The notes under the pieces: model-generated | The model's database searches: none | What the model saw: the letters and a program-made list of their open reading frames with translations, nothing else | What the model was told of the DNA's origin: nothing | From: Gammaproteobacteria bacterium | GTDB taxonomy: Bacteria > Pseudomonadota > Gammaproteobacteria > Ga0077536 | Reading direction: 5' to 3' | Length of the DNA stretch: 64,000 bases | Assembly (NCBI GenBank): GCA_047611905.1 | Contig: JBLFWZ010000002.1 | Location: forward strand, 802 to 64,801 | Shown here: positions 1 through 64,000 of the stretch, one piece after another | Position numbering within the stretch: position 1 is the stretch's first letter | Layout of the letters: each line of letters opens with the position of its first letter | Translations under genes and position numbers: made by a program

Positions 1-189
1 GCGCGCAAGCAGTACCGTGTTGTTCAGCTAAACATCGATGCTCAAGGAGCTCGTCCGTCGCATACCGTCTACTCTACGAGAGGCATCGCGGCTAAAGGCG
101 TGGCTACTGCACCAGCCATTGAGGCCGGTGCACAAACACTAACCGTTAATGTCTCCGGGAACATCGAAATAGATGCGGGTACGCGCTAG
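1..189 (+). CDS. 3' end of a gene truncated by the window edge (product not identified)
   Basis: Frame 1 is open from base 1 to TAG at 187-189 (..IEAGAQTLTVNVSGNIEIDAGTR*). There is no start in the window and no diagnostic motif. Confidence 0.3.
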   Translation, partial: ARKQYRVVQLNIDAQGARPSHTVYSTRGIAAKGVATAPAIEAGAQTLTVNVSGNIEIDAGTR

Positions 190-252
190 GTGCTGGCCGC
201 ACCATCGACTAGAACGTAGATTAGATTTCCTAAACGTCAGCACCCAACGCTG

Positions 253-552
253 ATGCTGCATATCGCGTTGCACTTCGTTGTTCCGTTTGTCGTAGCGCGT
301 TACGCTTTTTATTCGCGCTTGCTACCTGCTTACCTAATAATGGTCGCTACAATCGTGATCGATGTCGATCATCTTCTAGCGGATCCCATCTACGATGCCA
401 GCCGCTGCAGCATCGGCTTTCACCCGTTGCACGACCCCATCCCGATCGCCATCTACGTCTCTTTGTTGTTTGTTAGACGGTTCCGAATTATTGGAGCAGG
501 CCTATGCGTGCACATTTTTCTCGATACCGTTGATTGTACGTTGATGTTGTGA
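253..552 (+). CDS. small integral membrane protein (DUF6122-like)
   Basis: 99 aa ORF with hydrophobic helices and the motif VIDVDHLLADPIYD..RCSIGFHPLH, which I recall from a conserved small membrane protein family. Confidence 0.55.
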   Translation: MLHIALHFVVPFVVARYAFYSRLLPAYLIMVATIVIDVDHLLADPIYDASRCSIGFHPLHDPIPIAIYVSLLFVRRFRIIGAGLCVHIFLDTVDCTLML

Positions 553-638
553 GCGATGCTCCGAGCGCGTTGGCTAACGATCGAATCTTGGCGCGCTGTT
601 TATAAGTGGACCAAGGCCGCTCAATGTAACGAAATATC

Positions 639-1061
639 TCATTTCGAGAGCTGTTCGTCGACGGCGTTTTGCTCGGTTTCATCCAATGCGCCGTAGGTAC
701 GCGGGTACCGCCAGCCGTATCCCCAACGAAACGATGTGGGAAAGTAGGGCGAACCGCCAACTCTGACACCGGCGAACATCATTGCCGCGATCGACGCTTG
801 ACCGTGCTCGCTGACGCAAATCCTTAGCTCCCGGTCGGCGAGTAGCCGCTCCTGGGCCGTGCCGCCTCGCCAATAGGCCAAGTCGTGAGTGGTGCAACAG
901 TCCAACCACAAAGTGTCTTGCGCGAAGCTGCCTTCAGGAAAATTGCTGCAGCCATCTGTCGTAAACGGGTTCAATTGTTGCTCGTCAGCGATCGTTATCA
1001 GCGGTACTAGGGAAATTGCCGCGAGTAAGATTTTCATTCCAATACCTGAGGCGACGGTCAT
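639..1061 (-). CDS. secreted protein with phospholipase-A2-like CCxxHDxxY motif
   Basis: 140 aa. N-terminal hydrophobic signal-like segment (MKILLAAISLVPLITIA). Motif TDGCSNFPEG..LDCCTTHDLAYWRGG..R..ADREL..C resembles the PLA2 catalytic His-Asp dyad context. GAGGA lies 7 nt upstream of the ATG, and the gene starts 9 nt after the upstream stop. Confidence 0.6.
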   Translation of the reverse strand: MTVASGIGMKILLAAISLVPLITIADEQQLNPFTTDGCSNFPEGSFAQDTLWLDCCTTHDLAYWRGGTAQERLLADRELRICVSEHGQASIAAMMFAGVRVGGSPYFPTSFRWGYGWRYPRTYGALDETEQNAVDEQLSK

Positions 1062-1070
1062 TGCTTGTCC

Positions 1071-1619
1071 TCATAAATGCATTTCGTCCGGGAGACTTGC
1101 GATAAAGGCGGGTCGTCCTAGGCGCACCACTATTTGTTCTTCAAATACTTCTGATGGTTCTGCAAGCTCATTGTCGAGCCATTGCATGGCGCGTCCCCCA
1201 AGTGTTTGCAGATGAGAAATAATGCCGCTGGCAAGACGTCCGCGCTCGGAAGCTGTTCCATCAAACGGTGCGAAAAATATTCTCATCAAGGATAGTTGAC
1301 TCATAAGGTCGGGAATTTGAGCAACGAAATGTTCTTGAGCATCACCTGGAATATATGCCGGTTCTAAAAGCCCTTTACGGAGCGCTACAGATCGGTAAAT
1401 TTTTCGCTCTCCGTTTAAGAATTCAGCGACGTGCTCGTTGTGCCTTTTCGCTATGTCGCTGGAAGCAAAGCCAACATAGTTTATTCGGTGCGTTTGGTTA
1501 TAGAGGAACGTCCAGAGATAAATGCCTGGCTTCCAGGCATCTGGATCGGCGAGTAACAACGGAACATCGTGATTGTTAGGCAGTAAGGCGCAGGGGCCGG
1601 TAAAATTGATCTCCAACAT
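1071..1619 (-). CDS. GIY-YIG-like domain protein, function unknown
   Basis: 182 aa. PGIYLWTF-x-INYVGFASSDIAKRHNEH matches the GIY..YxG..R..H spacing of GIY-YIG nuclease folds, with a later acidic residue in TASERGRL. Co-oriented with 639-1061 and 9 nt upstream of it. Confidence 0.5.
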   Translation of the reverse strand: MLEINFTGPCALLPNNHDVPLLLADPDAWKPGIYLWTFLYNQTHRINYVGFASSDIAKRHNEHVAEFLNGERKIYRSVALRKGLLEPAYIPGDAQEHFVAQIPDLMSQLSLMRIFFAPFDGTASERGRLASGIISHLQTLGGRAMQWLDNELAEPSEVFEEQIVVRLGRPAFIASLPDEMHL

Positions 1620-1754
1620 ATTCGATCAGACCTGGATTCGTTGAATCGGCGTTAGCATACGAGATTTGCATAAGCTCGGCTAACCGAGCTGCAGCGCGCA
1701 GCCGAACGGGCGGACAAAATATTCTTCTAAAATTTGTCCGGTTTTCGATTGGCG

Positions 1755-2867
1755 CTATTCGGCGAGGTGTTGCGAATTCTGGTACGCGGCGGCCTCTATT
1801 TGAATGATGTTCAGATCCTGTCGCGCGTTAATTGTTGAACCCGGATTGGCTGTAAGTCCGAGAAGTTCGAGTGATAGATTTGCGGCGTCTCCGTTGCGAA
1901 TCGGTTGTGGATCATGGTCGTACGTTGGATGAGAGGAGCCCGGATCTGCGCGCGTGTTAGGATTTAAGGCGTATAAATCTACTCCGGCAGTAGTATCCCC
2001 GCCCCAAACGTAAAACGGAATTGTGTGGTTTCCGCGGCTGTGGGCCGGTTGATGAGTCGTTGTTCCGATCCGGCCGCCGTGATCGGCAGTAACAATAACA
2101 ACAGTTTGATCACGTAGAGAGGTACTTGATTGAATCGCGTCGAGGATTTTACCGATTAAATGATCAACTTCGATCACTGAATTTAGATAGCCGCTTGCAA
2201 AGCTGAGGTCCCACTGTGAGGTATGGCCGGCTGTGTCGGGATCGCGAAAATGCATGAATGTGTAGTTGATTGGATTCGGCGCCATAGCACTCAAGAACTC
2301 GTCAACGAGATCACGCGTATCGACGTTAATCTCAAACACGTCAATCTTGTTTCGACCATCATCGCTACCGGTGAGATCAACGGCCCCGTTCGCGGTGTCA
2401 TAGCTTTGCTCGTAGAGAACAAATTTCGGCTTACTCGCAAATACTGCAGTAGACAGTCCGTGATCATGAATGACGTCAAAAACACTGCTCACGTAGCCGC
2501 CCTTCATTCGATGTAATGATGTTGAGGACCCGGGCATGCGGTTTCGCGTGTAGTTGTGTCCATTGGTACCGTCGACCGGACGACCTGTGATTTGCGTCGT
2601 GTGGTTCGGTAGGGTGACGGTATAGTTGGCGTCGGTGCGCGCATTGTCCGTAAACGCGCCTTCATCTCTAAGTCGAAAAAAACTTGGTAGCTGTGTCTCG
2701 CCGAGCGTTGTAATCGCGTCGGCGCGCAGGCCGTCCACGCTAATATGAATCACGTAGCGTGCAATCGCCGCATGAGCGTGAGTGGATCCGAAACCTGCAA
2801 GCATTACGATGATTAGGGCTTGGTTAAAAATTTTTACGTCAGCTGATTGCATTCGAGGACACTTCAA
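1755..2867 (-). CDS. secreted nucleotide pyrophosphatase/phosphodiesterase (alkaline phosphatase superfamily, NPP type)
   Basis: 370 aa. Signal peptide ending HAHAA. Motifs HISVDGLRAD, TLPNHTTQITG, HFRDPDTAGH and VTADHGG are typical of type I phosphodiesterase/NPP. Confidence 0.85.
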   Translation of the reverse strand: MKCPRMQSADVKIFNQALIIVMLAGFGSTHAHAAIARYVIHISVDGLRADAITTLGETQLPSFFRLRDEGAFTDNARTDANYTVTLPNHTTQITGRPVDGTNGHNYTRNRMPGSSTSLHRMKGGYVSSVFDVIHDHGLSTAVFASKPKFVLYEQSYDTANGAVDLTGSDDGRNKIDVFEINVDTRDLVDEFLSAMAPNPINYTFMHFRDPDTAGHTSQWDLSFASGYLNSVIEVDHLIGKILDAIQSSTSLRDQTVVIVTADHGGRIGTTTHQPAHSRGNHTIPFYVWGGDTTAGVDLYALNPNTRADPGSSHPTYDHDPQPIRNGDAANLSLELLGLTANPGSTINARQDLNIIQIEAAAYQNSQHLAE

Positions 2868-3194
2868 CGGAGGGAATTATTGTCTCGCTTCATATTAATC
2901 GAATATCGGATCGCAGTTCCCCTAATTTTGATCGGTTGGTGAGCTGCCGTTTCTAAAATCCAGATTCGAAATCCTCGGGTTTCAGGTTTGTTGAGCGTCG
3001 CATCGTTTTTGGCTCCTAAGGCTACCTTTTATCCCCACTTAGGTTCGAGACGCGGTGCGAACTGGGAACGAAACTTCCGCTATCTGCGAATCACGCCAAT
3101 TAGTGCGTTAGTCGACCGGCTTATCGGCTCAATGCCGCAAGTAAATCGAAATGTGATTAGACTCAAGAAATATTTATAATAAACCTTATATAAC

Positions 3195-3210
3195 AATACT
3201 TTATAGTATT
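3195..3210. repeat. perfect inverted repeat AATACT-TTAT-AGTATT inside a roughly 70 bp AT-rich block upstream of the EPS operon
   Basis: Read directly at 3195-3200 and 3205-3210. Flanked by imperfectly symmetric TATATAA arms (3186-3218). Confidence 0.5.
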
Positions 3211-3288
3211 TATATAAACTAAGTTATAATAAATGTCGGACTATTCCATCGTTCGTCGATGAGCACATAAAAGGAATTCGGAACGGAA

Positions 3289-4143
3289 GTGTTTTTGTAC
3301 CCACACCTGAAGAAAATGTGCGGAATTTCTCTGCGTTGTCGGCGCTTCAATGACGCGCGCCAAGAGTTAACTCGACACCGTATTCGTCTGGTCGGCGTAG
3401 TATGCGCTTTGCTGTTCGCATCTAGCGCAATTGCCGGTGAGAACACCATCGAAGGAGGGGCTATTTACTACGACTTGAGTGACGGTTATCAGTCGACGAA
3501 AGGCGAGTATCTGCGCGCGCGAATTGAAAGTTCGAGTTCTGACGCCTGGTTGCTTGATATTACAAACCTCGATCGATTCGGCGATGACGGCACCCAAATT
3601 AGCGTTGGAAATAGGCACATATTTACGGACAGGGTTTACTCGCAATTTTTTGTCGCTGGTAGTGCCGGTGGTTTCTTTTGGCCGCGCTTCAGAACTGACG
3701 GGTCGATTAGCATGAAATGGCTTGCCAACAAGAGTTTTGTTACCACTATCGGCGGTGGATATTTCGACGCGAAAGACGTTCACGAAGACCTCTGGGGCTA
3801 TGTCGAGGCAAGCTATTACTTCGATCGGCCAGTGGTGATCCAAGGTGGTATGCAGGTTAATGTGAGCGACCCAGGTTCAGTTAGCTCGACGTCTGGTTAT
3901 GTGGCCGCTTCGTACGTTAAAAACAAATCGCGAATTGCGTCCGTGCGGCTTGGTGTTGGAAATCAAGCGTACCAAGCCGTCGCGGTGAATAATTTTCAGG
4001 TCGATTTTCCGTTCCATTCGATTCGCATGACTTGGCGTGAATGGGTAGGAAAGACCTGGGGTATTAACCTAGCTGCAGAGCATTACGTCAGTGACGTCTA
4101 CGATCAGAATGGCATCGAACTCGGATTCTTCAAGGAATTCTAG
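3289..4143 (+). CDS. YaiO-family outer-membrane beta-barrel protein
   Basis: Signal-like segment LVGVVCALLFASSAIAGEN, alternating beta-strand pattern rich in Y/G, and a C-terminal aromatic residue (..GFFKEF) typical of OMPs. The GTG at 3289 or the ATG at 3316 are both possible starts. Confidence 0.7.
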   Translation: MFLYPHLKKMCGISLRCRRFNDARQELTRHRIRLVGVVCALLFASSAIAGENTIEGGAIYYDLSDGYQSTKGEYLRARIESSSSDAWLLDITNLDRFGDDGTQISVGNRHIFTDRVYSQFFVAGSAGGFFWPRFRTDGSISMKWLANKSFVTTIGGGYFDAKDVHEDLWGYVEASYYFDRPVVIQGGMQVNVSDPGSVSSTSGYVAASYVKNKSRIASVRLGVGNQAYQAVAVNNFQVDFPFHSIRMTWREWVGKTWGINLAAEHYVSDVYDQNGIELGFFKEF

Positions 4144-4945
4144 CGGCCGCCGTTTCGACCGTGGCGCCGGCAAACTGGTCGAACAGTGGCGTTATCGCGG
4201 CCACACGGGCCGGCTGATCCGACGCCATCGAGCATTGCGAAGCTTAGATATCGAAACCTCCAGCGTCGCTCACCCGTTTCTACTGTCCGTTGCGTCAATC
4301 GCATTAGTTATGTTGTCGAGCAAGGCCATTACAAACATTTGGGTTAACGTCATCCAGTTTTGGTGCGAGAGCATCGGGCTCGACGCAGAAATTACGGCGC
4401 GATCGGTTGTTGGTATCGGCGGCTTTTATTTCGAGATCCCGGACGTGCGCATTGAGAGTCCGTTACCGAATGCGGACATGTTGTTCTACTCGAGCATCAT
4501 CGTAGGTACTGCGATGCTTATGGCGTACGCGTTTCTACGTCGTTTTTTGCCGTTGTGCTATTTGGTGTGGGCGATCGGTTTAATTCAAATTGCTGCTTTA
4601 ATTCACTTTGCTATCTATCCGCAGGCGTTTCCTTACAGTATTGGCACTCATGTGACGAGTAGTCTGGAGATGATTTTCGTATTGCTGTTTTTGCTGCCGA
4701 TCTTACTCATGGTCGCCTACTATCCGCTGAATTTTTCCTTGTTGAAAAAGATCGCACTAACCGGGGTTAGCCTCGGCATGGTCATCATATTTGCACCTCA
4801 TCTCTATACGTGTCACATCGTGTTGATGAGTCACTTCTCAGTCCTGTACATGCCCGTTTTGTTCGCAGCATTCGGAGTCTTTCCCATTATCCTAATGGTC
4901 ATTGCGATCTATGGTTGGGGGATGAGCTGGACACAGCGATATTAA
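4091..4945 (+). CDS. polytopic inner-membrane protein of unknown function
   Basis: About 6 hydrophobic helices. Lies between the OMP and the GT2 with a 3 nt gap to the GT2 start. The start is uncertain: GTG 4091, ATG 4109 or TTG 4235. The first two overlap the upstream gene. Confidence 0.55.
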   Translation: MTSTIRMASNSDSSRNSSGRRFDRGAGKLVEQWRYRGHTGRLIRRHRALRSLDIETSSVAHPFLLSVASIALVMLSSKAITNIWVNVIQFWCESIGLDAEITARSVVGIGGFYFEIPDVRIESPLPNADMLFYSSIIVGTAMLMAYAFLRRFLPLCYLVWAIGLIQIAALIHFAIYPQAFPYSIGTHVTSSLEMIFVLLFLLPILLMVAYYPLNFSLLKKIALTGVSLGMVIIFAPHLYTCHIVLMSHFSVLYMPVLFAAFGVFPIILMVIAIYGWGMSWTQRY

Positions 4946-4948
4946 TCG

Positions 4949-6355
4949 ATGGCTAATTCTTCCAACGGCTCAAGCAGACTTGTATTGCGAGCTCTATTAG
5001 TGGTTATTTCGACCGTGCTCATCGCTTACGTGAGCAGTTCTGCAATTGCAATTGCGGTGCCTAATACCGGCGAGGTGGCGAACTCAGAGGTTACAGTTCC
5101 AGTTTATATTGCACGACTACAATTTGTTCTGATGAGTATCATCGCGTTGCTAGTCATCTTTATGTTGAGGCACCTGACCTTTACATTAAACCGCTTGTTC
5201 GGGCATCAACGACATCCCTATCTAGATATAGATATCGCCGATTGGCCCCGCATAGCTGTGTTTATCCCGGCGCACAATGAGGAAGCCGTCATTGAGTACG
5301 CGTTGAACGCCCTCGTCGACGTCGATTATCCCCACGACCGATTACGTATTGTCCCAATCGATGATCGTTCCGAAGATCGAACATGGGACATCATTCAACG
5401 ATTCCAGGACGAATTTCCGCATCTCATCTATCCTGTTCGGCGCGTTGCTGGTAAGAGAGGAAAAGCGGCGGCCATTATGCAAGCCGGCGAGTTTGTCGAC
5501 GAAGAAATAATCATCGTGTTCGATGCGGATTACGTTCCGGGTCGGGCACTCCTAAAACAATTGGCAGCGCCATTTTTTGATCCTGAAGTGGGTGCGGTAA
5601 TGGGTCGGGTTGTGCCTCACAACACGAGTACTAATTTACTCACTCGCTTGCTAGACCTAGAACGATCCGGTGGCTACCAAGTCGACCAGCAGGCACGAAT
5701 GAATTTAAGGCTATTACCTCAATATGGCGGATCGGTAGGCGGCGTGCGCGTACGTGCTCTCAACACAGTTGGTGGTTGGCGCGAAGACGCACTCGCCGAA
5801 GATACAGATTTGACTTATCGACTCCTGTTACATGGCTACAAAGTGGTCTACGAGAATCGATCCGAATGTTATGAGGAAGTTCCGGAAACTTGGCAGGAGC
5901 GCAATCGACAAATCATGCGTTGGGCGAAAGGACATAACCAAGCGGCTTTTCGCTATGCATGGCGCGTCCTATTCACGCATCATGTGCGCATCGTCGAAAG
6001 AATCGATGCGTTACTCCTACTCGGAGTCTACGCGGTTGCGCCATTACTACTCTTAGGTTGGATATGCGCGTTGGTGTTGTACTTTGCTGGCCATCAAACT
6101 TTGGCGAGCTCGGGTGTCGCGCTATTCGCGTTTGTCGGGTTCGGCGCTTTAGGAAATTTCGCCGCATTTTTCGAGATTGCTGCCGCATTGCATTTGGACG
6201 GTTCAGGTCATCGGGTTCGATTACTGCCACTTAATTTTCTAAGTTTTATCGCAAGCTTGATCAACATCACGCGAGCCTGTTTTCAGCTTGTGTTCGTCGA
6301 TTTCCTATTCAATCGCGATCTGCGATGGCAAAAAACCAAAAGGTATCGCAAGTAG
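4949..6355 (+). CDS. processive family-2 glycosyltransferase (membrane-embedded polysaccharide synthase)
   Basis: 468 aa. N- and C-terminal TM helices. Motifs IPAHNEE, DDRSEDRT, FDADYVP (DxD), EDTDLT and QIMRWAKG (QxxRW) are as in PgaC/NfrB/BcsA-type synthases. Confidence 0.9.
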   Translation: MANSSNGSSRLVLRALLVVISTVLIAYVSSSAIAIAVPNTGEVANSEVTVPVYIARLQFVLMSIIALLVIFMLRHLTFTLNRLFGHQRHPYLDIDIADWPRIAVFIPAHNEEAVIEYALNALVDVDYPHDRLRIVPIDDRSEDRTWDIIQRFQDEFPHLIYPVRRVAGKRGKAAAIMQAGEFVDEEIIIVFDADYVPGRALLKQLAAPFFDPEVGAVMGRVVPHNTSTNLLTRLLDLERSGGYQVDQQARMNLRLLPQYGGSVGGVRVRALNTVGGWREDALAEDTDLTYRLLLHGYKVVYENRSECYEEVPETWQERNRQIMRWAKGHNQAAFRYAWRVLFTHHVRIVERIDALLLLGVYAVAPLLLLGWICALVLYFAGHQTLASSGVALFAFVGFGALGNFAAFFEIAAALHLDGSGHRVRLLPLNFLSFIASLINITRACFQLVFVDFLFNRDLRWQKTKRYRK

Positions 6356-7434
6356 TGGCTACGGGTATTCAAATCGGGCTGCTTTTCTTAGTTACCTTTC
6401 TAATGCTAGCGGTATCGCTAATTCCTGCGATCTTGGAATGGTATGCGAAGACCGATGCTGAGCCTCTGCGCGTGGTCCGTGAACAAGATATGAGCATTCG
6501 ACATTTTGCGACTTCGTTTCGCACGCAAGTAAATACATTTCTATACGACAACAATATCGATCTCGCCAACCCACCGGAACCGTTTGAGGGTATCTGGCAT
6601 ATCGATCAGCCAGTCAGTTTTCTTGGCAAAACCGAACGTCCGGAATTGCGTCTCGATGAGTTAAAGGAGCGTCTGGTTAATCGCGTATTGTTAGGCGCTG
6701 CGGAATTGGTCTTGCCGGGCGACATGGTGTTCGAGGAGGAAGTTTATTGTCGCGGCTCGTTGGCATGCGGCGACCGTGCGGCGTTTCGTGCGCTGTATTG
6801 TGAAGAGGGCATTGTCCTAGGTGACGAATGCGTTGTCGTGCGATGGTTGCATTCTGACGGAACTGTGACCGTCGGTGCACAAAGCCGATTATTTGGTCGA
6901 TTGTCAGCTAATCGCTCAGTGACGATTGGTTCCGGCTGCGAGTTCGAACGGATGAGTTCTCCTGTGATTCGATTTGCGGCCCCGCTAATTCACAGACCCA
7001 CCCCGGTAGAACGATCTACATGGCAGGCAGACGAGCGGATGGAATCAATTGATGAAGACACGCTGCTGTCGGCGGGCGCGATATCAATCGAGGATGCGAC
7101 CTCGGTTCGTTCGAACTTAATCGCCAAAAAGCAACTAAGCGTCGGTCGCAACGTCGATATTCAAGGCAGTCTGAAAGCGCACAAATCACTTCGAATCGGT
7201 TCTGGGTCCGTGATCCGTGGGGCGATTGTATGCGGCGGAGAAATCGAAATTGACGACGCTTGTTTAATCAAAGGCCCGCTAATCTCTGAGACTTCTATTC
7301 AGATTGGCGCGGGTTGTGTGATCGGCACGCCCGGGATGCCGACTTCGGTCTCGGCGCCACGGATTTATATCACGTGCGGCGCCCAAATCTCAGGCACTTT
7401 ATGGGCGGGGCTCGAAGGTCGGGTCGTTGATTGA
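6325..7434 (+). CDS. membrane-anchored beta-helix repeat protein (bactofilin / hexapeptide-like)
   Basis: N-terminal TM helix (IQIGLLFLVTFLMLAVSLIPAIL), then repeated short G/V/I-periodic segments (VGRNVDIQGSLKAHKSLRIGSGSVIRGAIVCGGEIEIDDACLIKGPLISETSIQIGAGCVIG). Overlaps the GT2 stop. The alternative GTG 6355 gives a TAGTG overlap. Confidence 0.65.
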   Translation: MAKNQKVSQVVATGIQIGLLFLVTFLMLAVSLIPAILEWYAKTDAEPLRVVREQDMSIRHFATSFRTQVNTFLYDNNIDLANPPEPFEGIWHIDQPVSFLGKTERPELRLDELKERLVNRVLLGAAELVLPGDMVFEEEVYCRGSLACGDRAAFRALYCEEGIVLGDECVVVRWLHSDGTVTVGAQSRLFGRLSANRSVTIGSGCEFERMSSPVIRFAAPLIHRPTPVERSTWQADERMESIDEDTLLSAGAISIEDATSVRSNLIAKKQLSVGRNVDIQGSLKAHKSLRIGSGSVIRGAIVCGGEIEIDDACLIKGPLISETSIQIGAGCVIGTPGMPTSVSAPRIYITCGAQISGTLWAGLEGRVVD

Positions 7435-7583
7435 TTTCCCCCAGGGCGACCGCTAGTGCGAACTCCGACCGCCTGGAGGGTTGCAGCGCGTCCGCAACTA
7501 TGACACGAAAATTTACGCGTAATTGCCGGTTTTTACCGGAAATGGCGGGGACGTCTCTCAAGAATGGCTGTAAAATCTGTTTG

Positions 7584-9506
7584 ATGGATATAACTCGAAT
7601 TTACGCTGCGCGACTCGCCGTACGGGTGCTGTTAGCAACCGTGGCCATGTGCCCGACAAGTTTACTCGCCGCCGGTAACGTCTCGTGGGTTGGCGGCGTC
7701 GGCAACTGGGACGACGGCTCTAACTGGTCGAATGGGTTCGAACCGATATTCTCAGACGATGTCGACATTGCAACGGGAGACGTGACAACCTCAACCACGA
7801 ACATCACTAACAATCTCCGTGTCGCAGGCAGCTTGGCTGTGACCAACGGTACCTTGGACATCATTGATGATTTATCAAACCACGGATCCATAGAAGTTCT
7901 TCAAGGAAGACTAGAGGCCGATACTTTTATCAACGAAGCACTCGGGGTGATTTCAATACGCGGGCTGGGTGCAGAAGCCTACGGTGTGATTGATTTCATT
8001 AATCGCGGTTTAGGCACTGTGGAACTAGACGCGTCGCTCCAGGCCGGTGCTCTGACAAACTTTCAGAATTTGACAATTAAGACGAGAGCCATCGGGTTTA
8101 GCCAAACAATGGTCAACAAGATCGGCGGCGTCTTCAACATCCAGAATAGCTCCAGCGTACTCACGGTGTCAGGCAACATCACCAACGAAGGGATGTTTAA
8201 CGCAAGCGATATGGCGAGCGTCACCGCCGCCAGTGCGGTTAACTACGACACCATCGATATCGATAACGCGGGCCTCACCTTAAGCAGTTTGCTCAATACG
8301 TCCACGGGCGTGCTGACGGTTGGCGGATCGGCCGCACTGCTCAAAATTAACGGCGCGATCGTCAACGAAGGCCAGTTGACCGCTGAGCTGGGTTCGAGCG
8401 CAATCATCGTTAGCATCGACAACCATCACGTTTTCGAACTCAAGACTGGGGCAACAGCTAACCTCGAATCGGTATTGAACTTTGCTGGCGGCGATATCAA
8501 GGTTGCCGGCACAGGTAGCGAACTCACGCTTACTAGCAATTTACAGAATGTCGGCAGCGTAACGGTGCAAGATTCGGGCACATTAAATGCTCTGAGTGTC
8601 ACCAACCTTAAGAGTTTTGAAGTTCGTTCGGGCGCAGTGGTTGAAACCGCAAGTGTCGTGAATTCGAGTACCAGCACCGCGCTCGTGACTGGCGCACAGA
8701 GCCGGCTAAATCTAACTAACAATTTCGAAAACAACGGCTCATTGGTGGTGTCGGATAGCGGGACGTTAAGTACGGAGAGTTTTGACAACAAAAATAGCGC
8801 CGAAATTCACAGCGGTGGGCAGCTTGAAGCAAATTCTCTTGTCAACCGAGCGACTGCAACGATGCTTGTAAGCAATGCGGGGACAAATGTTTCGATCACG
8901 GGTGCAACGGTCAATCACGGAGCGCTCGAAATTAGCGGCAGCGCAATCTTATCTTCGTCATCGTTTGAGCAGTTGTCCGGCGAAACCGCACTACTAGGCG
9001 GGATGCTAACTGGCACGACTTTTGGCGTGACTATACTCGGCGGCAGTCTCACGGGATTCGGTGACATCGGTAGCGACCTATTGCTTGGCGGTAGCAGCAG
9101 TGCTGCGCCGGGATCGATTGCCGATCAAACTCAACAATTCGATATCGCTGGTGCCCTGCAGTTAGCGGGAACCTTCGTCGTCGAAATCGGCGATACAGCG
9201 CTCGGCGAATTTGATCGGATCGTTAGTTCCGGCGCGGTCACTCTGGGCGGCACCTTGCAAGTCGATCTACTCGGTGGCTTCGAGCCGATCGTAGGTGACA
9301 CCTTCGATATTTTGATTGGTAGTTCCGTAAGTTCGAATTTTGTCTCAACGTTGTTTCCAGTTTTCGGCGGTAGAACGTTTGACGTTCTCCTCGGTACGGA
9401 TTTCGCGCGCCTGACGGTCCGGGCTGTGCCGCTACCTGGCGCGCTATATTTAATTGTACCCGCGTTATTGTTCTTGGTGAGATCCCGCCGAGTGCCCCAT
9501 TCGTAA
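7584..9506 (+). CDS. repeat-rich secreted surface protein with PEP-CTERM-like C-terminal sorting tail
   Basis: Start taken at ATG 7584 (MDITRIYAARLAVRVLLATVAMCPTSLLAAG signal peptide). GNVSWVGGVGNWDDGSNWSNG resembles an autotransporter-associated beta-strand repeat. Degenerate repeats of about 40-45 aa are rich in N/S/T/G. The C-terminus is VPLPGALYLIVPALLFLVRSRR. Confidence 0.8.
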   Translation: MDITRIYAARLAVRVLLATVAMCPTSLLAAGNVSWVGGVGNWDDGSNWSNGFEPIFSDDVDIATGDVTTSTTNITNNLRVAGSLAVTNGTLDIIDDLSNHGSIEVLQGRLEADTFINEALGVISIRGLGAEAYGVIDFINRGLGTVELDASLQAGALTNFQNLTIKTRAIGFSQTMVNKIGGVFNIQNSSSVLTVSGNITNEGMFNASDMASVTAASAVNYDTIDIDNAGLTLSSLLNTSTGVLTVGGSAALLKINGAIVNEGQLTAELGSSAIIVSIDNHHVFELKTGATANLESVLNFAGGDIKVAGTGSELTLTSNLQNVGSVTVQDSGTLNALSVTNLKSFEVRSGAVVETASVVNSSTSTALVTGAQSRLNLTNNFENNGSLVVSDSGTLSTESFDNKNSAEIHSGGQLEANSLVNRATATMLVSNAGTNVSITGATVNHGALEISGSAILSSSSFEQLSGETALLGGMLTGTTFGVTILGGSLTGFGDIGSDLLLGGSSSAAPGSIADQTQQFDIAGALQLAGTFVVEIGDTALGEFDRIVSSGAVTLGGTLQVDLLGGFEPIVGDTFDILIGSSVSSNFVSTLFPVFGGRTFDVLLGTDFARLTVRAVPLPGALYLIVPALLFLVRSRRVPHS

Positions 9507-9543
9507 TTATCGAATGGATTGCCGGATTCCTCGATCTCGAGTC

Positions 9544-11583
9544 TTAAGAGGACAAGAGCACACTTAATTCCTGCAATTCTCCGATCGGCGGCAAGCACTG
9601 GTGGCCGCGACAAACGTAAGCAGTAACCGCCGCACGGCGCTTGTGTGCGGATAATAGGCCAGGCAAGCGGTGTACCTCATTAGGAATCGAAAAGACTTGT
9701 TGGCGAGGTGAATAAACCTGGGCCAATTCCCGATTCCATAAATCCAAATCCATTTTCCGGCCGCGTAAAATTACCAAGGTCGGTGGCACCAAATACTCAT
9801 CAAGTGCGAGAAGCAGGGCGTTGTGCGCGCTAGGCGCGTGGTTAATCGAGGCCCACGCGGCCGACAAGGTCCGCTCGCTCGCCTCAAGATAACGAGTTTC
9901 GCCAAGCAGGTGGCCAAGGCGTGAGAGCGCCCACGCGGCAATACCATTGCCCGCCGGTAGCGCGTCGTCGGTAAAAGGTTTCGAGCGCTGGATAAGAGAC
10001 TCATGGTCGTGTGCTGTGAAGAAAAAGCCACCTTGTTCGATATCTTCGAAATTCTCTAACACGCAATCGGCTAGTTCAATTGCGAATTCTAGATTCGCGC
10101 TATTCCAACGGGCACTAAGAAGATGTAACAGCGCGTCGATCATAAAGACGTAGTCGTCCAGATAGGCATCGAGATGTGCGGTTCCATCCTTGTAGGTCGC
10201 TAACAGTCGCCCCTCGTGCCACATCTTTTCCCGAATGAAACCGACGGCGCGTTCGGCGGCATCGGCATAGTCAGAGCGATCCAGAGTGTGCGCTGCGATG
10301 GCTAATCCTTTGATCATGAGCGCGTTCCATGAGGTTAGGATTTTGTCGTCGCGATCCGGCCTAATGCGCGATTGCCGATAAGTGAATATCTGCTCTCTGG
10401 CATCGTTCACGCTTTGTTCGATGGCTTCAGGGGTGCCGCCAAGGACATTGGCAATTTCATGGAATTGCGCGGCGATTCGGAGATGCCATCGGCCGTCGAA
10501 ATTGGCGGCGCGCTCTAGGCCAAAGCGTCGAGAAAACGCTTCATGCTGAGTCCCAAGTACCGTGGAGATTTCTTCGCGACTGAAAGAGTAGAATTTGCCC
10601 TCGATGCCTTCGGAATCCGCATCCAAACTCGAATAGAAACCGCCGTCTGGCGATGTCATTTCGCGCGCTAACCAGTCGGCCGTCTCGCCCACGGTAGTTT
10701 TGAATAGCGGTTCGCCGCTTAACTGCCATGCTTGCGCGTAAAGTCCGAGCAGGGGCCCATTGTCGTAGAGCATCTTTTCGAAATGCGGAATCATCCATTG
10801 GTCGTCCACCGAGTAGCGACAAAAACCGCCTCCAAGATGATCGTAGATTCCACCATTGGCCATTTTCTTCAGAGTAAACAAAGCCATATGTAGCGCGTGT
10901 TCATCCGGTTCTCGGCCGCGCGAAAAATCTCGCAGCAGACGCTCCAAGCTACTGGGGTGTGGAAATTTAGGGGCTCTGGTGAAACCGCCAAGTCGATGAT
11001 CGAATGCTCTAGCCGCCTGATCGCGGGCAATTTGCAACGGCTCTGAAGAGAGTTCGCCGATTGGCGCGACGGGGTGGCGCTGCATCTCTGATAATGCGTC
11101 CACTATTTGCTCGTTTTGGCTGCGGACATCCGTCTCGCGCTCGCGGTACAAGATACTGACCCGGTCGAGCAGATCCTTAAATGCGGGTAACCCATGTCGC
11201 GCGCTCGGAGGGAAATAAGTACCACCCAGGAACGGGATCTGATCGTTTGGAGTTAAGAACATCGTTAACGGCCAACCGCCATTGTTTTGAGTTAGCAGGT
11301 AGTGAGCCGTTTGATAAATTTTATCGATGTCCGGGCGTTCCTCGCGATCGACTTTAATGTTGACGAACAACGCGTTCATTTTCTCGGCGGTCGCGGGATC
11401 TTCGAATGATTCGTGCGCCATTACGTGGCACCAGTGACATGCGGAATAGCCGATCGAAAGTAGGATAGGTTTGTTTTCATTGCGAGCTTTTGCCAGCGTC
11501 TCCTCTCCCCAGGGGTACCAATGCACGGGATTGTTAGCGTGTTGCAACAAGTAGGGACTCGTTTCGTTCTGCAGTGCGTTCAT
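9544..11583 (-). CDS. thioredoxin-domain protein of the YyaL/DUF255 family (N-terminal thioredoxin fold plus six-hairpin glycosidase-like domain)
   Basis: 679 aa. [19 protein letters not shown] thioredoxin-like motif and the long alpha/alpha-toroid-like remainder typical of this family. Confidence 0.9.
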
Positions 11584-11706
11584 TGAGTATTTCTATTTCC
11601 GGGCGGTTGTTTTTCTAGCGACACGGTTGGCGCTCGCTAAGCGCGAAATTTGGCAACAAATTCGTACGCCATTCTATCTTCCGAGTGACTTCCTAGCGAC
11701 GGCGGC

Positions 11707-12522
11707 GTGCTAATATCCCAGCCCGCTATGATTCCGTTTCCAAACATCGATCCAATCGCTATTGAGCTCGGTCCAGTCGCGATCCATTGGTATGGCATTT
11801 CCTATATCGTCGGTATCGGACTTGGATGGCTTGCCCTGCAACGCAGTTCAGGTTCGTCAGACCTTCAATGGACGAAGGATGATGTTGCCGATGTCGTCTT
11901 TTTCGCAGCGATCGGCGGGGTGTTGGGCGGGCGGATCGGCTATGCCTTGTTTTACAATTTCAGTGACTATGTTGATGATCCGCTTGGAATTCTCGCTGTG
12001 TGGCGCGGTGGCATGTCGTTTCACGGCGGGGTAATCGGCTTTATTCTCGCTCTCGCGATTTTTGCCAAACGACGTTCGCGACCGCTCCTCGCGACCACTG
12101 ATTTCGTCGTACCGGCCGTACCCATAGGCTTGTTTTTTGGCCGCATTGCGAACTTCGTAAATCAAGAATTGTGGGGCGCGCCGACTTCCTTGCCTTGGGG
12201 TGTGGTGTTTAGCCACCCTATGGCGGGAAGTATTGCGCGCCATCCCTCGCAGCTCTACGAGGCAGCACTCGAGGGTGTTTTGCTGTTTCTGATTTTGCGT
12301 TTCATTGCCGCCCGTACGCCTCCACAAGGCGTCGTGTCTGGCGTGTTCTTGGTCGCCTACGGCATCATGCGCGCGGGCATTGAATTCGTCCGCGAACCGG
12401 ACCAACATATTGGTTATTTAGCCTACGGCTGGGTGACGATGGGGCAGGTGTTGTCCCTCCCGATGATGTTCCTCGGCGTGTTACTCATCGTACTATCGCA
12501 GCGTGATCGCGGCATCAATTAG
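11707..12522 (+). CDS. lgt: prolipoprotein diacylglyceryl transferase
   Basis: FPNIDPIAIELGPVAIHWYGISYIVG, GGRIGY, RGGMSFHGG and FGRIANFVNQELWG are Lgt signatures. GTG 11707 or ATG 11728 are possible starts. Confidence 0.92.
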   Translation: MLISQPAMIPFPNIDPIAIELGPVAIHWYGISYIVGIGLGWLALQRSSGSSDLQWTKDDVADVVFFAAIGGVLGGRIGYALFYNFSDYVDDPLGILAVWRGGMSFHGGVIGFILALAIFAKRRSRPLLATTDFVVPAVPIGLFFGRIANFVNQELWGAPTSLPWGVVFSHPMAGSIARHPSQLYEAALEGVLLFLILRFIAARTPPQGVVSGVFLVAYGIMRAGIEFVREPDQHIGYLAYGWVTMGQVLSLPMMFLGVLLIVLSQRDRGIN

Positions 12523-12531
12523 GGTGATTTA

Positions 12532-13326
12532 ATGCAGGTCTATCTCGATTTACTACGCCACGTCCGTGAAAACGGAGTCGAAAAAGGGGACCGAACAGGC
12601 ACTGGTACGCTGAGTGTGTTCGGCCACCAAATGCGTTTCAATCTCGCTAAAGGCTTTCCGTTATTAACGACAAAAAAAGTCCACCTAAAGTCGATTATCC
12701 ATGAGCTACTGTGGTTTTTAAGCGGCGATTCAAACGTCCGGTACTTGAACGATAACGGCGTATCTATTTGGGACGAGTGGGCTGATGATGCCGGTGATCT
12801 CGGACCCATCTATGGTGTGCAATGGCGCAGCTGGCGTGCGGCCGATGGGCAATCGCATGACCAAATTTCGGACGTAATAGCCGCACTTAAATCAGACCCG
12901 AATTCTCGTCGGCATATCGTGAGCGCCTGGAACGTTGGCGAAATCGATTCGATGGCTCTGGCGCCGTGCCACACGATGTTTCAGTTTTACGTGGCCGAAG
13001 GTCGCTTGTCGTGCCAATTGTATCAACGCAGCGCGGACATCTTTTTAGGTGTACCGTTTAATATTGCGTCTTACGCGTTACTAAATTTGATGGTTGCCCA
13101 AGTCTGCGGATTAGAGCCCGGTGAATTTGTGCACACCTTGGGTGACGCGCACTTGTACATGAATCATCTAGATCAGGCAGACGAGCAGTTGCGCCGCGCG
13201 CCAACTTGTTCGCCGACGATGGTACTAAATCCAAATGTACCTTCGATTTTTGAGTTCAGCTACGACGACTTCACCCTTGAAAATTATCATCCGCTGCCGG
13301 GCATTGCTGCACCGATTGCGGTTTAG
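12532..13326 (+). CDS. thyA: thymidylate synthase
   Basis: 264 aa with [26 protein letters not shown] and [20 protein letters not shown]. Confidence 0.97.
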
Positions 13327-13361
13327 CTGGCCGCGGCTCACAAAGCCAAAGGGGCTTTGAC

Positions 13362-13853
13362 GTGCGCCTAAATATCGTCGTCGCGATGTCGATGAATCGA
13401 GTGATTGGTCGAGGTGGTCAGTTACCCTGGCGTCTGCCTGCGGATCTGAAATATTTTAAGAATATTACTATGACGCATCCGATTATCATGGGTCGCAAGA
13501 CGCACGAATCGATCGGACGCGCGCTACCGAGTCGCCTAAACGTTGTTGTCACGCGTAACGTTGACTTCCAGGCCCCGGGATGCGAGATAGCTAATTCACT
13601 TAGGCAAGGAATGGATGTTTGTGGATCGGCTAACGACGTGATGATCATCGGTGGCGCGACGCTGTATCGCGAAGCCTTATCGATGACTGAACGAATTTAC
13701 CTAACTGAGGTACATGTTGAGCTGGATGGCGACACACTTTTCCCGGCGCTGCACAAAGATGATTGGCGCGAGTCTTCGCGAGAATTTCATGGTGCCGACG
13801 ATGCGAACGAATTCGATTACAGTTTCGTCGTTTTTGAGCGAGCAAACCGATAG
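13362..13853 (+). CDS. folA: dihydrofolate reductase
   Basis: 163 aa with IGRGGQLPWRLPADLKYFK..T..HPIIMGRKT.ESIG and VMIIGGA.LY. GTG start. Follows thyA. Confidence 0.92.
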   Translation: MRLNIVVAMSMNRVIGRGGQLPWRLPADLKYFKNITMTHPIIMGRKTHESIGRALPSRLNVVVTRNVDFQAPGCEIANSLRQGMDVCGSANDVMIIGGATLYREALSMTERIYLTEVHVELDGDTLFPALHKDDWRESSREFHGADDANEFDYSFVVFERANR

Positions 13854-13945
13854 CAGGATTGCGGTAACGGCCTTTCGTACGAGTCTAGGTGGAACATCAA
13901 ATGCGCAATCCGCACGTTGATTGTTTTTAGAATCCGCTACCGACG

Positions 13946-14788
13946 TTAATCGGCAATCGGCAGGCAGGTTTTTGAAGGCACGCTAAAAAACTGCCGATCT
14001 TCGAGTCTCAGCGCCGTTAGCCTACCGCCCCAAACCGCGCCAGTATCTAACGGATAAATGCGCATTGCCTGCATCGCTTGTTCGTCTAGATGCAGCGCCG
14101 ACCAATGGCCGAAGACAATGGATTCGGCATTATCCGAAAACTGGTAGAGCTCGTACCACGGCGTCAGTTCGTCAGGTTGTGAGCCGAGAGGGCCTTTGTG
14201 TTTGAAATCCATACGTCGATCGGGATGGTAATACCGTAGCCGCGTGAAAAGATTAGTCACTAATCGGATTCTTGGCCAATCAGTTAAATCGTCTGACCAC
14301 AAATCGGGAACGTTACCGTACATGTTGGCAAAAAATATTTTGTATTGATGTCCGCGCAAAACGGCCTCGACTTCGGCGGCGTAGTCGCACGCCGTAGCCG
14401 GCGACCAATCCGGCGGGATGCCAGCGTGGACCATCGTGAACCCTAGATCGGTGTCACGGTGTACTAGCGGTTTGTGTCGCAGCCATGTCAGCAAGAAATT
14501 GCAGTTCGGCGCCCGGAGTACGTCCTGGAAGGTGTCCTTACTACTGGGTTTGTATTTATCGATGAAGGCGCAGGCGAGTAAATGTAAGTCGTGGTTGCCC
14601 AGTACCGTGACTGCAGAGTCGCCCAACGCGTAGACGTATTCTAAGACGGCTAAGGATTTCGGGCCGCGGTTGACGAGGTCGCCTACTAACCAAAGCGTGT
14701 CTCTATTGCGTTCGAAATTAATGGCATCAAGAAGGTCGACGAATTCGTCAAAACACCCTTGAATGTCACCGATCGCGTAGGTCGCCAT
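13946..14788 (-). CDS. apaH: bis(5'-nucleosyl)-tetraphosphatase (symmetrical)
   Basis: MATYAIGDIQGC..LWLVGDLVNRGP..LGNHDLHLL metallophosphoesterase motifs. Downstream of apaG, as in E. coli. Confidence 0.95.
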   Translation of the reverse strand: MATYAIGDIQGCFDEFVDLLDAINFERNRDTLWLVGDLVNRGPKSLAVLEYVYALGDSAVTVLGNHDLHLLACAFIDKYKPSSKDTFQDVLRAPNCNFLLTWLRHKPLVHRDTDLGFTMVHAGIPPDWSPATACDYAAEVEAVLRGHQYKIFFANMYGNVPDLWSDDLTDWPRIRLVTNLFTRLRYYHPDRRMDFKHKGPLGSQPDELTPWYELYQFSDNAESIVFGHWSALHLDEQAMQAMRIYPLDTGAVWGGRLTALRLEDRQFFSVPSKTCLPIAD

Positions 14789-14796
14789 GGTGTGGA

Positions 14797-15177
14797 CTAA
14801 TGCAAGACGTTAGGGATGGAGAGCCTAAAAGCCGTGATAGGGGCATCGAATTCTGTGCCGTCAGTGGTGACCATTTGGTAGCTACCATGCATGGTGCCAA
14901 CAGGAGTTTCGATCATTGCGGCACTCGTGTACGTAAAAGACTCGCCAGGCGCCAGTAGGGGTTGCTCGCCGACCACCCCTTCACCACGAACCTCTTGGAC
15001 ATGTTCAGCGGCGTCGGTTATTACCCAATGGCGCGAAATTAATTGCGCAGGCACCTCGCCGGCATTCGATATCGTAATTTTGTAAGCGAACACATAACGA
15101 TTGTTCGCCGGTACAGATTGATTCTCGATATAGGTGGTTTCAACATCGATTTCAATATCAGGTAGTTGGTTTGTCAT
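14797..15177 (-). CDS. apaG: ApaG (DUF525) protein
   Basis: 126 aa with FAYKITISN.G....QLISRHW.ITDA.....V.G.GVVG.QP.L.PGE.F.YTS. Confidence 0.92.
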   Translation of the reverse strand: MTNQLPDIEIDVETTYIENQSVPANNRYVFAYKITISNAGEVPAQLISRHWVITDAAEHVQEVRGEGVVGEQPLLAPGESFTYTSAAMIETPVGTMHGSYQMVTTDGTEFDAPITAFRLSIPNVLH

Positions 15178-15229
15178 GTCGCAACTGTAAGCGAATGTCG
15201 CCGATTCGGCAAAAGTATTAGGTTAGTGC

Positions 15230-16750
15230 TTAGCCGCGATCTCTTGGCATCCTATCGAGACAACGTAGATTTAACGATTCTTGGATATGCTCTAACTTGA
15301 TGTCTGAGCTTTGCGCCAGATCCGCGATCGTACGCGCCAGCTTAACGATTCGATGGTAGGCACGCGCACTTAAGCTAAAACGATCATAAGCGTGCTCCAT
15401 GAACGATTTGCCGTGTGAATCGAGCGGCGCGTATCGCTTAAGTTCTTCTACCGACAGAAGGTGGTTAAGCTTTCCCTGGCGGCCCACTTGAACAGCACGC
15501 GCGGCACTCGCCCGCTCACGAACTTCGCTACTCGACTCAGCGGACTGGTCATGGGCAGCATCTAACCAATCCCGTTGACGCACTATTTCGATGTGCATAT
15601 CGATTCGGTCGAGCAACGGACCAGAGATCCTTTGTCGATATCGCTCGATTCGCTCAGCCGTACAAACGCACCGCCCGGACGGATCTCCGTGATAGCCACA
15701 CGGACACGGATTCATAGCCGCAATTAGTTGGAATGTTGCCGGGAAGTCCGCACTTCTTGCCGCACGAGAAATCGTAACGCGACCAGTCTCTAGGGGTTCG
15801 CGGAGCACCTCTAGTACGCGTCGTTCAAACTCTGGAAGCTCGTCCAAAAACAAAATGCCACGATGAGCAAGTGATACTTCTCCGGGACGAGGCGAACTGC
15901 CGCCCCCGATCAGTGCCACGGAGGAGCTTGAATGATGCGGCGTTCGAAACGGACGGCGACGCCAGTTCTCGATCTTGAATCCAGATTCGCTAATCGACAG
16001 TATCGCTGCCGATTCGAACGCTTCAGTTTCGCTTAGTGGGGGCAGCAAACCGGGGAGTCGGGTCGCCAGCATCGATTTACCCGTTCCGGGTGGTCCGAGC
16101 ATGAGTAAATTGTGCCCGCCGCTTGCCGCAATCTCCAGAGCACGCTTGCCCTGAAATTGACCACGAACGTCTGCGATGTCGCCGTACTCATGAGTTGCCG
16201 GATTTACCGGCACGACGTGTACGCTCGGCGCGAGTGGCGCCAGACCATTTAGATGTCGGCAAACAGAGTCTAAGGAATCGCCTGCGTAGACCTCGAGATC
16301 GGAAACTAATGCGGCTTCCATGTGATCACCATAAGCCGTGATGATCGCGTGTTGCTCGTCGCGCGCGGCTAGCGCTGCCGGCAACATCCCGCGTACTGGT
16401 CGCAGCGAGCCTGTGAGTGCTAGTTCAGCAATGCATTCGGTGTGCGCAAGCAGCTTGAGTGGCACCTGATTGGAAGCCGCGAGTATGCCGAGCGCGATTG
16501 CCAAATCGAAGCGGGTTCCGTGTTTCGGCAAGTCCCCAGGGGCTAGATTGACTGTGATACGGCGGGTTGGGAATTCGTAGCCTGAATTTAGGATGGCCGA
16601 ACGGACCCGCTCTTTGCTCTCGCGTACGGCAGTTTCCGGGAGTCCGACTAGATTAAAAGCTGGCAGACCAGCCGATAGGTGTGTTTCGACGCTGACCAAT
16701 GGGGCGTCTATGCCCATTACTGCCCGCGCCAATACGATTGCGACCGTCAT
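15230..16750 (-). CDS. comM: YifB/ComM family Mg-chelatase-like ATPase
   Basis: Lon-like N-domain, Walker A GPPGTGKS, ILFLDELPEF, the CPCGY zinc-like motif and the C-terminal SARAYHRI..ARTIADL. Start placed at MTVAIVLARA (16750); the ORF extends to 16768. Confidence 0.92.
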   Translation of the reverse strand: MTVAIVLARAVMGIDAPLVSVETHLSAGLPAFNLVGLPETAVRESKERVRSAILNSGYEFPTRRITVNLAPGDLPKHGTRFDLAIALGILAASNQVPLKLLAHTECIAELALTGSLRPVRGMLPAALAARDEQHAIITAYGDHMEAALVSDLEVYAGDSLDSVCRHLNGLAPLAPSVHVVPVNPATHEYGDIADVRGQFQGKRALEIAASGGHNLLMLGPPGTGKSMLATRLPGLLPPLSETEAFESAAILSISESGFKIENWRRRPFRTPHHSSSSVALIGGGSSPRPGEVSLAHRGILFLDELPEFERRVLEVLREPLETGRVTISRAARSADFPATFQLIAAMNPCPCGYHGDPSGRCVCTAERIERYRQRISGPLLDRIDMHIEIVRQRDWLDAAHDQSAESSSEVRERASAARAVQVGRQGKLNHLLSVEELKRYAPLDSHGKSFMEHAYDRFSLSARAYHRIVKLARTIADLAQSSDIKLEHIQESLNLRCLDRMPRDRG

Positions 16751-16865
16751 TAGTTGCGCTCCTTGCAACGTGTATCGTTAAGTCATCTTCGTCGACGACT
16801 AGGATCATTCCGTGTTCCAATTCTGATTGTAACCTGCAATTGACGGCTTAAAGGTAGGGGAAGTA

Positions 16866-17111
16866 CTACTCGGCCGCGGCCTCTAACGAGGCGACGAGCT
16901 TTTCGAGCTCGTCGAGTTTTTGCCGAGTTCGTTGTAAAACCAGCGTCTGGGCATCAAATTCTTCGCGGGTGACGAGGTTCATGCGCGCGAAACCCGCTTC
17001 AAGCGCGATTCGAACATTCTCTTTGATCTCTTTTGTGACATGGCTTGTGCCTGTGGGCAGCACCTTCGCGATGCTTTCCACAATCTCTTCGATTTTCTTC
17101 AGTTCGATCAC
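16866..17111 (-). CDS. ubiK: ubiquinone biosynthesis accessory factor UbiK (YqiC/BMFP family)
   Basis: 81 aa coiled-coil protein with ..FARMNLVTREEFDAQTLVLQRTRQKLDELEKLV. Confidence 0.8.
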   Translation of the reverse strand: MIELKKIEEIVESIAKVLPTGTSHVTKEIKENVRIALEAGFARMNLVTREEFDAQTLVLQRTRQKLDELEKLVASLEAAAE

Positions 17112-17268
17112 GCTAATACTCCGATTCTGGTCCGAAACTTTCTACGCATAAATCCGCTCGTCGCGAAACGAAGTATATGCCGAGCCTGAGCGTAAAAGGA
17201 CACCGGATAAGTATCTTAATTGCTGACCATGCGTAGCGTTTGTCGTGCGGATGCGACGGAGTATAAAA

Positions 17269-17285
17269 CGCACAGTAATAGTGCG
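17269..17285. promoter_or_regulatory. possible NtrC-type enhancer site (CGCAC-N7-GTGCG)
   Basis: The dyad CGCACAGTAATAGTGCG lies about 120 bp upstream of the sigma-54 element. It resembles TGCACC-N5-GGTGCA only partially. Confidence 0.3.
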
Positions 17286-17402
17286 GATCGCTGTTGAGTC
17301 GTAACACAACAGGGCAAACATCATGCTGCCGGCCTTGGTCTCGATCAATTTTCGAGTCATAGAAATTCTTTAAGCGGTTGATTATAAAAACTTAATAGCA
17401 AG

Positions 17403-17418
17403 TGGCACAGTGAATGCA
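17403..17418 (+). promoter_or_regulatory. sigma-54 (-24/-12) promoter of glnK-amt unit 1
   Basis: TGGCACAGTGAATGCA has GG and GC spaced 12 nt apart as in TGGCAC-N5-TTGCW. It lies about 75 bp upstream of the glnK ATG. Confidence 0.6.
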
Positions 17419-17490
17419 TAGGCTCATTTCGAGGTAAGCGGTTAACTCCGGCTCAAGTAGTCGAACAGCACCAATAGGGGATGCACTGAG

Positions 17491-17829
17491 ATGAAACTCG
17501 TAACGGCAATAATAAAGCCATTCAAAATCGACGACGCGCGTGAAGCGTTATCCACGGTAGGAGTACAAGGTCTAACGGTCACCGAGGTCAAAGGATTCGG
17601 TCGACAAAAAGGACACACAGAACTCTATCGAGGGGCGGAATATGTCGTCGACTTTTTACCAAAATCAAAACTAGAAATCGCCGTCGACGACGATCGCGTC
17701 GATGCCGTATTGGAAGCGATCGCTAAAGCAACGAGTACCGGAAAGATCGGTGATGGCAAAATTTTCGTGCAAGAACTCACCAACGTTGTGCGGATCCGTA
17801 CAGGCGAGTCAGGACCCGACGCACTTTAA
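17491..17829 (+). CDS. glnK: nitrogen regulatory protein P-II
   Basis: 112 aa with [31 protein letters not shown] (Tyr51 T-loop). Directly upstream of an ammonium transporter. Confidence 0.97.
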
Positions 17830-17897
17830 GTGCTCAGCGGTTTCAGACGTTCATTTATTTAATCATCAATTATTAACCGTTAGAGGAGGGTGCCCGT

Positions 17898-19154
17898 ATG
17901 GACGCATCCGTGGTTGAGCTGAAATACGCTCTAGATACATTTTATTTTCTCGTCATGGGTGCCTTCGTTATGTGGATGGCGGCCGGATTTGCAATGCTTG
18001 AAGCCGGTTTAGTGCGCGCTAAAAACACGGCCGAGATCCTAACTAAGAATATCTCTCTGTATGCCATCGCATGCCTTATGTACATGCTGTGCGGCTACAA
18101 CATCATGTATCCGGGCGACGCTGCCGTGAGCAGTTTGTGGCCAGGCATTTCATTTATGCTGGGCGCGGACAACACGGCCGAAGCGGTGCTAGCGAGTGGT
18201 GGGGAAACCTATTACTCGACCATGGCTGATTTCTTTTTCCAAGTTGTGTTCGTTGCAACGGCGATGTCGATCGTCTCTGGCGCGGTTGCGGAGCGAATGA
18301 AACTTTGGTCATTTTTGGCTTTTGCCGTCGTGATGACGGGCTTCATCTACCCATTGCAAGGCTATTGGAAATGGGGCGGCGGCTTCCTCGACGCGAATGG
18401 GTTTCTGGACTTTGCCGGTTCTGGTGTCGTCCATTTGGCCGGTGCCACGGCCGCATTTGCAGGTGTCTTGTTACTCGGCGCCCGTAGAGGAAAATACGGG
18501 AAGGACGGTAGTATCAACGCGATACCCGGCGCGAATCTTCCGATGGCAACATTGGGCACCTTCATTTTGTGGCTTGGGTGGTTCGGATTCAACGGTGGAT
18601 CGGAATTGAAGGTCTCAGACATCGGCGAAGCAAATGCCGTTGCCATGGTCTTCGTGAATACCAACGCGGCGGCGGCCGGTGGTGTGATCGCGGCATTACT
18701 GACCTCTAGATTCCTATTTGGTAAAGCGGATCTCACCATGGCGCTCAACGGTGCGCTGGCTGGGCTTGTAGCGATAACGGCGGAACCCCTGACCCCAACC
18801 CCAGGGATCGCGACCCTGATCGGAATTGTCGGTGGTGTGCTGGTCGTGTTCTCAATCTTATCGCTCGACCGATTCAAGATAGATGATCCAGTCGGCGCGA
18901 TTTCGGTGCACGGGGTTGTCGGCATGTGGGGACTGCTCGCTGTCTGTCTAACTAACGACGAGGCGACCATCACGGCCCAATTGATGGGACTGGGCACCAT
19001 ATTCGGCTTTGTCTTCGTGACGTCCGCGGCCACTTGGTTCGTCATCAAATCCACTGTAGGCATTCGAGTTTCCGAAGAACAAGAGCATTTCGGAGTGGAT
19101 GCAAGTGAGTGCGGGGTTGATGCGTATCCGGAGTTTGTGGTGTCGGGCCGTTGA
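17898..19154 (+). CDS. amtB: ammonium transporter (Amt family, no signal peptide)
   Basis: 418 aa, 11-12 TM helices, with DFAGSGVVHL, LGWFGFNGGS and AISVHGVVGMWG signatures. Confidence 0.95.
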   Translation: MDASVVELKYALDTFYFLVMGAFVMWMAAGFAMLEAGLVRAKNTAEILTKNISLYAIACLMYMLCGYNIMYPGDAAVSSLWPGISFMLGADNTAEAVLASGGETYYSTMADFFFQVVFVATAMSIVSGAVAERMKLWSFLAFAVVMTGFIYPLQGYWKWGGGFLDANGFLDFAGSGVVHLAGATAAFAGVLLLGARRGKYGKDGSINAIPGANLPMATLGTFILWLGWFGFNGGSELKVSDIGEANAVAMVFVNTNAAAAGGVIAALLTSRFLFGKADLTMALNGALAGLVAITAEPLTPTPGIATLIGIVGGVLVVFSILSLDRFKIDDPVGAISVHGVVGMWGLLAVCLTNDEATITAQLMGLGTIFGFVFVTSAATWFVIKSTVGIRVSEEQEHFGVDASECGVDAYPEFVVSGR

Positions 19155-19189
19155 TTCGATCGGCAATCTCCCTTAACTAAGCACAACAG

Positions 19190-19220
19190 GAAGAGGCGCG
19201 TGATGCGCCTCTTCTTTCGT
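19190..19220 (+). terminator. rho-independent terminator after amt unit 1
   Basis: GAAGAGGCGC-gtgat-GCGCCTCTTC is a perfect 10 bp stem followed by TTTCGTT. Confidence 0.65.
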
Positions 19221-19352
19221 TCGCACCAAAAAAGATCGCGAAAAATCTCGACGCACTAAAAAGGGTCGAGATAAAGGTTAGAAATTCACTTCCGAGATTG
19301 ATCCAACTTCGTGATCAGCCTAGTTAGTGACTCCTTGCCCTACTTGATCGTC

Positions 19353-19368
19353 TGGCACAGTTCATGCA
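19353..19368 (+). promoter_or_regulatory. sigma-54 (-24/-12) promoter of glnK-amt unit 2
   Basis: TGGCACAGTTCATGCA has the same TGGCACAGT-NN-ATGCA layout as 17403-17418. It lies about 165 bp upstream of the second glnK. Confidence 0.5.
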
Positions 19369-19518
19369 CCACCATAGAACAGTGGCAGTGATTGTGAATC
19401 GAAAGTTGGTGTAAATGCTGATTACGCTCTAAATTAGGGCAGCCTTCGGTGAACAAATACTGTCGCGACGAACAACCGTTGGGATCGCGACGCAAGCACG
19501 CAGCTTGAAATAACTTGA

Positions 19519-19872
<354 letters not shown>

Positions 19873-20187
19873 TTCTGCGTGATTCTGTCTCAGTGTCGCG
19901 ATCGGGCTATTTATTGCGATCCAGGAACGGTCGCAACGAACGATATTTTGCGGGATAAGGAGCAGTAATCGCAGTCGATGCAATCGGATTTGGATACAAA
20001 GCGAGTCAATAGCATGCGCAGTGGGTGTGGCGCGGCTAGAGAAAGCTTTTCCAATTCCGCCAATCGATCCGGTGATGCCGCCTAGATGCTGCGAGTGTCG
20101 TGTTCTAGCGAACGTCGATTATTAAGTCCGAGCGCAAGCATTGGATGGTTCATATTCAACAACGGCGGCAAATTGGGAGGCCGAACA

Positions 20188-21474
20188 ATGAGCATGTTGC
20201 AACGAATTACGATATTACTTTTAACCCTGGGCGCATGCACCGGTGCGCACGCCCAAGGCATCGACAGCGGAGATACGGCTTGGGTACTAACTTCCACCGC
20301 GTTGGTTTTGTTTATGACATTGCCGGGACTCGCGTTGTTCTACGGTGGCTTGGTTCGTAGCAAAAACGCATTGTCGATTCTCATGCAGTGCTTTGCTATT
20401 GCATGCTTGATGTCGCTTTTGTGGCTGGCCGTGGGCTACGGTCTTGCGTTCGGTGATGGCGGGGACTTAAATAAGTACATCGGGCTCGGCAATATCATGT
20501 TGTCCGATGTGACTCGCGAATCGACCAGCGGGACGCTGCCAGAATCCGTATTCGTCATGTTCCAAATGACGTTTGCGATAATCACGCCAGCACTGATCAT
20601 CGGTGCGTTCGCTGAAAGGATGCGTTTCTCTGCTGTGCTAATTTTTAGCACTTTGTGGTTGCTGGTCGTCTACGCACCCGTCTGTCACTGGGTTTGGGGT
20701 GGTGGTTGGCTTAGTGACATGGGACTCCTCGATTACGCCGGTGGTACAGTCGTCCACATCAACGCCGGGGTTGCAGCGATCGTAGCGGCAGTTGTGCTCG
20801 GTAATCGCAAGGGATTTCCGACCACTGCAATGCCGCCCCACAATATGACCTTGACGGTGATGGGAGCGTCGATGCTGTGGGTCGGTTGGTTCGGATTCAA
20901 CGCGGGAAGTGCTGTCGCGGCAAATGGCGACGCGGGCATGGCGATGTTAGTAACGCATATATCGGCCGCCGCCGGTTCCTTGGCATGGATCGCTGTCGAA
21001 TGGATCAAGCACGGTAAGCCGAGCGTTTTAGGGATCGTAACCGGCATGGTTGCTGGACTAGGGACCATCACACCAGCATCTGGATACGTCGGTCCTGTGG
21101 GCGCCCTGTTTATCGGTCTATCGGCCGGTGTGATCTGTTACTTTGCGACTCAGTATATAAAACGCGGTCTCAAGATTGATGACTCATTGGATGTGTTTCC
21201 CGTCCATGGAGTCGGAGGCATTCTCGGCACGTTGCTGGCTGGCGTATTCGCATCCGAAAGTCTTGGCGGAGTTGGTTACGCAGATGGCGTCTCTATGGCA
21301 CAGCAAGTCGGTGTGCAAGCAATTGGCGTCGAGGCGACCATGATCTGGTGCGGCGTTGCAACCTTTGTGCTGCTAAAGATTGTGGCAATGATTGTCCCGC
21401 TTCGGGTCGGGGAAGATTCGGAATCCCAAGGTCTCGATCTGAGCGAACACGACGAACGCGGTTATATTTTGTAA
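20188..21474 (+). CDS. amtB: ammonium transporter AmtB (with signal peptide)
   Basis: Start at ATG 20188 with GGGAGG upstream. MSMLQRITILLLTLGACTGAHAQG signal, then DYAGGTVVHINAG, WVGWFGFNAGS and DVFPVHGVGGILG. Confidence 0.95.
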   Translation: MSMLQRITILLLTLGACTGAHAQGIDSGDTAWVLTSTALVLFMTLPGLALFYGGLVRSKNALSILMQCFAIACLMSLLWLAVGYGLAFGDGGDLNKYIGLGNIMLSDVTRESTSGTLPESVFVMFQMTFAIITPALIIGAFAERMRFSAVLIFSTLWLLVVYAPVCHWVWGGGWLSDMGLLDYAGGTVVHINAGVAAIVAAVVLGNRKGFPTTAMPPHNMTLTVMGASMLWVGWFGFNAGSAVAANGDAGMAMLVTHISAAAGSLAWIAVEWIKHGKPSVLGIVTGMVAGLGTITPASGYVGPVGALFIGLSAGVICYFATQYIKRGLKIDDSLDVFPVHGVGGILGTLLAGVFASESLGGVGYADGVSMAQQVGVQAIGVEATMIWCGVATFVLLKIVAMIVPLRVGEDSESQGLDLSEHDERGYIL

Positions 21475-21862
21475 ATCCATCGGGCCGCATTAGCTAGCGG
21501 ATGGCCTTGGGCGCAAGCAACTGCGTCCAAAGGCTGTCCCCGTTTGTAGCGTATCGGCGATTCTGGCCGATGCGCGAGGTTGCGAAGAAACCGCTTCTCG
21601 CCAAATTCCCCACGTCAATCTCGCGAGGCAAAGACAGGTCTCGAAATGAATAGTTATGTCAATTCTTCGACATAAAGCCTGACGGAACTATCCTTGCTGA
21701 AGCCGAATGAATAGAATGCTTATAAGCGGCGCTAAGAATCGAAAGCAAGCGTGCCGCGACAATTTAGTTTGATTACCCACACGTACTAAGTCGCTCTACT
21801 TTTTGGTGTATATTCAGGCTGTTAATAGTTCAATCACCCAGTTACGCTGATACGAATAGAAC

Positions 21863-22927
21863 ATGGCTGAACGGAATTTAGTAGATAAGGCACTGCTCAA
21901 GACATTAGTCCCGCCTAACGCCTTGAATGCAGAGAATTTTCAGGAACTGGCTGGGAAAGCCTACGTTGAGCAGATTAACGTTGGCAAACCGATCTTCAAT
22001 TTCGGCGATCTCGATCGAAAGACGACCTATTTACTCGAAGGTACGGCCGAGCTGGTCGCAGAAGATGGGCAAAGCACCAAGCTTAAAGGCGGCACGGATG
22101 TCGCGAAACACCCGCTTGCGAACCTGCAGCCACGGAAGCATACGGCGACGGCGTTAACACACTGCAAGATCACGCGCTTTGATAGCGACTTACTGGATAT
22201 CCTATTGACCTGGGATCAGTTGTCGGGGATCGAAGTCAGCGAAATTCATGTCGAGGAAGATGACGACGACGACGACAGTGATTGGATGACACGCATACTG
22301 CAATCGCGTGCATTCCTTCAAGTGCCGCCTGCAAATATTCAAGCGATGTTCATGCGCATTCAAGAAGTGCCGATGAACGATGGGGAAGTCGTCATAAAGC
22401 AGGGCGACGATGGCGATTTCTACTACATCATTAAGAGCGGCCGAGCAAAAGTCACGCGCTCTTCAAAAACCGGTTCCGAATTGACTTTGGCGACCCTGAA
22501 AGACGGAGACGCGTTCGGGGAAGAAGCATTACTGTCTGAGGCGAAACGCAACGCTACCGTGATCATGGACGGCCCAGGAACCTTAATGAGGCTGGCGAAA
22601 GAGGATTTCAACGCATTACTGAAGGAGCCTATGCTGAGTTGGCTCGATTTAGAGGCCGCTCAGGAACAAGTTAAAACAGGGGCCAAATGGTTGGATGTCC
22701 GGCTCGAGAGCGAGCACGCGAACACAGGCCTGAAAGATAGCCTGAATATCCCGTTGTTCATGTTGCGCATGAAGGTCGATTCGCTAGACTCGGCGACTCC
22801 GTACATTGTGTATTGCGACACCGGCAGGCGCAGCTCAGCCGCGGCATTTCTACTCAGTGAACGGGGCTTCCAAGTCTACTGTTTGACTGGGGGCCTAATG
22901 GAACAAGCTCCGCCTGAAGGTAGTTAA
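21863..22927 (+). CDS. cyclic-nucleotide-binding domain / rhodanese fusion protein
   Basis: 354 aa. Degenerate N-terminal cNMP-like barrel and an acidic linker (EEDDDDDDSDW). Canonical cNMP domain (GDFYYIIKSG..FGEEALLSEAKRNATV). C-terminal rhodanese with active-site loop YCDTGRRS. Confidence 0.85.
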   Translation: MAERNLVDKALLKTLVPPNALNAENFQELAGKAYVEQINVGKPIFNFGDLDRKTTYLLEGTAELVAEDGQSTKLKGGTDVAKHPLANLQPRKHTATALTHCKITRFDSDLLDILLTWDQLSGIEVSEIHVEEDDDDDDSDWMTRILQSRAFLQVPPANIQAMFMRIQEVPMNDGEVVIKQGDDGDFYYIIKSGRAKVTRSSKTGSELTLATLKDGDAFGEEALLSEAKRNATVIMDGPGTLMRLAKEDFNALLKEPMLSWLDLEAAQEQVKTGAKWLDVRLESEHANTGLKDSLNIPLFMLRMKVDSLDSATPYIVYCDTGRRSSAAAFLLSERGFQVYCLTGGLMEQAPPEGS

Positions 22928-23017
22928 TACAACCGCAAACCGCGTTTTCAATCGATGCGCTAACAAATAAATTACAGCGGTCCGCTATAGCTAGACCGTA
23001 GTCATCTTCATACCCAC

Positions 23018-23860
23018 ATGCCAAACCGGTTTCATATCTCGCCTGGCAGGCCTTACTTTTGCGTCGTTGGATCACCGATTGATCACAGTAAGTCGCCGCA
23101 GATTCATCAGGAATTCGCCCTCCAATTCGGCATAGAGCTCAGCTATGAGAAGATCAAAGTAGAGCCAAATGACTTTTGCGAGGCGCTAGCGGAATTCGTT
23201 GCGTCAGGCGGTCGCGCGATGAACATCACAGTGCCGCACAAGGAAGCTGCCTGCGCTTGTGCAGATATTCGTAGCGAGCGTGCAGATCTTGCTGGCGCAG
23301 CTAACATGATCTCGGTGGGCCCTGACGGCGAAACAATCGCGGATAACTCTGACGGTGCCGGATTAATCCGAGATTTGCTAGTCAATCACCAGTTAGAATT
23401 ACGCGGCAGTCGTATTCTGCTTCTGGGTGCCGGCGGTGCTGCACGGGGTGTGGTTCCAAGTTTACTCGAACAAGGTCCGAGTGAACTTGTCATAGCCAAT
23501 CGTACCCGCTTGAAAGCCGACGAATTGACCGAACGTTTCGGGTCTTTGGGCCCCATACGCGCAGCTGAATTTTCGACAATTGGAGATGGCGGGTTCGGAT
23601 TAATCGTCAATGCGACCTCGCTTAGCCTAAGCGGAGAAATCCCACCATTGGATCCGACTTACATCGAAGCAAGCACTTGGTGTTACGACATGATGTACAC
23701 CAGTACCGGACGCACGCCGTTTCTTGATTGGTGTCTTTCCAACGGTGCTGCCGGATGTTCGGATGGCCTCGGGATGCTAGTTGAACAAGCGGCAAATGCG
23801 TTTTCGCTCTGGCATGGTAAAGCTCCAGACACCACACCGGTAATCGAGTGCTTGCGCTAA
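23018..23860 (+). CDS. aroE: shikimate dehydrogenase
   Basis: VVGSPIDHSKSPQIH, MNITVPHK, NSDGAG and LLLGAGGAARG Rossmann motifs. Confidence 0.92.
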   Translation: MPNRFHISPGRPYFCVVGSPIDHSKSPQIHQEFALQFGIELSYEKIKVEPNDFCEALAEFVASGGRAMNITVPHKEAACACADIRSERADLAGAANMISVGPDGETIADNSDGAGLIRDLLVNHQLELRGSRILLLGAGGAARGVVPSLLEQGPSELVIANRTRLKADELTERFGSLGPIRAAEFSTIGDGGFGLIVNATSLSLSGEIPPLDPTYIEASTWCYDMMYTSTGRTPFLDWCLSNGAAGCSDGLGMLVEQAANAFSLWHGKAPDTTPVIECLR

Positions 23861-23905
23861 GTTCTGTTGTCGCCCTTAAGGATCCGGGCGCCCAAATTCT
23901 TTTGC

Positions 23906-25219
23906 CTATAGACCGTTAGTTCGATCCATTAAATCGGGCAACCACCGAACAATTTGTGGAAATGCGGCAATCAAAGCGAGCATTACCAACTGGATGAATA
24001 CGAACGGCATGACCCCACGGTAAATGTCTTGAATTTTTATATTATCTGGTGCGACGGCTTTCAAATAAAACAGCGAGAAACCGAACGGCGGTGTCAGGAA
24101 CGACGTTTGCAAATTAACGGCAATGAGAATGGAGAACCAGAGTAAATCTAGTCCCAGTGCTGTGGCTATCGGGGCTAATATCGGAACAACGATAAAGCAG
24201 ATTTCAACAAAATCGAGAAAGAAACCCAGGACAAAAATTACCGTTTGAGAGACAACTAAAAACCCCCATTCTTGTCCCGGTAATGTCGTAAAAATCGCGT
24301 GAACAATTCGATCCCCGCCCATTCCCTTAAAAACTAGTCCGAACGTCGTTGCGCCAATAAGTATGATGAAAACCATGCTCGTAAGCTTCATGGTTTGTAG
24401 TGCGGCTGCGTGCAAGGTGGTTAACGTGAGACGACGGTTCGCGATGGCCAGCAACATCGCGCCCGCGCCACCAATGGCAGCCGATTCTGTTGGCGAGGCT
24501 ATGCCAAAAAATATTGAACCGAGCACCACGAAAACCAAGAACATTGGCGGTACCAGGGAGAATAAAACGCGGCGGCCGATGGCTTGGTCATCGGGAGCCC
24601 CAATGGACGGAGCGCTTAGGGGATCTAACCAAGCCTTGATTGCGATGTAGGCGCAATATGCGACGATCAACATGGCGCCTGGTACAACGGCGCCCATAAA
24701 CATCGAGCCAATAGGAACACCGGCAACATCTGCCAACAGAATCAACACAATGCTCGGCGGAACGATCTGCCCCAATGTTCCTGCTGTGGCAATCGTGCCG
24801 GTCGCCAAGCTTGGTGAATAGCCATGTTTGAGCATCGCTGGTAGGGCAATGATCCCCATTGTCACGACGGTTGCGCCGACGACGCCGGTTGTTGCGGCTA
24901 GCAAGGTACCAACAATAATCACGGCGAACGCGAGCCCTCCGCGCAGGCGACCACAAAGAATAGCCATGGCTTCGAGCAATTCTTCAGCTACGCCGCTTTT
25001 CTCTAATATCACACCCATAAAGACAAAAAGGGGTACAGCGAGCAAAGTGAAATTCGTCAAAATACCCCAAATTCGAAGGGGTAACAGTGAAAAGAAATCG
25101 ATTCCCAAAGCGACGCTACCAAACAACATGGCGACGGCACCTAAGGTGAATGCGACGGGGTAGCCAATCAGAAGCGCGGCGATCGCGACGACGAACATGA
25201 GCAGAGCCCATACTTCCAT
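23906..25219 (-). CDS. TRAP transporter large permease subunit (DctM family)
   Basis: 437 aa polytopic protein with a DctM-like pattern (..LPAMLKHGYSP..GTLGQIVPPSI..). Follows a DctQ-like gene. Confidence 0.9.
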   Translation of the reverse strand: MEVWALLMFVVAIAALLIGYPVAFTLGAVAMLFGSVALGIDFFSLLPLRIWGILTNFTLLAVPLFVFMGVILEKSGVAEELLEAMAILCGRLRGGLAFAVIIVGTLLAATTGVVGATVVTMGIIALPAMLKHGYSPSLATGTIATAGTLGQIVPPSIVLILLADVAGVPIGSMFMGAVVPGAMLIVAYCAYIAIKAWLDPLSAPSIGAPDDQAIGRRVLFSLVPPMFLVFVVLGSIFFGIASPTESAAIGGAGAMLLAIANRRLTLTTLHAAALQTMKLTSMVFIILIGATTFGLVFKGMGGDRIVHAIFTTLPGQEWGFLVVSQTVIFVLGFFLDFVEICFIVVPILAPIATALGLDLLWFSILIAVNLQTSFLTPPFGFSLFYLKAVAPDNIKIQDIYRGVMPFVFIQLVMLALIAAFPQIVRWLPDLMDRTNGL

Positions 25220-25224
25220 TTTAC

Positions 25225-25755
25225 TTATGTATCACGAGACAGGCTGTTTAAGGCCCTAAATGCATTAGCCACGGCTTGCAGCGCTAATAGCGCGAAACCC
25301 AAGGGAATGGCAGCTTTCAAAAGCCAACGGTGCCGCAAGCCTCCTGGATCCGGCGACATCTCGGCGTGTAGGTATGCATCGTAAGCGAACGGGATGGATG
25401 CCCAAATTATCAGCGCCGAGAATGGCAGGAGAAATATGAAAGTCCCGACAACGTCGATTATCGCGCGGTGACGATGTGTGAGTTTGGCGCTCGAGTAGAC
25501 CAAATCGACGCGAACGTGGTCGTCGTGTTTTAACGTATAACTGGCGCCGAACAGAATAATGATGCCAAAGAGGTGCCACTCCAGTTCTTGGACGGCAATT
25601 GACCCACTGTTAAATAAGTAGCGCATCGCAACGTCGTAGAGTGTTAATCCGACCATAGCCACTAGTAACCAAGCCGTTAGGCGGCCGAGCGATTCATTAA
25701 GACGGCTGACAGATCGATCTATGTCGTTCAGCATCTTGAAGAAAATGTTCGACAT
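25225..25755 (-). CDS. TRAP transporter small permease subunit (DctQ family)
   Basis: 176 aa, 4 TM helices, 5 nt upstream of the DctM gene. Confidence 0.85.
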   Translation of the reverse strand: MSNIFFKMLNDIDRSVSRLNESLGRLTAWLLVAMVGLTLYDVAMRYLFNSGSIAVQELEWHLFGIIILFGASYTLKHDDHVRVDLVYSSAKLTHRHRAIIDVVGTFIFLLPFSALIIWASIPFAYDAYLHAEMSPDPGGLRHRWLLKAAIPLGFALLALQAVANAFRALNSLSRDT

Positions 25756-26015
25756 CTCCGATTCCCGATAGGGTGCAACCCGATTAAACCGGGCTTTGTT
25801 AGGTTATTGAAAAATTCGGGCCACAAGCCGGCCAGTCGGTTACGCCCCAATCCAACTGTTAGTTTTTCGCAACATCTACGGCCGACGATCGCGGCATATT
25901 ACTTGACTTGCGTTCCGATGACGATAATTTAATGGTTATCGATGTATCTCGTCGTGCCGTTCAGTCCTGTGCGTCTTTCGCGCGCCATCGAAAGCGTGTT
26001 GTGCGTGTAGCTTGG

Positions 26016-26042
26016 ATGCGCACACAGGTGTTCTGTGCGCAT
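26016..26042. repeat. perfect 9 bp inverted repeat ATGCGCACA-N9-TGTGCGCAT
   Basis: Read directly. Lies in the GC-rich half of the 690 bp non-coding gap. Confidence 0.6.
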
Positions 26043-26156
26043 GACATCAGCGGAACTGCCTAAGCGCCGGCCATTTGGTAGCGTGTCGCGCGGAGCGGTT
26101 GTTTTAGCCACGGATTGCGCTTTTAAATGGCAGATAAAATTAGCTCATCGGATTCG

Positions 26157-26165
26157 TTATACACA
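26157..26165 (+). promoter_or_regulatory. DnaA-box variant TTATACACA
   Basis: One mismatch from TTATCCACA. I recall this 9-mer as a functional E. coli oriC box variant. Confidence 0.35.
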
Positions 26166-26335
26166 AAAGCCTGTTGGTTGAGTGCGGAACATCAGCTTAG
26201 CGTGCGAGATCCAAGTGAATAGTCGAAATTAGACTCTATCCTTTTGATAAATATGAATTTATCGTAATTGCCTAATTCTTGCTCGATCTAATAGGTTAAG
26301 CCGTATTTCCCACTGGAATTAAGCCGACCGACGAA

Positions 26336-26370
26336 CTATACACAAGCTTATCCACAGAAATTGTGGGTAA
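26336..26370. promoter_or_regulatory. cluster of three DnaA-box-like 9-mers
   Basis: CTATACACA at 26336-26344. A perfect TTATCCACA at 26348-26356. TGTGGGTAA at 26362-26370, which is the reverse box with 1 mismatch. The last two form a 9-5-9 near-palindrome. Confidence 0.45.
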
Positions 26371-26447
26371 GATCGGGACTACTTTCTAGTCAATGACTTA
26401 GCGCCCATTGTTCGGACAGGGATTAGATAGTTGGCGCAATTGACAAC

Positions 26448-27230
26448 TTAAGATCCCTGCTCTAGCGCTTTTGCCAGCAGTAAATATGTCTCTACAGGAA
26501 GTTCTTCGGGCCTTTGCTTCAAATCGATGCCACATTTCTCAATGACGTCTAAGGAAATCTCACGACCCAGTGAATTCTTCACCGTCTTGCGTCGTAGGCC
26601 GAATGCCAACCGTACACAATATTCCAAGCAACGGTAGGTATTTTCCGAAATCCCTCTATCTTGTGGCGTAATACGCACAAGTTTAGAAGTGACTCGGGGC
26701 GGCGGGTCAAAAGCGGCCGGAGGTACCTCAAAAAAACCCAGCACCTGGGCGTAGCTCTGAACCATCACCGATAAGCGTCCATAGTCTTTCGAACCCGGCT
26801 CAGCAGCGAGCCTATCGACTACTTCCTTTTGTAGCATGAAGGTCATGTCTTCGATGACGGAGCACTGGGCAATGAGTTGAAGGATTAGCGGCGTCGAGAT
26901 GTTGTAGGGAAGGTTTCCGACAACCCGGATCGCGCCGGAATCCCGAAAAGTTGCGTAATCGATCTTGAGTGCATCGCCGATTCGAAGGCTGAAATTTGGG
27001 TGTTCGCCGAATTTCGAGTTGATCATTTGGGCCAGATCGCGATCGATCTCAATAACATCGAGCGGCACGTCGTAACCGATTAGTTGAGCGGTTAGGGCGC
27101 CGCGTCCTGGGCCAATCTCAACGAGGTGGTCGCCAGGGATCGGTGCGATGAGTTCGATAATTTGGTCAATGGTGTATTGATCAGTTAAGAAATGTTGTCC
27201 GAAACGTTTACGAGCGCGCGTCTGACTCAC
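26448..27230 (-). CDS. rsmA: 16S rRNA (adenine1518/1519-N6)-dimethyltransferase
   Basis: RKRFGQHFL, VEIGPGRGALT and GNLPYNISTP motifs. Downstream of pdxA. Confidence 0.96.
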   Translation of the reverse strand: MSQTRARKRFGQHFLTDQYTIDQIIELIAPIPGDHLVEIGPGRGALTAQLIGYDVPLDVIEIDRDLAQMINSKFGEHPNFSLRIGDALKIDYATFRDSGAIRVVGNLPYNISTPLILQLIAQCSVIEDMTFMLQKEVVDRLAAEPGSKDYGRLSVMVQSYAQVLGFFEVPPAAFDPPPRVTSKLVRITPQDRGISENTYRCLEYCVRLAFGLRRKTVKNSLGREISLDVIEKCGIDLKQRPEELPVETYLLLAKALEQGS

Positions 27231-28240
27231 GGTAACTTAGCACTTAACTCGATCGCGGCGGCGACTGCCGCAATTAGGCTACCGGGATTGGCGCTACCCA
27301 TCCCCGCAATATCAATTGCGGTACCGTGGTCAACGGAAGTTCGTAAGAGAGGTAGGCCAAGCGTGATATTGACAATTTCGCCAAACCCTAGCGCTTTAAT
27401 TACGGGTAATCCTTGATCGTGGTACATCGTGACGTAAGCATCAATTGAGCGTCGGGTCTCAGGGGCAAAGGCCGTATCAGCCGGCATTGGGCCGATTAAT
27501 GTCACATGCTCACTGCGTGCGGCGTCGATTGCTGGCGTTATAAGTTCTGCATCTTCGTGGCCAAAATGACCACTTTCGCCAGCATGAGGATTCAAACCAC
27601 ATACCCCGATGCGTGGATGTGGAATGTTGAATTGACGACGCAACGCAGTTGCAACGACGTTAATGATGTAGGTAATGTGCGCGCTGTTGAGCGCCGATGG
27701 GACTTCGCTTAAAGCCATGTGCGTGGTTACAAGAGCGATCCTCAGTGATCCGGAGGCCAGCATCATCACGGGGCGCGCGAGGTCCGAATCAAGCGCCAGA
27801 TACTCGGTGTGGCCGGTAAAGCCAAATCCAGCGTCATTGATGATTCCTTTATGCACGGGTCCGGTGACAATAGCGTCTACGCTGTGGGCTCGGGCGAGTG
27901 CTATTGCGACGTCCAAGCAATCGAGAACATAGCGTGCGTTGCGAGTGTCTAAAACGCCGGGAATAACTTCCACTGACGTCGCAACGGGTAGCACAACTAG
28001 GCGTCCCGGTTGGTGCCGAGGAATAGTTGCCTCACTAGAGATTTCCAGTATTTCTAGTGGCGATTGGAGTAGGGCTGCGCGAGCTGCCAGGGTTGCTGGA
28101 TCGGCAATACAAACGATGTGTGCGTCAAAATCTGAACCCGCCATCGCGATCACGATATCCGGTCCAATTCCGGCCGGTTCACCTACGCTGAGTGCAAGTC
28201 TCGCGCACCGGTCATGGCGCATTGTCGCGATATTCGACAT
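27227..28240 (-). CDS. pdxA: 4-hydroxythreonine-4-phosphate dehydrogenase
   Basis: GEPAGIGPD, GPVHKG..GHTE, GLNPHAGE and TSVDHGTA motifs. Start at M37 (28240) or M43 (28222) of the 373 aa ORF; the longer N-terminus overlaps surA. Confidence 0.9.
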   Translation of the reverse strand: MSNIATMRHDRCARLALSVGEPAGIGPDIVIAMAGSDFDAHIVCIADPATLAARAALLQSPLEILEISSEATIPRHQPGRLVVLPVATSVEVIPGVLDTRNARYVLDCLDVAIALARAHSVDAIVTGPVHKGIINDAGFGFTGHTEYLALDSDLARPVMMLASGSLRIALVTTHMALSEVPSALNSAHITYIINVVATALRRQFNIPHPRIGVCGLNPHAGESGHFGHEDAELITPAIDAARSEHVTLIGPMPADTAFAPETRRSIDAYVTMYHDQGLPVIKALGFGEIVNITLGLPLLRTSVDHGTAIDIAGMGSANPGSLIAAVAAAIELSAKLP

Positions 28241-29501
28241 AAGCCTCGTCACGCAATCTTCGCAACCAGGATTGATATTTTTCGTCTGTCTTACGTCGCG
28301 AGATCGCGCTACGCGCCTTCGACCGCTTGACGTCCTCAGAACCGTCATAGGAACGGCGATCGAGCACCTGAAGAATGTGCCAGCCGAACTCTGAGCGGAA
28401 CGGTTCGCTGATTTCCCCGATCTCGGTAAAAAGCATCACGTCCTCGAATTCCGGCACCATTTGGCCTTTACTAACCCAACCGAGATCGCCGCCTTCCACT
28501 GCCGATCCACGGTCATCTGAATTCGTGCGCGCTAAGTTGCCAAATTCGTCACCACCGTCGAGACGAATTTTTAGCTGGTTTATTCGTAGTACAGCGTCCT
28601 CTTCGGTTACGAGCTCGCCTGGGGATACGAGGATATGGCGTGCTGACGTTTGTTCTACCAAGACTTCTTCGCCACTGCGGCGATCGGTTAGTTGAATGAT
28701 GTGGTAGCCGCTTGGACTCGTAATAATGTCGCTCGTGTCGTCGACATTCATCTCGCGTACCGTAGAGCTGAACAGGCTCGGTACTTGGTCGGCACGGCGC
28801 CAACCCAAATCGCCTTTTTCAATTGCATTTTGTCCATCCGAAACAGCAATTGCCAAGTCGCCGAAATTGGCCCCACCTCGAAGTTGTTCTATCGTCGAAT
28901 CAGCGCGCTCCCGTGCCGTTCGCTGCTCGTCGTTACTCGCGTTCGCAGGGATTGAAATTAAGATATGGCCGACCCTAAATTCCAGCTCACTCGCGCCTTG
29001 ACTGAACTCGTTGCTAATAAAGTTCTCGATTTCATTTTCGGACACCTGTACGCGGCGATCGACCTCTTGGCGCCGCAGCGACGCGATCATGATTTCGTCG
29101 CGGATTTGTTCACGAAACTCGGAAAACTGATAACCGTCGGACTGGAGGATCTCTTTGAATTGATCGATGCTGAGCTTGTTTTTGCCAGCGATGTCTTGAA
29201 TAGCAGCTTCAAGACGCTCTTCAGGAACTTCTACGCCGACTTCGGCGGCCTTTTGGATTTGGATCTTCTGCAGGATTATGCGATCCATTATCTGCCGCTC
29301 CAACACACTGGTTGGCGGTAATGCCGTCCCTTGCTGCCTTAATTGCTCCCGCACCCTCCGAATTTGGCTGTCGAGTTCACTGCGCATCACCACATCTTGA
29401 TCGACCACGGCGATGATCCGATCGAGCTCCATGCTGGAGCCTGCCGATGGGATCAGTGCGGCTATTAGGATGAGAATCAATTTTTGGATTGGTCTTGCCA
29501 T
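28212..29501 (-). CDS. surA: periplasmic chaperone / peptidyl-prolyl isomerase SurA
   Basis: Signal peptide MARPIQKLILILIAALIPSAGS, DRIIAVVD.. and two parvulin domains (HILI.., GDLGW..). Sits between lptD and pdxA. Confidence 0.92.
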   Translation of the reverse strand: MARPIQKLILILIAALIPSAGSSMELDRIIAVVDQDVVMRSELDSQIRRVREQLRQQGTALPPTSVLERQIMDRIILQKIQIQKAAEVGVEVPEERLEAAIQDIAGKNKLSIDQFKEILQSDGYQFSEFREQIRDEIMIASLRRQEVDRRVQVSENEIENFISNEFSQGASELEFRVGHILISIPANASNDEQRTARERADSTIEQLRGGANFGDLAIAVSDGQNAIEKGDLGWRRADQVPSLFSSTVREMNVDDTSDIITSPSGYHIIQLTDRRSGEEVLVEQTSARHILVSPGELVTEEDAVLRINQLKIRLDGGDEFGNLARTNSDDRGSAVEGGDLGWVSKGQMVPEFEDVMLFTEIGEISEPFRSEFGWHILQVLDRRSYDGSEDVKRSKARSAISRRKTDEKYQSWLRRLRDEAYVEYRDNAP

Positions 29502-29801
29502 ATTATTCAACCGGGCCCAGCTTTCATGGTTCGCTGAGCGCCGCAATATCTATCAGCAGTCGAGCAGGTCGATATTTTACCCCAGATTCTCTCAATCGTC
29601 GGCGCCGTCATCAAAAATGTTTGATCCTTGTAATTCGTTGGATAAATTCAGTCACATATGACGCATAGAAGGCGTCGCTAGAGAATGAAGTCGCTAGGGT
29701 TGCCGGACCGACCAATCGCTCGGTCTCGACGCAAAGCGGTCGGCCGAAGTGAAATTCTGTTCGTCCCGGTTTTGACAGTGCGCAGCGCGGCGTTAAGTTG
29801 A

Positions 29802-32030
29802 CTAAAAACGGGATTGGTAGCCCTGGATACTCTTGCGTAGGAACGACTCCGTCGAGCGTCCGTAGCCCGCTAGACCTTTAAATTCAAATTGCATGAATAT
29901 CCCAGTATCGAATTGTCCTTCAGAATTCCGGATAAATCGCCGACCGACGAGGCGCAAGCCCCAGCAACAACTATCGACCTCAATCCCGCCGACCAGTTCC
30001 AATGTCCGGTTGTTTTCCAGCGAGTAGTTCCATCGTCCGAGTAGACTGATGTTATTCGTGATCGGGGCATTAAATGACAGATCGGTTTGCTCGACGTCAG
30101 TTACAGCACGGCGTCTCCGATAGCCCGCATTCGCAACGATTCGACCCGATTCAGGTCGATATCGGACGCTATAGGAGGCGCGTTCCGTAGTGGAATTATT
30201 CGGGTCATATTGGAGAATGGCCCGACCGGACCAGCCGTTACCAAAATTGCCTGCGATCTCTCCAACAAATTCCGATACGTCGTTCTTTTCTTTCTGTCGT
30301 CCTGGTAGCGTAATTTCGCGGTTTTCAAAATAATATATTTGGCCAAAGCTCGCTCTCAAGAGTTCGCGCCCGGACTCAAGGCTGATAAATCGCGTTGTGG
30401 CTGCAAGAGTCAGCCGATTTGCATCGCCAATCCGGTCGCGACCCGAAAATCGATTTTCGCGAAAAAGGTTTCGAAACGAAAAATTAAACTGGCCAGTGTC
30501 GAAGACTGGAATGTCATCTTGGCCGTCTTTAGGAACGTACAGATAGTAGGCGCGTGGCTCGAAAGTTTGCAGCGTCGGTGTCCCGAGAAAATTCAATCGC
30601 CGATCCATAAACAACCTAGAATCGAGGCTTGCTATAGGAACGGTACGAGATTCCCTATTATTGAACGTGCCAGAGTTTTTGAGGAAATAGTCTGTATGCC
30701 GAATGGCCAACTTCGGCGTTATGCGCAAGTACTGTTTGATGTACGGATACGAGAGGCTCGGCGTTAAATCCACTCTGCCACCTGAGATACTATCTGTACG
30801 ATCAAAGTAGGTTGTTTGCGCATCGAGACCGGGGACTAAGCGCAGATGTTGGGCCGGTAGTGCAGTTGTGAGACTAATCTGCGGGAGCCTTTTGTATGGT
30901 CCTCTACTTCGGCGCGAATCATCAACATTCTGGTAACTTTGAACAATCGCGTTCAGCCTATAACGTCGCGGTTGACGGTATCGGAGTTCCAGTCGGCGGT
31001 CTAAAAACCGTTGGCTATTTATTCCGAGGCTGCCGCCGAAATCCTCAAAATATTGAGAATCAGACACGTTTCGAATGTCGGCATAAAAGCGACCACGATT
31101 GCCGTGAAATTTTGATTCATGCCTAACGGACAACAATGATCGGGCGTCGTTATTTTTAAGATTATCGCCAGGCAGCACTTCCAAGCCGATTTGACCTTCA
31201 TGATTCGGCGTTAGGTACCGGTACTGCCCGCCGAGCATCAGGCCGCGATCGGCTAGATATCGTGGTGTAAACGTTGCGTCACGGTCGGGCGCAAGGTTGA
31301 AGTAGTACGGCACTCTGACGTCCATACCGGAGCTCGTAGAACTCCCAATGGTCGGGATCAAAAACCCAGACTTTCTTTTATCATCTAGCGGAAAATTGAT
31401 GTACGGCAAGTACATCACGGGGATATTTTTTACTTTGAGGATGACATGCGTCGCGGAACCGCGTCCGATATCGTGGTCAAGCCGCAGGCGCTGGGTTGAA
31501 AACAGCCAATCGGGCCGATCAGAGCTACAAGTCGTATAGTCCACCCCCTCCATGAGCGAGATATTCTCCACACGATCGGACTCGATTGTGCGTGAATAGC
31601 CGCGACCGCGACCGTTTACTAGCCAATAATTTCCTTCCGTCAAATTGCCAACGTCTGAGTCAAGGTCAAATTGTGCGTGTTCGCCTTGCCAGATAAGCCC
31701 GGCGTCCCAAATAGTTGCGTGGCCGCTTACGTCAAAGCGGCTACCGGCATCGTCGTAAGTAACAACGTCCCCAGTAATTGAACGGGCGTCGCGCACAATT
31801 TCGACGTTACCTGCAAATTCGGTTGCCTCATTTTTTACGATTCGTGTGGTATCGGCTCGAATTTCGGTGCTGCCCGGCTCTACCGGTTCGGAGTATTCTG
31901 GACGAATGGGTAAATCGCGATCGACCGGACACAGCCACCACGAGGCCGCGTCGCCAAATTTGGCGTGCACAGGCGCGCACACTGCGCCGCCCAGGCACAG
32001 CATGAGGATATTTATTGTAGTTCGACGCAT
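29802..32030 (-). CDS. lptD: LPS assembly outer-membrane protein LptD
   Basis: 742 aa with a signal peptide, an OstA-like N-domain and a large beta-barrel ending ..GYQSRF. Upstream of surA. Confidence 0.93.
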   Translation of the reverse strand: MRRTTINILMLCLGGAVCAPVHAKFGDAASWWLCPVDRDLPIRPEYSEPVEPGSTEIRADTTRIVKNEATEFAGNVEIVRDARSITGDVVTYDDAGSRFDVSGHATIWDAGLIWQGEHAQFDLDSDVGNLTEGNYWLVNGRGRGYSRTIESDRVENISLMEGVDYTTCSSDRPDWLFSTQRLRLDHDIGRGSATHVILKVKNIPVMYLPYINFPLDDKRKSGFLIPTIGSSTSSGMDVRVPYYFNLAPDRDATFTPRYLADRGLMLGGQYRYLTPNHEGQIGLEVLPGDNLKNNDARSLLSVRHESKFHGNRGRFYADIRNVSDSQYFEDFGGSLGINSQRFLDRRLELRYRQPRRYRLNAIVQSYQNVDDSRRSRGPYKRLPQISLTTALPAQHLRLVPGLDAQTTYFDRTDSISGGRVDLTPSLSYPYIKQYLRITPKLAIRHTDYFLKNSGTFNNRESRTVPIASLDSRLFMDRRLNFLGTPTLQTFEPRAYYLYVPKDGQDDIPVFDTGQFNFSFRNLFRENRFSGRDRIGDANRLTLAATTRFISLESGRELLRASFGQIYYFENREITLPGRQKEKNDVSEFVGEIAGNFGNGWSGRAILQYDPNNSTTERASYSVRYRPESGRIVANAGYRRRRAVTDVEQTDLSFNAPITNNISLLGRWNYSLENNRTLELVGGIEVDSCCWGLRLVGRRFIRNSEGQFDTGIFMQFEFKGLAGYGRSTESFLRKSIQGYQSRF

Positions 32031-32236
32031 CGACTTTCGGATGCTTATTGTTACCAGCGTGGCGCTAAAATCGCATAGATTGATGTTAGCTTCAATAAGC
32101 GATTCGTCGCATCAATCGGAACCGCTGTGAGCAGCGCGATTTCCTCAAAAATTAATTTCGACGGGCCGGTAAAATTTTGCGATCCGGAGAGAATCGCGGG
32201 GAAATCGCTCGCTTACACGCGACGTTATGCTCGATA

Positions 32237-32860
32237 TTATTGATTCGATTGACGCAATTCGGCAATTCGCGCGGTGACTTGCTCGAGTAGTGGCAATGGC
32301 GCTTCAATGCCTAGTAAATCAATTTTGGCCGGAACGGCAATAGGTAAGATTTGGGCCAAACCGTAGGCCAACTCAGAAATGTCATCAGGTGATTGGTTGG
32401 CCAGTTGTCCAAACGTCGCATTGGTGTTGATTTCGACGAGAAGTTCGACTAACTCTTGCTGCTCAGCGGTGATTGGCAGTGATTCTAAATGTGGTTTTTC
32501 CATCACCATTCCGAGCATTAACGCATCCGCTTGGGTCCGTGATGAGCGAACTTCAAATCGAGTCTCGCCGCGAACGACGACATTGAGTAAGCCGTCACTG
32601 CCCTGATCAAAATCCACAACCCTGGCGAGCGTGCCGAGGGCATGCGGTTGCGCTGGCCCGCCAGCTTCGACCCCTTGCGCGATGCCAACGATGCCGAACA
32701 GGGTGTTATCGCGCATGCAACGTCCAATGAGGTCGACGTAACGCGGTTCGAAGATCCGCAATGGCAGATGTGCCGTCGGGAAAAGCACCGTATTTAGCGG
32801 AAACAGTGCAATCTCATATTCCTCTGAACTAGTGATAATTTGCTCCTCAACGTAGCGCAT
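32237..32860 (-). CDS. LON-peptidase substrate-binding (N-terminal) domain protein
   Basis: IALFPLNTVLFPTAHLPLRIFEPRYVDLI is the hallmark of stand-alone Lon N-domain proteins. Confidence 0.85.
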   Translation of the reverse strand: MRYVEEQIITSSEEYEIALFPLNTVLFPTAHLPLRIFEPRYVDLIGRCMRDNTLFGIVGIAQGVEAGGPAQPHALGTLARVVDFDQGSDGLLNVVVRGETRFEVRSSRTQADALMLGMVMEKPHLESLPITAEQQELVELLVEINTNATFGQLANQSPDDISELAYGLAQILPIAVPAKIDLLGIEAPLPLLEQVTARIAELRQSNQ

Positions 32861-34205
32861 TTAATAGCTTAGTGTGAATTCCGCCGAATCCGCCGTTACT
32901 CATGACAACGATATGGTCATCCGGGCCTGCGTATGCCGTGGCACAGTCGACGATTTGGTCGACAGACGATAGGATTTGACCGTCGGAGTCAGTCGCTTCA
33001 AACAGCGTCGCGGGATCCCAAGCAAGGCTTTTATCATCGTAGATAAAGACCTTGTTCGCGAGGCCGAGTGCGGCGCCGACGGCCGCCGCATGGACGCCTA
33101 AGCGCATTGTGTTCGAACGAGGTTCCAGTATGCAGATGATTCGTTTGGTACCGACACTTGCACGCAGTGCGCTCAACGTCGCCTGGATTGCTGTCGGATG
33201 ATGGGCGAAGTCGTCGTAGACAGTCACGCCATTGACGCAACCGATAACTTCAAGTCGTCGCTTTACGCCACTGAACGATGGCAGTGCTGCAACGGCCTGT
33301 GCTACCGACACACCAACATCGGCGGCCGCACAAATTGCCGCTGCTAGGTTGAACGCGTTGTGCTCACCGAGCAACGGTGAACAAACCGCAACAGCGTCAC
33401 GCCCAGGACCTTGAAACTTAAAGCTTGTTGAAGCGGATTCTTCAATTTCGCTTATTAGCCAATCGCTAGTTGGCTCTAATCCAAACGTTTGACAGCGGCT
33501 CCAGCAACCCTCGCGCAGTACCGCCGCAATCGTTGTGTTGGACGCCGGACTAATCACTAATCCGTGTGACGGAACAATCCGTAATAGGTGACTAAATTGA
33601 CGCTCAATTGCCGCTAAATCCGGAAAAATATCGGCATGATCGAACTCAAGATTGTTGATGATTAACGTGTCTGGACGGTAGTGCACAAATTTGGAACGTT
33701 TATCGAAAAATGCGGTGTCGTATTCATCCGCTTCAATGACGAAAAACTTACCACGACCTAGGCTCGCAGGTGACGGGAAATTTTTTGCGATGCCGCCAAT
33801 GAGATAGCCTGGTTCGAGGCCGCATTGGTCGAGGATCCATGCCAAGATACTCGTCGTGGTCGTTTTCCCGTGCGTACCGGAAACGGCGATGACATGGCGG
33901 CTACGAAGCACCTCGTCCGCGATCCACTGCGCACCAGAAAGATATTGAATATGGTGATTGAGGACGTATTCAACGGCCTCGTTTCCGCGGCTGAGCGCGT
34001 TGCCAATGAGCACTAAATCTGGCACTTGATCGAACTGGCAGACGTCGTAGCCATCGAATATTTCAATACCACGGCGCTTCAGAAATGTGCTCATCGGCGG
34101 GTATACGCTTGCATCAGATCCTGTCACGGTATGGCCGAGTTGCACGGCGAGTTCGGCGATGCCGGCCATGAACGTTCCGCAGATGCCCAAAATATGTATG
34201 TGCAC
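32847..34205 (-). CDS. mpl: UDP-N-acetylmuramate:L-alanyl-gamma-D-glutamyl-meso-DAP ligase
   Basis: MHIHILGICGTFMAGIA, SGTHGKTTTTS and Mur-ligase middle and C-terminal motifs. Confidence 0.92.
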   Translation of the reverse strand: MHIHILGICGTFMAGIAELAVQLGHTVTGSDASVYPPMSTFLKRRGIEIFDGYDVCQFDQVPDLVLIGNALSRGNEAVEYVLNHHIQYLSGAQWIADEVLRSRHVIAVSGTHGKTTTTSILAWILDQCGLEPGYLIGGIAKNFPSPASLGRGKFFVIEADEYDTAFFDKRSKFVHYRPDTLIINNLEFDHADIFPDLAAIERQFSHLLRIVPSHGLVISPASNTTIAAVLREGCWSRCQTFGLEPTSDWLISEIEESASTSFKFQGPGRDAVAVCSPLLGEHNAFNLAAAICAAADVGVSVAQAVAALPSFSGVKRRLEVIGCVNGVTVYDDFAHHPTAIQATLSALRASVGTKRIICILEPRSNTMRLGVHAAAVGAALGLANKVFIYDDKSLAWDPATLFEATDSDGQILSSVDQIVDCATAYAGPDDHIVVMSNGGFGGIHTKLLNALR

Positions 34206-34237
34206 GAATTAGCCTTTATTACGTTCGATGGATAGCA

Positions 34238-34777
34238 TTACGCGAAACTCTGATGGACGAAGAACATGACGCGAAATTCGAGTAATACATAGGCGATTGA
34301 GATAAAAAAACCACCGAGTAAGCGCATGCCGAGCGCGTGCTTAAAAATGTTAGCGGAAATAAACAACTGCCAAACGAACAATGCCACCCAGATATAGCCC
34401 GCTAGGTTGGACTCGCTACCGTTCAGCTCGATTAAATGAAACCAGTAGCGCAACACGACTGCCGGCACGAATAACACAATCGAGGCGCCCATCATCGCTG
34501 TTGCCGTTTGCTGCAGGCGCGCCCTGTAGCCGCGAATTTGTAGCAGCAATCTTATTGAGACCAGCAGTAGCGCGGTCATCGCGAGGCTTAGCGAACACGC
34601 TTCGGCGAAGCCAAATCCGATAAGGTTGATCGCAGTACCGAGAACGACGTAGCTCAGCAGTGTGCAGTTGAAGAGAAATCGTGATGCCGGTAGGTCTTGG
34701 GGCGCTCGCTTCAGGCAGCAAATTTCCCAAAACGCTCGCGCTAAGCTCCCAATGTCATTCGCTACAGTGCGGGCCAT
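34238..34777 (-). CDS. hypothetical polytopic membrane protein
   Basis: 179 aa with 4-5 hydrophobic helices and no recognisable motif. Confidence 0.55.
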   Translation of the reverse strand: MARTVANDIGSLARAFWEICCLKRAPQDLPASRFLFNCTLLSYVVLGTAINLIGFGFAEACSLSLAMTALLLVSIRLLLQIRGYRARLQQTATAMMGASIVLFVPAVVLRYWFHLIELNGSESNLAGYIWVALFVWQLFISANIFKHALGMRLLGGFFISIAYVLLEFRVMFFVHQSFA

Positions 34778-34812
34778 CCAAACGAAGAGTGCGGTTCGCG
34801 ACCAGTGCCGGT

Positions 34813-36066
34813 TTACACCTGGGGTGCGGGCAATTCGGCCGCGGGGGGATAGTTTTCTTCAACATAATCGTTGACCATAGATTTGAATTCCTGAGCGATT
34901 GACTTGCCGCGCAACGTGGCGACTTTTTGTCCGTCGACAAACACCGGTGCCGCTGGCGTTTCACCCGTACCGGGCAGACTGATTCCGATGTTCGCGTGCT
35001 TGCTTTCACCCGGGCCATTAACGATGCATCCCATCACGGCCAAACTCATGTCTTCGACGCCAGGATGGGTTTCGCGCCAGATCGGCATTTGGGTTCGAAC
35101 GTAGGCTTGAATGTCTTCCGCAAGCTCCTGAAAGACAGTACTGGTTGTTCGTCCGCATCCCGGACATGCGGTAACTAAAGGAGTGAATGAGCGTAAGCCA
35201 ATGGTCTGCAAGATTTCTTGAGCGACCACGACTTCTTTGCTGCGGTCGCCGCCCGGTTCGGGTGTGAGCGATACCCTAATAGTGTCGCCGATACCTTGTT
35301 GAAGTAAGTAGCCCATTGCTGCAGTAGACGATACGATCCCTTTGGATCCCATGCCAGCCTCGGTTAGGCCGAGGTGTAGGGCATAATCGCAGCGCGCAGC
35401 CAGTTCACCATACACAGCAATCAGTTCTTGGACGCCGCTAACTTTGCACGAGAGGACAATTTTGTCGCGTTTAAGTCCTAATTCTTCGGCTTTCATGGCA
35501 CTGTCTATGGCGGACGAAATTAACGCGTCGCGGGTAACCTCAGAGGCGTCTTTAGGTACCGCTAACATCGCGTTCGCGTCCATCTTTGCGGCTACGAGTG
35601 CGGGGTCGAGACTGCCCCAATTGACCCCAATGCGGATCGGTTTATTCAGTCTTGCGGCTACTTCGATCATGGTCGCAAATTGGTGATCTTTTTTTCGACC
35701 AAAACCAACGTTGCCTGGGTTAATTCTGAACTTGGCCAACGCCTCGGCGCAGTCTGGGTACTTAGTCAGCAACATATGCCCGTTGTAGTGAAAATCACCA
35801 ATGAGAGGCACATGGCAGCCAAGAGAGTCAAGCCGGTCGCGGATCCGTGGTATTGACGCAGCGGCAGCTTCTGTGTCGACAGTCACGCGGACCAGTTCAG
35901 AGCCAGACGCGGCGAGTTGCTGAACCTGCTTGGTGGTGGAGGCGGTGTCGGCGGTATCCGTGTTGGTCATGGATTGCACAACGATTGGATGTCCGGCGCC
36001 AATCGTTACAGCTCCAACGTTTACACCAACAGTTTCGCGGCGATGATAATTCGGTATTGATGTCAT
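34813..36066 (-). CDS. ispG: 4-hydroxy-3-methylbut-2-enyl-diphosphate synthase (flavodoxin)
   Basis: [19 protein letters not shown] and [16 protein letters not shown] Fe-S motifs. Confidence 0.96.
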
Positions 36067-36177
36067 GGACGTTGATGCAAATAATCGAAAGTTAATAGGG
36101 TGAATCAGTAGGCCGGATTCTAACGTAGTGCTGAGCCGGACGCCAAAATCACAATAACATTTTTAAGGGGCACGATA

Positions 36178-37086
36178 ATGCGCATTGGAATCGATCTCGG
36201 TGGGACGAAAATCGAAGGCATTGTGCTCGGCGACGACGCGCAGGTCCGAGCTCGTCAGCGTGTTCCAACGCCGAGTGCCGACTACGCCGCCATCTTAACC
36301 GCCATCGCCGAGCTCGTGACTACGTTGGAATCCGAGGTCGGGCAGACTTGCTCGGTCGGTATCGGCATGCCGGGGACAATATCTCCTCACAACCAACGGG
36401 TTAAAAATTCCAATACGACGATTCTAAACGGCAAAGCGCTCGACCGTGATTTGGCAATAAAAATGCGCCGAGAGCTTCGTTTCGAGAACGATGCGAACTG
36501 CTTCGTACTCTCGGAGTCCGTTGATGGCGCAGGGTCTGGTAGTGCCTTGGTCTTTGGCGTGATCATAGGAACCGGCACGGGCGGCGGAATTTCAATCAAT
36601 AAACAGATACTGCGCGGAGCAAATGCGATAGCCGGGGAATGGGGCCACAACCCCTTACCGTGGGCTCGCGCGAGTGAAACTGAGCCGCCGAAGTGTTATT
36701 GCGGGAAGTATGGTTGCCTCGAAACCTATTTATCTGGCGCAGGTTTAACACGGGCCTACGCCGAGCAACAAGATGATGTGACTGATGCAAGCGAGATCGC
36801 GGCCCGTGCTGAACACGGCGAACGCGAAGCGCAGGCGGCGATCCAGCTTTACGCCGAACGCTTGGCGCGCGGCTTGGCCTCAATAGTGAATGTGATAGAC
36901 CCGGCCGTCATCGTGTTAGGCGGTGGCTTATCGAAGATAACGGCTCTATATCGTTTAGTACCGCCCTTAATTGGGCAATACGCCTTCACGGATCAACTAA
37001 CGTTACGAGTGGTTCCCGCCGCGCATGGGGACAGTAGCGGGGTACGTGGAGCGGCGTGGCTTTGGCCGATCAAGCAGGTTGGGTAG
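36178..37086 (+). CDS. mak: ROK-family sugar kinase, Mak (fructokinase/mannokinase)-like
   Basis: MRIGIDLGGTKIE, GEWGHNPLPW, CYCGKYGCLETYLSG and HGDSSGVRGAAWLW closely resemble E. coli Mak/YajF as I recall it. Confidence 0.85.
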   Translation: MRIGIDLGGTKIEGIVLGDDAQVRARQRVPTPSADYAAILTAIAELVTTLESEVGQTCSVGIGMPGTISPHNQRVKNSNTTILNGKALDRDLAIKMRRELRFENDANCFVLSESVDGAGSGSALVFGVIIGTGTGGGISINKQILRGANAIAGEWGHNPLPWARASETEPPKCYCGKYGCLETYLSGAGLTRAYAEQQDDVTDASEIAARAEHGEREAQAAIQLYAERLARGLASIVNVIDPAVIVLGGGLSKITALYRLVPPLIGQYAFTDQLTLRVVPAAHGDSSGVRGAAWLWPIKQVG

Positions 37087-37372
37087 CAAGCGCGAGGAGA
37101 TTATTTTCCCGATCTGTGTGATCGGCTCCTCAACAAAGAGCTTTGGCGCACTCGAGTGTGACCTTAGTCACATTGATGCTGTAGGCGGGCTTCTACACTC
37201 GAAGCAGCTGTTCACGAAACCATGCAGCTATGTTGTCGCGCTCGGTGGCTGCTTACTCCTCCCCTCCCCCTTTTGGAGCACCGCCGAGCGCCTTTTAAAT
37301 CGATCAGCGGGTTTTCGAGCAAACCGTATCGCACAGACGTCGCGCGAGCCCACCGCGTAGCGGTTCCACCTC

Positions 37373-38062
37373 CTACGAGGTGAGTCGCTCCAGCCGATAG
37401 CCATGTTGGTAGATGGAAGAAAGTTTCCAGCCCATCTCTGGAGCCAAGGAGAGTTTCGTTCGGATCCGGCTAACGTGTGTGTCGACAGTGCGCGTATTAA
37501 TATCGGGATTGCGTCCCCACACACTTTCCAAAATATGCGCGCGCGATAGTATCCGTCCGATATTTCGAAACAAGAAAACGATGAGCTCGTATTCTTTCTG
37601 CGTAACTTCGACCCGAGTCCCGTCGCGTTTGACTTCGTGGTTGGCCAGATCGACCGCGAACGGGTCGTACTCGATTTCATTTTGCGTGTCGTCAACGCTG
37701 GACGCGCGTCGCGCCACTGCGGTGATCCGGGCAACCAATTCACGGTGTTTGGCCGGCTTAACAATATAGTCGTCGGCGCCTTGTTCAAGTGCACGGACGA
37801 TGTCGTCTTCTTCGTCTTTTGCCGTAACGAAAACGATTGGCACGGGCCAGTCAAAGTTCTCGCGTACCCAACGCAGAACTTCGTAACCGTCCATGTCTGG
37901 AACCATCCAGTCAAGGATCAGGACATCGTAGCTGTCGTGTTTGATATTCCGCACAAAGAGCTTGCCGGAAACAAAATGTTCGACGGTATGTCCGCTCGAC
38001 TTCAGCCATTCCATGAATAGCGCGGCCTGGTCGAGATCGTCTTCGAGTAATGCTATTCGCAA
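37373..38062 (-). CDS. OmpR/PhoB-family response regulator (orphan)
   Basis: Receiver domain (LILDWMVPDMDG) plus a winged-helix output (RTVDTHVSRIRTKL..GYRL). TTG start. No histidine kinase gene adjacent. Confidence 0.9.
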   Translation of the reverse strand: MRIALLEDDLDQAALFMEWLKSSGHTVEHFVSGKLFVRNIKHDSYDVLILDWMVPDMDGYEVLRWVRENFDWPVPIVFVTAKDEEDDIVRALEQGADDYIVKPAKHRELVARITAVARRASSVDDTQNEIEYDPFAVDLANHEVKRDGTRVEVTQKEYELIVFLFRNIGRILSRAHILESVWGRNPDINTRTVDTHVSRIRTKLSLAPEMGWKLSSIYQHGYRLERLTS

Positions 38063-38253
38063 GTTAGTTCTCCCCGATTAAACTTCGGCTACGATAGAAT
38101 TCCTTGTCCCAAAAAAGACGGGACTTGTAACCGGTTCACTTAATGATAGCTTATATAGACAATTGACAACTAGTTCATCCATTTAACGGATGATCTTTGC
38201 TGGCATTCTAGCTGTTTGGAACGAAAAACGAATCGAAGAAAGAGGAACCTGAA

Positions 38254-38664
38254 ATGGTAAAACGAGTGGAAAAAGATGCGGCCGCGTGGCGCGAAACTTT
38301 GACGCCTGAAGAATTTAGTGTTTGTCGTGAACACGGAACGGAGCGCGCGTTCGCGGGTGAATATAATGCAAACAAAGAGCCCGGACTGTACTTGTGCAAA
38401 TGTTGCGGCACCGAACTATTCGATGCTGAACACAAATTCGACTCTGGGACCGGCTGGCCAAGTTTTTGGCAGCCGAGCAAAGCCGAGCATGTTGTAGATA
38501 GTGAAGACTCGAGTTATGGCATGGTCCGCACGGAAGTACTCTGTGCGGCTTGCGACGCGCATTTGGGCCACGTATTTCCGGATGGTCCGGCGCCGACGAA
38601 TCTGCGTTATTGCATAAATTCGATCGCGATCAAGCATGTACCAACATCTGAAACTGACGATTAG
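38254..38664 (+). CDS. msrB: peptide-methionine (R)-S-oxide reductase
   Basis: CxxC..CxxC zinc motifs ([18 protein letters not shown]) and RYCINS catalytic Cys context. Confidence 0.96.
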
Positions 38665-38679
38665 GTATTGTGCTTAAAA

Positions 38680-40080
38680 TCACGTGGTAATTGGCGCCTT
38701 CGATTCGTACCAGGCGAGTTGTCGACGTAAGTTTACGACTTCGCCGATGATGACTATCGACGGCGCCACACAGCGTTCTTGTGCCGCTTTGTCAGCCAAG
38801 GTCGCCAGCGTCCCTACGATCACGCGTTGTTGTGGGGTCGTTCCTCGTTCTATGATCGCGGCCGGTATGCTCGCAGGCATCCCGTGATCGATGAGCGCCG
38901 TGCTCAACTCTTCTAGGTTTCGCATGCCCATGTAGATCGCAAGCGTTTGTTGCGTTTGAACGAGCGAATCCCAGGGTAAATCGACTTTGCCATTTTGTTG
39001 GTGAGCAGTCACGAATACGCATTGTTGGGCGTAATCGCGGTGCGTCAGCGGGATACCAGCGTAGGCTGCGCAACCACTAGCGGCGGTAATGCCGGGCACT
39101 ATTTGAAACGCGATACCTTGTTCAGCGAGTGTCGCGATTTCTTCCCCACCGCGCCCAAAAATAAACGGATCTCCGCCTTTGAGTCGCAGAACTCGCTTAC
39201 CCTGTTTCGCTAGCTTCACGAGTAAGGCATTAATTTCAAGTTGGTCGAGAGCGTGATGATCTCGTTGCTTGCCGACGAATATTCGCTCTGCATCCTTGCG
39301 GCACAGATCGACAATTTGCGGTGCGACTAATCGATCGTAGACCACGACTTCGGCTTGTTGCATGAGGCGTAGGGCCCGAAAGGTCAATAAGTCAGGGTCT
39401 CCAGGTCCACCACCAACGAGGTAAACCTCACCTTGCGGCGGAGCATCGGCAGTCGCCGAGAGGAGGTTTTCTAAGGCGACAAGCGCATGGTCGTACTTGC
39501 CTTCGAACATGCGTTCGGCAACAGAGCCCGTAATGGCTTGTTCCCAAAATCGCCGTCGATTGGAATTGTTCGAAATCTTTGCCCGCACGCGCTGGCGAAA
39601 ATCGCGCATTAGTTCTGCCAGTCGACCGTATGAAGCGGGAATGCTGGTTTCGAGTTTAGCTCGCAATATACGCGCCAGAACGGGCGCGGCACCACCAGTG
39701 GATATCGCAACCACTACCGGAGAGCGGTCAATTATCGACGGCATAATAAAACTGCAGAGCACCGGCGCATCCACAACATTGACCGGTATGTGCAGAGCTT
39801 TGGCGTGGTTGGCTATCTTTGTGTTTAATTCGTGGTCCGAGGTGGCGGCCACGACGATCGATGCGCAATCGATATCGCTAGGATTAAAAGCGCGAAGCTC
39901 AAGCACAATCTCACCGGCATTGTGCATTGCTTGAACTGAAGGACAAGCGACTTTTGCGATCACCTTGACCCGCGCACTCGCTCGAAGGAGCGTTTCAATT
40001 TTTCGACGTGCGACCTCGCCGCCGCCAACGACAACGCTGCTGCCGTGCCTCAGATCGATGAAAATGGGTAAGTAATCCAC
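38680..40080 (-). CDS. cysG: siroheme synthase (uroporphyrinogen-III methyltransferase / precorrin-2 dehydrogenase / ferrochelatase)
   Basis: 466 aa. N-terminal NAD-binding domain (VVVGGGEVARRK) plus a SUMT domain (GEVYLVGGGPGDPDLLT, KGGDPFIFGRG). Confidence 0.93.
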   Translation of the reverse strand: MDYLPIFIDLRHGSSVVVGGGEVARRKIETLLRASARVKVIAKVACPSVQAMHNAGEIVLELRAFNPSDIDCASIVVAATSDHELNTKIANHAKALHIPVNVVDAPVLCSFIMPSIIDRSPVVVAISTGGAAPVLARILRAKLETSIPASYGRLAELMRDFRQRVRAKISNNSNRRRFWEQAITGSVAERMFEGKYDHALVALENLLSATADAPPQGEVYLVGGGPGDPDLLTFRALRLMQQAEVVVYDRLVAPQIVDLCRKDAERIFVGKQRDHHALDQLEINALLVKLAKQGKRVLRLKGGDPFIFGRGGEEIATLAEQGIAFQIVPGITAASGCAAYAGIPLTHRDYAQQCVFVTAHQQNGKVDLPWDSLVQTQQTLAIYMGMRNLEELSTALIDHGMPASIPAAIIERGTTPQQRVIVGTLATLADKAAQERCVAPSIVIIGEVVNLRRQLAWYESKAPITT

Positions 40081-40324
40081 GACTTAAATGCAAACTCGAT
40101 GCCACTATATTGCGGCCTATGCTAACAACTGTGAGTGCTAGGGTCGCGCCGATTCGCCATTAACTTCGCATTGCTTAGCAGCCTCGTGTCAACGCGGCTA
40201 AATCCTCTAAAGTTTCAGCTTAATTAGACCGCTATAAGCCACATAGTCAGGGTGCCACGGAAACGTTGGTGGGCGTCGCCGTGAATGCCCGTTTTGTAAT
40301 TTGCAGGACATGAGAGGGTTCGAT

Positions 40325-41086
40325 GTGGATTTAGCAACACTAGTAGGGCTGATCACGGCTTTCGGGATCGTTCTTGCGGCAATATTCGTTGGCGGAAGCG
40401 CGCTCACTTTTGTCAACATCCCGTCTTTGTTGGTCGTCGTGGGGGGCACGATTGGCGCCGTTATGATGAAATTTACTTTGAGCCAATTTCTTGGCGCATT
40501 TAAGGTTGCGTTAAAAGCGTTTATCAGCAAACTGGATAAACCCGAAGATTTGATCGAACAGACCATCGAAATGGCGAACGAGGCGCGCAAGGGCGGGCTG
40601 CTCGCATTGGAAGGTAAGGAAACGTCGAATACGTTTCTGGCTAAAGGGATCCAGCTGATGGTGGACGGGCATGAGCCTGAAGTTGTGCGTCAAACCTTAC
40701 TTACGGACATGAATACCGCCATCGAACGGCATGATGTCGGCAAGAATATCTTCAAATCAATCGGCGATATGGCACCCGCAATGGGCATGATCGGAACCTT
40801 AATCGGTCTCGTCCAAATGTTGTCGAACATGAGCGATCCAAAGTCGATCGGGCCGGCCATGGCGGTTGCGCTCTTAACGACGCTTTATGGCGCCATGATC
40901 GCGAATATTTTCGCTTTACCGATCGCCGATAAACTCGCGTTACGCTCCAAGGAGGAGCGCATGATTAAATCCATGATTTTGGACAGTCTTAGCGGCATCC
41001 AAGAGGGCCGAAACCCGCGCGTCATTGAAGAAATCCTAAAGACCTATTTGCCAAGTTCCAAGCGCGGATCGGCCGACGACAAGTAA
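40325..41086 (+). CDS. pomA: flagellar stator protein PomA (MotA family)
   Basis: From GTG 40325 the product begins (M)DLATLVGL.. and runs 253 aa, colinear with Vibrio PomA as recalled (APAMGMIGTL.GLV.MLSNM.DPK.IGPAMAVALLTTLYGA). GAGAGGG lies 7 nt upstream. The ORF track opens at 40301. Confidence 0.9.
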   Translation: MDLATLVGLITAFGIVLAAIFVGGSALTFVNIPSLLVVVGGTIGAVMMKFTLSQFLGAFKVALKAFISKLDKPEDLIEQTIEMANEARKGGLLALEGKETSNTFLAKGIQLMVDGHEPEVVRQTLLTDMNTAIERHDVGKNIFKSIGDMAPAMGMIGTLIGLVQMLSNMSDPKSIGPAMAVALLTTLYGAMIANIFALPIADKLALRSKEERMIKSMILDSLSGIQEGRNPRVIEEILKTYLPSSKRGSADDK

Positions 41087-41097
41087 GGGTAGATTCA

Positions 41098-42084
41098 ATG
41101 GATGATGAGGCACCGGCTGGCGGGGACGACGACGAAGGCGGCGGCTGGATCATGACGTTTGCCGACCTAATGTCGTTATTGATGTGTTTCTTCGTTTTGC
41201 TTTTATCGTTTGCCGAGATCGATTTGAATAAATTCAAAGCTATTTCAGGCTCCTTGAAACTCGCATTTGGCGTCCAACGTGAAGTTAAAGCTGCGGAAAT
41301 TCCCATGGGCACGAGCATCATTGCCCAAGAATTCAGTCCCGCGCAGCCACAACCCACGTCTATCAACGAAGTTCGTCAATCAACGGTGGATCCCAATAAG
41401 CAGACATTAGAATTTACCGATGCGCTAGAAGGCGACACCGGGAGCGAGAATGCGGACGGCACCAGCGCTATGGAAGCGCTTAAGGCGGCCGCAACTGCTG
41501 CCGACGCTCAGGCGTTGATCGAGTCGCTCCGCGAAGAGATCGACAAAGGCATGATTCAAATCGAAACGGCTGGTACGAAAATAATTATCAGAATTCGTGA
41601 AAAAGGCTCCTTCCCATCTGGCGCGGCGGGGTTTAGCCCAGATTTTTTGCCGGTTACAAAGAAATTACGCGAATCGCTCGGCGAAATCGAAGGGACGATT
41701 GTTGTCGCTGGGCACACGGATAATATTCCGATAAAAACAGCGCGGTTTCGCTCAAACTGGGAACTATCGGCGTCTCGAGCCGTTACCGTCGTCCATGAGT
41801 TGTTGAGCGACGGCGAGCTACAAGCGGGGCGCTTTCTCGTCGAAGGGCACGGCGACGCCCACCCGCTGGCGCCGAATGATACGTCGGCCAATCGCTCCTT
41901 GAACCGAAGAGTGGAAATGATTATCCAACAAGACCAGTCCGACGATGTCCCGAGCGAACAACCGCTGGCGACGCTTGGCGCGGATAATGACGGTGAGGGT
42001 GACATTACGGCGTCTGTAGCCTCAGACATTACTGCGAATAACCCCAATCAACTCGGGACCCGTGGGTCTTCTGTGACTGAATAA
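41098..42084 (+). CDS. pomB: flagellar stator protein PomB (MotB/OmpA family)
   Basis: WIMTFADLMSLLMCFFVLLLSF with the conserved Asp, GTSIIAQEF, and the C-terminal OmpA-like GHTDN.P...RF.SNWELSA.RA...NR..NRRVE. Confidence 0.92.
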   Translation: MDDEAPAGGDDDEGGGWIMTFADLMSLLMCFFVLLLSFAEIDLNKFKAISGSLKLAFGVQREVKAAEIPMGTSIIAQEFSPAQPQPTSINEVRQSTVDPNKQTLEFTDALEGDTGSENADGTSAMEALKAAATAADAQALIESLREEIDKGMIQIETAGTKIIIRIREKGSFPSGAAGFSPDFLPVTKKLRESLGEIEGTIVVAGHTDNIPIKTARFRSNWELSASRAVTVVHELLSDGELQAGRFLVEGHGDAHPLAPNDTSANRSLNRRVEMIIQQDQSDDVPSEQPLATLGADNDGEGDITASVASDITANNPNQLGTRGSSVTE

Positions 42085-42096
42085 GAAGAGGTAGCT

Positions 42097-42687
42097 ATGA
42101 GTGCTGAACGGAGAAAATACTTCAGGATCCAGGACACCGCGCTTGTCAAATATCGAGTGGTCCAAAAGGAAATGTTAGAGGCCGAACGGCATTCAGTGCA
42201 TTTGAGCCAAATCAAGGCCGAAAATACGCGCGCCGCACTCTTTGGCCTAGAGACCCATTTGCAAGAAGTGTTTGAAAAAATTCGTCACGCCAATCCACCG
42301 ATTGTCGAAGCGCTAGAGCTGATTAATCGCAAGATTAATCTTCTAGAACGCATCGTTTCCCTTGAACACGCTACTCCAGGTTCAGACGACCACGATGAGC
42401 ACGAACCTAAAGAAATCAATTTGAGCGGCGGCGGGATGGCCATTACGGCTGAACGCGTTCTCGATGTTGGGACTAATCTCGCCATCGACTTAGTGTTGCT
42501 ACCGAGCAACGACCCGATGCGAATTTTCGGGCGGGTTCTTAGCACAAAAAAGATCGACGGCGATCAGCATGTCATTTCAATCGTCTTCGTCGAGATTCGT
42601 CCGGACGACCAAGATAGGCTCATTCAGCACGTATTGCGTCGCCAGTCAGAACAGTTACGCCTCGCGCGCCAAATGGCGGCAGGTTGA
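42097..42687 (+). CDS. PilZ-domain protein with a long helical insertion
   Basis: RRKYFR (residues 5-10, RRxxxR) and NLSGGG (residues 108-113, D/NxSxxG) are both present but 97 residues apart. The intervening segment is helix-like and acidic. 12 nt downstream of pomB. Confidence 0.8.
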   Translation: MSAERRKYFRIQDTALVKYRVVQKEMLEAERHSVHLSQIKAENTRAALFGLETHLQEVFEKIRHANPPIVEALELINRKINLLERIVSLEHATPGSDDHDEHEPKEINLSGGGMAITAERVLDVGTNLAIDLVLLPSNDPMRIFGRVLSTKKIDGDQHVISIVFVEIRPDDQDRLIQHVLRRQSEQLRLARQMAAG

Positions 42688-42700
42688 CGTTGAATCTGCG

Positions 42701-42726
42701 GGGCCGCTGCAAAATGTAGGCGGCCC
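42701..42726. terminator. possible bidirectional hairpin between the convergent PilZ and dcd genes
   Basis: GGGCCGC-N12-GCGGCCC 7 bp stem with only a weak T-tract. Confidence 0.3.
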
Positions 42727-42753
42727 TTCTACAAATCGGATCGCGTTGAATGC

Positions 42754-43320
42754 TTAAGCCTTCGGCAGCGTGACTCCCGTCTGGTTCTGATACTTGCCAC
42801 CCCGGTCTCGGTAGGAAACCTCACAGGGTTCGTCGGATTCTAAAAAAATGACCTGTGCTACCCCCTCATTGGCGTAGATTTTCGCGGGTAATGACGTCGT
42901 GTTCGAAAACTCCAAGGTCACGTGTCCCTCCCACTCGGGTTCCAAGGGCGTGACATTCACGATGATGCCGCAGCGGGCATAGGTCGACTTACCCAAACAA
43001 ATAGTGAGTACGTTACGCGGAATGCGGAAGTATTCGACCGTACGCGCCAGTGCAAACGAGTTTGGCGGAATAATGCAAACGTCTCGATTCACGTCAACGA
43101 AGCTACCCGGATCGAATTGTTTCGGATCAACGATCGCGGAATTTATATTGGTAAAGACCTTAAATTCGGGGGCGCAGCGAATGTCGTAGCCGTAGCTCGA
43201 AACACCATAAGAGATCACTCGCTGACCGCCCGAATCTCGAACCTGCTTAGGTTCAAATGGCTCGATGAGTCGGTGGTCGCGAGCCATTTTCGCGATCCAT
43301 TTATCAGATTTTACTGGCAT
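42754..43320 (-). CDS. dcd: dCTP deaminase
   Basis: 188 aa with [21 protein letters not shown] and [13 protein letters not shown]. Confidence 0.96.
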
Positions 43321-43329
43321 GAGATTCGA

Positions 43330-44418
43330 TTACGTATTTTGCACAACAATATTGGGGAATTTTGCGGAATAGTCTTTAGCGCGCAACGCAAGTTTGGCAG
43401 CGATCCGGCGCGCAATTTCTCGGTACATCTGTGTTGGTCTAGAGTCGGGCATCAAGGCGACAGTTGGTTTGCCGCCATCCATACCTTCTCTGATCTTGGT
43501 ATCGAGCGGCAGCGAGCCAAGCAGATCGATACCGTATTGTTGCGCCATCGATTCGCCGCCCCCCGATCCGAAAATGTGATCCTCATGCCCACAACTTGTG
43601 CAAATATGGACGCTCATATTCTCGATAACTCCAAGCACGGGAACGTCGACTTTTTCGAACATTTTTAGCGCTTTTCGTGCGTCTAACAGCGCGATGTCCT
43701 GCGGAGTTGTCACGATAACTGCCCCACTAACCGGTATTTTCTGACACAAGGTTAATTGGATATCGCCGGTGCCAGGTGGCAAATCAATTATTAAATAGTC
43801 CACGTCTTTCCAGTTTGTGTCGTTGAGTAGCTGTTCGAGCGCACCTGTGACCATCGGTCCTCGCCAAATCATCGGCGTGTCTTCTTCGATGAGATTGCCG
43901 ATCGACATCGATTGGATACCGTAGCTAACAATCGGCTCCATGGACTTTCCATCTTGCGATGCGGGCTTGCCTTGAGCGCCGAGCATTCGTGGTTGGCTGG
44001 GCCCATAAATATCTGCGTCAAGAATCGCCACACTTGCGCCTTCGTCGCGCAATGCGAGCGCGAGGTTAGTCGTCGTGGTCGACTTTCCGACGCCACCCTT
44101 GCCGGACGCTATAGCGATAATGTTCTTCACGGCGGGTAATCTCTTTACGCCGTGTTGGACAGTGCGCGCGACAATTTTTGCGCGAATATCGAATGTTGGA
44201 GCGAGATTCGGGTCGAGCGCGGTAATGGTCTTTCGTAGGCTAGCTTCGAGTTCGCTCGCATATCGGGCGACCGGGAAGCCCAATTCGATGTCGATATGCA
44301 GGGAGTCGTCGCCAAGCTTGATTGATTTGACGGCATCAGCGCTCACCAGATCCGTGCCTAGGTAAGGATCAATGACGGATCCAATTGCGGTGCGTAGTGC
44401 TTCTTCCGTAACGGGCAT
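43330..44418 (-). CDS. apbC: iron-sulfur cluster carrier ATPase ApbC/Mrp
   Basis: SGKGGVGKST deviant Walker A and the CxxC (CTSCGH) motif. Divergent from metG, as in E. coli. Confidence 0.95.
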   Translation of the reverse strand: MPVTEEALRTAIGSVIDPYLGTDLVSADAVKSIKLGDDSLHIDIELGFPVARYASELEASLRKTITALDPNLAPTFDIRAKIVARTVQHGVKRLPAVKNIIAIASGKGGVGKSTTTTNLALALRDEGASVAILDADIYGPSQPRMLGAQGKPASQDGKSMEPIVSYGIQSMSIGNLIEEDTPMIWRGPMVTGALEQLLNDTNWKDVDYLIIDLPPGTGDIQLTLCQKIPVSGAVIVTTPQDIALLDARKALKMFEKVDVPVLGVIENMSVHICTSCGHEDHIFGSGGGESMAQQYGIDLLGSLPLDTKIREGMDGGKPTVALMPDSRPTQMYREIARRIAAKLALRAKDYSAKFPNIVVQNT

Positions 44419-44578
44419 ATCGCTTCTCTGAGTAAGTTAGTCGGTGGCTATTTTACACAATGCACATAGCACCGGGCGCATGGTATCCGAAGCGGCGAAA
44501 TGTTAACGTACTGCGCGAATCGCGCGCTAGAATTACCCCGTTCCACCACCGACGCGGTCCCCGCACAGACAGAGAAAA

Positions 44579-46597
44579 ATGACCACCGAAAAGCGTAATA
44601 TCCTCGTCACGAGCGCCCTTCCTTATGCTAACGGGCCAATCCACATTGGCCATTTAGTTGAGTATCTACAGACGGATATTTGGGTCCGGTTTCAGAAGAT
44701 GCGCGGCCACAACTGTTATTACGTGTGTGCGGATGATGCTCACGGTACGCCAATCATGCTACGTGCCGAGCAGGAGGGGATAACGCCCGAGGCTTTAATT
44801 GAGCGGATCAGCGCGGAACATCAGCGTGATTTCGCGCGCTTTGACATCGAATTCGATAACTATCACTCGACGCACTCGTCTGAGAATAAAGACATCGCGG
44901 AATTGATTTACGGGCGCCTCAACGACGGCGGGCATATCGTTCGAAAAACAATAACCCAGGCCTACGACCCGGTGAAAAAACTATTTTTGCCGGATCGTTT
45001 TCTGCGCGGCACCTGCCCGCACTGCGGAGCCGAAGATCAATACGGTGACAGCTGTGAAAGCTGCAGCCGCACCTACTCGCCAAACGATTTACTCAATCCT
45101 GTTTCTGCGTTGAGTGGCGCAACTCCGGAACAGCGCGAATCGGAGCATCTGTTTTTTAAGCTCGGGCATTTCGAGGAAATGCTAAAAAGCTGGCTCGCAG
45201 ATAACGAATTGCAGCCCGGGGTTGTCAACAAACTGAACGAGTGGTTTGAGGCAGGTCTCCAAGACTGGGACATCTCCAGGGAGGCGCCTTATTTCGGATT
45301 CGAGATACCAGGCGAGCCCGGCAAATATTTCTACGTCTGGCTCGATGCGCCAATTGGTTACTTAGCGAGCTTTAAGAATCTTTGTGAAAAGCAAGGTATC
45401 GATTTTGATGCCTATGTAGGTGTGGACAGCACAGCCGAGATGTATCACTTCATAGGCAAAGACATTATGTATTTCCACACTTTGTTTTGGCCGGCTATGC
45501 TTAGTGGCGCGCAATTCAGGGTCCCAACGAATGTGTTTGTGCACGGGTTTCTCACTGTGGACGGCCAGAAAATGTCGAAATCTCGTGGAACCTTCGTCAC
45601 AGCCAGTACGTACCTGGAGTACTTAAACCCAGAATATTTACGCTACTACTTTGCGGCCAAATTGGCGCCGGCTATCGAAGATATCGATCTCAATCTAAGC
45701 GACTTCCAGAATAAGGTTAATTCAGATTTAGTGGGTAAGGTCGTCAACATCGCAAGCCGCTGCGCGGGATTTATTCAGAAGCGCTTCGACGGCACCTTGA
45801 GTGATACTTTCGACGATCCTGCGATTGTCGAAGAGTTAAAAGCGCTCGCCCCAAATATTGCACAGTGTTATGAATCGCGCGATTTTGCACGGGCGATGCG
45901 AGAGATCATGATGCTCGCAGACTTAGCTAATCAATATATTGATAAGCGCAAACCGTGGATCGTCGCCAAGCAAACGGATTCCGATCCTGAGCTTCATCGG
46001 ATTTGCACGACTGGAATCGCATTATTTCGTATTCTGCTCATCTACTTAAGACCAGTGCTACCAGTGATGTCGGGTGAGGCGGAGAAGTTCCTAAATGATG
46101 CGCCGCTGGTCTGGGACGATATCGATGAAGACATATGCGGACGACGCATCAATAAATTCAAACCACTGATGCAGCGAGTCGAAACAGAGAAGGTCGAAGC
46201 AATGATCGATGCAAGCAAAAACCAAGACGCGAAACCCTCGCAAGACAACAAGGAAGAATCGAAGGATGGCGAATTCATCACGATTGACGATTTCGCGAAA
46301 ATAGATCTTCGTGTCGCCAAAGTATTGGAGGCAAATACCGTAGAGGGGGCGGATAAACTGCTGCAACTTAAACTTGAAGTCGGTGATGAAACGCGCACGG
46401 TATTTGCGGGAATTAAGAGCGCATATCAGCCCGATACGCTAATCGGACGCCACGTGATCGTGGTGGCTAACCTGCAGCCGCGCAAAATGCGTTTCGGTTT
46501 ATCGGAAGGAATGGTGCTAGCCGCCGGTCCCGGCGGTGAAGATTTATTCTTACTGGGCCCAGACTCGGGCGCGGTATCCGGCATGAGGGCAAAGTAA
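44579..46597 (+). CDS. metG: methionine--tRNA ligase
   Basis: [13 protein letters not shown] (HIGH), a zinc knuckle (CPHCG..C.SC), KMSKS and a C-terminal tRNA-binding (EMAP-like) domain. Confidence 0.97.
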
Positions 46598-46599
46598 TC

Positions 46600-47175
46600 A
46601 TGGGTGACGCGCTTGCACTAATGCTTGCTGGCGCACTTGGCTCGGATCTTCTGTTGGTTTATCTGATCGGCGTTTGTCCGGCAATAGCGGTTTCGCGAAA
46701 GTTGGAAACGGCCGCCGGTCTCGCGGTGTCAAATATTTTCATCGCCCCGTTGGCTTGTGTTATCAGTTTTCTAGTTCTCAATGCATTACCGAACAATAGT
46801 GCGACAACAATTCTTGAACTGCCAATAATCGTGACGAGCATCATCGTTTGCCTGTATTTCACCGCCAGCGTGGGTGAGCGGATCTGGCGCGCGGGTCATG
46901 CATGGTTAGAACCCTTTGTGCCCTTAATGACGGTCAATTGCACAATGCTTGGTGTAGTACTGATCGTATTAATCGAGCCTAACAACGTCATCGAAGTCTT
47001 CTTATATTCTGCTGGATTGGCCGGCGGTTATGCATTCTTTATCGTCGTTTTTTCACAAATCCGCGAACGCCTCGCAGCTGCTCCAGTGCCGCGAGCGTTT
47101 CGCGATTCGCCGATTGCGTTGCTAAGTATTGGGATCATCGCGATGGCGATGAGTGGTTTCGGTGGCACTTCGTAG
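46600..47175 (+). CDS. rnfA: Rnf/Rsx electron transport complex subunit A
   Basis: 191 aa, colinear with RsxA (..GVCPAIAVSRKLETAAG.., ..TVNC..LGV.., IRERLA...VP.AFRG). Confidence 0.93.
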   Translation: MGDALALMLAGALGSDLLLVYLIGVCPAIAVSRKLETAAGLAVSNIFIAPLACVISFLVLNALPNNSATTILELPIIVTSIIVCLYFTASVGERIWRAGHAWLEPFVPLMTVNCTMLGVVLIVLIEPNNVIEVFLYSAGLAGGYAFFIVVFSQIRERLAAAPVPRAFRDSPIALLSIGIIAMAMSGFGGTS

Positions 47176-47199
47176 AAACGAGGAATTGGCACTACAATA

Positions 47200-47766
47200 A
47201 TGATCGAAGCAATTGCGGTTCTCGTTGGCTTATTAGTCGTTGGTGCTTGGCTGTTGCTTCATCACCTCGAGCCTGAACGAGATTCGAACAGCCGTATTGT
47301 TCGACGAATTGACGAAATTCTGCCGCAAACCCAATGCGGGCAATGCGGTTATGGCGGATGCCTACCCTATGCACAGGCGATAGTGTCCTTACAGGCTTCC
47401 ATCGATCAATGTCCGCCTGGTGGCCTCGTTGTGCGACGGTCATTAGCCGAACTACTCGGTCAAAGTAGTACTGCGCGCCATCGCGTTGCCGATGTCGAGG
47501 TGATCAATCAAGTTGTTGTAATTGACGAACCGGCTTGCATTGGATGCACGAAATGTATTCAAGCCTGCCCGGTGGACGCGATAGTCGGCGCGACTAAGCA
47601 GATGCACACCGTGATCGCTGATCAATGTACTGGCTGCGAGCTATGTATTCCACCATGTCCGGTTGATTGCATTGACATTGTGCCTATCGAGCCGGGTATT
47701 GAGCGATGGCGTTGGTCGAGGCCGCGCTATCTCGGATCAGATCGTAGAAATCAAAGTGCGCTATGA
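47200..47766 (+). CDS. rnfB: Rnf/Rsx subunit B (ferredoxin)
   Basis: N-terminal TM helix, CGQCGYGGC and two 4Fe-4S motifs ([24 protein letters not shown]). Confidence 0.94.
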
Positions 47767-49271
47767 CTAGGAATTTACACCGCTTTAAAGGTGGGCTGCA
47801 TTTAACGTCGCACAAGGATCAAACGCGGCACATTGCGACGCGCAGCATATCTCGCCCTGCAGCGCTTTATCTACCGATTAAGCAACACGTCGGGATGGCT
47901 GCCTCGCCATGCATTGAGGTCGGCCAAACTGTCGTTAAAGGCGAACTCGTCGCGCGATCTCAAGGCTACGTCGGCATGCACGTTCATGCTCCAACAGACG
48001 GGGTCGTGACAGCTTTAAGGGATTTTCCTGTCATACATCCCAGTGGTCTGCGCGCGCTGTGCGTTGAATTATCAATCAGTGAGTACCAATTCGATGATAA
48101 AGCAACCGACGACTCAACCACTCTTTCCGAATTGATGCAGCTCGATCGCCATCTGATTTACGATCGTATTGAACGCGCTGGCATTATCGGTTTAGGGGGA
48201 GCCGGCTTTCCTGCTCACGTCAAAGTGCACGAAGGTACGACCCAAAACGTCGACACCTTGATAATCAACGGGATCGAGTGCGAGCCATATATCACCTGCG
48301 ACGAACGTCTGATGCAGGAACAGGCGCAGGATGTGGCTGCGGGCGCGACCTTGATCAGTTGGTTGGTAGAAGCGGATACCTGCATTATTGCACTGGAAGA
48401 AGGCATGGACGATGCGTTGGAGGCAGTGGAGCAATGCAAAAGTGATGAGCTTGAACTGATCGCCGTACCGGCAATTTATCCCGCCGGCAGCGAGAAACAG
48501 TTAATTACGGTTCTAACTGGCCTAGAACTTCCCAGCGGACACTTGCCGATTGATATCGGAATAGTCGTTCTCAACGTCGCGACGGTAGTGGCAATCTACC
48601 GTGCCGCGGCGTTCGGGTCACCGCTGACCGAACGGTTCGTTACGGTCGCGGGCGATATCCCGATGCCTGGCAATATCAAAGCGCTGATTGGCACGCCAGT
48701 TCAGCATGTACTCGATCAATGTGGCGGGTTCGACTCTGCTACTCATAGAGTACTCAGTGGTGGACCGATGATGGGTGTCGAGATCCAGGACACCAATGCC
48801 CCGATTACGAAAGTGACTAACTGCTTGTTAGTTCTAAAACGTGGTGATCAGCCGAGTACACAAACGGCCTGCATTCGGTGTGGTGAGTGTGTCACCGTTT
48901 GCCCGATCGGATTACAGCCTCAGCAACTATTTGAGGCTAGCCGCAGCGCAGACATCGACGAAGCACAAGACCTGAATCTTTTTGATTGTATCGAATGCGG
49001 ATGTTGTTCGTATGTGTGCCCTAGCGAAATTCCTTTGGTGCATTATTTTCGATATGCGAAGTCGTCGATCGAATCCTTAGATGTTGATCGCGCAGCCGCC
49101 GACGATGCGCGCCTGAGATACGAGCAGCATAAAGACCGCTTAACCGTTGGTGGAAATTCTGGTGTGGAGGAGCGTGTCAGTCTTGCAGACGTTAGTGATT
49201 TAGGTGTCAACGAACTGCAAAACGACGTGCACGATGCCATTGCCCGTGCACGACTCAGGCGAAAAAAATAA
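47763..49271 (+). CDS. rnfC: Rnf/Rsx subunit C
   Basis: [14 protein letters not shown] and two ferredoxin motifs ([24 protein letters not shown]). ATGA overlap with rnfB. Confidence 0.95.
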
Positions 49272-49394
49272 CAAGATGCTTATCTCGGTCGATTGTGTTG
49301 ATCGCGGAAATTATGATCACGACATCGCGATCGAAAGCTTATTTTTTGTGGTGATCTCGATACGCCCACATAACCACCACGGACGGACGTTATC

Positions 49395-50429
49395 GTGAAC
49401 GAGCCGCTGACTCGAAGCTCTCCCCATGTTGGCGGCGCGCGCAACGTTCGATGGAGCATGTGCCAGGTGCTGCTCGCGTTGCTGCCCGGCCTGTTCGCCT
49501 ACGTCATTGTTTTTGGTATGGGTGTGTTGATTCATTTAGGGATCGCGACAGTAAGCGCGGTACTACTGGAATACCTTGCGCTCAAATGGCAACGAATCGA
49601 TCCACAACCGTTCCTTCGCGACGGCAGCGTGCTTGTTCTAGCCTGTCTAATTACGTTTGCGATTCCACCGTATGCGCCGTGGTGGATAACGTTTCTAGGT
49701 GTCGCATTTGCGGTCTTGATTGGCAAGCACGCATTCGGCGGACTCGGGTACAATATATTCAATCCCGCGATGGCTGGTTACATATTTTTGTTACTCTGCT
49801 TCCCGCGGATAATGGGACAATGGCCGACGGCCGGATTGGAAACGGATTTTCGCGGTTTCATTGACAGCGCAAGTCTCATTATGACCGGCGCTATCGACGG
49901 TATTGATGGGCGATCCGGTGCGACAGCACTCGACCACGTAAAGACGCAGGCAACACTAATGCGGATGCAATCCGAAATGCACGCCAACAATATCTTTGGA
50001 CTGCTCGGCGGGCGTGGCTGGGAATGGATCAATATCGCGTTTTTAGCCGGCGGAGGATGGCTGCTATTGCGCCGCGTGGTGCGTTGGCGATTGCCGCTGA
50101 GTTTTCTGTGTGGCCTCGGCATTGCCGCGTCGGTTGGATACCTCTCGGATCCGGAATTACACCGTGGTCTGTTGTTTCATCTGTTCACCGGCGCGGGATT
50201 GTTTGCCGCGTTTTTTATCGTCACCGATCCCGTTTCGTCCGCGACGACACCAAAGGGTATGCTCATATTCGGATTTGGCGCAGGCGTTTTAACTTATCTA
50301 ATTCGAGAATTTGGGTCGTACCCCGACGGGGTGGCATTTGCGATCGTCTCGATGAATGCTTGCGCACCACTAATCGATCGTCTGACGCAGCCGCGATTGT
50401 ATGGAACCCAAACTAAAGAAACCCAATAA
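49395..50429 (+). CDS. rnfD: Rnf/Rsx subunit D
   Basis: Polytopic protein with GG.G.N.FNPAM.GY and the FMN-attachment region SGATALD. GTG start. Confidence 0.93.
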   Translation: MNEPLTRSSPHVGGARNVRWSMCQVLLALLPGLFAYVIVFGMGVLIHLGIATVSAVLLEYLALKWQRIDPQPFLRDGSVLVLACLITFAIPPYAPWWITFLGVAFAVLIGKHAFGGLGYNIFNPAMAGYIFLLLCFPRIMGQWPTAGLETDFRGFIDSASLIMTGAIDGIDGRSGATALDHVKTQATLMRMQSEMHANNIFGLLGGRGWEWINIAFLAGGGWLLLRRVVRWRLPLSFLCGLGIAASVGYLSDPELHRGLLFHLFTGAGLFAAFFIVTDPVSSATTPKGMLIFGFGAGVLTYLIREFGSYPDGVAFAIVSMNACAPLIDRLTQPRLYGTQTKETQ

Positions 50430-51021
50430 GCGAAGCGTATTGTTCGGTAGCTACATATCGATATTATTTGTATTTGGCATCGCGACAAGCTGTGTTTTTC
50501 TGATCAAAGACAAACTTGAGAGCGCTAGGACCCAAGCGGACAATGTTCGGGCGCACAGTTGGGTGCACGCAGTGCTGCCGGATATCGCGGGGAACATCAC
50601 AACGACGGATTTAACAAACGTGGTTGATCCAATTCGTCTCGGGACACAAAAGCCCGCGAGCGTCTACGAGGACAGGCCCGGTGAACACGTGATCGCGATT
50701 AAGTGGCGGGCGGAGAAGGGCTATAACGGTGGAATTGACCTTGCACTTGCGGTGAATCGAGGTGGTAAAATTGTGGGCATTGCCGTATTGGCGCAAAACG
50801 AAACGCGTGGATTCGGTGATGTTATTCAGAGTCCCGAATCGAAATGGATTCAATCATTCGAGGGTCGCTCATTGAAAAACCCGCTGCGAGATTTGTGGCA
50901 ACTACGCTCCAACGGCGGAGAAATTGATGGGCTGAGCGGCGCTACGATTACGGCCAATGCGGTTGTGAATGGCGTCGCGAAGGCGCTCCGATATCTCGAA
51001 TCTCGAGAGCTGGAACGTTGA
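50401..51021 (+). CDS. rnfG: Rnf/Rsx subunit G
   Basis: N-terminal anchor and the FMN-binding motif IDGLSGATITANAV. Confidence 0.92.
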   Translation: MEPKLKKPNKRSVLFGSYISILFVFGIATSCVFLIKDKLESARTQADNVRAHSWVHAVLPDIAGNITTTDLTNVVDPIRLGTQKPASVYEDRPGEHVIAIKWRAEKGYNGGIDLALAVNRGGKIVGIAVLAQNETRGFGDVIQSPESKWIQSFEGRSLKNPLRDLWQLRSNGGEIDGLSGATITANAVVNGVAKALRYLESRELER

Positions 51022-51728
51022 TTTCACGCGCTCTAAGGCAATGTTCAAATTGTGCGTGTTCCGTCGCTCTGCACAATCCATTGACCGCCCGGCTGATTGG
51101 TTTATGCCCATTGCTCGCTGTGTCGAACACCGCTCTGAAAGGCGCCGCGATTACGCTGTTACTCGCCTTAGTCGTTCTTTGTGCGGCGAGCGTTACGGCG
51201 TTACTGAGACGCACTGTAAGTTGGCGATTGCAACCTATCTACCATGCACTGATTACCTCATTCATAACGGCGCTCGTTCTTGCGGTTGCTCGCATTGAAT
51301 ACCACGCGCTGGTCGCGACACTGAGTATTTACCCGGCGCTTATCGCTAGCAACTGCTTGCTGCTTAGTTACGTTCAGGAAGTTGGGGAACGATCGTCGTT
51401 AAGAATTACCGTGCGTAAGTGCGCGCGCGACTGCATGGCAATTCTAGTGTTCATGATTGCATTCGGTGCGCTACGTGAACTCGCTACCTTCGGTACGGTT
51501 TTTACGGACACAGCAATGCTCAGTTCGTTGCCTTCATTGGTGCCTCAAAACAAGACCGGGCCGTTACCGATATTGGCAGACGCCCCAGGTGCATTAATAT
51601 TGTTGGCATTAGTATTGGCTGGCGCAAACGGCTTACGGCGGCGTCTGCAGGGCGACGAACCAACAACGTTGCCTGATTCCGTTGCGGAGCCAAGCATGCA
51701 TTCCGCGTCGCCCGGCCGACGGATTTAA
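51018..51728 (+). CDS. rnfE: Rnf/Rsx subunit E
   Basis: LIGLCPLLAVSNTA is the hallmark of RnfE/NqrD-like subunits. TTG start overlaps the rnfG stop. Confidence 0.9.
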   Translation: MISRALRQCSNCACSVALHNPLTARLIGLCPLLAVSNTALKGAAITLLLALVVLCAASVTALLRRTVSWRLQPIYHALITSFITALVLAVARIEYHALVATLSIYPALIASNCLLLSYVQEVGERSSLRITVRKCARDCMAILVFMIAFGALRELATFGTVFTDTAMLSSLPSLVPQNKTGPLPILADAPGALILLALVLAGANGLRRRLQGDEPTTLPDSVAEPSMHSASPGRRI

Positions 51729-51749
51729 ATTAGTGAGGGTTAGAGAGTT

Positions 51750-52397
51750 TTGGAACTACAACAGCGCAGGCTATTTTTTCGCCGCCTAAAACGTCGCATT
51801 CCGGCGCCAACGACAGAACTTCAATACGATTCGGTCTTTGAGTTGCTCATCGCGGTGATTCTGTCTGCGCAGGCGACAGATGTCGGCGTCAACAAGGCAA
51901 CGAAGCTTTTGTACGCTAAAGCCGACACTCCCGAATCGATATATGCGTTGGGCGAACAGGGGCTAAAGAAGTACATAAAAACAATCGGATTATTTAACGC
52001 TAAAGCAAAGAATATTATCGCGACTTGCCGGATCCTCGTTGAGGAGCACGACTCAATCGTTCCAAATCAACGCGCAGCGCTCGAAGCGTTGCCGGGTGTC
52101 GGGCGAAAAACGGCGAATGTCGTGTTGAATACCGCATTTGGCGAACTGACTATCGCGGTCGATACGCACATCTTCCGCGTTTCCAACAGAACCTCGCTTG
52201 CGCCAGGCAAGACACCCTTGTCGGTCGAGCGTGGGCTTCTGGAGGCCGTGCCCAAGCGCTATATATCCGATGCTCACCACTGGTTGATTTTGCACGGCAG
52301 ATACACTTGCACAGCGCGCAATCCAAAGTGTGGTGAATGTTGCGTAAGCGACCTTTGTACATGGGACGAAAAAGCCGACTATGCTACTGTTGGGTGA
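51750..52397 (+). CDS. nth: endonuclease III
   Basis: HhH-GPD motif (LPGVGRKTANVVL) and a C-terminal 4Fe-4S loop (C..R.P.C..C....C). Follows rnfE, as in E. coli rsx-nth. Confidence 0.94.
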   Translation: MELQQRRLFFRRLKRRIPAPTTELQYDSVFELLIAVILSAQATDVGVNKATKLLYAKADTPESIYALGEQGLKKYIKTIGLFNAKAKNIIATCRILVEEHDSIVPNQRAALEALPGVGRKTANVVLNTAFGELTIAVDTHIFRVSNRTSLAPGKTPLSVERGLLEAVPKRYISDAHHWLILHGRYTCTARNPKCGECCVSDLCTWDEKADYATVG

Positions 52398-52453
52398 GCG
52401 AATTATTGGGGACGCCAGCCGCTTGGAACTAATGTCGACTATTGGAGAGCATC

Positions 52454-52879
52454 ATGTTCGCGCAATCACGCGATGACGTTCGCTCTCACTTCGTTAGTGT
52501 GTGGGAGAAAATGGCGCTCGAGGCGCCCTTGGAGCCGTTAGAAAAGATGCTCGCGGGTGTCATTAGTCGCCATCCCGAGTATCACCAAATACTCAGTAAT
52601 CCCGACCGCGCGTTGAACACCGAATTCGGCGTCGACGGCATAACAGCTAACCCATTTCTGCATATGAGCTTACACGTCGCAATTGTGGAACAGCTGCAAA
52701 CCGATCGTCCACCAGGGGTCGTTAAAGCGTACAATTCGCTGCTTAGAAATCGTACGCTGGACGCGCATTTGGCTGAACACAAAATGATCGATTGTTTGTC
52801 TGCGAGCCTATGGCGCGCGCAACGCGATTCAATTCCACCTGACGAGGCCGAATACCTGGCCTGTTTAACGCGATCGTAA
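52454..52879 (+). CDS. DUF1841-family protein
   Basis: ATG 52454 is preceded by GGAGAG. The sequence (..NPFLHMSLHVAIVEQL..) matches my recollection of DUF1841. The stop overlaps the next start (TAATG). Confidence 0.7.
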   Translation: MFAQSRDDVRSHFVSVWEKMALEAPLEPLEKMLAGVISRHPEYHQILSNPDRALNTEFGVDGITANPFLHMSLHVAIVEQLQTDRPPGVVKAYNSLLRNRTLDAHLAEHKMIDCLSASLWRAQRDSIPPDEAEYLACLTRS

Positions 52880-54165
52880 TGAATGGCGAGATGGCGATAG
52901 ATTCGCTTTACGAAGGCAATGCAATCCCGACCGGTGAACGTTTGGCCGGATTGCTCGCCGATGTGACCCAGGAATTCGCCAGCTCTTTGAACATAGAAGA
53001 GACCCTGCAGAAAGCAATCGATCAGATCATCGTCTACCTGAACGCCGAAGCCGCATCGATCTTCTTGGTCGAGGAAAACGGTGCCGCGCTAATTTGCCGC
53101 AAATGTGCTGGACCCGTGGATGTCACCGGACTGCGGTTGCGACCAGAGCAAGGCATCGTCGGCGAGACAGTGGCAAAGAATGCGCCACAAATTGTTCGCG
53201 ACGTCTCCCAAAACGATAATTTCGCGGCCGTCGTGGATGCAGATACGGGCTTCGTGACTCGGTCGATTATGTGCGCACCGTTGACCGTGCGCGGCAATTG
53301 CATCGGCGTCCTCGAGCTCATAAACAAACGTAGCGGTGATGGTCTTTTTGCCGCAAGCGACATGTACTTAGCCACGGCCGTTGCGTCCGCTGCTGCATTA
53401 GCGATTCATAATGCAAGGATGGCCCAGGCGCTGGTCGAACAAGAACGTGTGCGCAAAGAACTGGAATTGGCCCGTCAGATTCAATTAAGTCTGTTACCGG
53501 CGGCAACACCCGCAACATTTCCGGTCCATGGGCTAAATATTCCTGCACGCGAAGTCTCTGGAGATTTTTTCGACTATTGTGCCGTCGACGGCGGTAAAAT
53601 TTACTTCAGTCTTGCGGACGTCTCCGGCAAGGGCATGAATGCGGCGTTGTTGATGGCAAAAACGACCAGCCTTTTGCGTTGTTTGGCTAAAACCGCAGCC
53701 GGCCCGGCCGAGCTGCTTGATCAAGTTAACGCCGAAATCTGTGAGACGGCGTCGCTTGGCATGTTTGTCACGATCGTCGCCGGTTATATCTATCCCGAGA
53801 CTGGGGTTGTAGAGCTTTCAAACGCAGGGCACCAGCCGCCGGTTTTTTGGCGTACGGATGGTACTTATACCGAATTGCGCGCTACGTCACCGCCGATTGG
53901 GATTTTAACTGAGCTGGAATTCGAAACAACTGAGCTCGAATTGGGTGACGGCAGCCTTTACTTATTCACCGACGGCGTGACTGAGAGCCTCGCGCCAGAT
54001 GGATCTGAGCTTGGAGTAGGCGGGTTGTGCGAGATTATCGCTGACGCAACCCAGTTCGATTCAAAAGGTCGACTCGAAGCCATTGTCGAAAGAATTTACG
54101 ACCAAGATCGTACCGTTCACGACGACCTAACCCTATTATTAATTGAGACGAAAGCGCATGTCTGA
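52879..54165 (+). CDS. GAF-domain PP2C (SpoIIE/RsbU-type) serine phosphatase
   Basis: 428 aa. N-terminal GAF-like domain, then ELELARQIQLSLLP, SGDFFDY, ADVSGKG, NAGH, TDGVTE and DDLTLL, which are the SpoIIE-family PP2C motifs. Confidence 0.9.
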   Translation: MNGEMAIDSLYEGNAIPTGERLAGLLADVTQEFASSLNIEETLQKAIDQIIVYLNAEAASIFLVEENGAALICRKCAGPVDVTGLRLRPEQGIVGETVAKNAPQIVRDVSQNDNFAAVVDADTGFVTRSIMCAPLTVRGNCIGVLELINKRSGDGLFAASDMYLATAVASAAALAIHNARMAQALVEQERVRKELELARQIQLSLLPAATPATFPVHGLNIPAREVSGDFFDYCAVDGGKIYFSLADVSGKGMNAALLMAKTTSLLRCLAKTAAGPAELLDQVNAEICETASLGMFVTIVAGYIYPETGVVELSNAGHQPPVFWRTDGTYTELRATSPPIGILTELEFETTELELGDGSLYLFTDGVTESLAPDGSELGVGGLCEIIADATQFDSKGRLEAIVERIYDQDRTVHDDLTLLLIETKAHV

Positions 54166-54574
54166 GTCCCCTATGCTTGAACTCCGCTTCCCATCCGATC
54201 CGAAACGCCTCCGTATGGTGCGCGAAAAAGTCCAAGAAGTGACCGAAGAAATTGGCTGCTCCAAAAAGCTAATATCGGACCTAGTGATCGCAATTAACGA
54301 GGCATGCATGAACATTATGCAGCACGCGTACAAAGGCGATAGATCGGGCGAAATCCTCCTCGAGATTCAAAAAGAACAAGGTAATCTGGAAGTGCTTCTG
54401 ACGGATTATGCTGCGCCAATCGATCCCAAACTCATACGACCCCGCGATTTGGACGATGTCAAACCGGGCGGGCTCGGAACGCACTTCATTCAGGAGATCA
54501 TGGACGATTGCACATATGGCAATCTCGAGGATAGGGAAGGGAATTTTTTACGAATGAGAAAAAAAATTATTTAA
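54158..54574 (+). CDS. RsbW/SpoIIAB-like anti-sigma-type serine kinase (HATPase_c)
   Basis: About 138 aa from ATG 54158. N-box INEACMNIMQHAY and G2 box GGLGTHFI. The start overlaps the phosphatase stop (ATGTCTGA). Confidence 0.85.
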   Translation: MSESPMLELRFPSDPKRLRMVREKVQEVTEEIGCSKKLISDLVIAINEACMNIMQHAYKGDRSGEILLEIQKEQGNLEVLLTDYAAPIDPKLIRPRDLDDVKPGGLGTHFIQEIMDDCTYGNLEDREGNFLRMRKKII

Positions 54575-54718
54575 CGCTACGACGAGCCGTAAGGGTTCCA
54601 AATCCTAGTGAATCGAATAAGAACTTTAGAATAGTTGCCTTCAGACCGAAATATACTGTTGTTACGTATCGATCAATCATTGCAATTAACTTAATAGGGA
54701 AAACACGGGGCGGATACC

Positions 54719-55051
54719 ATGGAATACCAAGTAGAAGAAGATCGGGGGTTTTCAATCGTGTTGCTGACGGGCGACGTGGATTTGTCGTGTTCTCCCGACG
54801 CACGCAAGACGATATTGGACTGTTTGGAGTCATCAAAGGACACGCTAGTCGACTTGTCGGGTGTCTCCTACATCGACAGTTCTGGTGTGGCCAGCCTGGT
54901 AGAAGGCTATCAAACGGCGAAAAAGAAAAATCTAAAATTCGGCCTGCTTGGCGTTAGCAGCCCCGCCATGAGCGTTTTGGAACTCGCTCGACTCGACAAA
55001 GTGTTCCCGATTTACGCAAGCGTAGAGGAGTGTGTGAATACGGATGTCTGA
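54719..55051 (+). CDS. STAS-domain protein (anti-sigma-factor-antagonist / MlaB-like)
   Basis: 110 aa. DLSGVSYIDSSGVASL contains the SpoIIAA-type phosphorylatable Ser (Ser54 here). The stop overlaps the MlaE-like start (ATGTCTGA). Confidence 0.9.
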   Translation: MEYQVEEDRGFSIVLLTGDVDLSCSPDARKTILDCLESSKDTLVDLSGVSYIDSSGVASLVEGYQTAKKKNLKFGLLGVSSPAMSVLELARLDKVFPIYASVEECVNTDV

Positions 55052-55856
55052 CCAAGGGGGGGGCGATTTTCGACAATCTATTGAAAGTTTGGGTCGTTCA
55101 ACAGTCGGGTTCGTTGAAGAATTCGGCTATTTCCTGGCGTTAACATTTGAGAGTTTCTATTGGGTCGTTGCCGGGCCCTTTAAACGACAGCCCGTACGCT
55201 TCTCAGCAGCGGTGTCACAAATGGTCGAAACGGGCATTGCTGCGCTTCCTATTGTATTCATTTTGTCATTTTCGATTGGCGTCATGCTCGCGATTCAAGG
55301 CGTGCACACTTTGAAGCAGTTTGGTGCGGAGACTCAAGTCGTGTTGGGTATCGCACTGTCAGTAACGCGTGAGTTTGGACCCTTAATTACTGGGATCCTC
55401 GTGGCTGGGCGAACCGGTTCGGCGCTAGCCGCAAGGGTTGGCACGATGCAGGTAAATCAAGAAATTGATGCGCTGCGGGTGATGGGCATTAACCCAGTTC
55501 GTTATTTGGTATCACCGGTCATGCTCGCGATGGTGGTTATGATGCCGTTCATCACGCTGTTTGCCGATTTAGCTGCGATGCTTGGCGGTGCCGTCTACTG
55601 CAATCTAGATCTCGGTCTAGGTTATGTCGCCTATTGGGATCAGGGTACTTCATTCATCACGCCGAACGATGTGATGCAAGGTCTTCTGAAAAGCGTGATA
55701 TTCGCAGTGATAATCACGCTCATTGGCGTCAGCAACGGATTTTCAGTAACCGGCGGAGCAGAAGGTGTCGGGCGGGCGACAACCCGTGCAGTTGTGCTTG
55801 CGATCTCATACATCGTACTCGCTGACATGACATTTACCTATTTCCTAAATCGCTAA
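55044..55856 (+). CDS. MlaE-family ABC transporter permease
   Basis: 270 aa with ..REFGPLITGILVAGRTGSALAA..G.M.V..EIDALR.MGI.P...LV.P typical of MlaE/Ttg2B. Confidence 0.92.
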   Translation: MSDQGGGDFRQSIESLGRSTVGFVEEFGYFLALTFESFYWVVAGPFKRQPVRFSAAVSQMVETGIAALPIVFILSFSIGVMLAIQGVHTLKQFGAETQVVLGIALSVTREFGPLITGILVAGRTGSALAARVGTMQVNQEIDALRVMGINPVRYLVSPVMLAMVVMMPFITLFADLAAMLGGAVYCNLDLGLGYVAYWDQGTSFITPNDVMQGLLKSVIFAVIITLIGVSNGFSVTGGAEGVGRATTRAVVLAISYIVLADMTFTYFLNR

Positions 55857-55862
55857 GCACTG

Positions 55863-56666
55863 ATGGAACAAGAGTACGCAATACGTGTAGAAAATCTCGT
55901 CACCCACTACGGTCCGAGAAAAATTCTGGACGGTGTGGACTTGGACATAATGCCCGGCGAGATCAATATTATTATGGGCGGCAGTGGATCCGGGAAAAGC
56001 ACCCTGTTACGTCATATGCTCGGCCTGCACACGCCAACTGCAGGAAGTATTACCTTGCTCGGCAAGAACATCGCAAAAATCAGTGCGGCCGAACTGCATG
56101 ATTTGCGAACCAACATGGGTGTCTCGTTTCAAGGTGGGGCACTGATAAGTTCGATGACCGTGGGCGAGAACGTAGAGCTACCGCTTCGCGAGCACACAAA
56201 GCTTGACGACTCGACTATCGGCATTATGGCGCGAATGAAACTCGAGGTCGTTAATCTAGGCGGCTTCGAAGACCTTATGCCGGCGCAGCTCTCCGGCGGA
56301 ATGATAAAGCGCGCGGCCCTTGCGCGCGCGATCGTGATGGATCCGAAAATGTTATTTTTCGACGAACCATCAGCCGGACTCGACCCTGTTGTGGCGTCAG
56401 AATTGGACGATTTAATTCTGAAACTCCGCGATTCGATGCAAATGACTATAGTCGTTGTCACGCACGAGCTAGAGAGCGCATTTAAAATTGCCGATCGCAT
56501 CATTGTGTTAGATCATGGCAAAATTCTATTGGCGGGTTCTGTCGAAGAAGTGAGAAATTCAAACATCGAGCGGGTTCAAGACCTGCTAAACCGCCGTTCT
56601 CGGCATGAAGAAATTGATGCCGAGGCCTATATGGATCGATTAACCGGTGGAACCAATGAACTCTGA
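55863..56666 (+). CDS. MlaF-family ABC transporter ATP-binding protein
   Basis: Walker A GGSGSGKST, signature LSGGMIKRAALARA and Walker B LFFDEPSAGLDP. Confidence 0.93.
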   Translation: MEQEYAIRVENLVTHYGPRKILDGVDLDIMPGEINIIMGGSGSGKSTLLRHMLGLHTPTAGSITLLGKNIAKISAAELHDLRTNMGVSFQGGALISSMTVGENVELPLREHTKLDDSTIGIMARMKLEVVNLGGFEDLMPAQLSGGMIKRAALARAIVMDPKMLFFDEPSAGLDPVVASELDDLILKLRDSMQMTIVVVTHELESAFKIADRIIVLDHGKILLAGSVEEVRNSNIERVQDLLNRRSRHEEIDAEAYMDRLTGGTNEL

Positions 56667-56714
56667 AGCTAATTTCCCCAGGACGGGCCACTATCGTCAG
56701 GAATTTGTGCAACG

Positions 56715-57704
56715 ATGAAACGCGACACAGTCAATTACTTCGTCGTCGGCATTTTCGTGTTGACCATGATATTCGCATTTTTCGTGCTGATGTTTTTCGT
56801 TACCGGTAGCACCGGTCCGGCGGATAACTACACCGTAAAATACTCTAATGTTAACGGCCTAAAGTTCGGCACGGGAGTTTTCTACGAGGGTTATAGGGTC
56901 GGCCAAATAGAAACGATCGTACCGACCCCGGCAGAAGCCGGGATGGAGTATGTGCTAACTCTGAGCATCACGCGAGATTGGAAAATTCCACGAGATAGCG
57001 TCGCAAAGGTAATGGCTTCAGGATTGATATCCGCCGTCCAAATCGAAATTGAAGGGGGAACGAGCGAGCAAGCTGTCTCACCCGGCGGAGAAATTAAGGG
57101 TCAAGAACAACAGGATCTTTTTGCCGTCATAAATGATGCGGCCGGTGAATTCCAAGCGCTATCGAGAGACGGGATAAAGCCCGTCTTGCAGAATATAAAT
57201 AAGCGCATCGATGAACTTTCCGCCGAAGGGGTTAGTTTTCGACGCGAACAACTTGGTCCGTTAATCGATACGTTTAACAAGCGGCTCAATGAGGATCTCG
57301 TTGGGGACGCGCAATCGTTGCTTGCAAAGCTTGATCACAGCGCTCAGCAATTAAATAAAATATTAGGTTCTAAAAATCAGCAACAGATCGAAAGTTTTCT
57401 CGTTCATATCGACGATGTTGCGCTAAATTTAGGCGGACTCATCTCGCGCATCGAAATGACACGTGTACAAATGGGAGACACCTTAGCGGCCTTGAAACAT
57501 CTAGTGGCGGACAACAATCATCAAGTCAGAACGACGGTAGAAAACGCCAACCTGTCGATGCAAGAGATGCACAATGCCCTACAGACCGTCAATGAGCACC
57601 TGGGCACAATTTTGTATAACGTTGAGGGTAGCGCCCGGCATTTACATGAATTTTCTCAATCGGTCCGAGACAATCCGTCACGAATTATCCGTGGAACGAA
57701 ATAA
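56715..57704 (+). CDS. MCE (MlaD-like) substrate-binding protein with long C-terminal helical region
   Basis: N-terminal TM helix, an MCE domain (..V.GL..G..V...G..VG.I..I) and then about 200 aa of coiled-coil-like sequence. Confidence 0.88.
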   Translation: MKRDTVNYFVVGIFVLTMIFAFFVLMFFVTGSTGPADNYTVKYSNVNGLKFGTGVFYEGYRVGQIETIVPTPAEAGMEYVLTLSITRDWKIPRDSVAKVMASGLISAVQIEIEGGTSEQAVSPGGEIKGQEQQDLFAVINDAAGEFQALSRDGIKPVLQNINKRIDELSAEGVSFRREQLGPLIDTFNKRLNEDLVGDAQSLLAKLDHSAQQLNKILGSKNQQQIESFLVHIDDVALNLGGLISRIEMTRVQMGDTLAALKHLVADNNHQVRTTVENANLSMQEMHNALQTVNEHLGTILYNVEGSARHLHEFSQSVRDNPSRIIRGTK

Positions 57705-57705
57705 A

Positions 57706-58338
57706 GTGAAGCTCGTAGATTGTCATTGGTCCTACGTAAAGCTAACCGCGATCCTAATTATCGCGCTGCTGCCGGCGTGTGGCGCACTAAAGCCGTTACC
57801 GAGTGATCGACATTACCAATTGGGTGTAAATCATTTGAGCGCTAGCGTGGACAGTTCGCGGTGGACCGAAGAACCTATCCGAGTAGCAAAGTTTCAGGCC
57901 AATGGTGTGCATCGAGAGCGCTCGATCGTGCGGTCAGAAAGTGGGAAATTCGCCGTGCAGCAGCTTCGCTACGATTTGTGGGTTGATAGCCCCGAGCGAA
58001 TGTTGCAAACCGAACTTGTTAGTTACTTACGCGCCGCCAATGTTGCCCCCGTGGTATCGACGTCAAATGTTCACCGCAGCGGCTATGAGATTGCTGGGAG
58101 AATTCTACGATTTGAGCAAGTTGTCGATGGTGATGGTACAAGCATTGCGGTGGTGCTTGGCCTTGAACTCGCCGCGCTGAAATCGCCACCGACACTGGTG
58201 CTGGCGCGCGAGTACGAAGAAATAGCAGCAGCCGGTAACGGCGATATCGAAGCGAGTGTCGCTTCGATATCAGCTGCGATAGAAACGATATTTCGTCGAT
58301 TCGTCGCAGATGCAGGGACGACGTTACGTCAACAATGA
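57706..58338 (+). CDS. ABC-transport auxiliary lipoprotein (DUF330 / PqiC-YmbA-like)
   Basis: GTG 57706 lies 1 nt after the MCE stop. Lipobox LLPAC|G. The size and position match the auxiliary lipoproteins of MCE transporters. The ORF track opens at 57574 inside the upstream gene. Confidence 0.75.
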   Translation: MKLVDCHWSYVKLTAILIIALLPACGALKPLPSDRHYQLGVNHLSASVDSSRWTEEPIRVAKFQANGVHRERSIVRSESGKFAVQQLRYDLWVDSPERMLQTELVSYLRAANVAPVVSTSNVHRSGYEIAGRILRFEQVVDGDGTSIAVVLGLELAALKSPPTLVLAREYEEIAAAGNGDIEASVASISAAIETIFRRFVADAGTTLRQQ

Positions 58339-58514
58339 GTTCTATTAGTCGCAACCGCGCACTCTCGCGCATCGTCGTTGCAGCTTAAAGATTGGCGAAG
58401 ATACTAACGTAGGAGCGGGGCCGTGGAATGCTCCGGATTGCGTCGTTAGCTGGTCAGAGACCACTAAGGTTCCGGTAGCGCAGGGTTGTCCGATACGCAA
58501 AACGGTACTTCCTA

Positions 58515-60776
58515 ATGGTGAGAATGGAAATGTCAGCATTGATATCCAAGATAAAAGATAACAACGTCCGAATCGGACTGTGCTTCATCGTCTTGTTGTT
58601 TTATTTGTCTCATGCGGCCGATTGGTTACGAATCGGGTTTATTTCCCAGATGGAAAATATCGCCTACGACAAGCGTTTGTTGTGGACGATGCCTGAGACC
58701 GTAGATAAGCGGATAGTCATTGTCGACATCGATGAAGCGAGTTTGACCGCCGAGGGGCGATGGCCGTGGGGCAGGGACAAGTTGTCGAACCTTGTCGAAA
58801 TGCTATTCGATGAGTACGAGATCGCCATCGTCGGTTTTGATATCGTCTTTGCGGAGCCGGATGAAAGCTCTGGGCTAAACGTATTAGAACGACTGGCCGA
58901 CGAAGAATTAAAGAATAACAAAATGTTTCGAGCGCAGCTTCAAGTTCTACGCCCGCAGCTCGATTACGACGGTCGATTCGCCGAAACTATTCAGCAATAC
59001 CCAGTCGTACTGGGTTACTACTTCAATTTTGTTGCTGGCAGGGTGGAGGCGTCTAAGATTGGTAGCTTGCCAAGCCCAACATTTGTCAAAGGGACCTTTA
59101 AGGGCAAGCGGATTGCCTTCCACGAGGCCGATGGACACGGCAGCAACATTCAGCAGTTAGAATCTAGCGCACTTGGATCGGGGCATTTCAATCCGATTCC
59201 AGACCCAGACGGTATAATTCGCAGGGTTCCGATGTTGATCGAGTACGAAGGCGAGTACTACTCCTCGTTATCAATGGAAGTTGCCCGACATTTGCTCGGC
59301 TCAGAAGACGTTAAGCCGCGCTTTGAGAAACCATTGTTCGGCGGTAAAGCCTACGCTGGACTAGAGTGGCTAACGATAGGGGATAAATTGATCCCCGTCG
59401 ACGGGCGCCTGCAGACCTTAGTTCCCTACCGAGGCGCGCAAGGCAGCTTTCCCTACGTCTCAGCAACTGACGTCCTACACGGCGACGCAGACAAGTCCGT
59501 TCTCAAAGGTGCGACGGTACTGGTCGGAACAACAGCTCCTGGACTTCTGGATCTACGATCGACGCCGGTCGCCGAAGCGTATCCGGGAGTCGAAGTTCAC
59601 GCCAATTTAATTGGTGGCATACTCGATGGCACGATCAAGCAGCTTCCAGAGTATACGCTCGGTGCGGAGGTTTTGCTCCTTATCGTGTTCGGCTTAGTGA
59701 TGGCGATCATCGTGCCACTTTTGAGCCCGCTCGCTGCGACGATCGCCACCATAGGCTTATTAGTCGTGTATTTCGGATTTAATTTCCTGGTTTGGACGGC
59801 CGGAAACTTTGTGCTTCCGATAGCGTCCGGCGTCATGATGCTGCTCTCGATGTTCGTTTTGAATATGTCTTACGGTTATTTCGTCGAAACGCGGGGAAAG
59901 CGACAGATCACCGGGCTGTTTGGTCAGTATATTCCGCCCGAATTGGTCGATGAGATGGCCGATCAACCGTCAGACTACTCGCTCGATGCCAAGAGCATGG
60001 AGCTTACGGTATTGTTTTCCGATGTTCGGGGGTTTACGACGATCTCGGAGGGCTTGAGTCCAACTGAATTAGCTGAACTCATGAATCTGTTTCTCACGCC
60101 AATGACGCGCGTTATTCACGAGCAACGCGGCACGATCGACAAATACATGGGTGATGCCATTATGTCGTTCTGGGGTGCGCCGATTGACGATCGTGACCAT
60201 GCGAAGCACGCACTCGATGCGGGTATGCAAATGTTGCAACGCTTGGACGAAGTTAATGCCCAATTTGTAAGTCGCGGTTGGCCTGAGATCCAGATCGGGA
60301 TCGGAATTAACACCGGCATGATGAGTGTTGGCAACATGGGGTCCGAATTCCGGATGGCCTATACGGTTTTGGGAGACGCAGTAAATCTTGGTTCAAGGCT
60401 TGAAGGATTGACTAAAGGTTATAACGTTTCGCTGATTGTTAGCGAAAGCACGAAATCAGCTGTGCCAGAATATGCCTATCGAGAGTTGGATCGCGTTAGG
60501 GTCAAAGGAAAAGATAAGCCTGTTGTTATCTACCAGCCGCTTTGCTTAGTAGAAGATTTGGATAAGGAATGGAAGGCGGAACTTAAACTTTACCGTGAAG
60601 CGTTACGTCTATATCGCAGTCAGGAGTGGGATATGGCTGAGATGAATCTACTGAATTTGCAGCGTACTTCCCGCTCACCGGGCTTGTATAAAGTCTATGT
60701 AGAGCGAGTTGCTCAGTATCGAGAGAACTCACCGCCCCAAGACTGGGACGGTGTATATACTTTCACATCGAAGTAG
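58515..60776 (+). CDS. CHASE2-domain class III adenylate/guanylate cyclase
   Basis: 753 aa. N-terminal TM helix, a periplasmic CHASE2-like region (IVIVDIDE.SL...GRWPW.R) and 3 TM helices. Cyclase motifs follow (LTVLFSDVRGFT, KYMGDAIMSFWGAP, GINTG...VGNMGS, YTVLGDAVNLGSRLE). Confidence 0.9.
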   Translation: MVRMEMSALISKIKDNNVRIGLCFIVLLFYLSHAADWLRIGFISQMENIAYDKRLLWTMPETVDKRIVIVDIDEASLTAEGRWPWGRDKLSNLVEMLFDEYEIAIVGFDIVFAEPDESSGLNVLERLADEELKNNKMFRAQLQVLRPQLDYDGRFAETIQQYPVVLGYYFNFVAGRVEASKIGSLPSPTFVKGTFKGKRIAFHEADGHGSNIQQLESSALGSGHFNPIPDPDGIIRRVPMLIEYEGEYYSSLSMEVARHLLGSEDVKPRFEKPLFGGKAYAGLEWLTIGDKLIPVDGRLQTLVPYRGAQGSFPYVSATDVLHGDADKSVLKGATVLVGTTAPGLLDLRSTPVAEAYPGVEVHANLIGGILDGTIKQLPEYTLGAEVLLLIVFGLVMAIIVPLLSPLAATIATIGLLVVYFGFNFLVWTAGNFVLPIASGVMMLLSMFVLNMSYGYFVETRGKRQITGLFGQYIPPELVDEMADQPSDYSLDAKSMELTVLFSDVRGFTTISEGLSPTELAELMNLFLTPMTRVIHEQRGTIDKYMGDAIMSFWGAPIDDRDHAKHALDAGMQMLQRLDEVNAQFVSRGWPEIQIGIGINTGMMSVGNMGSEFRMAYTVLGDAVNLGSRLEGLTKGYNVSLIVSESTKSAVPEYAYRELDRVRVKGKDKPVVIYQPLCLVEDLDKEWKAELKLYREALRLYRSQEWDMAEMNLLNLQRTSRSPGLYKVYVERVAQYRENSPPQDWDGVYTFTSK

Positions 60777-60845
60777 ATGCTTCTGGTCGCGTTCCTGGAA
60801 CGGATGAGCTTCCGCGCAGGCGCGAGCCTTCACTCTTCTAGCAAC

Positions 60846-61583
60846 CTAGGCCGTGATGCTGAATTCCATCTTAATGCCAGCCAGTTCGATGATGTCTCCG
60901 TGGTTCATCGTATAAGCTTGCGGCCCCAGTGCTACGCCATTTACAATTGGGTAGTTGTTGTTCTGCCCATCGCCCTCGATATGCGTTAAGAAGTAGCCTT
61001 GGGGTCTGCGCGATATAACGGCGACTTGGACGCCCGGCTTACCCAATGTAATTAACGCCTTCGTCAGTTCCAATTCCTTGCCCGCAATCGGACCGTTAAG
61101 TACTTGTAACTTGCCGAGCGGCATGCCCGACGGTGCAGGGCTGTTTGGAGTAGCTGCTGCAGGCGTCGCTGCAGGTGCTCCCTCGATCTTTGCTGCACCG
61201 GCTTCTTCGGCGGCTCTCGCGGCCGCTACCGCTGCACTTGCCGAACCCGGACGAATAATCATCGTCTTCTCGAAGTCCTCGTCGTCGGCCGTCGCATGCT
61301 CGTTGACATATTTAAGCTCATGCTTGCCAATGCCAACGACGTCACCGTCTCGCAGTGCGTGCTTTTTAATGAGTTTCCCGTTCACGTAAGTACCGTTAGT
61401 ACTACCGAGATCCTCTAAAAATGAGTCGTCCAGGATTGTAATAACGAGCGCATGCTTACCACTAACCGCTAGGTTGTCGACTTGTATGTCGTTGTCGGGT
61501 TTTCGACCGAGTGATATCCGTTCTCTATTGAGCGGATATTCCCCTTGTACTACCCCATTTAAGCTGAGAACAAGTTTAGCCAT
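60846..61583 (-). CDS. double FHA-domain protein
   Basis: N-terminal FHA (ISLGRKPDNDIQV.N..VSGKHA......GSTNGTYVNG) and an Ala/Pro-rich linker. The second, divergent FHA-like domain is ITLGKPG.....NGV.L. Confidence 0.88.
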   Translation of the reverse strand: MAKLVLSLNGVVQGEYPLNRERISLGRKPDNDIQVDNLAVSGKHALVITILDDSFLEDLGSTNGTYVNGKLIKKHALRDGDVVGIGKHELKYVNEHATADDEDFEKTMIIRPGSASAAVAAARAAEEAGAAKIEGAPAATPAAATPNSPAPSGMPLGKLQVLNGPIAGKELELTKALITLGKPGVQVAVISRRPQGYFLTHIEGDGQNNNYPIVNGVALGPQAYTMNHGDIIELAGIKMEFSITA

Positions 61584-61597
61584 TGTTTCGCCTTATC

Positions 61598-62440
61598 CTA
61601 GCCGCCTCGCGTCATTAAATTGATAAATTTGGAAATGATCCCAGCATTTGCAGGGAACGGTGCCCGTGGTCTTGCGAGGACTACCGATATGTTGTCTTTC
61701 CCGCCACTTTCGTTCGCTAAACGCACCAACTCGTGCGCTGCCTCTACAAGATTAGCACTATATTTACTTAGGGTTAAGCGAATTTCTTCATCATCTACCA
61801 TATCATTCAAGCCGTCCGAACATAGCAAGTAAATATCGCCCGGTTGGGTCGCTTCCTGCTTCACATCTACCTCAACTTTGGCGTCAATTCCGAGAGCCCG
61901 TGTCACCAGATTCTTCGGTGTATTTGCCTCGGCTTCTTCCGGGGTAAAAAACCCCCGATCAATCAATTCCTGCACCAGCGAATGATCATTTGTGACTTGC
62001 GCGAGTTCGTCGCCTCGAAAGCGATAAACTCTGGAGTCGCCGACATGTGCAATGATAGCTGTGTTGTCGTGAAAATAAACTGCAACAACGGTCGTCCCCA
62101 TGCCTTGGCATTGCGGTACTTTTGTCGCTGTTCTAAAGATGTGCGTATTCGCGTCAACAATCGAGTCCCTTACCAGTAACGCCTCAGCGGATAAGCCTGC
62201 GTCACCTTCGACGTCTTCACTGGGGCGATTTTGAGGTACGGAAACGTTACCACGCACGATATCCAGAATTGCCTTTGCCGCGATTGCACTCGCGACTTCA
62301 CCAGCCTTGTAGCCGCCCATGCCATCGGCGACCAGCGCCAGGCCTATCTCGGGGTCGGTTATGGCCGAATCTTCGTTATGTGGCCGCTTGCGCCCCGTGT
62401 CGGAGACGTTGACAAACTCAATTTTAGTCGATAGATCCAT
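61598..62440 (-). CDS. PP2C-family Ser/Thr phosphatase (Stp-type)
   Basis: DTGRKRPHNEDS, VADGMGG, HVGDSRVY, CSDGL and GGKDNISVV. Confidence 0.92.
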   Translation of the reverse strand: MDLSTKIEFVNVSDTGRKRPHNEDSAITDPEIGLALVADGMGGYKAGEVASAIAAKAILDIVRGNVSVPQNRPSEDVEGDAGLSAEALLVRDSIVDANTHIFRTATKVPQCQGMGTTVVAVYFHDNTAIIAHVGDSRVYRFRGDELAQVTNDHSLVQELIDRGFFTPEEAEANTPKNLVTRALGIDAKVEVDVKQEATQPGDIYLLCSDGLNDMVDDEEIRLTLSKYSANLVEAAHELVRLANESGGKDNISVVLARPRAPFPANAGIISKFINLMTRGG

Positions 62441-62596
62441 TAACGCTCGTCGGCATTACACGCGGGTGAGGCGTACGAGCGGGCGTACTTTGTACGACCG
62501 TCGGCGCACCGGTGCCGGACGTTTGAGCGCGATACGTAATTCGATCGAGCCCCCGATCCGAAGCAGTGATGTCCTTGGTCGCGCACTGTCAATTCT

Positions 62597-64000
62597 CTAA
62601 GACTTAACGACTTGCTTGGCGCAGGCTTGGATGTCTTTTGCCATCTCAGCCCCGGTCTGGTAGCGCTTGGCGACATCTTTTTGTAAAGCTTTATCGATGA
62701 TCGCAGCGATGCACGGTTTTTGTTGGGCTAAATCTGGTCTCACTTCGAAAATATCCTGATGCGGTTCATTTGCGATTTTGTACATTAGGGTCGCCATCGA
62801 ATCGCCTCTGAACGGTAGATTCCCAGACGTCATCTGATACAACATGGCGCCGAGTGAAAATAGATCGGAACGACCATCGACTTTTTTACCAGAGAGTTGT
62901 TCGGGGGACATATACGAGGGCGTGCCGAGTACCATACCGGTTTTAGTTCGACTCGAATCCGTAATTCTAGCGATACCAAAGTCAGTAATCTTCACCTGTT
63001 TTTTGTTCGGTTCGTACATGATGTTCGCGGGTTTGATATCGCGATGAACCACATTTGCTTTGTGGGCGAAATCGAGCGCTACCGCTGATTTAAAGACGAT
63101 TCCCATCACTATCGGCAATGGCAACAGCGTGTCCGCCTTGGTATAGCGAGCTAGATCGTGGCCTTCGAGAAATTCCATGGCGATGTAAGCAAGATCATGT
63201 TCCTCACCGGCGTCATAAATAGTAACAATGTTTGGATGCTGAAGGCGCCCCGCAGTCTCTGCCTCGCGAAAGAAGCGTGCCTTAACGTCCTCTAATTCGT
63301 CGGCCTCGAATTCTTGAGCTAGTGCCATTGTTTTGATGGCCACCACTCTGTTGATCTTCGGATCTTTTCCGAGGTAGACGACACCCATGGCACCTTTGCC
63401 AAGTTCTCTTTCTACTTCGTAGCGCCCTAGCATGGGTTTCGAAATGGAACCGTCGAGCAACATGGTTCCGGCGGCTGAACCACCACCGCCGCCGCCGAGA
63501 AGTACGGTTTCTTCTAATTGCTTGGCGCGATTAACCTTAACTTTAATGTCTTTGAAATTAGGGTTCTTCTCGGCAATGTATTCGTAAACGGAAGCGGCTT
63601 TGTTGAATTTGCGTTTCGTCTCGAAATCGATGGCCAGCGCGTAGATTGCTTCCAATGTCGATTCTTCTGGCGGACAGCGGCGGAAATAGTCGAAAGCCAT
63701 GTCCAATTCGCCTTTTTGCTGGTGTTGCAAGGCTAGCTGCTTGTTGTTCATTGCGGAATCGACGTCCAAGCGCAGCTTGCTGGCTTCGGTGACAAGATAG
63801 CGCTTTGTCGTGAGCAATATATGTCCGACCACGAGCAGGGCCACAGCGGTCATTAATTGCAGCCACATACTTTGTGAAACAATCAGGCTCAATTCGGCGA
63901 CAACCAGCGTGACCAGTAGGCCGGAGGTGATGATTGCACCCGCTCCGGCTTTAAGTTTCGGCAATAAGAAAACCAAATAGGCCGCGATCAGTAAAATCGC
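62597..64000 (-). CDS. membrane-anchored Hanks-type Ser/Thr protein kinase, 5' end outside the window (probably CHASE2-anchored)
   Basis: LGKGAMGVVY..VAIK, HRDIKPANI, DFGIA and GTPSYMSPE. The reading frame stays open upstream of the TTG at 63976 to the window edge (..AILLIAAYLVFLLPKL..). Three TM helices precede the kinase, as at the end of a CHASE2 module. Confidence 0.88.
   Translation of the reverse strand, partial: AILLIAAYLVFLLPKLKAGAGAIITSGLLVTLVVAELSLIVSQSMWLQLMTAVALLVVGHILLTTKRYLVTEASKLRLDVDSAMNNKQLALQHQQKGELDMAFDYFRRCPPEESTLEAIYALAIDFETKRKFNKAASVYEYIAEKNPNFKDIKVKVNRAKQLEETVLLGGGGGGSAAGTMLLDGSISKPMLGRYEVERELGKGAMGVVYLGKDPKINRVVAIKTMALAQEFEADELEDVKARFFREAETAGRLQHPNIVTIYDAGEEHDLAYIAMEFLEGHDLARYTKADTLLPLPIVMGIVFKSAVALDFAHKANVVHRDIKPANIMYEPNKKQVKITDFGIARITDSSRTKTGMVLGTPSYMSPEQLSGKKVDGRSDLFSLGAMLYQMTSGNLPFRGDSMATLMYKIANEPHQDIFEVRPDLAQQKPCIAAIIDKALQKDVAKRYQTGAEMAKDIQACAKQVVKS

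What the first reader, a model, noticed from the sequence alone, without database searches (positions are those of the whole stretch)
3289..7434. Compact synthase-dependent exopolysaccharide module: YaiO-type barrel, small polytopic protein, processive GT2 and a membrane-anchored beta-helix protein
**Seen in the sequence.** Four tightly packed co-oriented genes have gaps or overlaps of about -53 to +3 nt.
- An OMP has a terminal aromatic residue and YaiO-like features.
- A roughly 230-280 aa polytopic membrane protein has no recognisable motif.
- A 468 aa GT2 has DxD and QxxRW motifs and flanking TM helices.
- A 369 aa protein has one N-terminal TM helix and bactofilin/hexapeptide-like beta-helix repeats.

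**Established knowledge, as I recall it.** YaiO-type barrels accompany GT2 synthases in the cryptic E. coli yaiO-yaiP locus. I also believe the barrel of NfrA in the NfrAB exopolysaccharide system is YaiO-type.

**Inference.** This is a minimal porin plus synthase secretion system for an unknown polymer. It has two uncharacterised accessory proteins and no c-di-GMP receptor domain on the synthase.
Basis: partly seen in the sequence, partly recalled or inferred. Interest (0 to 1): 0.6.

Follow-up and report, generated by a model that had tools for sequence, protein, structure and literature searches.

The report
Uncharacterised YaiO-porin polysaccharide synthase operon
This is a real, conserved five-gene operon of uncultured Gammaproteobacteria that most likely makes a sugar polymer and exports it through both membranes, using a known type of synthase and outer-membrane barrel together with two helper proteins that no curated family covers.

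Summary
Four co-oriented, overlapping genes encode a full-length YaiO barrel, a 278 aa six-helix membrane protein with no family, a GT2 with all PgaC-type synthase motifs, and a membrane-anchored tandem beta-helix protein.

The unit is larger than reported. A fifth gene encodes a secreted repeat protein with a VPLP-type exosortase tail. It keeps its place in about 16 independent loci from uncultured Gammaproteobacteria.

- **Sugar lead:** a UDP-GlcNAc 2-epimerase lies beside the module in about half of the loci, which points to a ManNAc-type polymer.
- **Physical coupling:** in metagenomes the membrane protein occurs fused to the YaiO barrel, to the GT2 and to the beta-helix protein.
- **Family size:** that membrane protein belongs to 547 clusters at 50% identity and has no Pfam or NCBIfam model. 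Neither predicted fold has a full-length match in the PDB.
- **Separate lineage:** the GT2s form their own clade, apart from PgaC, YaiP, NfrB and the HEAT-type YaiO-linked synthases.

Verdict: a new variant of synthase-dependent exopolysaccharide secretion. Polymer identity, processivity and the helper roles are inferred.

The parts
3289..4143 (+). g1: YaiO-family outer-membrane beta-barrel with a signal peptide and a C-terminal Phe. It has no TPR or other periplasmic domain.
   Evidence: TIGR04390 scores 125.3 bits (cut-off 32) over 1-230/230, and PF19413 scores 89.7 bits. The alignment with eight homologues and E. coli YaiO is. The alternative start is ATG 3316.
4109..4945 (+). g2: 278 aa inner-membrane protein of a family with no curated model. 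It has a conserved cytoplasmic G..I..HRAL motif, six TM helices and a periplasmic beta-hairpin.
   Evidence: No Pfam or NCBIfam hit. The AF2 model has pLDDT 85 and no PDB fold match, with TM-scores of 0.25 or less. A profile search finds 547 clusters at 50% identity. It occurs fused to YaiO, to the GT2 and to g4 in metagenomic proteins. The longest ORF starts at 4091.
4949..6355 (+). g3: membrane GT2 synthase of the PgaC/cellulose-synthase type with no C-terminal receptor domain.
   Evidence: Pfam Glyco_tranf_2_3 scores 91 bits. The best NCBIfam hit is PgaC_IcaA at 122.6 bits, far below the equivalog cut-off of 422. The motifs DDRSxD, FDAD, AEDTD and RQIMRW align with PgaC. The best PDB hits by sequence are 6yv7 and BcsA. 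It falls in its own clade with 100/100 support.
6325..7434 (+). g4: N-terminally membrane-anchored protein with a conserved juxtamembrane motif (PLRVVREQD..IRHFA) and two beta-helix blocks, probably cytoplasmic.
   Evidence: The AF2 model has pLDDT 90. The best local fold match is bactofilin BacA 2n3d, TM-score 0.71 normalised to the target. The family profile matches bactofilin 6ria at E 7.8e-6 and GlmU LbH at E 1.5e-5. The Pfam bactofilin score is 23.6 bits, below the 27.9 cut-off. Invariant arginines R155, R173, R192 and R209 recur every ~18 residues.
7542..9506 (+). g5: secreted repeat-rich protein of about 640 aa. It has a signal peptide and a C-terminal VPLPG + TM + RSRR tail of the VPLPA/PEP-CTERM type. 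The likely start is ATG 7584.
   Evidence: It is conserved in this position in the window-type loci. Heads and tails are compared. The genome has about 18 ORFs with similar tails and an XrtD-like exosortase. No family model reaches threshold.
2868..3288 (.). Intergenic region between the divergent AlkP-fold gene and g1, with an AT-rich block at about 3160-3235. It is the presumed promoter and operator region.
   Evidence: Sequence read. The simple sigma-70 scan found no site here. Function was not tested.

Best explanation
The five genes form one operon for a synthase-dependent exopolysaccharide system.

**Proposed pathway**
1. The GT2 (g3) sits in the inner membrane. It polymerises a UDP-activated hexosamine, most likely UDP-ManNAc or UDP-GlcNAc.
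2. The chain crosses the inner membrane through a channel that g3 builds together with the six-helix protein g2.
3. The chain leaves the cell through the YaiO barrel (g1).
4. g4 is anchored beside the synthase with its tandem beta-helix in the cytoplasm. It acts as a scaffold or regulator of the complex.
5. g5 is exported and sorted by the genome's XrtD-type exosortase. At the surface it either processes or anchors the polymer.

**Shown here**
- Family memberships and the synthase motifs.
- The predicted folds of g2 and g4.
- Strict co-conservation of the genes.
- Gene fusions that link g2 to g1, g3 and g4.
- The recurrent neighbouring epimerase.

**Inferred**
- That a polymer is made at all.
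- Its composition.
- The channel role of g2.
- The topology and role of g4.
- The role of g5.
For: - **Family and motifs:** g1 is a full-length YaiO barrel. g3 has all PgaC-type motifs and cellulose-synthase-fold relatives in the PDB.
- **Co-conservation:** the order g1-g2-g3-g4-g5 is kept in about 16 independent loci at 26-74% protein identity.
- **Rearranged loci:** these keep the same gene set. L037 reads epimerase-GT2-g4-x-x-YaiO-g2, L038 reads GT2-g4-g2-YaiO, and L067 reads epimerase-YaiO-g2-GT2-g4.
- **Epimerase:** a UDP-GlcNAc 2-epimerase (PF02350) lies directly beside the module in L005, L007, L008, L027, L028, L031, L034, L037 and L067. One copy exists elsewhere in this genome.
- **Fusions:** g2 is fused to YaiO in seven 50%-identity clusters. 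One of them keeps an internal signal peptide with an AHA cleavage motif. g2 is also fused to the GT2 (P0142) and to g4 (P0109).
- **Variant loci:** in L007 and L037, g5 is replaced by a ~630 aa protein with a weak hit to a polysaccharide deacetylase (E 4e-4). Such an enzyme is typical of these systems.
- **General pairing:** 18 of 20 YaiO loci sampled across the class carry a PgaC-like GT2 within about 2 kb.
- **Precedent:** E. coli NfrB depends on WecB, and its product is proposed to be a ManNAc polymer (PMC8669472).
Against: - No polymer has been seen, and no member of this module or of any YaiO system has been studied experimentally.
- The D/DxD/QxxRW motif set also occurs in some non-processive GT2 enzymes, as I recall for ceramide glucosyltransferase. 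The top PDB hit (6yv7) is, as I recall, an archaeal mannosyltransferase assigned to N-glycan synthesis.
- The YaiO barrel domain (~230 aa) is smaller than the porins of the studied systems (as I recall, 16-18 strands). No TPR scaffold bridges the periplasm.
- In this genome the epimerase is on another contig and is only 38-47% identical to the module-linked ones.
- The roles of g2, g4 and g5 rest on context alone.
- The PEP-CTERM models do not reach threshold on g5.
Confidence: 0.62

Rival explanations
1. The GT2 is not a polymer synthase. It makes a glycolipid or a short oligosaccharide, for example a HexNAc oligomer or a lipid-linked sugar. g2 flips or transports that product, and the YaiO barrel lets it reach the outer leaflet or the medium.
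For: - GT21 and HpnI-type models also hit g3, but weakly: Glyco_transf_21 at E 4e-9 and HpnI at 44 bits.
- The best PDB hit is 6yv7, as I recall a mannosyltransferase of N-glycan synthesis.
- NodC scores 66.9 bits.
- The barrel is small and there is no TPR scaffold.
Against: - The best-scoring curated models are the polymer synthases PgaC/IcaA (122.6 bits), ahead of MftF (84 bits) and CelA (72 bits).
- The C-terminal TM bundle after QxxRW resembles that of PgaC.
- Variant loci carry a deacetylase-like secreted protein.
- YaiO-GT2 pairing is general.
Confidence: 0.15
2. g4 is an enzyme, not a scaffold. It would be a membrane-anchored hexapeptide-type (LbH) acyltransferase that acylates the sugar nucleotide or the nascent chain. 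This would parallel YaiX in the E. coli yaiS-yaiP-yaiX-yaiO cassette. It is a rival only for the role of g4.
For: - The family profile matches the GlmU LbH domain at E 1.5e-5 and LpxD at about 4e-3.
- There are sub-threshold NCBIfam LpxD and GlmU hits.
- BLAST against YaiX fragment 1 gives weak hits, E 5e-5 to 3e-3 in a tiny database.
- E. coli YaiX is a true Hexapep protein in the same kind of locus.
- His176 is invariant, within RWLH.
Against: - PF00132 Hexapep does not hit g4.
- LbH_EIF2B scores 24.7 bits against a cut-off of 54.
- The best PDB profile hit and the best local fold match are both bactofilin.
- Several homologues carry precomputed bactofilin hits.
- The known LbH acyltransferases that I recall are soluble trimers and have no TM anchor.
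- No acyl-CoA site could be tested here.
Confidence: 0.25
3. The operon serves the PEP-CTERM protein g5. The GT2 would make a glycan that is attached to g5, or would co-process it during exosortase-dependent sorting. The end product would be a glycoprotein surface layer rather than a free polysaccharide.
For: - g5 keeps its place after g4 in all window-type loci.
- The genome has an XrtD-like exosortase and about 18 VP[LIV]P-tailed ORFs.
- g3 gives weak hits to exosortase-associated GT2 models: XrtP-associated at 66.9 bits and XrtG-associated at 54.9 bits.
Against: - The core g1-g4 set exists without any PEP-CTERM protein in L007, L037 and L067.
- The exosortases are on other contigs.
- g2 is not an exosortase (hhalign probability 0.06%).
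Confidence: 0.08

Closest known systems
PgaABCD / IcaADBC poly-beta-1,6-GlcNAc system (E. coli pgaABCD)
   Same: - An inner-membrane GT2 with the same motif set, which is the best curated model hit (122.6 bits).
- A small membrane partner, as PgaD is for PgaC.
- An outer-membrane beta-barrel exit.
- A HexNAc substrate is likely.
   Different: - Only 25% identity to PgaC, far below the equivalog cut-off of 422 bits.
- The partner g2 has six helices and is unrelated to PgaD.
- The barrel is YaiO-type with no TPR domain.
- The window has no PgaB-like deacetylase.
- It has an extra membrane-anchored beta-helix protein and an exosortase-tailed protein.
E. coli yaiS-yaiP-yaiX-yaiO cassette (uncharacterised)
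   Same: A YaiO barrel, a membrane GT2 and a beta-helix repeat protein lie together in one compact locus.
   Different: - YaiP is 24% identical to g3 (E 7e-8) and falls outside its clade.
- YaiX is a soluble true Hexapep acyltransferase, whereas g4 is TM-anchored and nearer to bactofilin.
- The E. coli cassette has a YaiS deacetylase and no g2 or g5 equivalent.
NfrA-NfrB-YbcH system of E. coli (N4 glycan receptor)
   Same: A GT2 synthase plus an outer-membrane protein. It depends on a UDP-GlcNAc 2-epimerase, and its product is proposed to be a ManNAc polymer (PMC8669472).
   Different: - NfrB aligns with g3 only at E 0.04. RefSeq annotates NfrB as a c-di-GMP-activated glycosyltransferase.
- NfrA is a 990 aa TPR protein with an NfrA_C barrel, not a YaiO barrel.
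- YbcH (DUF4434) has no counterpart here.
Receiver-YaiO-HEAT-GT2 operons (uncharacterised, seen in other Gammaproteobacteria)
   Same: A YaiO barrel directly linked to a PgaC-like GT2 plus one membrane-associated partner (L065, L066).
   Different: - There the partner is a HEAT-repeat protein and a stand-alone receiver heads the operon.
- Those GT2s form a separate clade from the window type.
- They have no g2, g4 or g5.
Bactofilins (BacA, CcmA; PF04519)
   Same: The C-terminal block of g4 superposes on BacA (2n3d) with a target-normalised TM-score of 0.71. It has the same ~18-residue turn period. The best PDB profile hit is bactofilin 6ria.
   Different: - The Pfam score is below threshold (23.6 against 27.9 bits).
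- g4 has two beta-helix blocks, a TM anchor and a conserved juxtamembrane motif.
- No polymerisation was shown.
- I found no report of a bactofilin as a subunit of a polysaccharide synthase.

Membership tests
YaiO outer-membrane barrel family (TIGR04390 / PF19413) | Full-length match to the family model above the curated cut-off | tested here: met
   125.3 bits against 32, covering 1-230/230. PF19413 scores 89.7 bits against 23.9.
YaiO outer-membrane barrel family (TIGR04390 / PF19413) | Signal peptide and C-terminal aromatic residue typical of outer-membrane barrels | tested here: met
   It has the hydrophobic segment ...LVGVVCALLFASSAIA|GE and ends in ...FFKEF. The terminal F or W is conserved in homologues.
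Processive membrane GT2 synthases (PgaC / BcsA / NodC / HAS type) | Motifs D, DxD, (T/A)ED and Q(R)xxRW in order in a cytoplasmic GT-A domain | tested here: met
   D139/D143, D192-A-D194, E284-D285, and R324-W325 within RQIMRW. These residues are invariant across the family and align with PgaC.
Processive membrane GT2 synthases (PgaC / BcsA / NodC / HAS type) | TM helices on both sides of the catalytic domain that could form a channel | tested here: met
   A hydropathy scan finds 1-2 N-terminal and 2-3 C-terminal helices.
Processive membrane GT2 synthases (PgaC / BcsA / NodC / HAS type) | Processive chain elongation coupled to translocation | not testable with these tools
   This needs an enzyme assay. 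The motif set is not exclusive to processive enzymes.
PgaC/IcaA equivalog (TIGR03937) | Score above the equivalog cut-off | tested here: not met
   122.6 bits against 422.3. Identity to E. coli PgaC is 25%.
NfrAB system | NfrB-type GT2 with a C-terminal c-di-GMP receptor domain, and an NfrA_C barrel with TPR repeats | tested here: not met
   g3 against NfrB gives E 0.04, and g3 has no extra domain. NfrA hits NfrA_C, not YaiO. The YaiO profile aligned to NfrA gives probability 0.2%.
Bactofilin (PF04519) | Match above the gathering score | tested here: not met
   23.6 bits against 27.9.
Bactofilin (PF04519) | Bactofilin-type beta-helix fold | tested here: inconclusive
   Foldseek gives TM-score 0.71 normalised to BacA 2n3d, but E = 2 and probability 0.75. 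The profile hit to 6ria has E 7.8e-6. The handedness of the model could not be inspected.
Hexapeptide (LbH) acyltransferases (PF00132) | Hexapep repeats detected by the model | tested here: not met
   There is no PF00132 hit. LbH_EIF2B scores 24.7 against 54, and LpxD and GlmU models score 22-25 bits against cut-offs above 200.
PEP-CTERM / VPLPA-CTERM exosortase substrates (TIGR03370, PF07589), for g5 | C-terminal motif, TM helix and basic cluster recognised by the model | tested here: inconclusive
   The pattern VPLPG-ALYLIVPALLFLV-RSRR is present. The model gives no hit on the window protein and 11.3 bits against 25.35 on the L008 homologue.
PEP-CTERM / VPLPA-CTERM exosortase substrates (TIGR03370, PF07589), for g5 | A cognate exosortase in the genome | tested here: met
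   There are two PF09721 hits, at 235 and 72 bits. For the first, the best model is XrtD, the VPLPA-CTERM-specific exosortase, at 312 bits. That is below the 400-bit cut-off and covers half of the model.
Synthase-dependent exopolysaccharide secretion systems (Pga, Bcs, Alg, Pel) | Inner-membrane synthase and outer-membrane barrel encoded together | tested here: met
   g3 and g1 lie in one operon, and the pairing is conserved.
Synthase-dependent exopolysaccharide secretion systems (Pga, Bcs, Alg, Pel) | Periplasmic TPR scaffold linked to the porin | tested here: not met
   None of the five proteins has a TPR hit.
Synthase-dependent exopolysaccharide secretion systems (Pga, Bcs, Alg, Pel) | c-di-GMP receptor on or beside the synthase | tested here: inconclusive
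   No PilZ, MshEN or GIL domain was found. As I recall, PgaCD binds c-di-GMP without such a domain, so absence of a domain does not settle it.

The most novel reading that the evidence does not exclude
g2 and g4 may be two new kinds of synthase co-subunit.

- **g2:** a six-helix partner that completes the translocation channel of a helix-poor GT2. It may also hand the chain to the YaiO barrel through its periplasmic hairpin. That would explain why it is found fused to either neighbour.
- **g4:** a membrane-anchored, bactofilin-like beta-helix with a ladder of invariant arginines. It would either polymerise to cluster synthase complexes, or be a new receptor for an anionic signal that replaces c-di-GMP control.

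Together with a YaiO porin and a ManNAc-type substrate, this would define a separate class of polysaccharide secretion machine. It would be widespread in uncultured bacteria.
Probability: 0.2. Interest if true: 0.75.

Novelty: new variant of a known kind. Interest (0 to 1): 0.6.

Why it matters
Four synthase-dependent systems (cellulose, PNAG, alginate, Pel) supply almost all that is known about how bacteria push a growing sugar chain through two membranes.

This module keeps the synthase and an outer-membrane barrel but replaces everything else.
- It has no TPR scaffold and no recognisable c-di-GMP receptor.
- It has a new six-helix partner and a membrane-anchored beta-helix protein.

The partner family alone has 547 clusters at 50% identity and no annotation. 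The gene fusions give concrete hypotheses about subunit contacts. The epimerase link gives a testable guess at the sugar.

Studying it could show what a minimal trans-envelope polysaccharide conduit needs. It could also shed light on the cryptic YaiO loci of E. coli.

Tried and rejected
- **g2 as an exosortase-like sorting enzyme for g5:** rejected. hhalign probability is 0.06% against the genome's own exosortase. g2 has no invariant Cys. g2 also occurs in loci without a PEP-CTERM protein.
- **NfrA barrel as YaiO-type:** not supported.
- **Upstream divergent AlkP-fold phosphodiesterase (1755-2867) as part of the module:** it is adjacent only in the same-genus loci L001 and L030, so this is probably plain synteny.
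- **PDB fold searches for g2 and g4:** no full-length match.
- **PDB sequence searches:** no hit for g1 (E up to 10), the g2 profile (E up to 10) or the L037 638 aa protein (E up to 1). g5 had only a chance hit at E 0.18.
- **Homologue search with g5:** six hits, uninformative.
- **Literature:** no functional study of YaiO systems or of bactofilin-linked polysaccharide synthases was found.
- **The search for related loci with the 18-sequence alignment:** failed for lack of a conserved stretch, then worked with 8 closer sequences.
- **Promoter scan:** the simple sigma-70 scan found nothing upstream of g1.

Full report
**1. Observation**

The + strand between 3289 and 9506 carries five co-oriented ORFs.
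- g1 runs from 3289 to 4143.
- g2 runs from 4091 to 4945. Its conserved start is ATG 4109, giving 278 aa.
- g3 runs from 4949 to 6355.
- g4 runs from 6325 to 7434.
- g5 is an ORF from 7431 to 9506. Its likely start is ATG 7584, or 7542 as the gene caller has it.

g1 and g2 overlap by 53 nt (35 nt with the conserved start). A 3 nt gap separates g2 from g3. g3 and g4 overlap by 31 nt.

GC content is about 0.47-0.54 across the region and is not anomalous.

**2.

g1 matches the YaiO barrel model TIGR04390 end to end, at 125.3 bits against a cut-off of 32. It also matches PF19413 at 89.7 bits. It has a signal-peptide-like segment and ends in Phe.

g2 has no Pfam or NCBIfam match.

g3 is a GT2: Glyco_tranf_2_3 at 91 bits and Glycos_transf_2 at 84 bits.
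- Its best curated model is PgaC/IcaA at 122.6 bits. That is far below the equivalog cut-off of 422.3 bits, so g3 is PgaC-like but not PgaC.
- An alignment of seven family members with E. coli PgaC and YaiP shows invariant residues in the DDRSxD, FDAD, AEDTD and RQIMRW motifs.
- The best PDB relatives by sequence are 6yv7, a GT2 that I recall as having a minimal cellulose-synthase-like fold, and BcsA.
- No receptor domain follows the last helix.

g4 has one N-terminal TM helix.
- Its AF2 model (mean pLDDT 90, pTM 0.79) shows a helix at 2-42 and a low-confidence but highly conserved segment at 43-55.
- A helix at 49-75 follows, then two beta-helix blocks at about 120-217 and 240-368.
- Pfam bactofilin (23.6 bits) and the LbH models are all below threshold.
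- The family profile hits bactofilin 6ria at E 7.8e-6 and the GlmU LbH domain at E 1.5e-5.
- Foldseek finds no full-length PDB match. The best local one is bactofilin BacA, with TM-score 0.71 normalised to the target.

**3. The unit is larger than reported and is conserved**

The g4 family is rare in the word-based search: 22 clusters among 5.8 billion sequences.

Contexts of five members at 31-59% identity show the same order in each. That order is YaiO, a 255-268 aa membrane protein, the GT2, g4 and a 512-644 aa protein without Pfam hits.

A scan of species-representative genomes found 14 loci, all from uncultured Gammaproteobacteria or Pseudomonadota MAGs. tblastn shows the five genes in order wherever the contig is long enough.

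Within the window's own taxonomic family the module is patchy.
- It is present in 3 of 11 genomes of the genus.
- It is present in 5 other genera of the family.
- It is absent from all 24 genomes sampled from other families.

In several genera it lies next to the DUF255 thioredoxin-lgt-thyA-folA block, in either orientation.

**4. The fifth gene**

In the window, L001, L003, L005 and L008, g5 has three shared features.
- A signal peptide.
- A conserved W-x-G-x-x-G-x-W-x-D-x-x-x-W-S head.
- A C-terminal VP[LIV]P + hydrophobic helix + arginine cluster.

The PEP-CTERM and VPLPA-CTERM models do not reach threshold. Membership is therefore inconclusive on model score.

However, the genome has about 18 ORFs with the same kind of tail and two exosortases. 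The better exosortase match is best described as XrtD, the VPLPA-CTERM-specific type, at 312 bits. That is true of the window but not of the genome.

In L007 and L037, g5 is replaced by an unrelated ~630 aa protein. That protein has a weak hit to an XrtA-system polysaccharide deacetylase (E 4e-4).

**5. A lead to the sugar**

A UDP-GlcNAc 2-epimerase gene (PF02350) lies directly beside the module in L005, L007, L008, L027, L028, L031 and L034. It heads the rearranged operons in L037 and L067.

That is about half of the loci with enough flank, and the epimerase lies on either side of the module in these loci. This points to UDP-ManNAc as substrate.

The precedent is E. coli. There the NfrB-dependent N4 receptor glycan needs WecB but no other ECA gene, and it is proposed to be a ManNAc polymer (PMC8669472).

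In the window's genome the only PF02350 gene is on contig C123. It stands alone, next to what looks by eye like a transposase fragment. It is 38-47% identical to the module-linked epimerases. For this genome the link is therefore weaker.

**6. g2 is a sizeable unannotated family and a hub**

The AF2 model (pLDDT 85) shows a cytoplasmic N-terminal segment with the invariant G..I..HRAL motif. It also shows six TM helices and a beta-hairpin at 94-114 on the periplasmic side. No PDB structure resembles it, with TM-scores of 0.25 or less.

An exhaustive profile search of 1.84 billion representatives finds 547 clusters at E up to 1e-3, and 229 at E up to 1e-30.

Some members are fusions.
- g2 is fused to a YaiO barrel in seven clusters. 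In P0060 the linker keeps a signal-peptide-like helix ending in AHA. This suggests cleavage and release of the barrel.
- g2 is fused to the GT2 in P0142 (716 aa).
- g4 is fused to g2 in P0109 (692 aa).

These fusions, the strict co-occurrence and the overlapping reading frames argue that g2 contacts the synthase, g4 and possibly the porin precursor.

I infer that g2 completes the translocation channel of the helix-poor GT2. PgaD assists PgaC in a comparable way. This role is not shown.

**7. g4 topology and features**

In 14 of 18 homologues the segment before the TM helix carries no Lys or Arg. The 25 residues after it carry 2-6, and each protein has 4-10 cysteines.

By the positive-inside rule the beta-helix domain is cytoplasmic. 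This is an inference.

The first beta-helix block carries invariant arginines at 155, 173, 192 and 209, one per ~18-residue turn. It also carries an invariant RWxH. Such a ladder would suit binding of an anionic ligand or of membrane lipid.

Whether g4 is a bactofilin-like scaffold, a regulator or an LbH acyltransferase like E. coli YaiX remains open. I favour scaffold or regulator, because the best hits are to bactofilin and the Hexapep model does not match.

**8. Place among known systems**

In E. coli K-12, yaiO lies with yaiX (a Hexapep acyltransferase broken by IS2), yaiP (a GT2) and yaiS (a deacetylase). g3 is only 24% identical to YaiP.

NfrA hits NfrA_C, not YaiO, and a YaiO profile does not align with it.

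Across the class, 22 of 300 sampled genomes have a YaiO-domain gene. In 18 of 20 extended loci a PgaC-like GT2 lies within about 2 kb. Only two of those loci carry g2 and g4.

At least two of the other loci belong to a different subtype: receiver, YaiO, HEAT-repeat protein and GT2. Earlier notes of this scan describe that subtype and the yaiSPXO cassette. None of them shares sequence with g4.

A maximum-likelihood tree puts the window-type GT2s in their own clade with 100/100 support on a long stem. That clade is apart from the GT2s of the other sampled YaiO loci and from PgaC, YaiP and NfrB.

**9. Verdict**

The locus is a real, conserved operon. It is best read as a synthase-dependent exopolysaccharide system of a new subtype.
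- Its porin is a YaiO barrel.
- It has no TPR scaffold and no recognisable c-di-GMP receptor.
- It has two accessory families without curated models.
- It has an exosortase-tailed fifth protein.
- It probably uses a HexNAc, perhaps ManNAc, substrate.

No member has been studied, and I found no paper on it. Polymer formation, composition and the accessory roles are inferences.

Noticed in passing
L065:7467-11095; L066:7439-11100: A different recurrent YaiO-linked operon in other Gammaproteobacteria. It runs stand-alone response-regulator receiver, YaiO barrel, ~350 aa HEAT-repeat protein, PgaC-like GT2. Its GT2s form a clade separate from the window type.
   Followed up: partly
proteins P0053, P0060, P0066, P0076, P0110, P0164, P0166 (metagenomic): Single ORFs fuse the inner-membrane protein g2 to a YaiO outer-membrane barrel. 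P0060 keeps an internal signal-peptide-like helix ending in AHA before the barrel, which suggests a polyprotein cut by signal peptidase.
   Followed up: partly
L007:4723-6597; L037:6247-8163: In two loci the fifth gene is an unrelated ~630 aa protein (the two copies are 42% identical). It has a weak hit to an XrtA-system polysaccharide deacetylase (E 4e-4). L037 also has 341 aa and 544 aa secreted proteins of unknown family inside or next to the operon.
   Followed up: partly
genome contigs C254:1452-2213 and C12:35225-35950; about 18 ORFs genome-wide: The genome has two exosortases. One is XrtD-like and lies next to a PrsT-like TPR protein. About 18 ORFs end in VP[LIV]P + helix + basic cluster, so a VPLPA-CTERM sorting system is present away from the window.
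   Followed up: partly
genome contig C123:4628-9317: The genome's only UDP-GlcNAc 2-epimerase gene (6140-7252) stands alone, outside any polysaccharide cluster. By eye, its neighbours look like a transposase fragment (4628-5503) and a small bactofilin gene (8904-9317).
   Followed up: no
window 9544-13853 and loci L001, L003, L008, L034: The module sits beside the DUF255 thioredoxin (YyaL-like) gene and the lgt-thyA-folA block in several genera. It lies in opposite orientations relative to that block, which suggests an old insertion site with a local inversion and many later losses.
   Followed up: partly
window 3160-3235: An almost pure A/T block with TATAA-like repeats lies about 55-130 nt upstream of the g1 start. 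The simple sigma-70 scan scored no site there.
   Followed up: no
window 1755-2867 (-): A divergent secreted alkaline-phosphatase-superfamily protein (Phosphodiest 72 bits, Sulfatase 54 bits). It is adjacent to the module only in the same-genus loci L001 and L030.
   Followed up: partly
protein P0161 (metagenomic, 1496 aa): A g2 domain at the N-terminus of a long protein with DUF11 repeats and a T9SS C-terminal sorting domain. This suggests the g2 family also occurs in Bacteroidota, or that the gene was merged in error.
   Followed up: no

What the first reader, a model, noticed from the sequence alone, without database searches (positions are those of the whole stretch)
52454..58338. Partner-switching module (GAF-PP2C phosphatase, RsbW-like kinase, phosphorylatable STAS) fused in line with an MCE/Mla-type lipid ABC transporter, with no sigma factor
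**Seen in the sequence.** Eight co-oriented genes run DUF1841, GAF-PP2C (SpoIIE-type), RsbW-like HATPase kinase, a 144 bp gap, a STAS protein, an MlaE-like permease, an MlaF-like ATPase, an MCE protein with a long helical tail, and a DUF330-type lipoprotein.
- DUF1841/phosphatase overlap as TAATG.
- Phosphatase/kinase and STAS/permease both overlap through the identical 8-mer ATGTCTGA (54158-54165 and 55044-55051). The STAS protein is therefore translationally coupled to the transporter, not to the kinase.
- The STAS protein keeps the SpoIIAA-type DLSGVSYIDSSG motif (Ser54), so it looks phosphorylatable.
- No sigma factor ORF exists anywhere in the 64 kb.

**Established knowledge.** RsbU/RsbW/RsbV-type modules normally control a sigma factor. 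In the canonical Mla system the STAS protein MlaB binds and regulates the MlaF ATPase.

**Inference.** The STAS protein may act as a phospho-regulated MlaB equivalent. A small-molecule-sensing GAF phosphatase and a kinase would then gate an envelope lipid transporter post-translationally. I am not aware of that wiring having been characterised.
Basis: partly seen in the sequence, partly recalled or inferred. Interest (0 to 1): 0.78.

Follow-up and report, generated by a model that had tools for sequence, protein, structure and literature searches.

The report
Kinase-controlled STAS subunit of lipid transporter
In a group of uncultured Gammaproteobacteria, a phosphatase, a kinase and a small phosphorylatable STAS protein (the kind that normally controls a sigma factor) are instead hard-wired to an envelope lipid (MCE-type) ABC transporter, giving a natural test case for whether such transporters are switched by phosphorylation.

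Summary
**Observation.** Confirmed in every detail: genes, domains, both ATGTCTGA overlaps, the 144-bp gap, Ser54, and no sigma factor in 64 kb.

**Evidence that the link is real.**
- In 83 related loci from species-representative genomes, the kinase (74/74) and GAF-PP2C (73/74) always precede the STAS gene.
- The STAS stop overlaps the MlaE start by the same 8 nt in 57/65 transporter-bearing loci.
- PP2C–kinase–STAS–MlaE–ATPase–MCE–lipoprotein recurs as a block in at least three unrelated genomic contexts, once with an HDOD sensor instead of GAF.
- Most of the permease's nearest relatives elsewhere are STAS–MlaE fusion proteins (78/144). These lack a kinase or phosphatase nearby (0/5).

**Interpretation.** Most likely the STAS protein is a detached, phospho-regulated cytoplasmic subunit of the transporter. 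This rests on comparative genomics only.

**Caveats.**
- 16/81 loci have lost the transporter, at least five times independently, yet keep an intact trio with unchanged STAS constraint. The trio must have another partner.
- The STAS is RsbV/SpoIIAA-like, not an MlaB orthologue.
- The transporter is the permease–ATPase–MCE–DUF330 type, not canonical Mla.
- DUF1841 is not part of the core.

**Verdict.** New variant of known kinds; untested biochemically.

The parts
52454..52879 (+). DUF1841 protein. It is a clade-specific upstream neighbour that overlaps the phosphatase start by one base. It is not part of the conserved core unit.
   Evidence: Pfam PF08897, 163 bits. Detected in 62/74 clade loci and in L096, but absent from the L094 and L095 versions of the unit.
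52879..54165 (+). GAF-PP2C (SpoIIE-type) serine phosphatase. It is the presumed signal input, via small-molecule binding to GAF, and the presumed STAS~P phosphatase.
   Evidence: SpoIIE 145 bits and GAF 56 bits. The metal-binding Asp motifs are conserved in 77-78/78. It lies upstream of STAS in 73/74 loci. An HDOD domain replaces GAF in L094.
54158..54574 (+). RsbW-like HATPase_c_2 serine kinase, 138 aa. Its ATG overlaps the phosphatase stop (ATGTCTGA).
   Evidence: PF13581, 104 bits. The best PDB hit is B. subtilis RsbW 6m36_A, E=3.9e-14. N-box E48/N52/H56, G1 Asp83 and the G2 motif PGGLG are invariant or near-invariant in 83 sequences. It lies upstream of STAS in 74/74 loci.
54575..54718 (+). 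144-bp spacer between kinase and STAS. It contains a block (GACCGAAATA, 54644-54653) conserved within the window's subclade. Its function is unknown; an internal promoter or operator is possible.
   Evidence: Sequence; spacer alignment. There is no sigma-70-like promoter or terminator on the + strand and no Rfam match. Spacer length varies from 15 to 414 nt across loci, median about 70.
54719..55051 (+). STAS protein, 110 aa, with phosphorylatable Ser54 at the N-terminus of helix alpha2. It is the proposed detached, phospho-regulated cytoplasmic subunit of the transporter.
   Evidence: TIGR00377, 68 bits against a cutoff of 53. Ser54 is invariant in 84/84. The AF2 model has pLDDT 87, with top folds TM1442, RsbV and SpoIIAA at TM 0.80-0.85 and MlaB at 0.65. 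Its stop overlaps the MlaE ATG by 8 nt, conserved in 57/65 loci.
55044..55856 (+). MlaE-family permease, 270 aa, without a STAS domain of its own. It corresponds to the MlaE part of the STAS-MlaE fusion permeases.
   Evidence: PF02405, 242 bits; TIGR00056, 235 bits against a cutoff of 212. Homology to the fused relative P0125 starts at window residue 8, which aligns with fused residue 110, directly after its STAS domain.
55863..56666 (+). MlaF-like ABC ATPase, 267 aa. It is the inferred binding partner of the STAS protein.
   Evidence: ABC_tran 104 bits. The best NCBIfam family is MlaF PRK11831, at 196 bits, below the equivalog cutoff of 441.
56715..57704 (+). MCE-domain protein, 329 aa. It has an N-terminal TM helix, one MCE domain and a C-terminal extension of about 200 aa.
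   Evidence: PF02470, 43 bits, at residues 38-115. TIGR00996 Mce family aligns across residues 13-296 at 71 bits, below its cutoff. A single-sequence AF2 model gives residues 129-325 as helical but at low confidence.
57706..58338 (+). ABC_trans_aux (DUF330/PqiC-like) lipoprotein. The probable start is GTG 57706, and the signal peptide ends in ...LLPAC.
   Evidence: PF03886, 23.9 bits, under the cutoff of 26. Orthologues carry PF03886 in L001, L089, L091, L092, L095 and L096. tblastn hits in the loci start right after the MCE gene.

Best explanation
**What it is.** The core is a seven-gene unit:
- a sensor-PP2C phosphatase (the sensor is GAF here);
- an RsbW-like serine kinase;
- a STAS protein;
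- a four-component MCE-type ABC lipid transporter: MlaE-family permease, MlaF-like ATPase, long single-MCE protein, and DUF330/PqiC-like lipoprotein.

**Shown.**
- These genes travel together.
- The STAS ORF is translationally coupled to the permease.
- This permease subfamily normally carries a STAS domain fused to its cytoplasmic N-terminus, which this permease lacks.
- Ser54 and the catalytic motifs of the kinase and phosphatase are conserved.

**Inferred.**
- The free STAS protein takes the place of the fused STAS domain. By analogy with E. coli MlaB-MlaF, it docks in its unphosphorylated form on the ATPase/permease cytoplasmic face and supports transporter assembly or ATPase activity.
- The kinase phosphorylates Ser54, which lies at the centre of the equivalent MlaB-MlaF interface. 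That releases or inactivates STAS and switches transport off.
- The GAF-PP2C (HDOD-PP2C in L094), on sensing a cytoplasmic ligand, dephosphorylates STAS~P and switches transport on.
- The kinase and the ATPase would compete for the same STAS face, so the 'partner switch' would be between kinase and transporter rather than between kinase and sigma factor.
- The trio survives transporter loss, so it probably has at least one further partner encoded elsewhere.
For: - **Linkage.** The kinase precedes STAS in 74/74 loci and the PP2C in 73/74. The transporter follows STAS in 65/81 resolved loci, from species-representative genomes whose STAS is 61-91% identical.
- **Translational coupling.** The STAS stop overlaps the MlaE ATG by 8 nt (ATGnnTGA/TAA/TAG) in 57/65 loci. 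That ATG survives in only 7/16 loci that lost the transporter (Fisher p=5e-4).
- **Block mobility.**
  - L094 has HDOD-SpoIIE, kinase, STAS, MlaE, ABC, MlaD and ABC_trans_aux in a different neighbourhood.
  - L095 has GAF-PP2C, kinase, STAS and the transporter in a third neighbourhood.
  - L096 (Legionellales MAG) has the unit without the cyclase/FHA island.
- **Rosetta stone.**
  - 102/150 nearest MlaE representatives have an N-terminal extension of 80 aa or more.
  - 78/144 have a Pfam STAS domain.
  - All 120 best hits to a profile of the fused proteins are STAS+MlaE.
  - The split point matches the domain boundary, and 110+270 aa equals the fused length.
- **Same transporter type.** Fused-type loci carry the same ATPase-MCE-DUF330 set.
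- **Competent chemistry.** Ser54 is invariant in 84/84. The kinase N/G1/G2 boxes and the PP2C Asp motifs are conserved. The kinase is closest to RsbW from the RsbW-RsbV complex.
- **No sigma factor.** None in the window or in the annotated flanks of related loci.
- **Precedent.** MlaB Thr52 sits at the centre of the MlaF interface, and T52E weakens binding. The authors leave phosphoregulation open (PMC7367683).
Against: - **Transporter is dispensable.** 16/81 loci lack the transporter but keep an intact trio. These losses fall in at least five separate places on the module tree.
- **No relaxation after loss.** STAS constraint is unchanged in those loci. 40 of the 41 positions near-invariant in Mla+ loci are kept. 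The conserved STAS surface therefore serves something that remains.
- **Not MlaB-like.** The STAS is more similar to anti-sigma antagonists than to MlaB.
  - Sequence profile against PDB: E=1e-14 for TM1442 against about 1e-3 for MlaB.
  - Predicted fold: TM 0.80-0.85 against 0.65.
  - It is also closer to them than to the fused STAS domains, which score a median of 18 bits against the clade profile.
- **Fused systems lack the enzymes.** None of five fused-type systems has a kinase or phosphatase nearby, so STAS on these transporters does not generally need phospho-control.
- **One split system without a kinase.** L092 has split STAS plus transporter with no kinase in the 2.1 kb upstream. An IS element sits there and the contig is short.
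- **No co-evolution signal.** The mirror-tree analysis showed no specific STAS-ATPase signal (partial r = -0.07). STAS is probably too short and too conserved for this test.
- **No direct evidence.** There is no binding or phosphorylation evidence of any kind, and no complex could be predicted with the tools at hand.
Confidence: 0.55

Rival explanations
1. This is a classical partner switch with a distal output. The RsbW-like kinase sequesters a sigma factor or other regulator encoded elsewhere, and STAS is only its antagonist. The transporter is co-transcribed cargo or part of the regulated response, and STAS does not touch it.
For: - STAS and kinase are most similar, in sequence and fold, to RsbV/SpoIIAA and RsbW.
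- The trio persists intact, with unchanged STAS constraint, in 16/81 loci that lack the transporter.
- The kinase is the size of a stand-alone anti-sigma factor, at 138 aa.
Against: - There is no sigma factor in 64 kb or in the annotated flanks of six different contexts.
- It does not explain the conserved 8-nt STAS/MlaE overlap, or the decay of that ATG after transporter loss.
- It does not explain why this STAS-less permease belongs to a subfamily that is mostly STAS-fused.
- It does not explain why the seven genes move as a block between contexts.
Confidence: 0.2
2. Signal flow runs the other way, or both ways. The transporter acts as a sensor. Its ATPase cycle or lipid load decides how much STAS it holds, and so how much free STAS can engage the kinase. 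The kinase in turn controls a target elsewhere. GAF or HDOD is then a second input.
For: - The structural evidence for a STAS-transporter contact is the same as for the main explanation.
- This reading also explains why the trio is retained, under the same constraint, when the transporter is lost: the output lies elsewhere.
Against: - No candidate output was identified.
- It is less parsimonious than direct gating.
- The fused STAS-MlaE systems have no kinase to signal to.
Confidence: 0.12
3. The STAS protein regulates the neighbouring CHASE2 adenylate/guanylate cyclase. This would resemble Pseudomonas HsbA acting on the diguanylate cyclase HsbD (that example is from my own knowledge, not checked here). 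The transporter would be incidental.
For: - The cyclase follows the transporter in 42 loci and directly follows STAS in 6 loci.
- The whole neighbourhood is a signalling island.
Against: - The cyclase is absent from 19 resolved clade loci: 9 with the transporter only and 10 with neither.
- It is also absent from L094, L095 and L096, where the seven-gene unit is intact.
Confidence: 0.05
4. The adjacency is coincidental. Two unrelated operons happen to abut in this lineage.
For: The 144-bp gap in the window could hold a separate promoter. A conserved block sits in that spacer within the subclade.
Against: - Linkage is conserved across 65 loci and three unrelated contexts.
- The gene overlap is conserved.
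- The kinase-STAS spacer is short in most loci, median about 70 nt and down to 15.
- Gene fusions exist in sister families.
Confidence: 0.02

Closest known systems
E. coli MlaFEDB with its STAS subunit MlaB (PDB 6XGY, 7CH7; Kolich et al. 2020, PMC7367683)
   Same: - Both have an MlaE-family permease, a MlaF-like ATPase, an MCE protein and a small cytoplasmic STAS protein encoded in the same operon.
- Both STAS proteins carry a conserved Ser/Thr (MlaB Thr52, here Ser54) at the N-terminus of helix alpha2. In MlaB that residue lies at the centre of the ATPase interface.
   Different: - The STAS here is not an MlaB orthologue (NF033618 26.5 bits against a cutoff of 90; fold TM 0.65).
- It is a full-length canonical STAS of 110 aa, encoded upstream of the permease with overlapping ORFs. 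MlaB sits at the 3' end of its operon.
- There is no MlaC here. The MCE protein is long and comes with a DUF330 lipoprotein.
- A dedicated kinase and phosphatase are present. None is known for MlaB.
RsbU-RsbW-RsbV and SpoIIE-SpoIIAB-SpoIIAA partner-switching modules of Bacillus
   Same: - The three protein types are the same: SpoIIE-type PP2C, HATPase_c_2 kinase and STAS with a phospho-serine.
- These are the closest solved structures: RsbW 6m36_A at E=4e-14, and RsbV/SpoIIAA at TM 0.80-0.85.
- The gene order phosphatase-kinase-antagonist is comparable.
   Different: - No sigma factor is encoded in the unit or within tens of kb.
- The host is a gammaproteobacterium.
- The STAS gene is translationally coupled to a membrane transporter.
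- The phosphatase sensor is GAF or HDOD.
Partner switches with non-sigma outputs in Gram-negative bacteria: Vibrio fischeri SypE-SypA, Bordetella BtrU/W/V, Shewanella CrsR-CrsA, Chlamydia Rsb (listed in PMC8256260), and Pseudomonas HsbR-HsbA (from my own knowledge)
   Same: A STAS protein whose phospho-state is set by a kinase/phosphatase pair controls something other than a neighbouring sigma-B or sigma-F type sigma factor. In several of these cases STAS itself is the output.
   Different: None of these outputs is an ABC transporter. None shows STAS fused or translationally coupled to a permease.
Permease-ATPase-MCE-DUF330 ('type I MCE') operons of Proteobacteria (Isom et al. 2017, PMC5561183). 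Sphingobium LinKLMN (from my own knowledge) and the KEGG 'phospholipid/cholesterol/gamma-HCH transport system' belong to this type.
   Same: The four transporter components and their order are the same. Public annotation gives the window permease exactly this KEGG name.
   Different: Published descriptions include no STAS protein, kinase or phosphatase.
STAS-MlaE fusion permeases. About 7,100 proteins match at E<=1e-10 in Planctomycetota (Scalindua/Brocadiales), KSB1, Verrucomicrobiota and others. They are annotated only as 'MlaE family permease'.
   Same: - The permease subfamily is the same, at 35-48% identity.
- The partner genes are the same: ATPase, MCE of about 300-330 aa, and DUF330.
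- A STAS module sits at the cytoplasmic N-terminus and usually keeps the D-S/T-x-G motif (22/26 alignable).
   Different: - There STAS is covalently fused, and no kinase or phosphatase lies within 7 kb (0/5).
- Here STAS is a separate, RsbV-like polypeptide under a kinase/phosphatase pair.

Membership tests
Partner-switching module (RsbU/RsbW/RsbV type) | SpoIIE/PP2C phosphatase with intact metal-binding aspartates | tested here: met
   PF07228, 145 bits. The motifs VSGDFFD, DVSGKG, TDG and DD are conserved in 77-78/78 clade members.
Partner-switching module (RsbU/RsbW/RsbV type) | HATPase_c_2 serine kinase with N, G1 and G2 boxes | tested here: met
   PF13581, 104 bits. It aligns to RsbW 6m36_A. 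E48/N52/H56, Asp83 and PGGLG are invariant or near-invariant. The G1 box reads D-[F/Y]-A rather than D-x-G, but its Asp is kept. B. subtilis RsbW itself reads DEGDSF at this position.
Partner-switching module (RsbU/RsbW/RsbV type) | Single-domain STAS protein with a conserved phosphorylatable Ser at the start of helix alpha2 | tested here: met
   TIGR00377, 68 bits against a cutoff of 53. Ser54 is invariant in 84/84. In the AF2 model Ser54 lies at the N-terminus of helix 54-69.
Partner-switching module (RsbU/RsbW/RsbV type) | A cognate sigma factor, or other sequestered target of the kinase, encoded with the module | tested here: not met
   No sigma-factor domain in any scanned ORF of 130 aa or more in the 64-kb window. 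None in the annotated flanks of related loci. A distal target cannot be excluded.
Partner-switching module (RsbU/RsbW/RsbV type) | Kinase phosphorylates and PP2C dephosphorylates the STAS serine | not testable with these tools
   Needs biochemistry.
MlaB (NCBIfam NF033618) | Scores above the family's curated cutoff | tested here: not met
   26.5 bits against a cutoff of 90, covering only residues 41-95. PDB MlaB chains match at E about 1e-3, against 1e-14 for TM1442.
MlaB (NCBIfam NF033618) | Encoded at the 3' end of mlaFEDCB, together with MlaC | tested here: not met
   The STAS gene lies 5' of the permease. There is no MlaC (PF05494) in the unit.
MlaB (NCBIfam NF033618) | Binds the helical subdomain of the MlaF ATPase | not testable with these tools
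   No multimer prediction is available. The only support is indirect: the ORF overlap and the STAS-MlaE fusions.
Canonical Mla system (MlaFEDCB + MlaA) | Equivalog-level MlaE, MlaF and MlaD | tested here: not met
   - MlaE NF033619: 170 bits against a cutoff of 315.
- MlaF PRK11831: 196 against 441.
- MlaD TIGR04430: 68 against 135.
- Only the broader MlaE subfamily model TIGR00056 is passed, at 235 against 212.
Four-component MCE transporter (permease-ATPase-MCE-DUF330 lipoprotein; 'type I MCE' operon, LinKLMN-like) | MlaE-family permease, ABC ATPase, single-MCE protein and ABC_trans_aux lipoprotein, in that order | tested here: met
   Pfam domains and gene order. The lipoprotein is 2 bits under the cutoff in the window, but its orthologues carry PF03886. 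The operon type is described in PMC5561183.
STAS-MlaE fusion permeases | STAS and MlaE domains in one polypeptide | tested here: not met
   There are two ORFs in different frames overlapping by 8 nt. Homology to the fused proteins begins at the domain boundary. The free STAS scores only 12-38 bits against the fused STAS domains.

The most novel reading that the evidence does not exclude
The MCE transporter is not only the target of the partner switch but also its sensor. The amount of STAS held on the transporter's cytoplasmic face depends on lipid flux or the ATPase cycle. That sets how much STAS is free to engage the RsbW-like kinase, which controls a further target that has not been identified. 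Envelope lipid status would then be converted into a cytoplasmic phospho-signal. This would also explain why the trio is kept, under unchanged constraint, in lineages that lost the transporter.
Probability: 0.12. Interest if true: 0.85.

Novelty: new variant of a known kind. Interest (0 to 1): 0.72.

Why it matters
**An open question becomes testable.** How MCE/Mla-type lipid transporters are regulated after translation is unresolved. The MlaFB structure paper proposes phosphorylation of the STAS subunit but names no kinase (PMC7367683). This unit supplies a natural candidate system with a dedicated kinase, a sensor-phosphatase and an invariant serine, so the idea can be tested directly with purified parts.

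**It would extend partner switching.** The logic known for sigma factors, secretion and biofilm control would reach to the gating of an envelope ABC transporter.

**It points to a wider role for STAS.** STAS domains fused to MlaE permeases are widespread: about 7,100 proteins across several phyla. They are the majority form in this subfamily but are essentially undiscussed. STAS control of MCE transporters may therefore be much broader than MlaB.

Tried and rejected
- **Clade-specific STAS profile (A1).** Used to detect fused STAS domains, it was too narrow and found only 26/102. Pfam was used instead.
- **One Pfam call** exceeded the residue limit and was repeated on 144 sequences.
- **P0134** looked like an in-clade STAS-MlaE fusion. 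It is a frameshifted chimera and was discarded.
- **Promoter/terminator scan.** Counts were at chance level and nothing fell on the + strand of the 144-bp gap, so it is uninformative. Rfam found nothing.
- **Mirror-tree rate covariation.** STAS gave weak partial correlations with every partner (-0.07 to 0.25), so it is inconclusive. PP2C, kinase and transporter proteins co-vary with each other at 0.36-0.54, which I treat as weak support only.
- **ATG at the STAS stop in transporter-less loci.** This is not clean evidence of a relic, because the ATG also lies within the conserved Asp-Gly codons. Only the frequency difference is used.
- **Complex prediction (STAS with ATPase, STAS with kinase).** Not attempted, for two reasons. 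It also returns no inter-chain confidence or coordinates.
- **Single-sequence AF2 of the MCE protein.** The model was low-confidence (pLDDT 50), so no fold search was run on it.

Full report
**1.

ORF listing, Pfam and NCBIfam confirm eight co-oriented genes.

| Gene | Coordinates | Evidence |
|---|---|---|
| DUF1841 | 52454-52879 | PF08897 |
| GAF + SpoIIE phosphatase | 52879-54165 | SpoIIE 145 bits |
| HATPase_c_2 kinase | 54158-54574 | best NCBIfam hit RsbW |
| STAS | 54719-55051 | anti-sigma-antagonist superfamily, 68 bits, cutoff 53 |
| MlaE-family permease | 55044-55856 | PF02405, 242 bits |
| ABC ATPase | 55863-56666 | best family MlaF |
| MCE protein | 56715-57704 | PF02470, 43 bits |
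| ABC_trans_aux lipoprotein | to 58338 | 2 bits under the Pfam cutoff here; its orthologues pass |

- The sequence shows ATGTCTGA at 54158-54165 and 55044-55051, and a 144-bp kinase-STAS gap.
- No sigma-factor domain occurs in any other sizeable ORF of the window. The unscanned ORFs at 46600-51728 are the rnf genes, by synteny.
- The window is a MAG contig of an uncultured gammaproteobacterium. The public annotation calls the STAS 'anti-sigma B factor antagonist' and mislabels the kinase as RsbU.

**2. The phosphatase-kinase-STAS trio is an invariant unit, and the transporter usually follows it.**

- The STAS protein has 3,644 relatives at E<=1e-3, and the best 120 are at least 66% identical.
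- A scan of one genome per species found 397 genomes with a relative. The 80 best loci are all uncultured Gammaproteobacteria.
- I mapped the window's proteins onto 83 non-redundant loci.
  - The kinase lies upstream of STAS in 74/74 loci with enough sequence, the GAF-PP2C in 73/74, and nth in 73/74.
  - Downstream of STAS, 65/81 resolved loci carry the MlaE-ATPase-MCE-lipoprotein block.
- In 57/65 of those, the STAS stop overlaps the MlaE ATG by exactly 8 nt.
- Ser54 is invariant in 84/84. The kinase N, G1 (Asp) and G2 boxes and the PP2C aspartate motifs are conserved.

**3. The transporter is nevertheless dispensable for keeping the trio.**

- Sixteen of 81 loci have no transporter. STAS is followed directly by the CHASE2 cyclase (6 loci) or by the convergent FHA gene (10 loci), with only 40-535 nt between.
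- On a neighbour-joining tree of PP2C+kinase+STAS, these loci fall in at least five separate places inside a background of transporter-bearing loci. That points to repeated loss.
- The ATG embedded in the STAS stop region survives in only 7/16 of them (Fisher p=5e-4). This is consistent with loss of selection on a start codon.
- Yet STAS keeps 40 of the 41 positions that are near-invariant in transporter-bearing loci. So the conserved STAS surface also serves something that remains.

**4. Independent evidence that STAS belongs to the transporter.**

- An exhaustive search with the window's permease returned its nearest representatives outside the clade. In 102/150, 80 aa or more precede the MlaE-homologous part.
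- 78/144 have a Pfam STAS domain there.
- A profile of such fusions finds about 7,100 proteins. The best 120 all carry STAS+MlaE, and named sources include Scalindua/Brocadiales, KSB1 and Udaeobacter.
- Homology to the window permease starts right after the fused STAS domain, and 110+270 aa equals the fused length.
- From the published MlaFEDB structures, the MlaE N-terminus is cytoplasmic (established knowledge). A fused STAS would therefore sit next to the ATPase.
- Fused-type loci encode the same ATPase, ~300-330-aa MCE protein and DUF330 lipoprotein. None of five has a HATPase_c_2 kinase or SpoIIE phosphatase within 7 kb.

**5. The seven-gene unit moves as a block.**

- **L094.** Its permease is 56% identical. 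It has HDOD-SpoIIE, kinase, STAS, MlaE, ABC, MlaD and ABC_trans_aux, with abutting or overlapping ORFs, among unrelated neighbours.
- **L095.** This is an Ectothiorhodospiraceae MAG. It has an uncalled GAF-PP2C and kinase in front of STAS and the transporter, in a third context.
- **L096.** This is a Legionellales MAG. It has the window's arrangement without the cyclase/FHA island.
- **L092.** It has split STAS plus transporter behind an IS element, with no kinase in the 2.1 kb available.
- DUF1841, nth, the cyclase, FHA and the second PP2C are therefore context, not core.

**6. What the STAS protein resembles.**

- By profile against PDB it matches anti-sigma antagonists: TM1442 at 1e-14, RsbV at 1e-7, and MlaB at only ~1e-3.
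- A confident AF2 model (pLDDT 87) places Ser54 at the N-terminus of helix alpha2. It superposes best on TM1442, RsbV and SpoIIAA (TM 0.80-0.85). E. coli MlaB ranks 35th at TM 0.65.
- The clade profile scores the fused STAS domains at only 12-38 bits.
- So the free STAS is an RsbV-type protein occupying the position of the fused domain. An RsbV-like STAS may have displaced the fused domain, or the two may have split long ago and diverged. I cannot tell which.

**7. Mechanism proposed (inferred).**

- The analogy is with MlaB-MlaF. There Thr52 lies at the centre of the interface, T52E weakens binding, and MlaB is needed for stable, active MlaF (PMC7367683).
- By that analogy, unphosphorylated STAS docks on the ATPase/permease and enables transport.
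- The RsbW-like kinase phosphorylates Ser54 and disengages it.
- The sensor-PP2C (GAF or HDOD) reverses this in response to a cytoplasmic signal.
- The kinase and the ATPase would compete for one STAS face.
- The long MCE protein plus the PqiC-like lipoprotein suggest a trans-envelope conduit rather than an MlaC shuttle (compare PMC10665443 and PMC5561183). Its helical tail is supported only by a low-confidence model.
- The substrate and the direction of transport are unknown.
- Persistence of the trio without the transporter means there is a second partner. That is why I put confidence at 0.55 and keep two rivals open: a distal-target reading and a transporter-as-sensor reading.

**8. Novelty.**

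- Full-text searches found no description of a kinase/phosphatase-linked Mla/MCE transporter, or of STAS-MlaE fusions.
- The review of STAS-only proteins does not mention MlaB or ABC transporters.
- Both parent systems are known: partner switching, and STAS regulation of MlaF. This is therefore a new variant, not a new category.
- It makes a stated open question directly testable, and it occurs in hundreds of species, none of them cultivated.

Noticed in passing
window 58515-64000 (also L001, L007-L012 and others): A conserved signalling island lies next to the unit. It comprises a CHASE2-adenylate/guanylate cyclase (+), an FHA protein at 60846-61583 (-), a PPM-type PP2C at 61598-62440 (-), and a CHASE2 + Hanks Ser/Thr kinase from 62597 running off the window end (858 aa in L001). 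The FHA/PP2C pair flanks STAS even where both the transporter and the cyclase are missing.
   Followed up: partly
P0125-P0379; loci L087-L091: STAS-MlaE fusion permeases are very common: about 7,100 proteins at E<=1e-10 across several phyla. They are the majority architecture among this permease's nearest relatives. They are annotated only as 'MlaE family permease', and I found no discussion of them in the searchable literature.
   Followed up: partly
window 54625-54657: A conserved block (TTTAGAAT ... GACCGA[A/C]ATA) sits in the kinase-STAS spacer and is shared by the window's subclade (L004-L015). It matches no sigma-70 consensus and no Rfam family. It may be an internal promoter or operator for the STAS-transporter genes.
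   Followed up: partly
window 54158-54574 (public protein MFT4560405.1): The public annotation names the RsbW-like kinase 'sigma-B regulation protein RsbU (phosphoserine phosphatase)' and the STAS 'anti-sigma B factor antagonist'. The first name is wrong and the second is misleading for a gammaproteobacterium.
   Followed up: yes
L095 5975-7662 (GCA_024234915.1, JACKNL010000011.1): The gene calls held for this GC-rich contig leave a 1.8-kb 'empty' stretch. By tblastn it encodes a full GAF-PP2C (50% identity) and the kinase (46%).
   Followed up: yes
L004/L005 6110-7393 and 13553-14925: In one lineage the phosphatase is called as separate GAF and SpoIIE ORFs, and an IS element (rve integrase) interrupts the cyclase. 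This is either decay of the locus or long-read assembly errors.
   Followed up: no
window 3289-9506: A YaiO-type beta-barrel protein and a family-2 glycosyltransferase lie with three sizeable ORFs that have no Pfam match (4091-4945, 6325-7434, 7431-9506). This may be an uncharacterised exopolysaccharide export locus.
   Followed up: no
window 17898-22927 and 40301-42687: Two ammonium-transporter genes are followed by a cNMP-binding + rhodanese protein (21863-22927). Elsewhere a MotA/MotB pair is followed by a PilZ protein. Together with the CHASE2 cyclase, these suggest cyclic-nucleotide signalling is prominent in this organism.
   Followed up: no
L090 10760-12070: In a Scalindua-type fused STAS-MlaE locus, the transporter is followed directly by a cNMP-binding/PAS protein. 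This is another hint of a link between these transporters and cyclic-nucleotide signalling.
   Followed up: no
clade loci: After removing background divergence, the evolutionary distances of the phosphatase, kinase, permease, ATPase and MCE protein co-vary with one another (partial r 0.25-0.54). STAS co-varies with none of them.
   Followed up: partly
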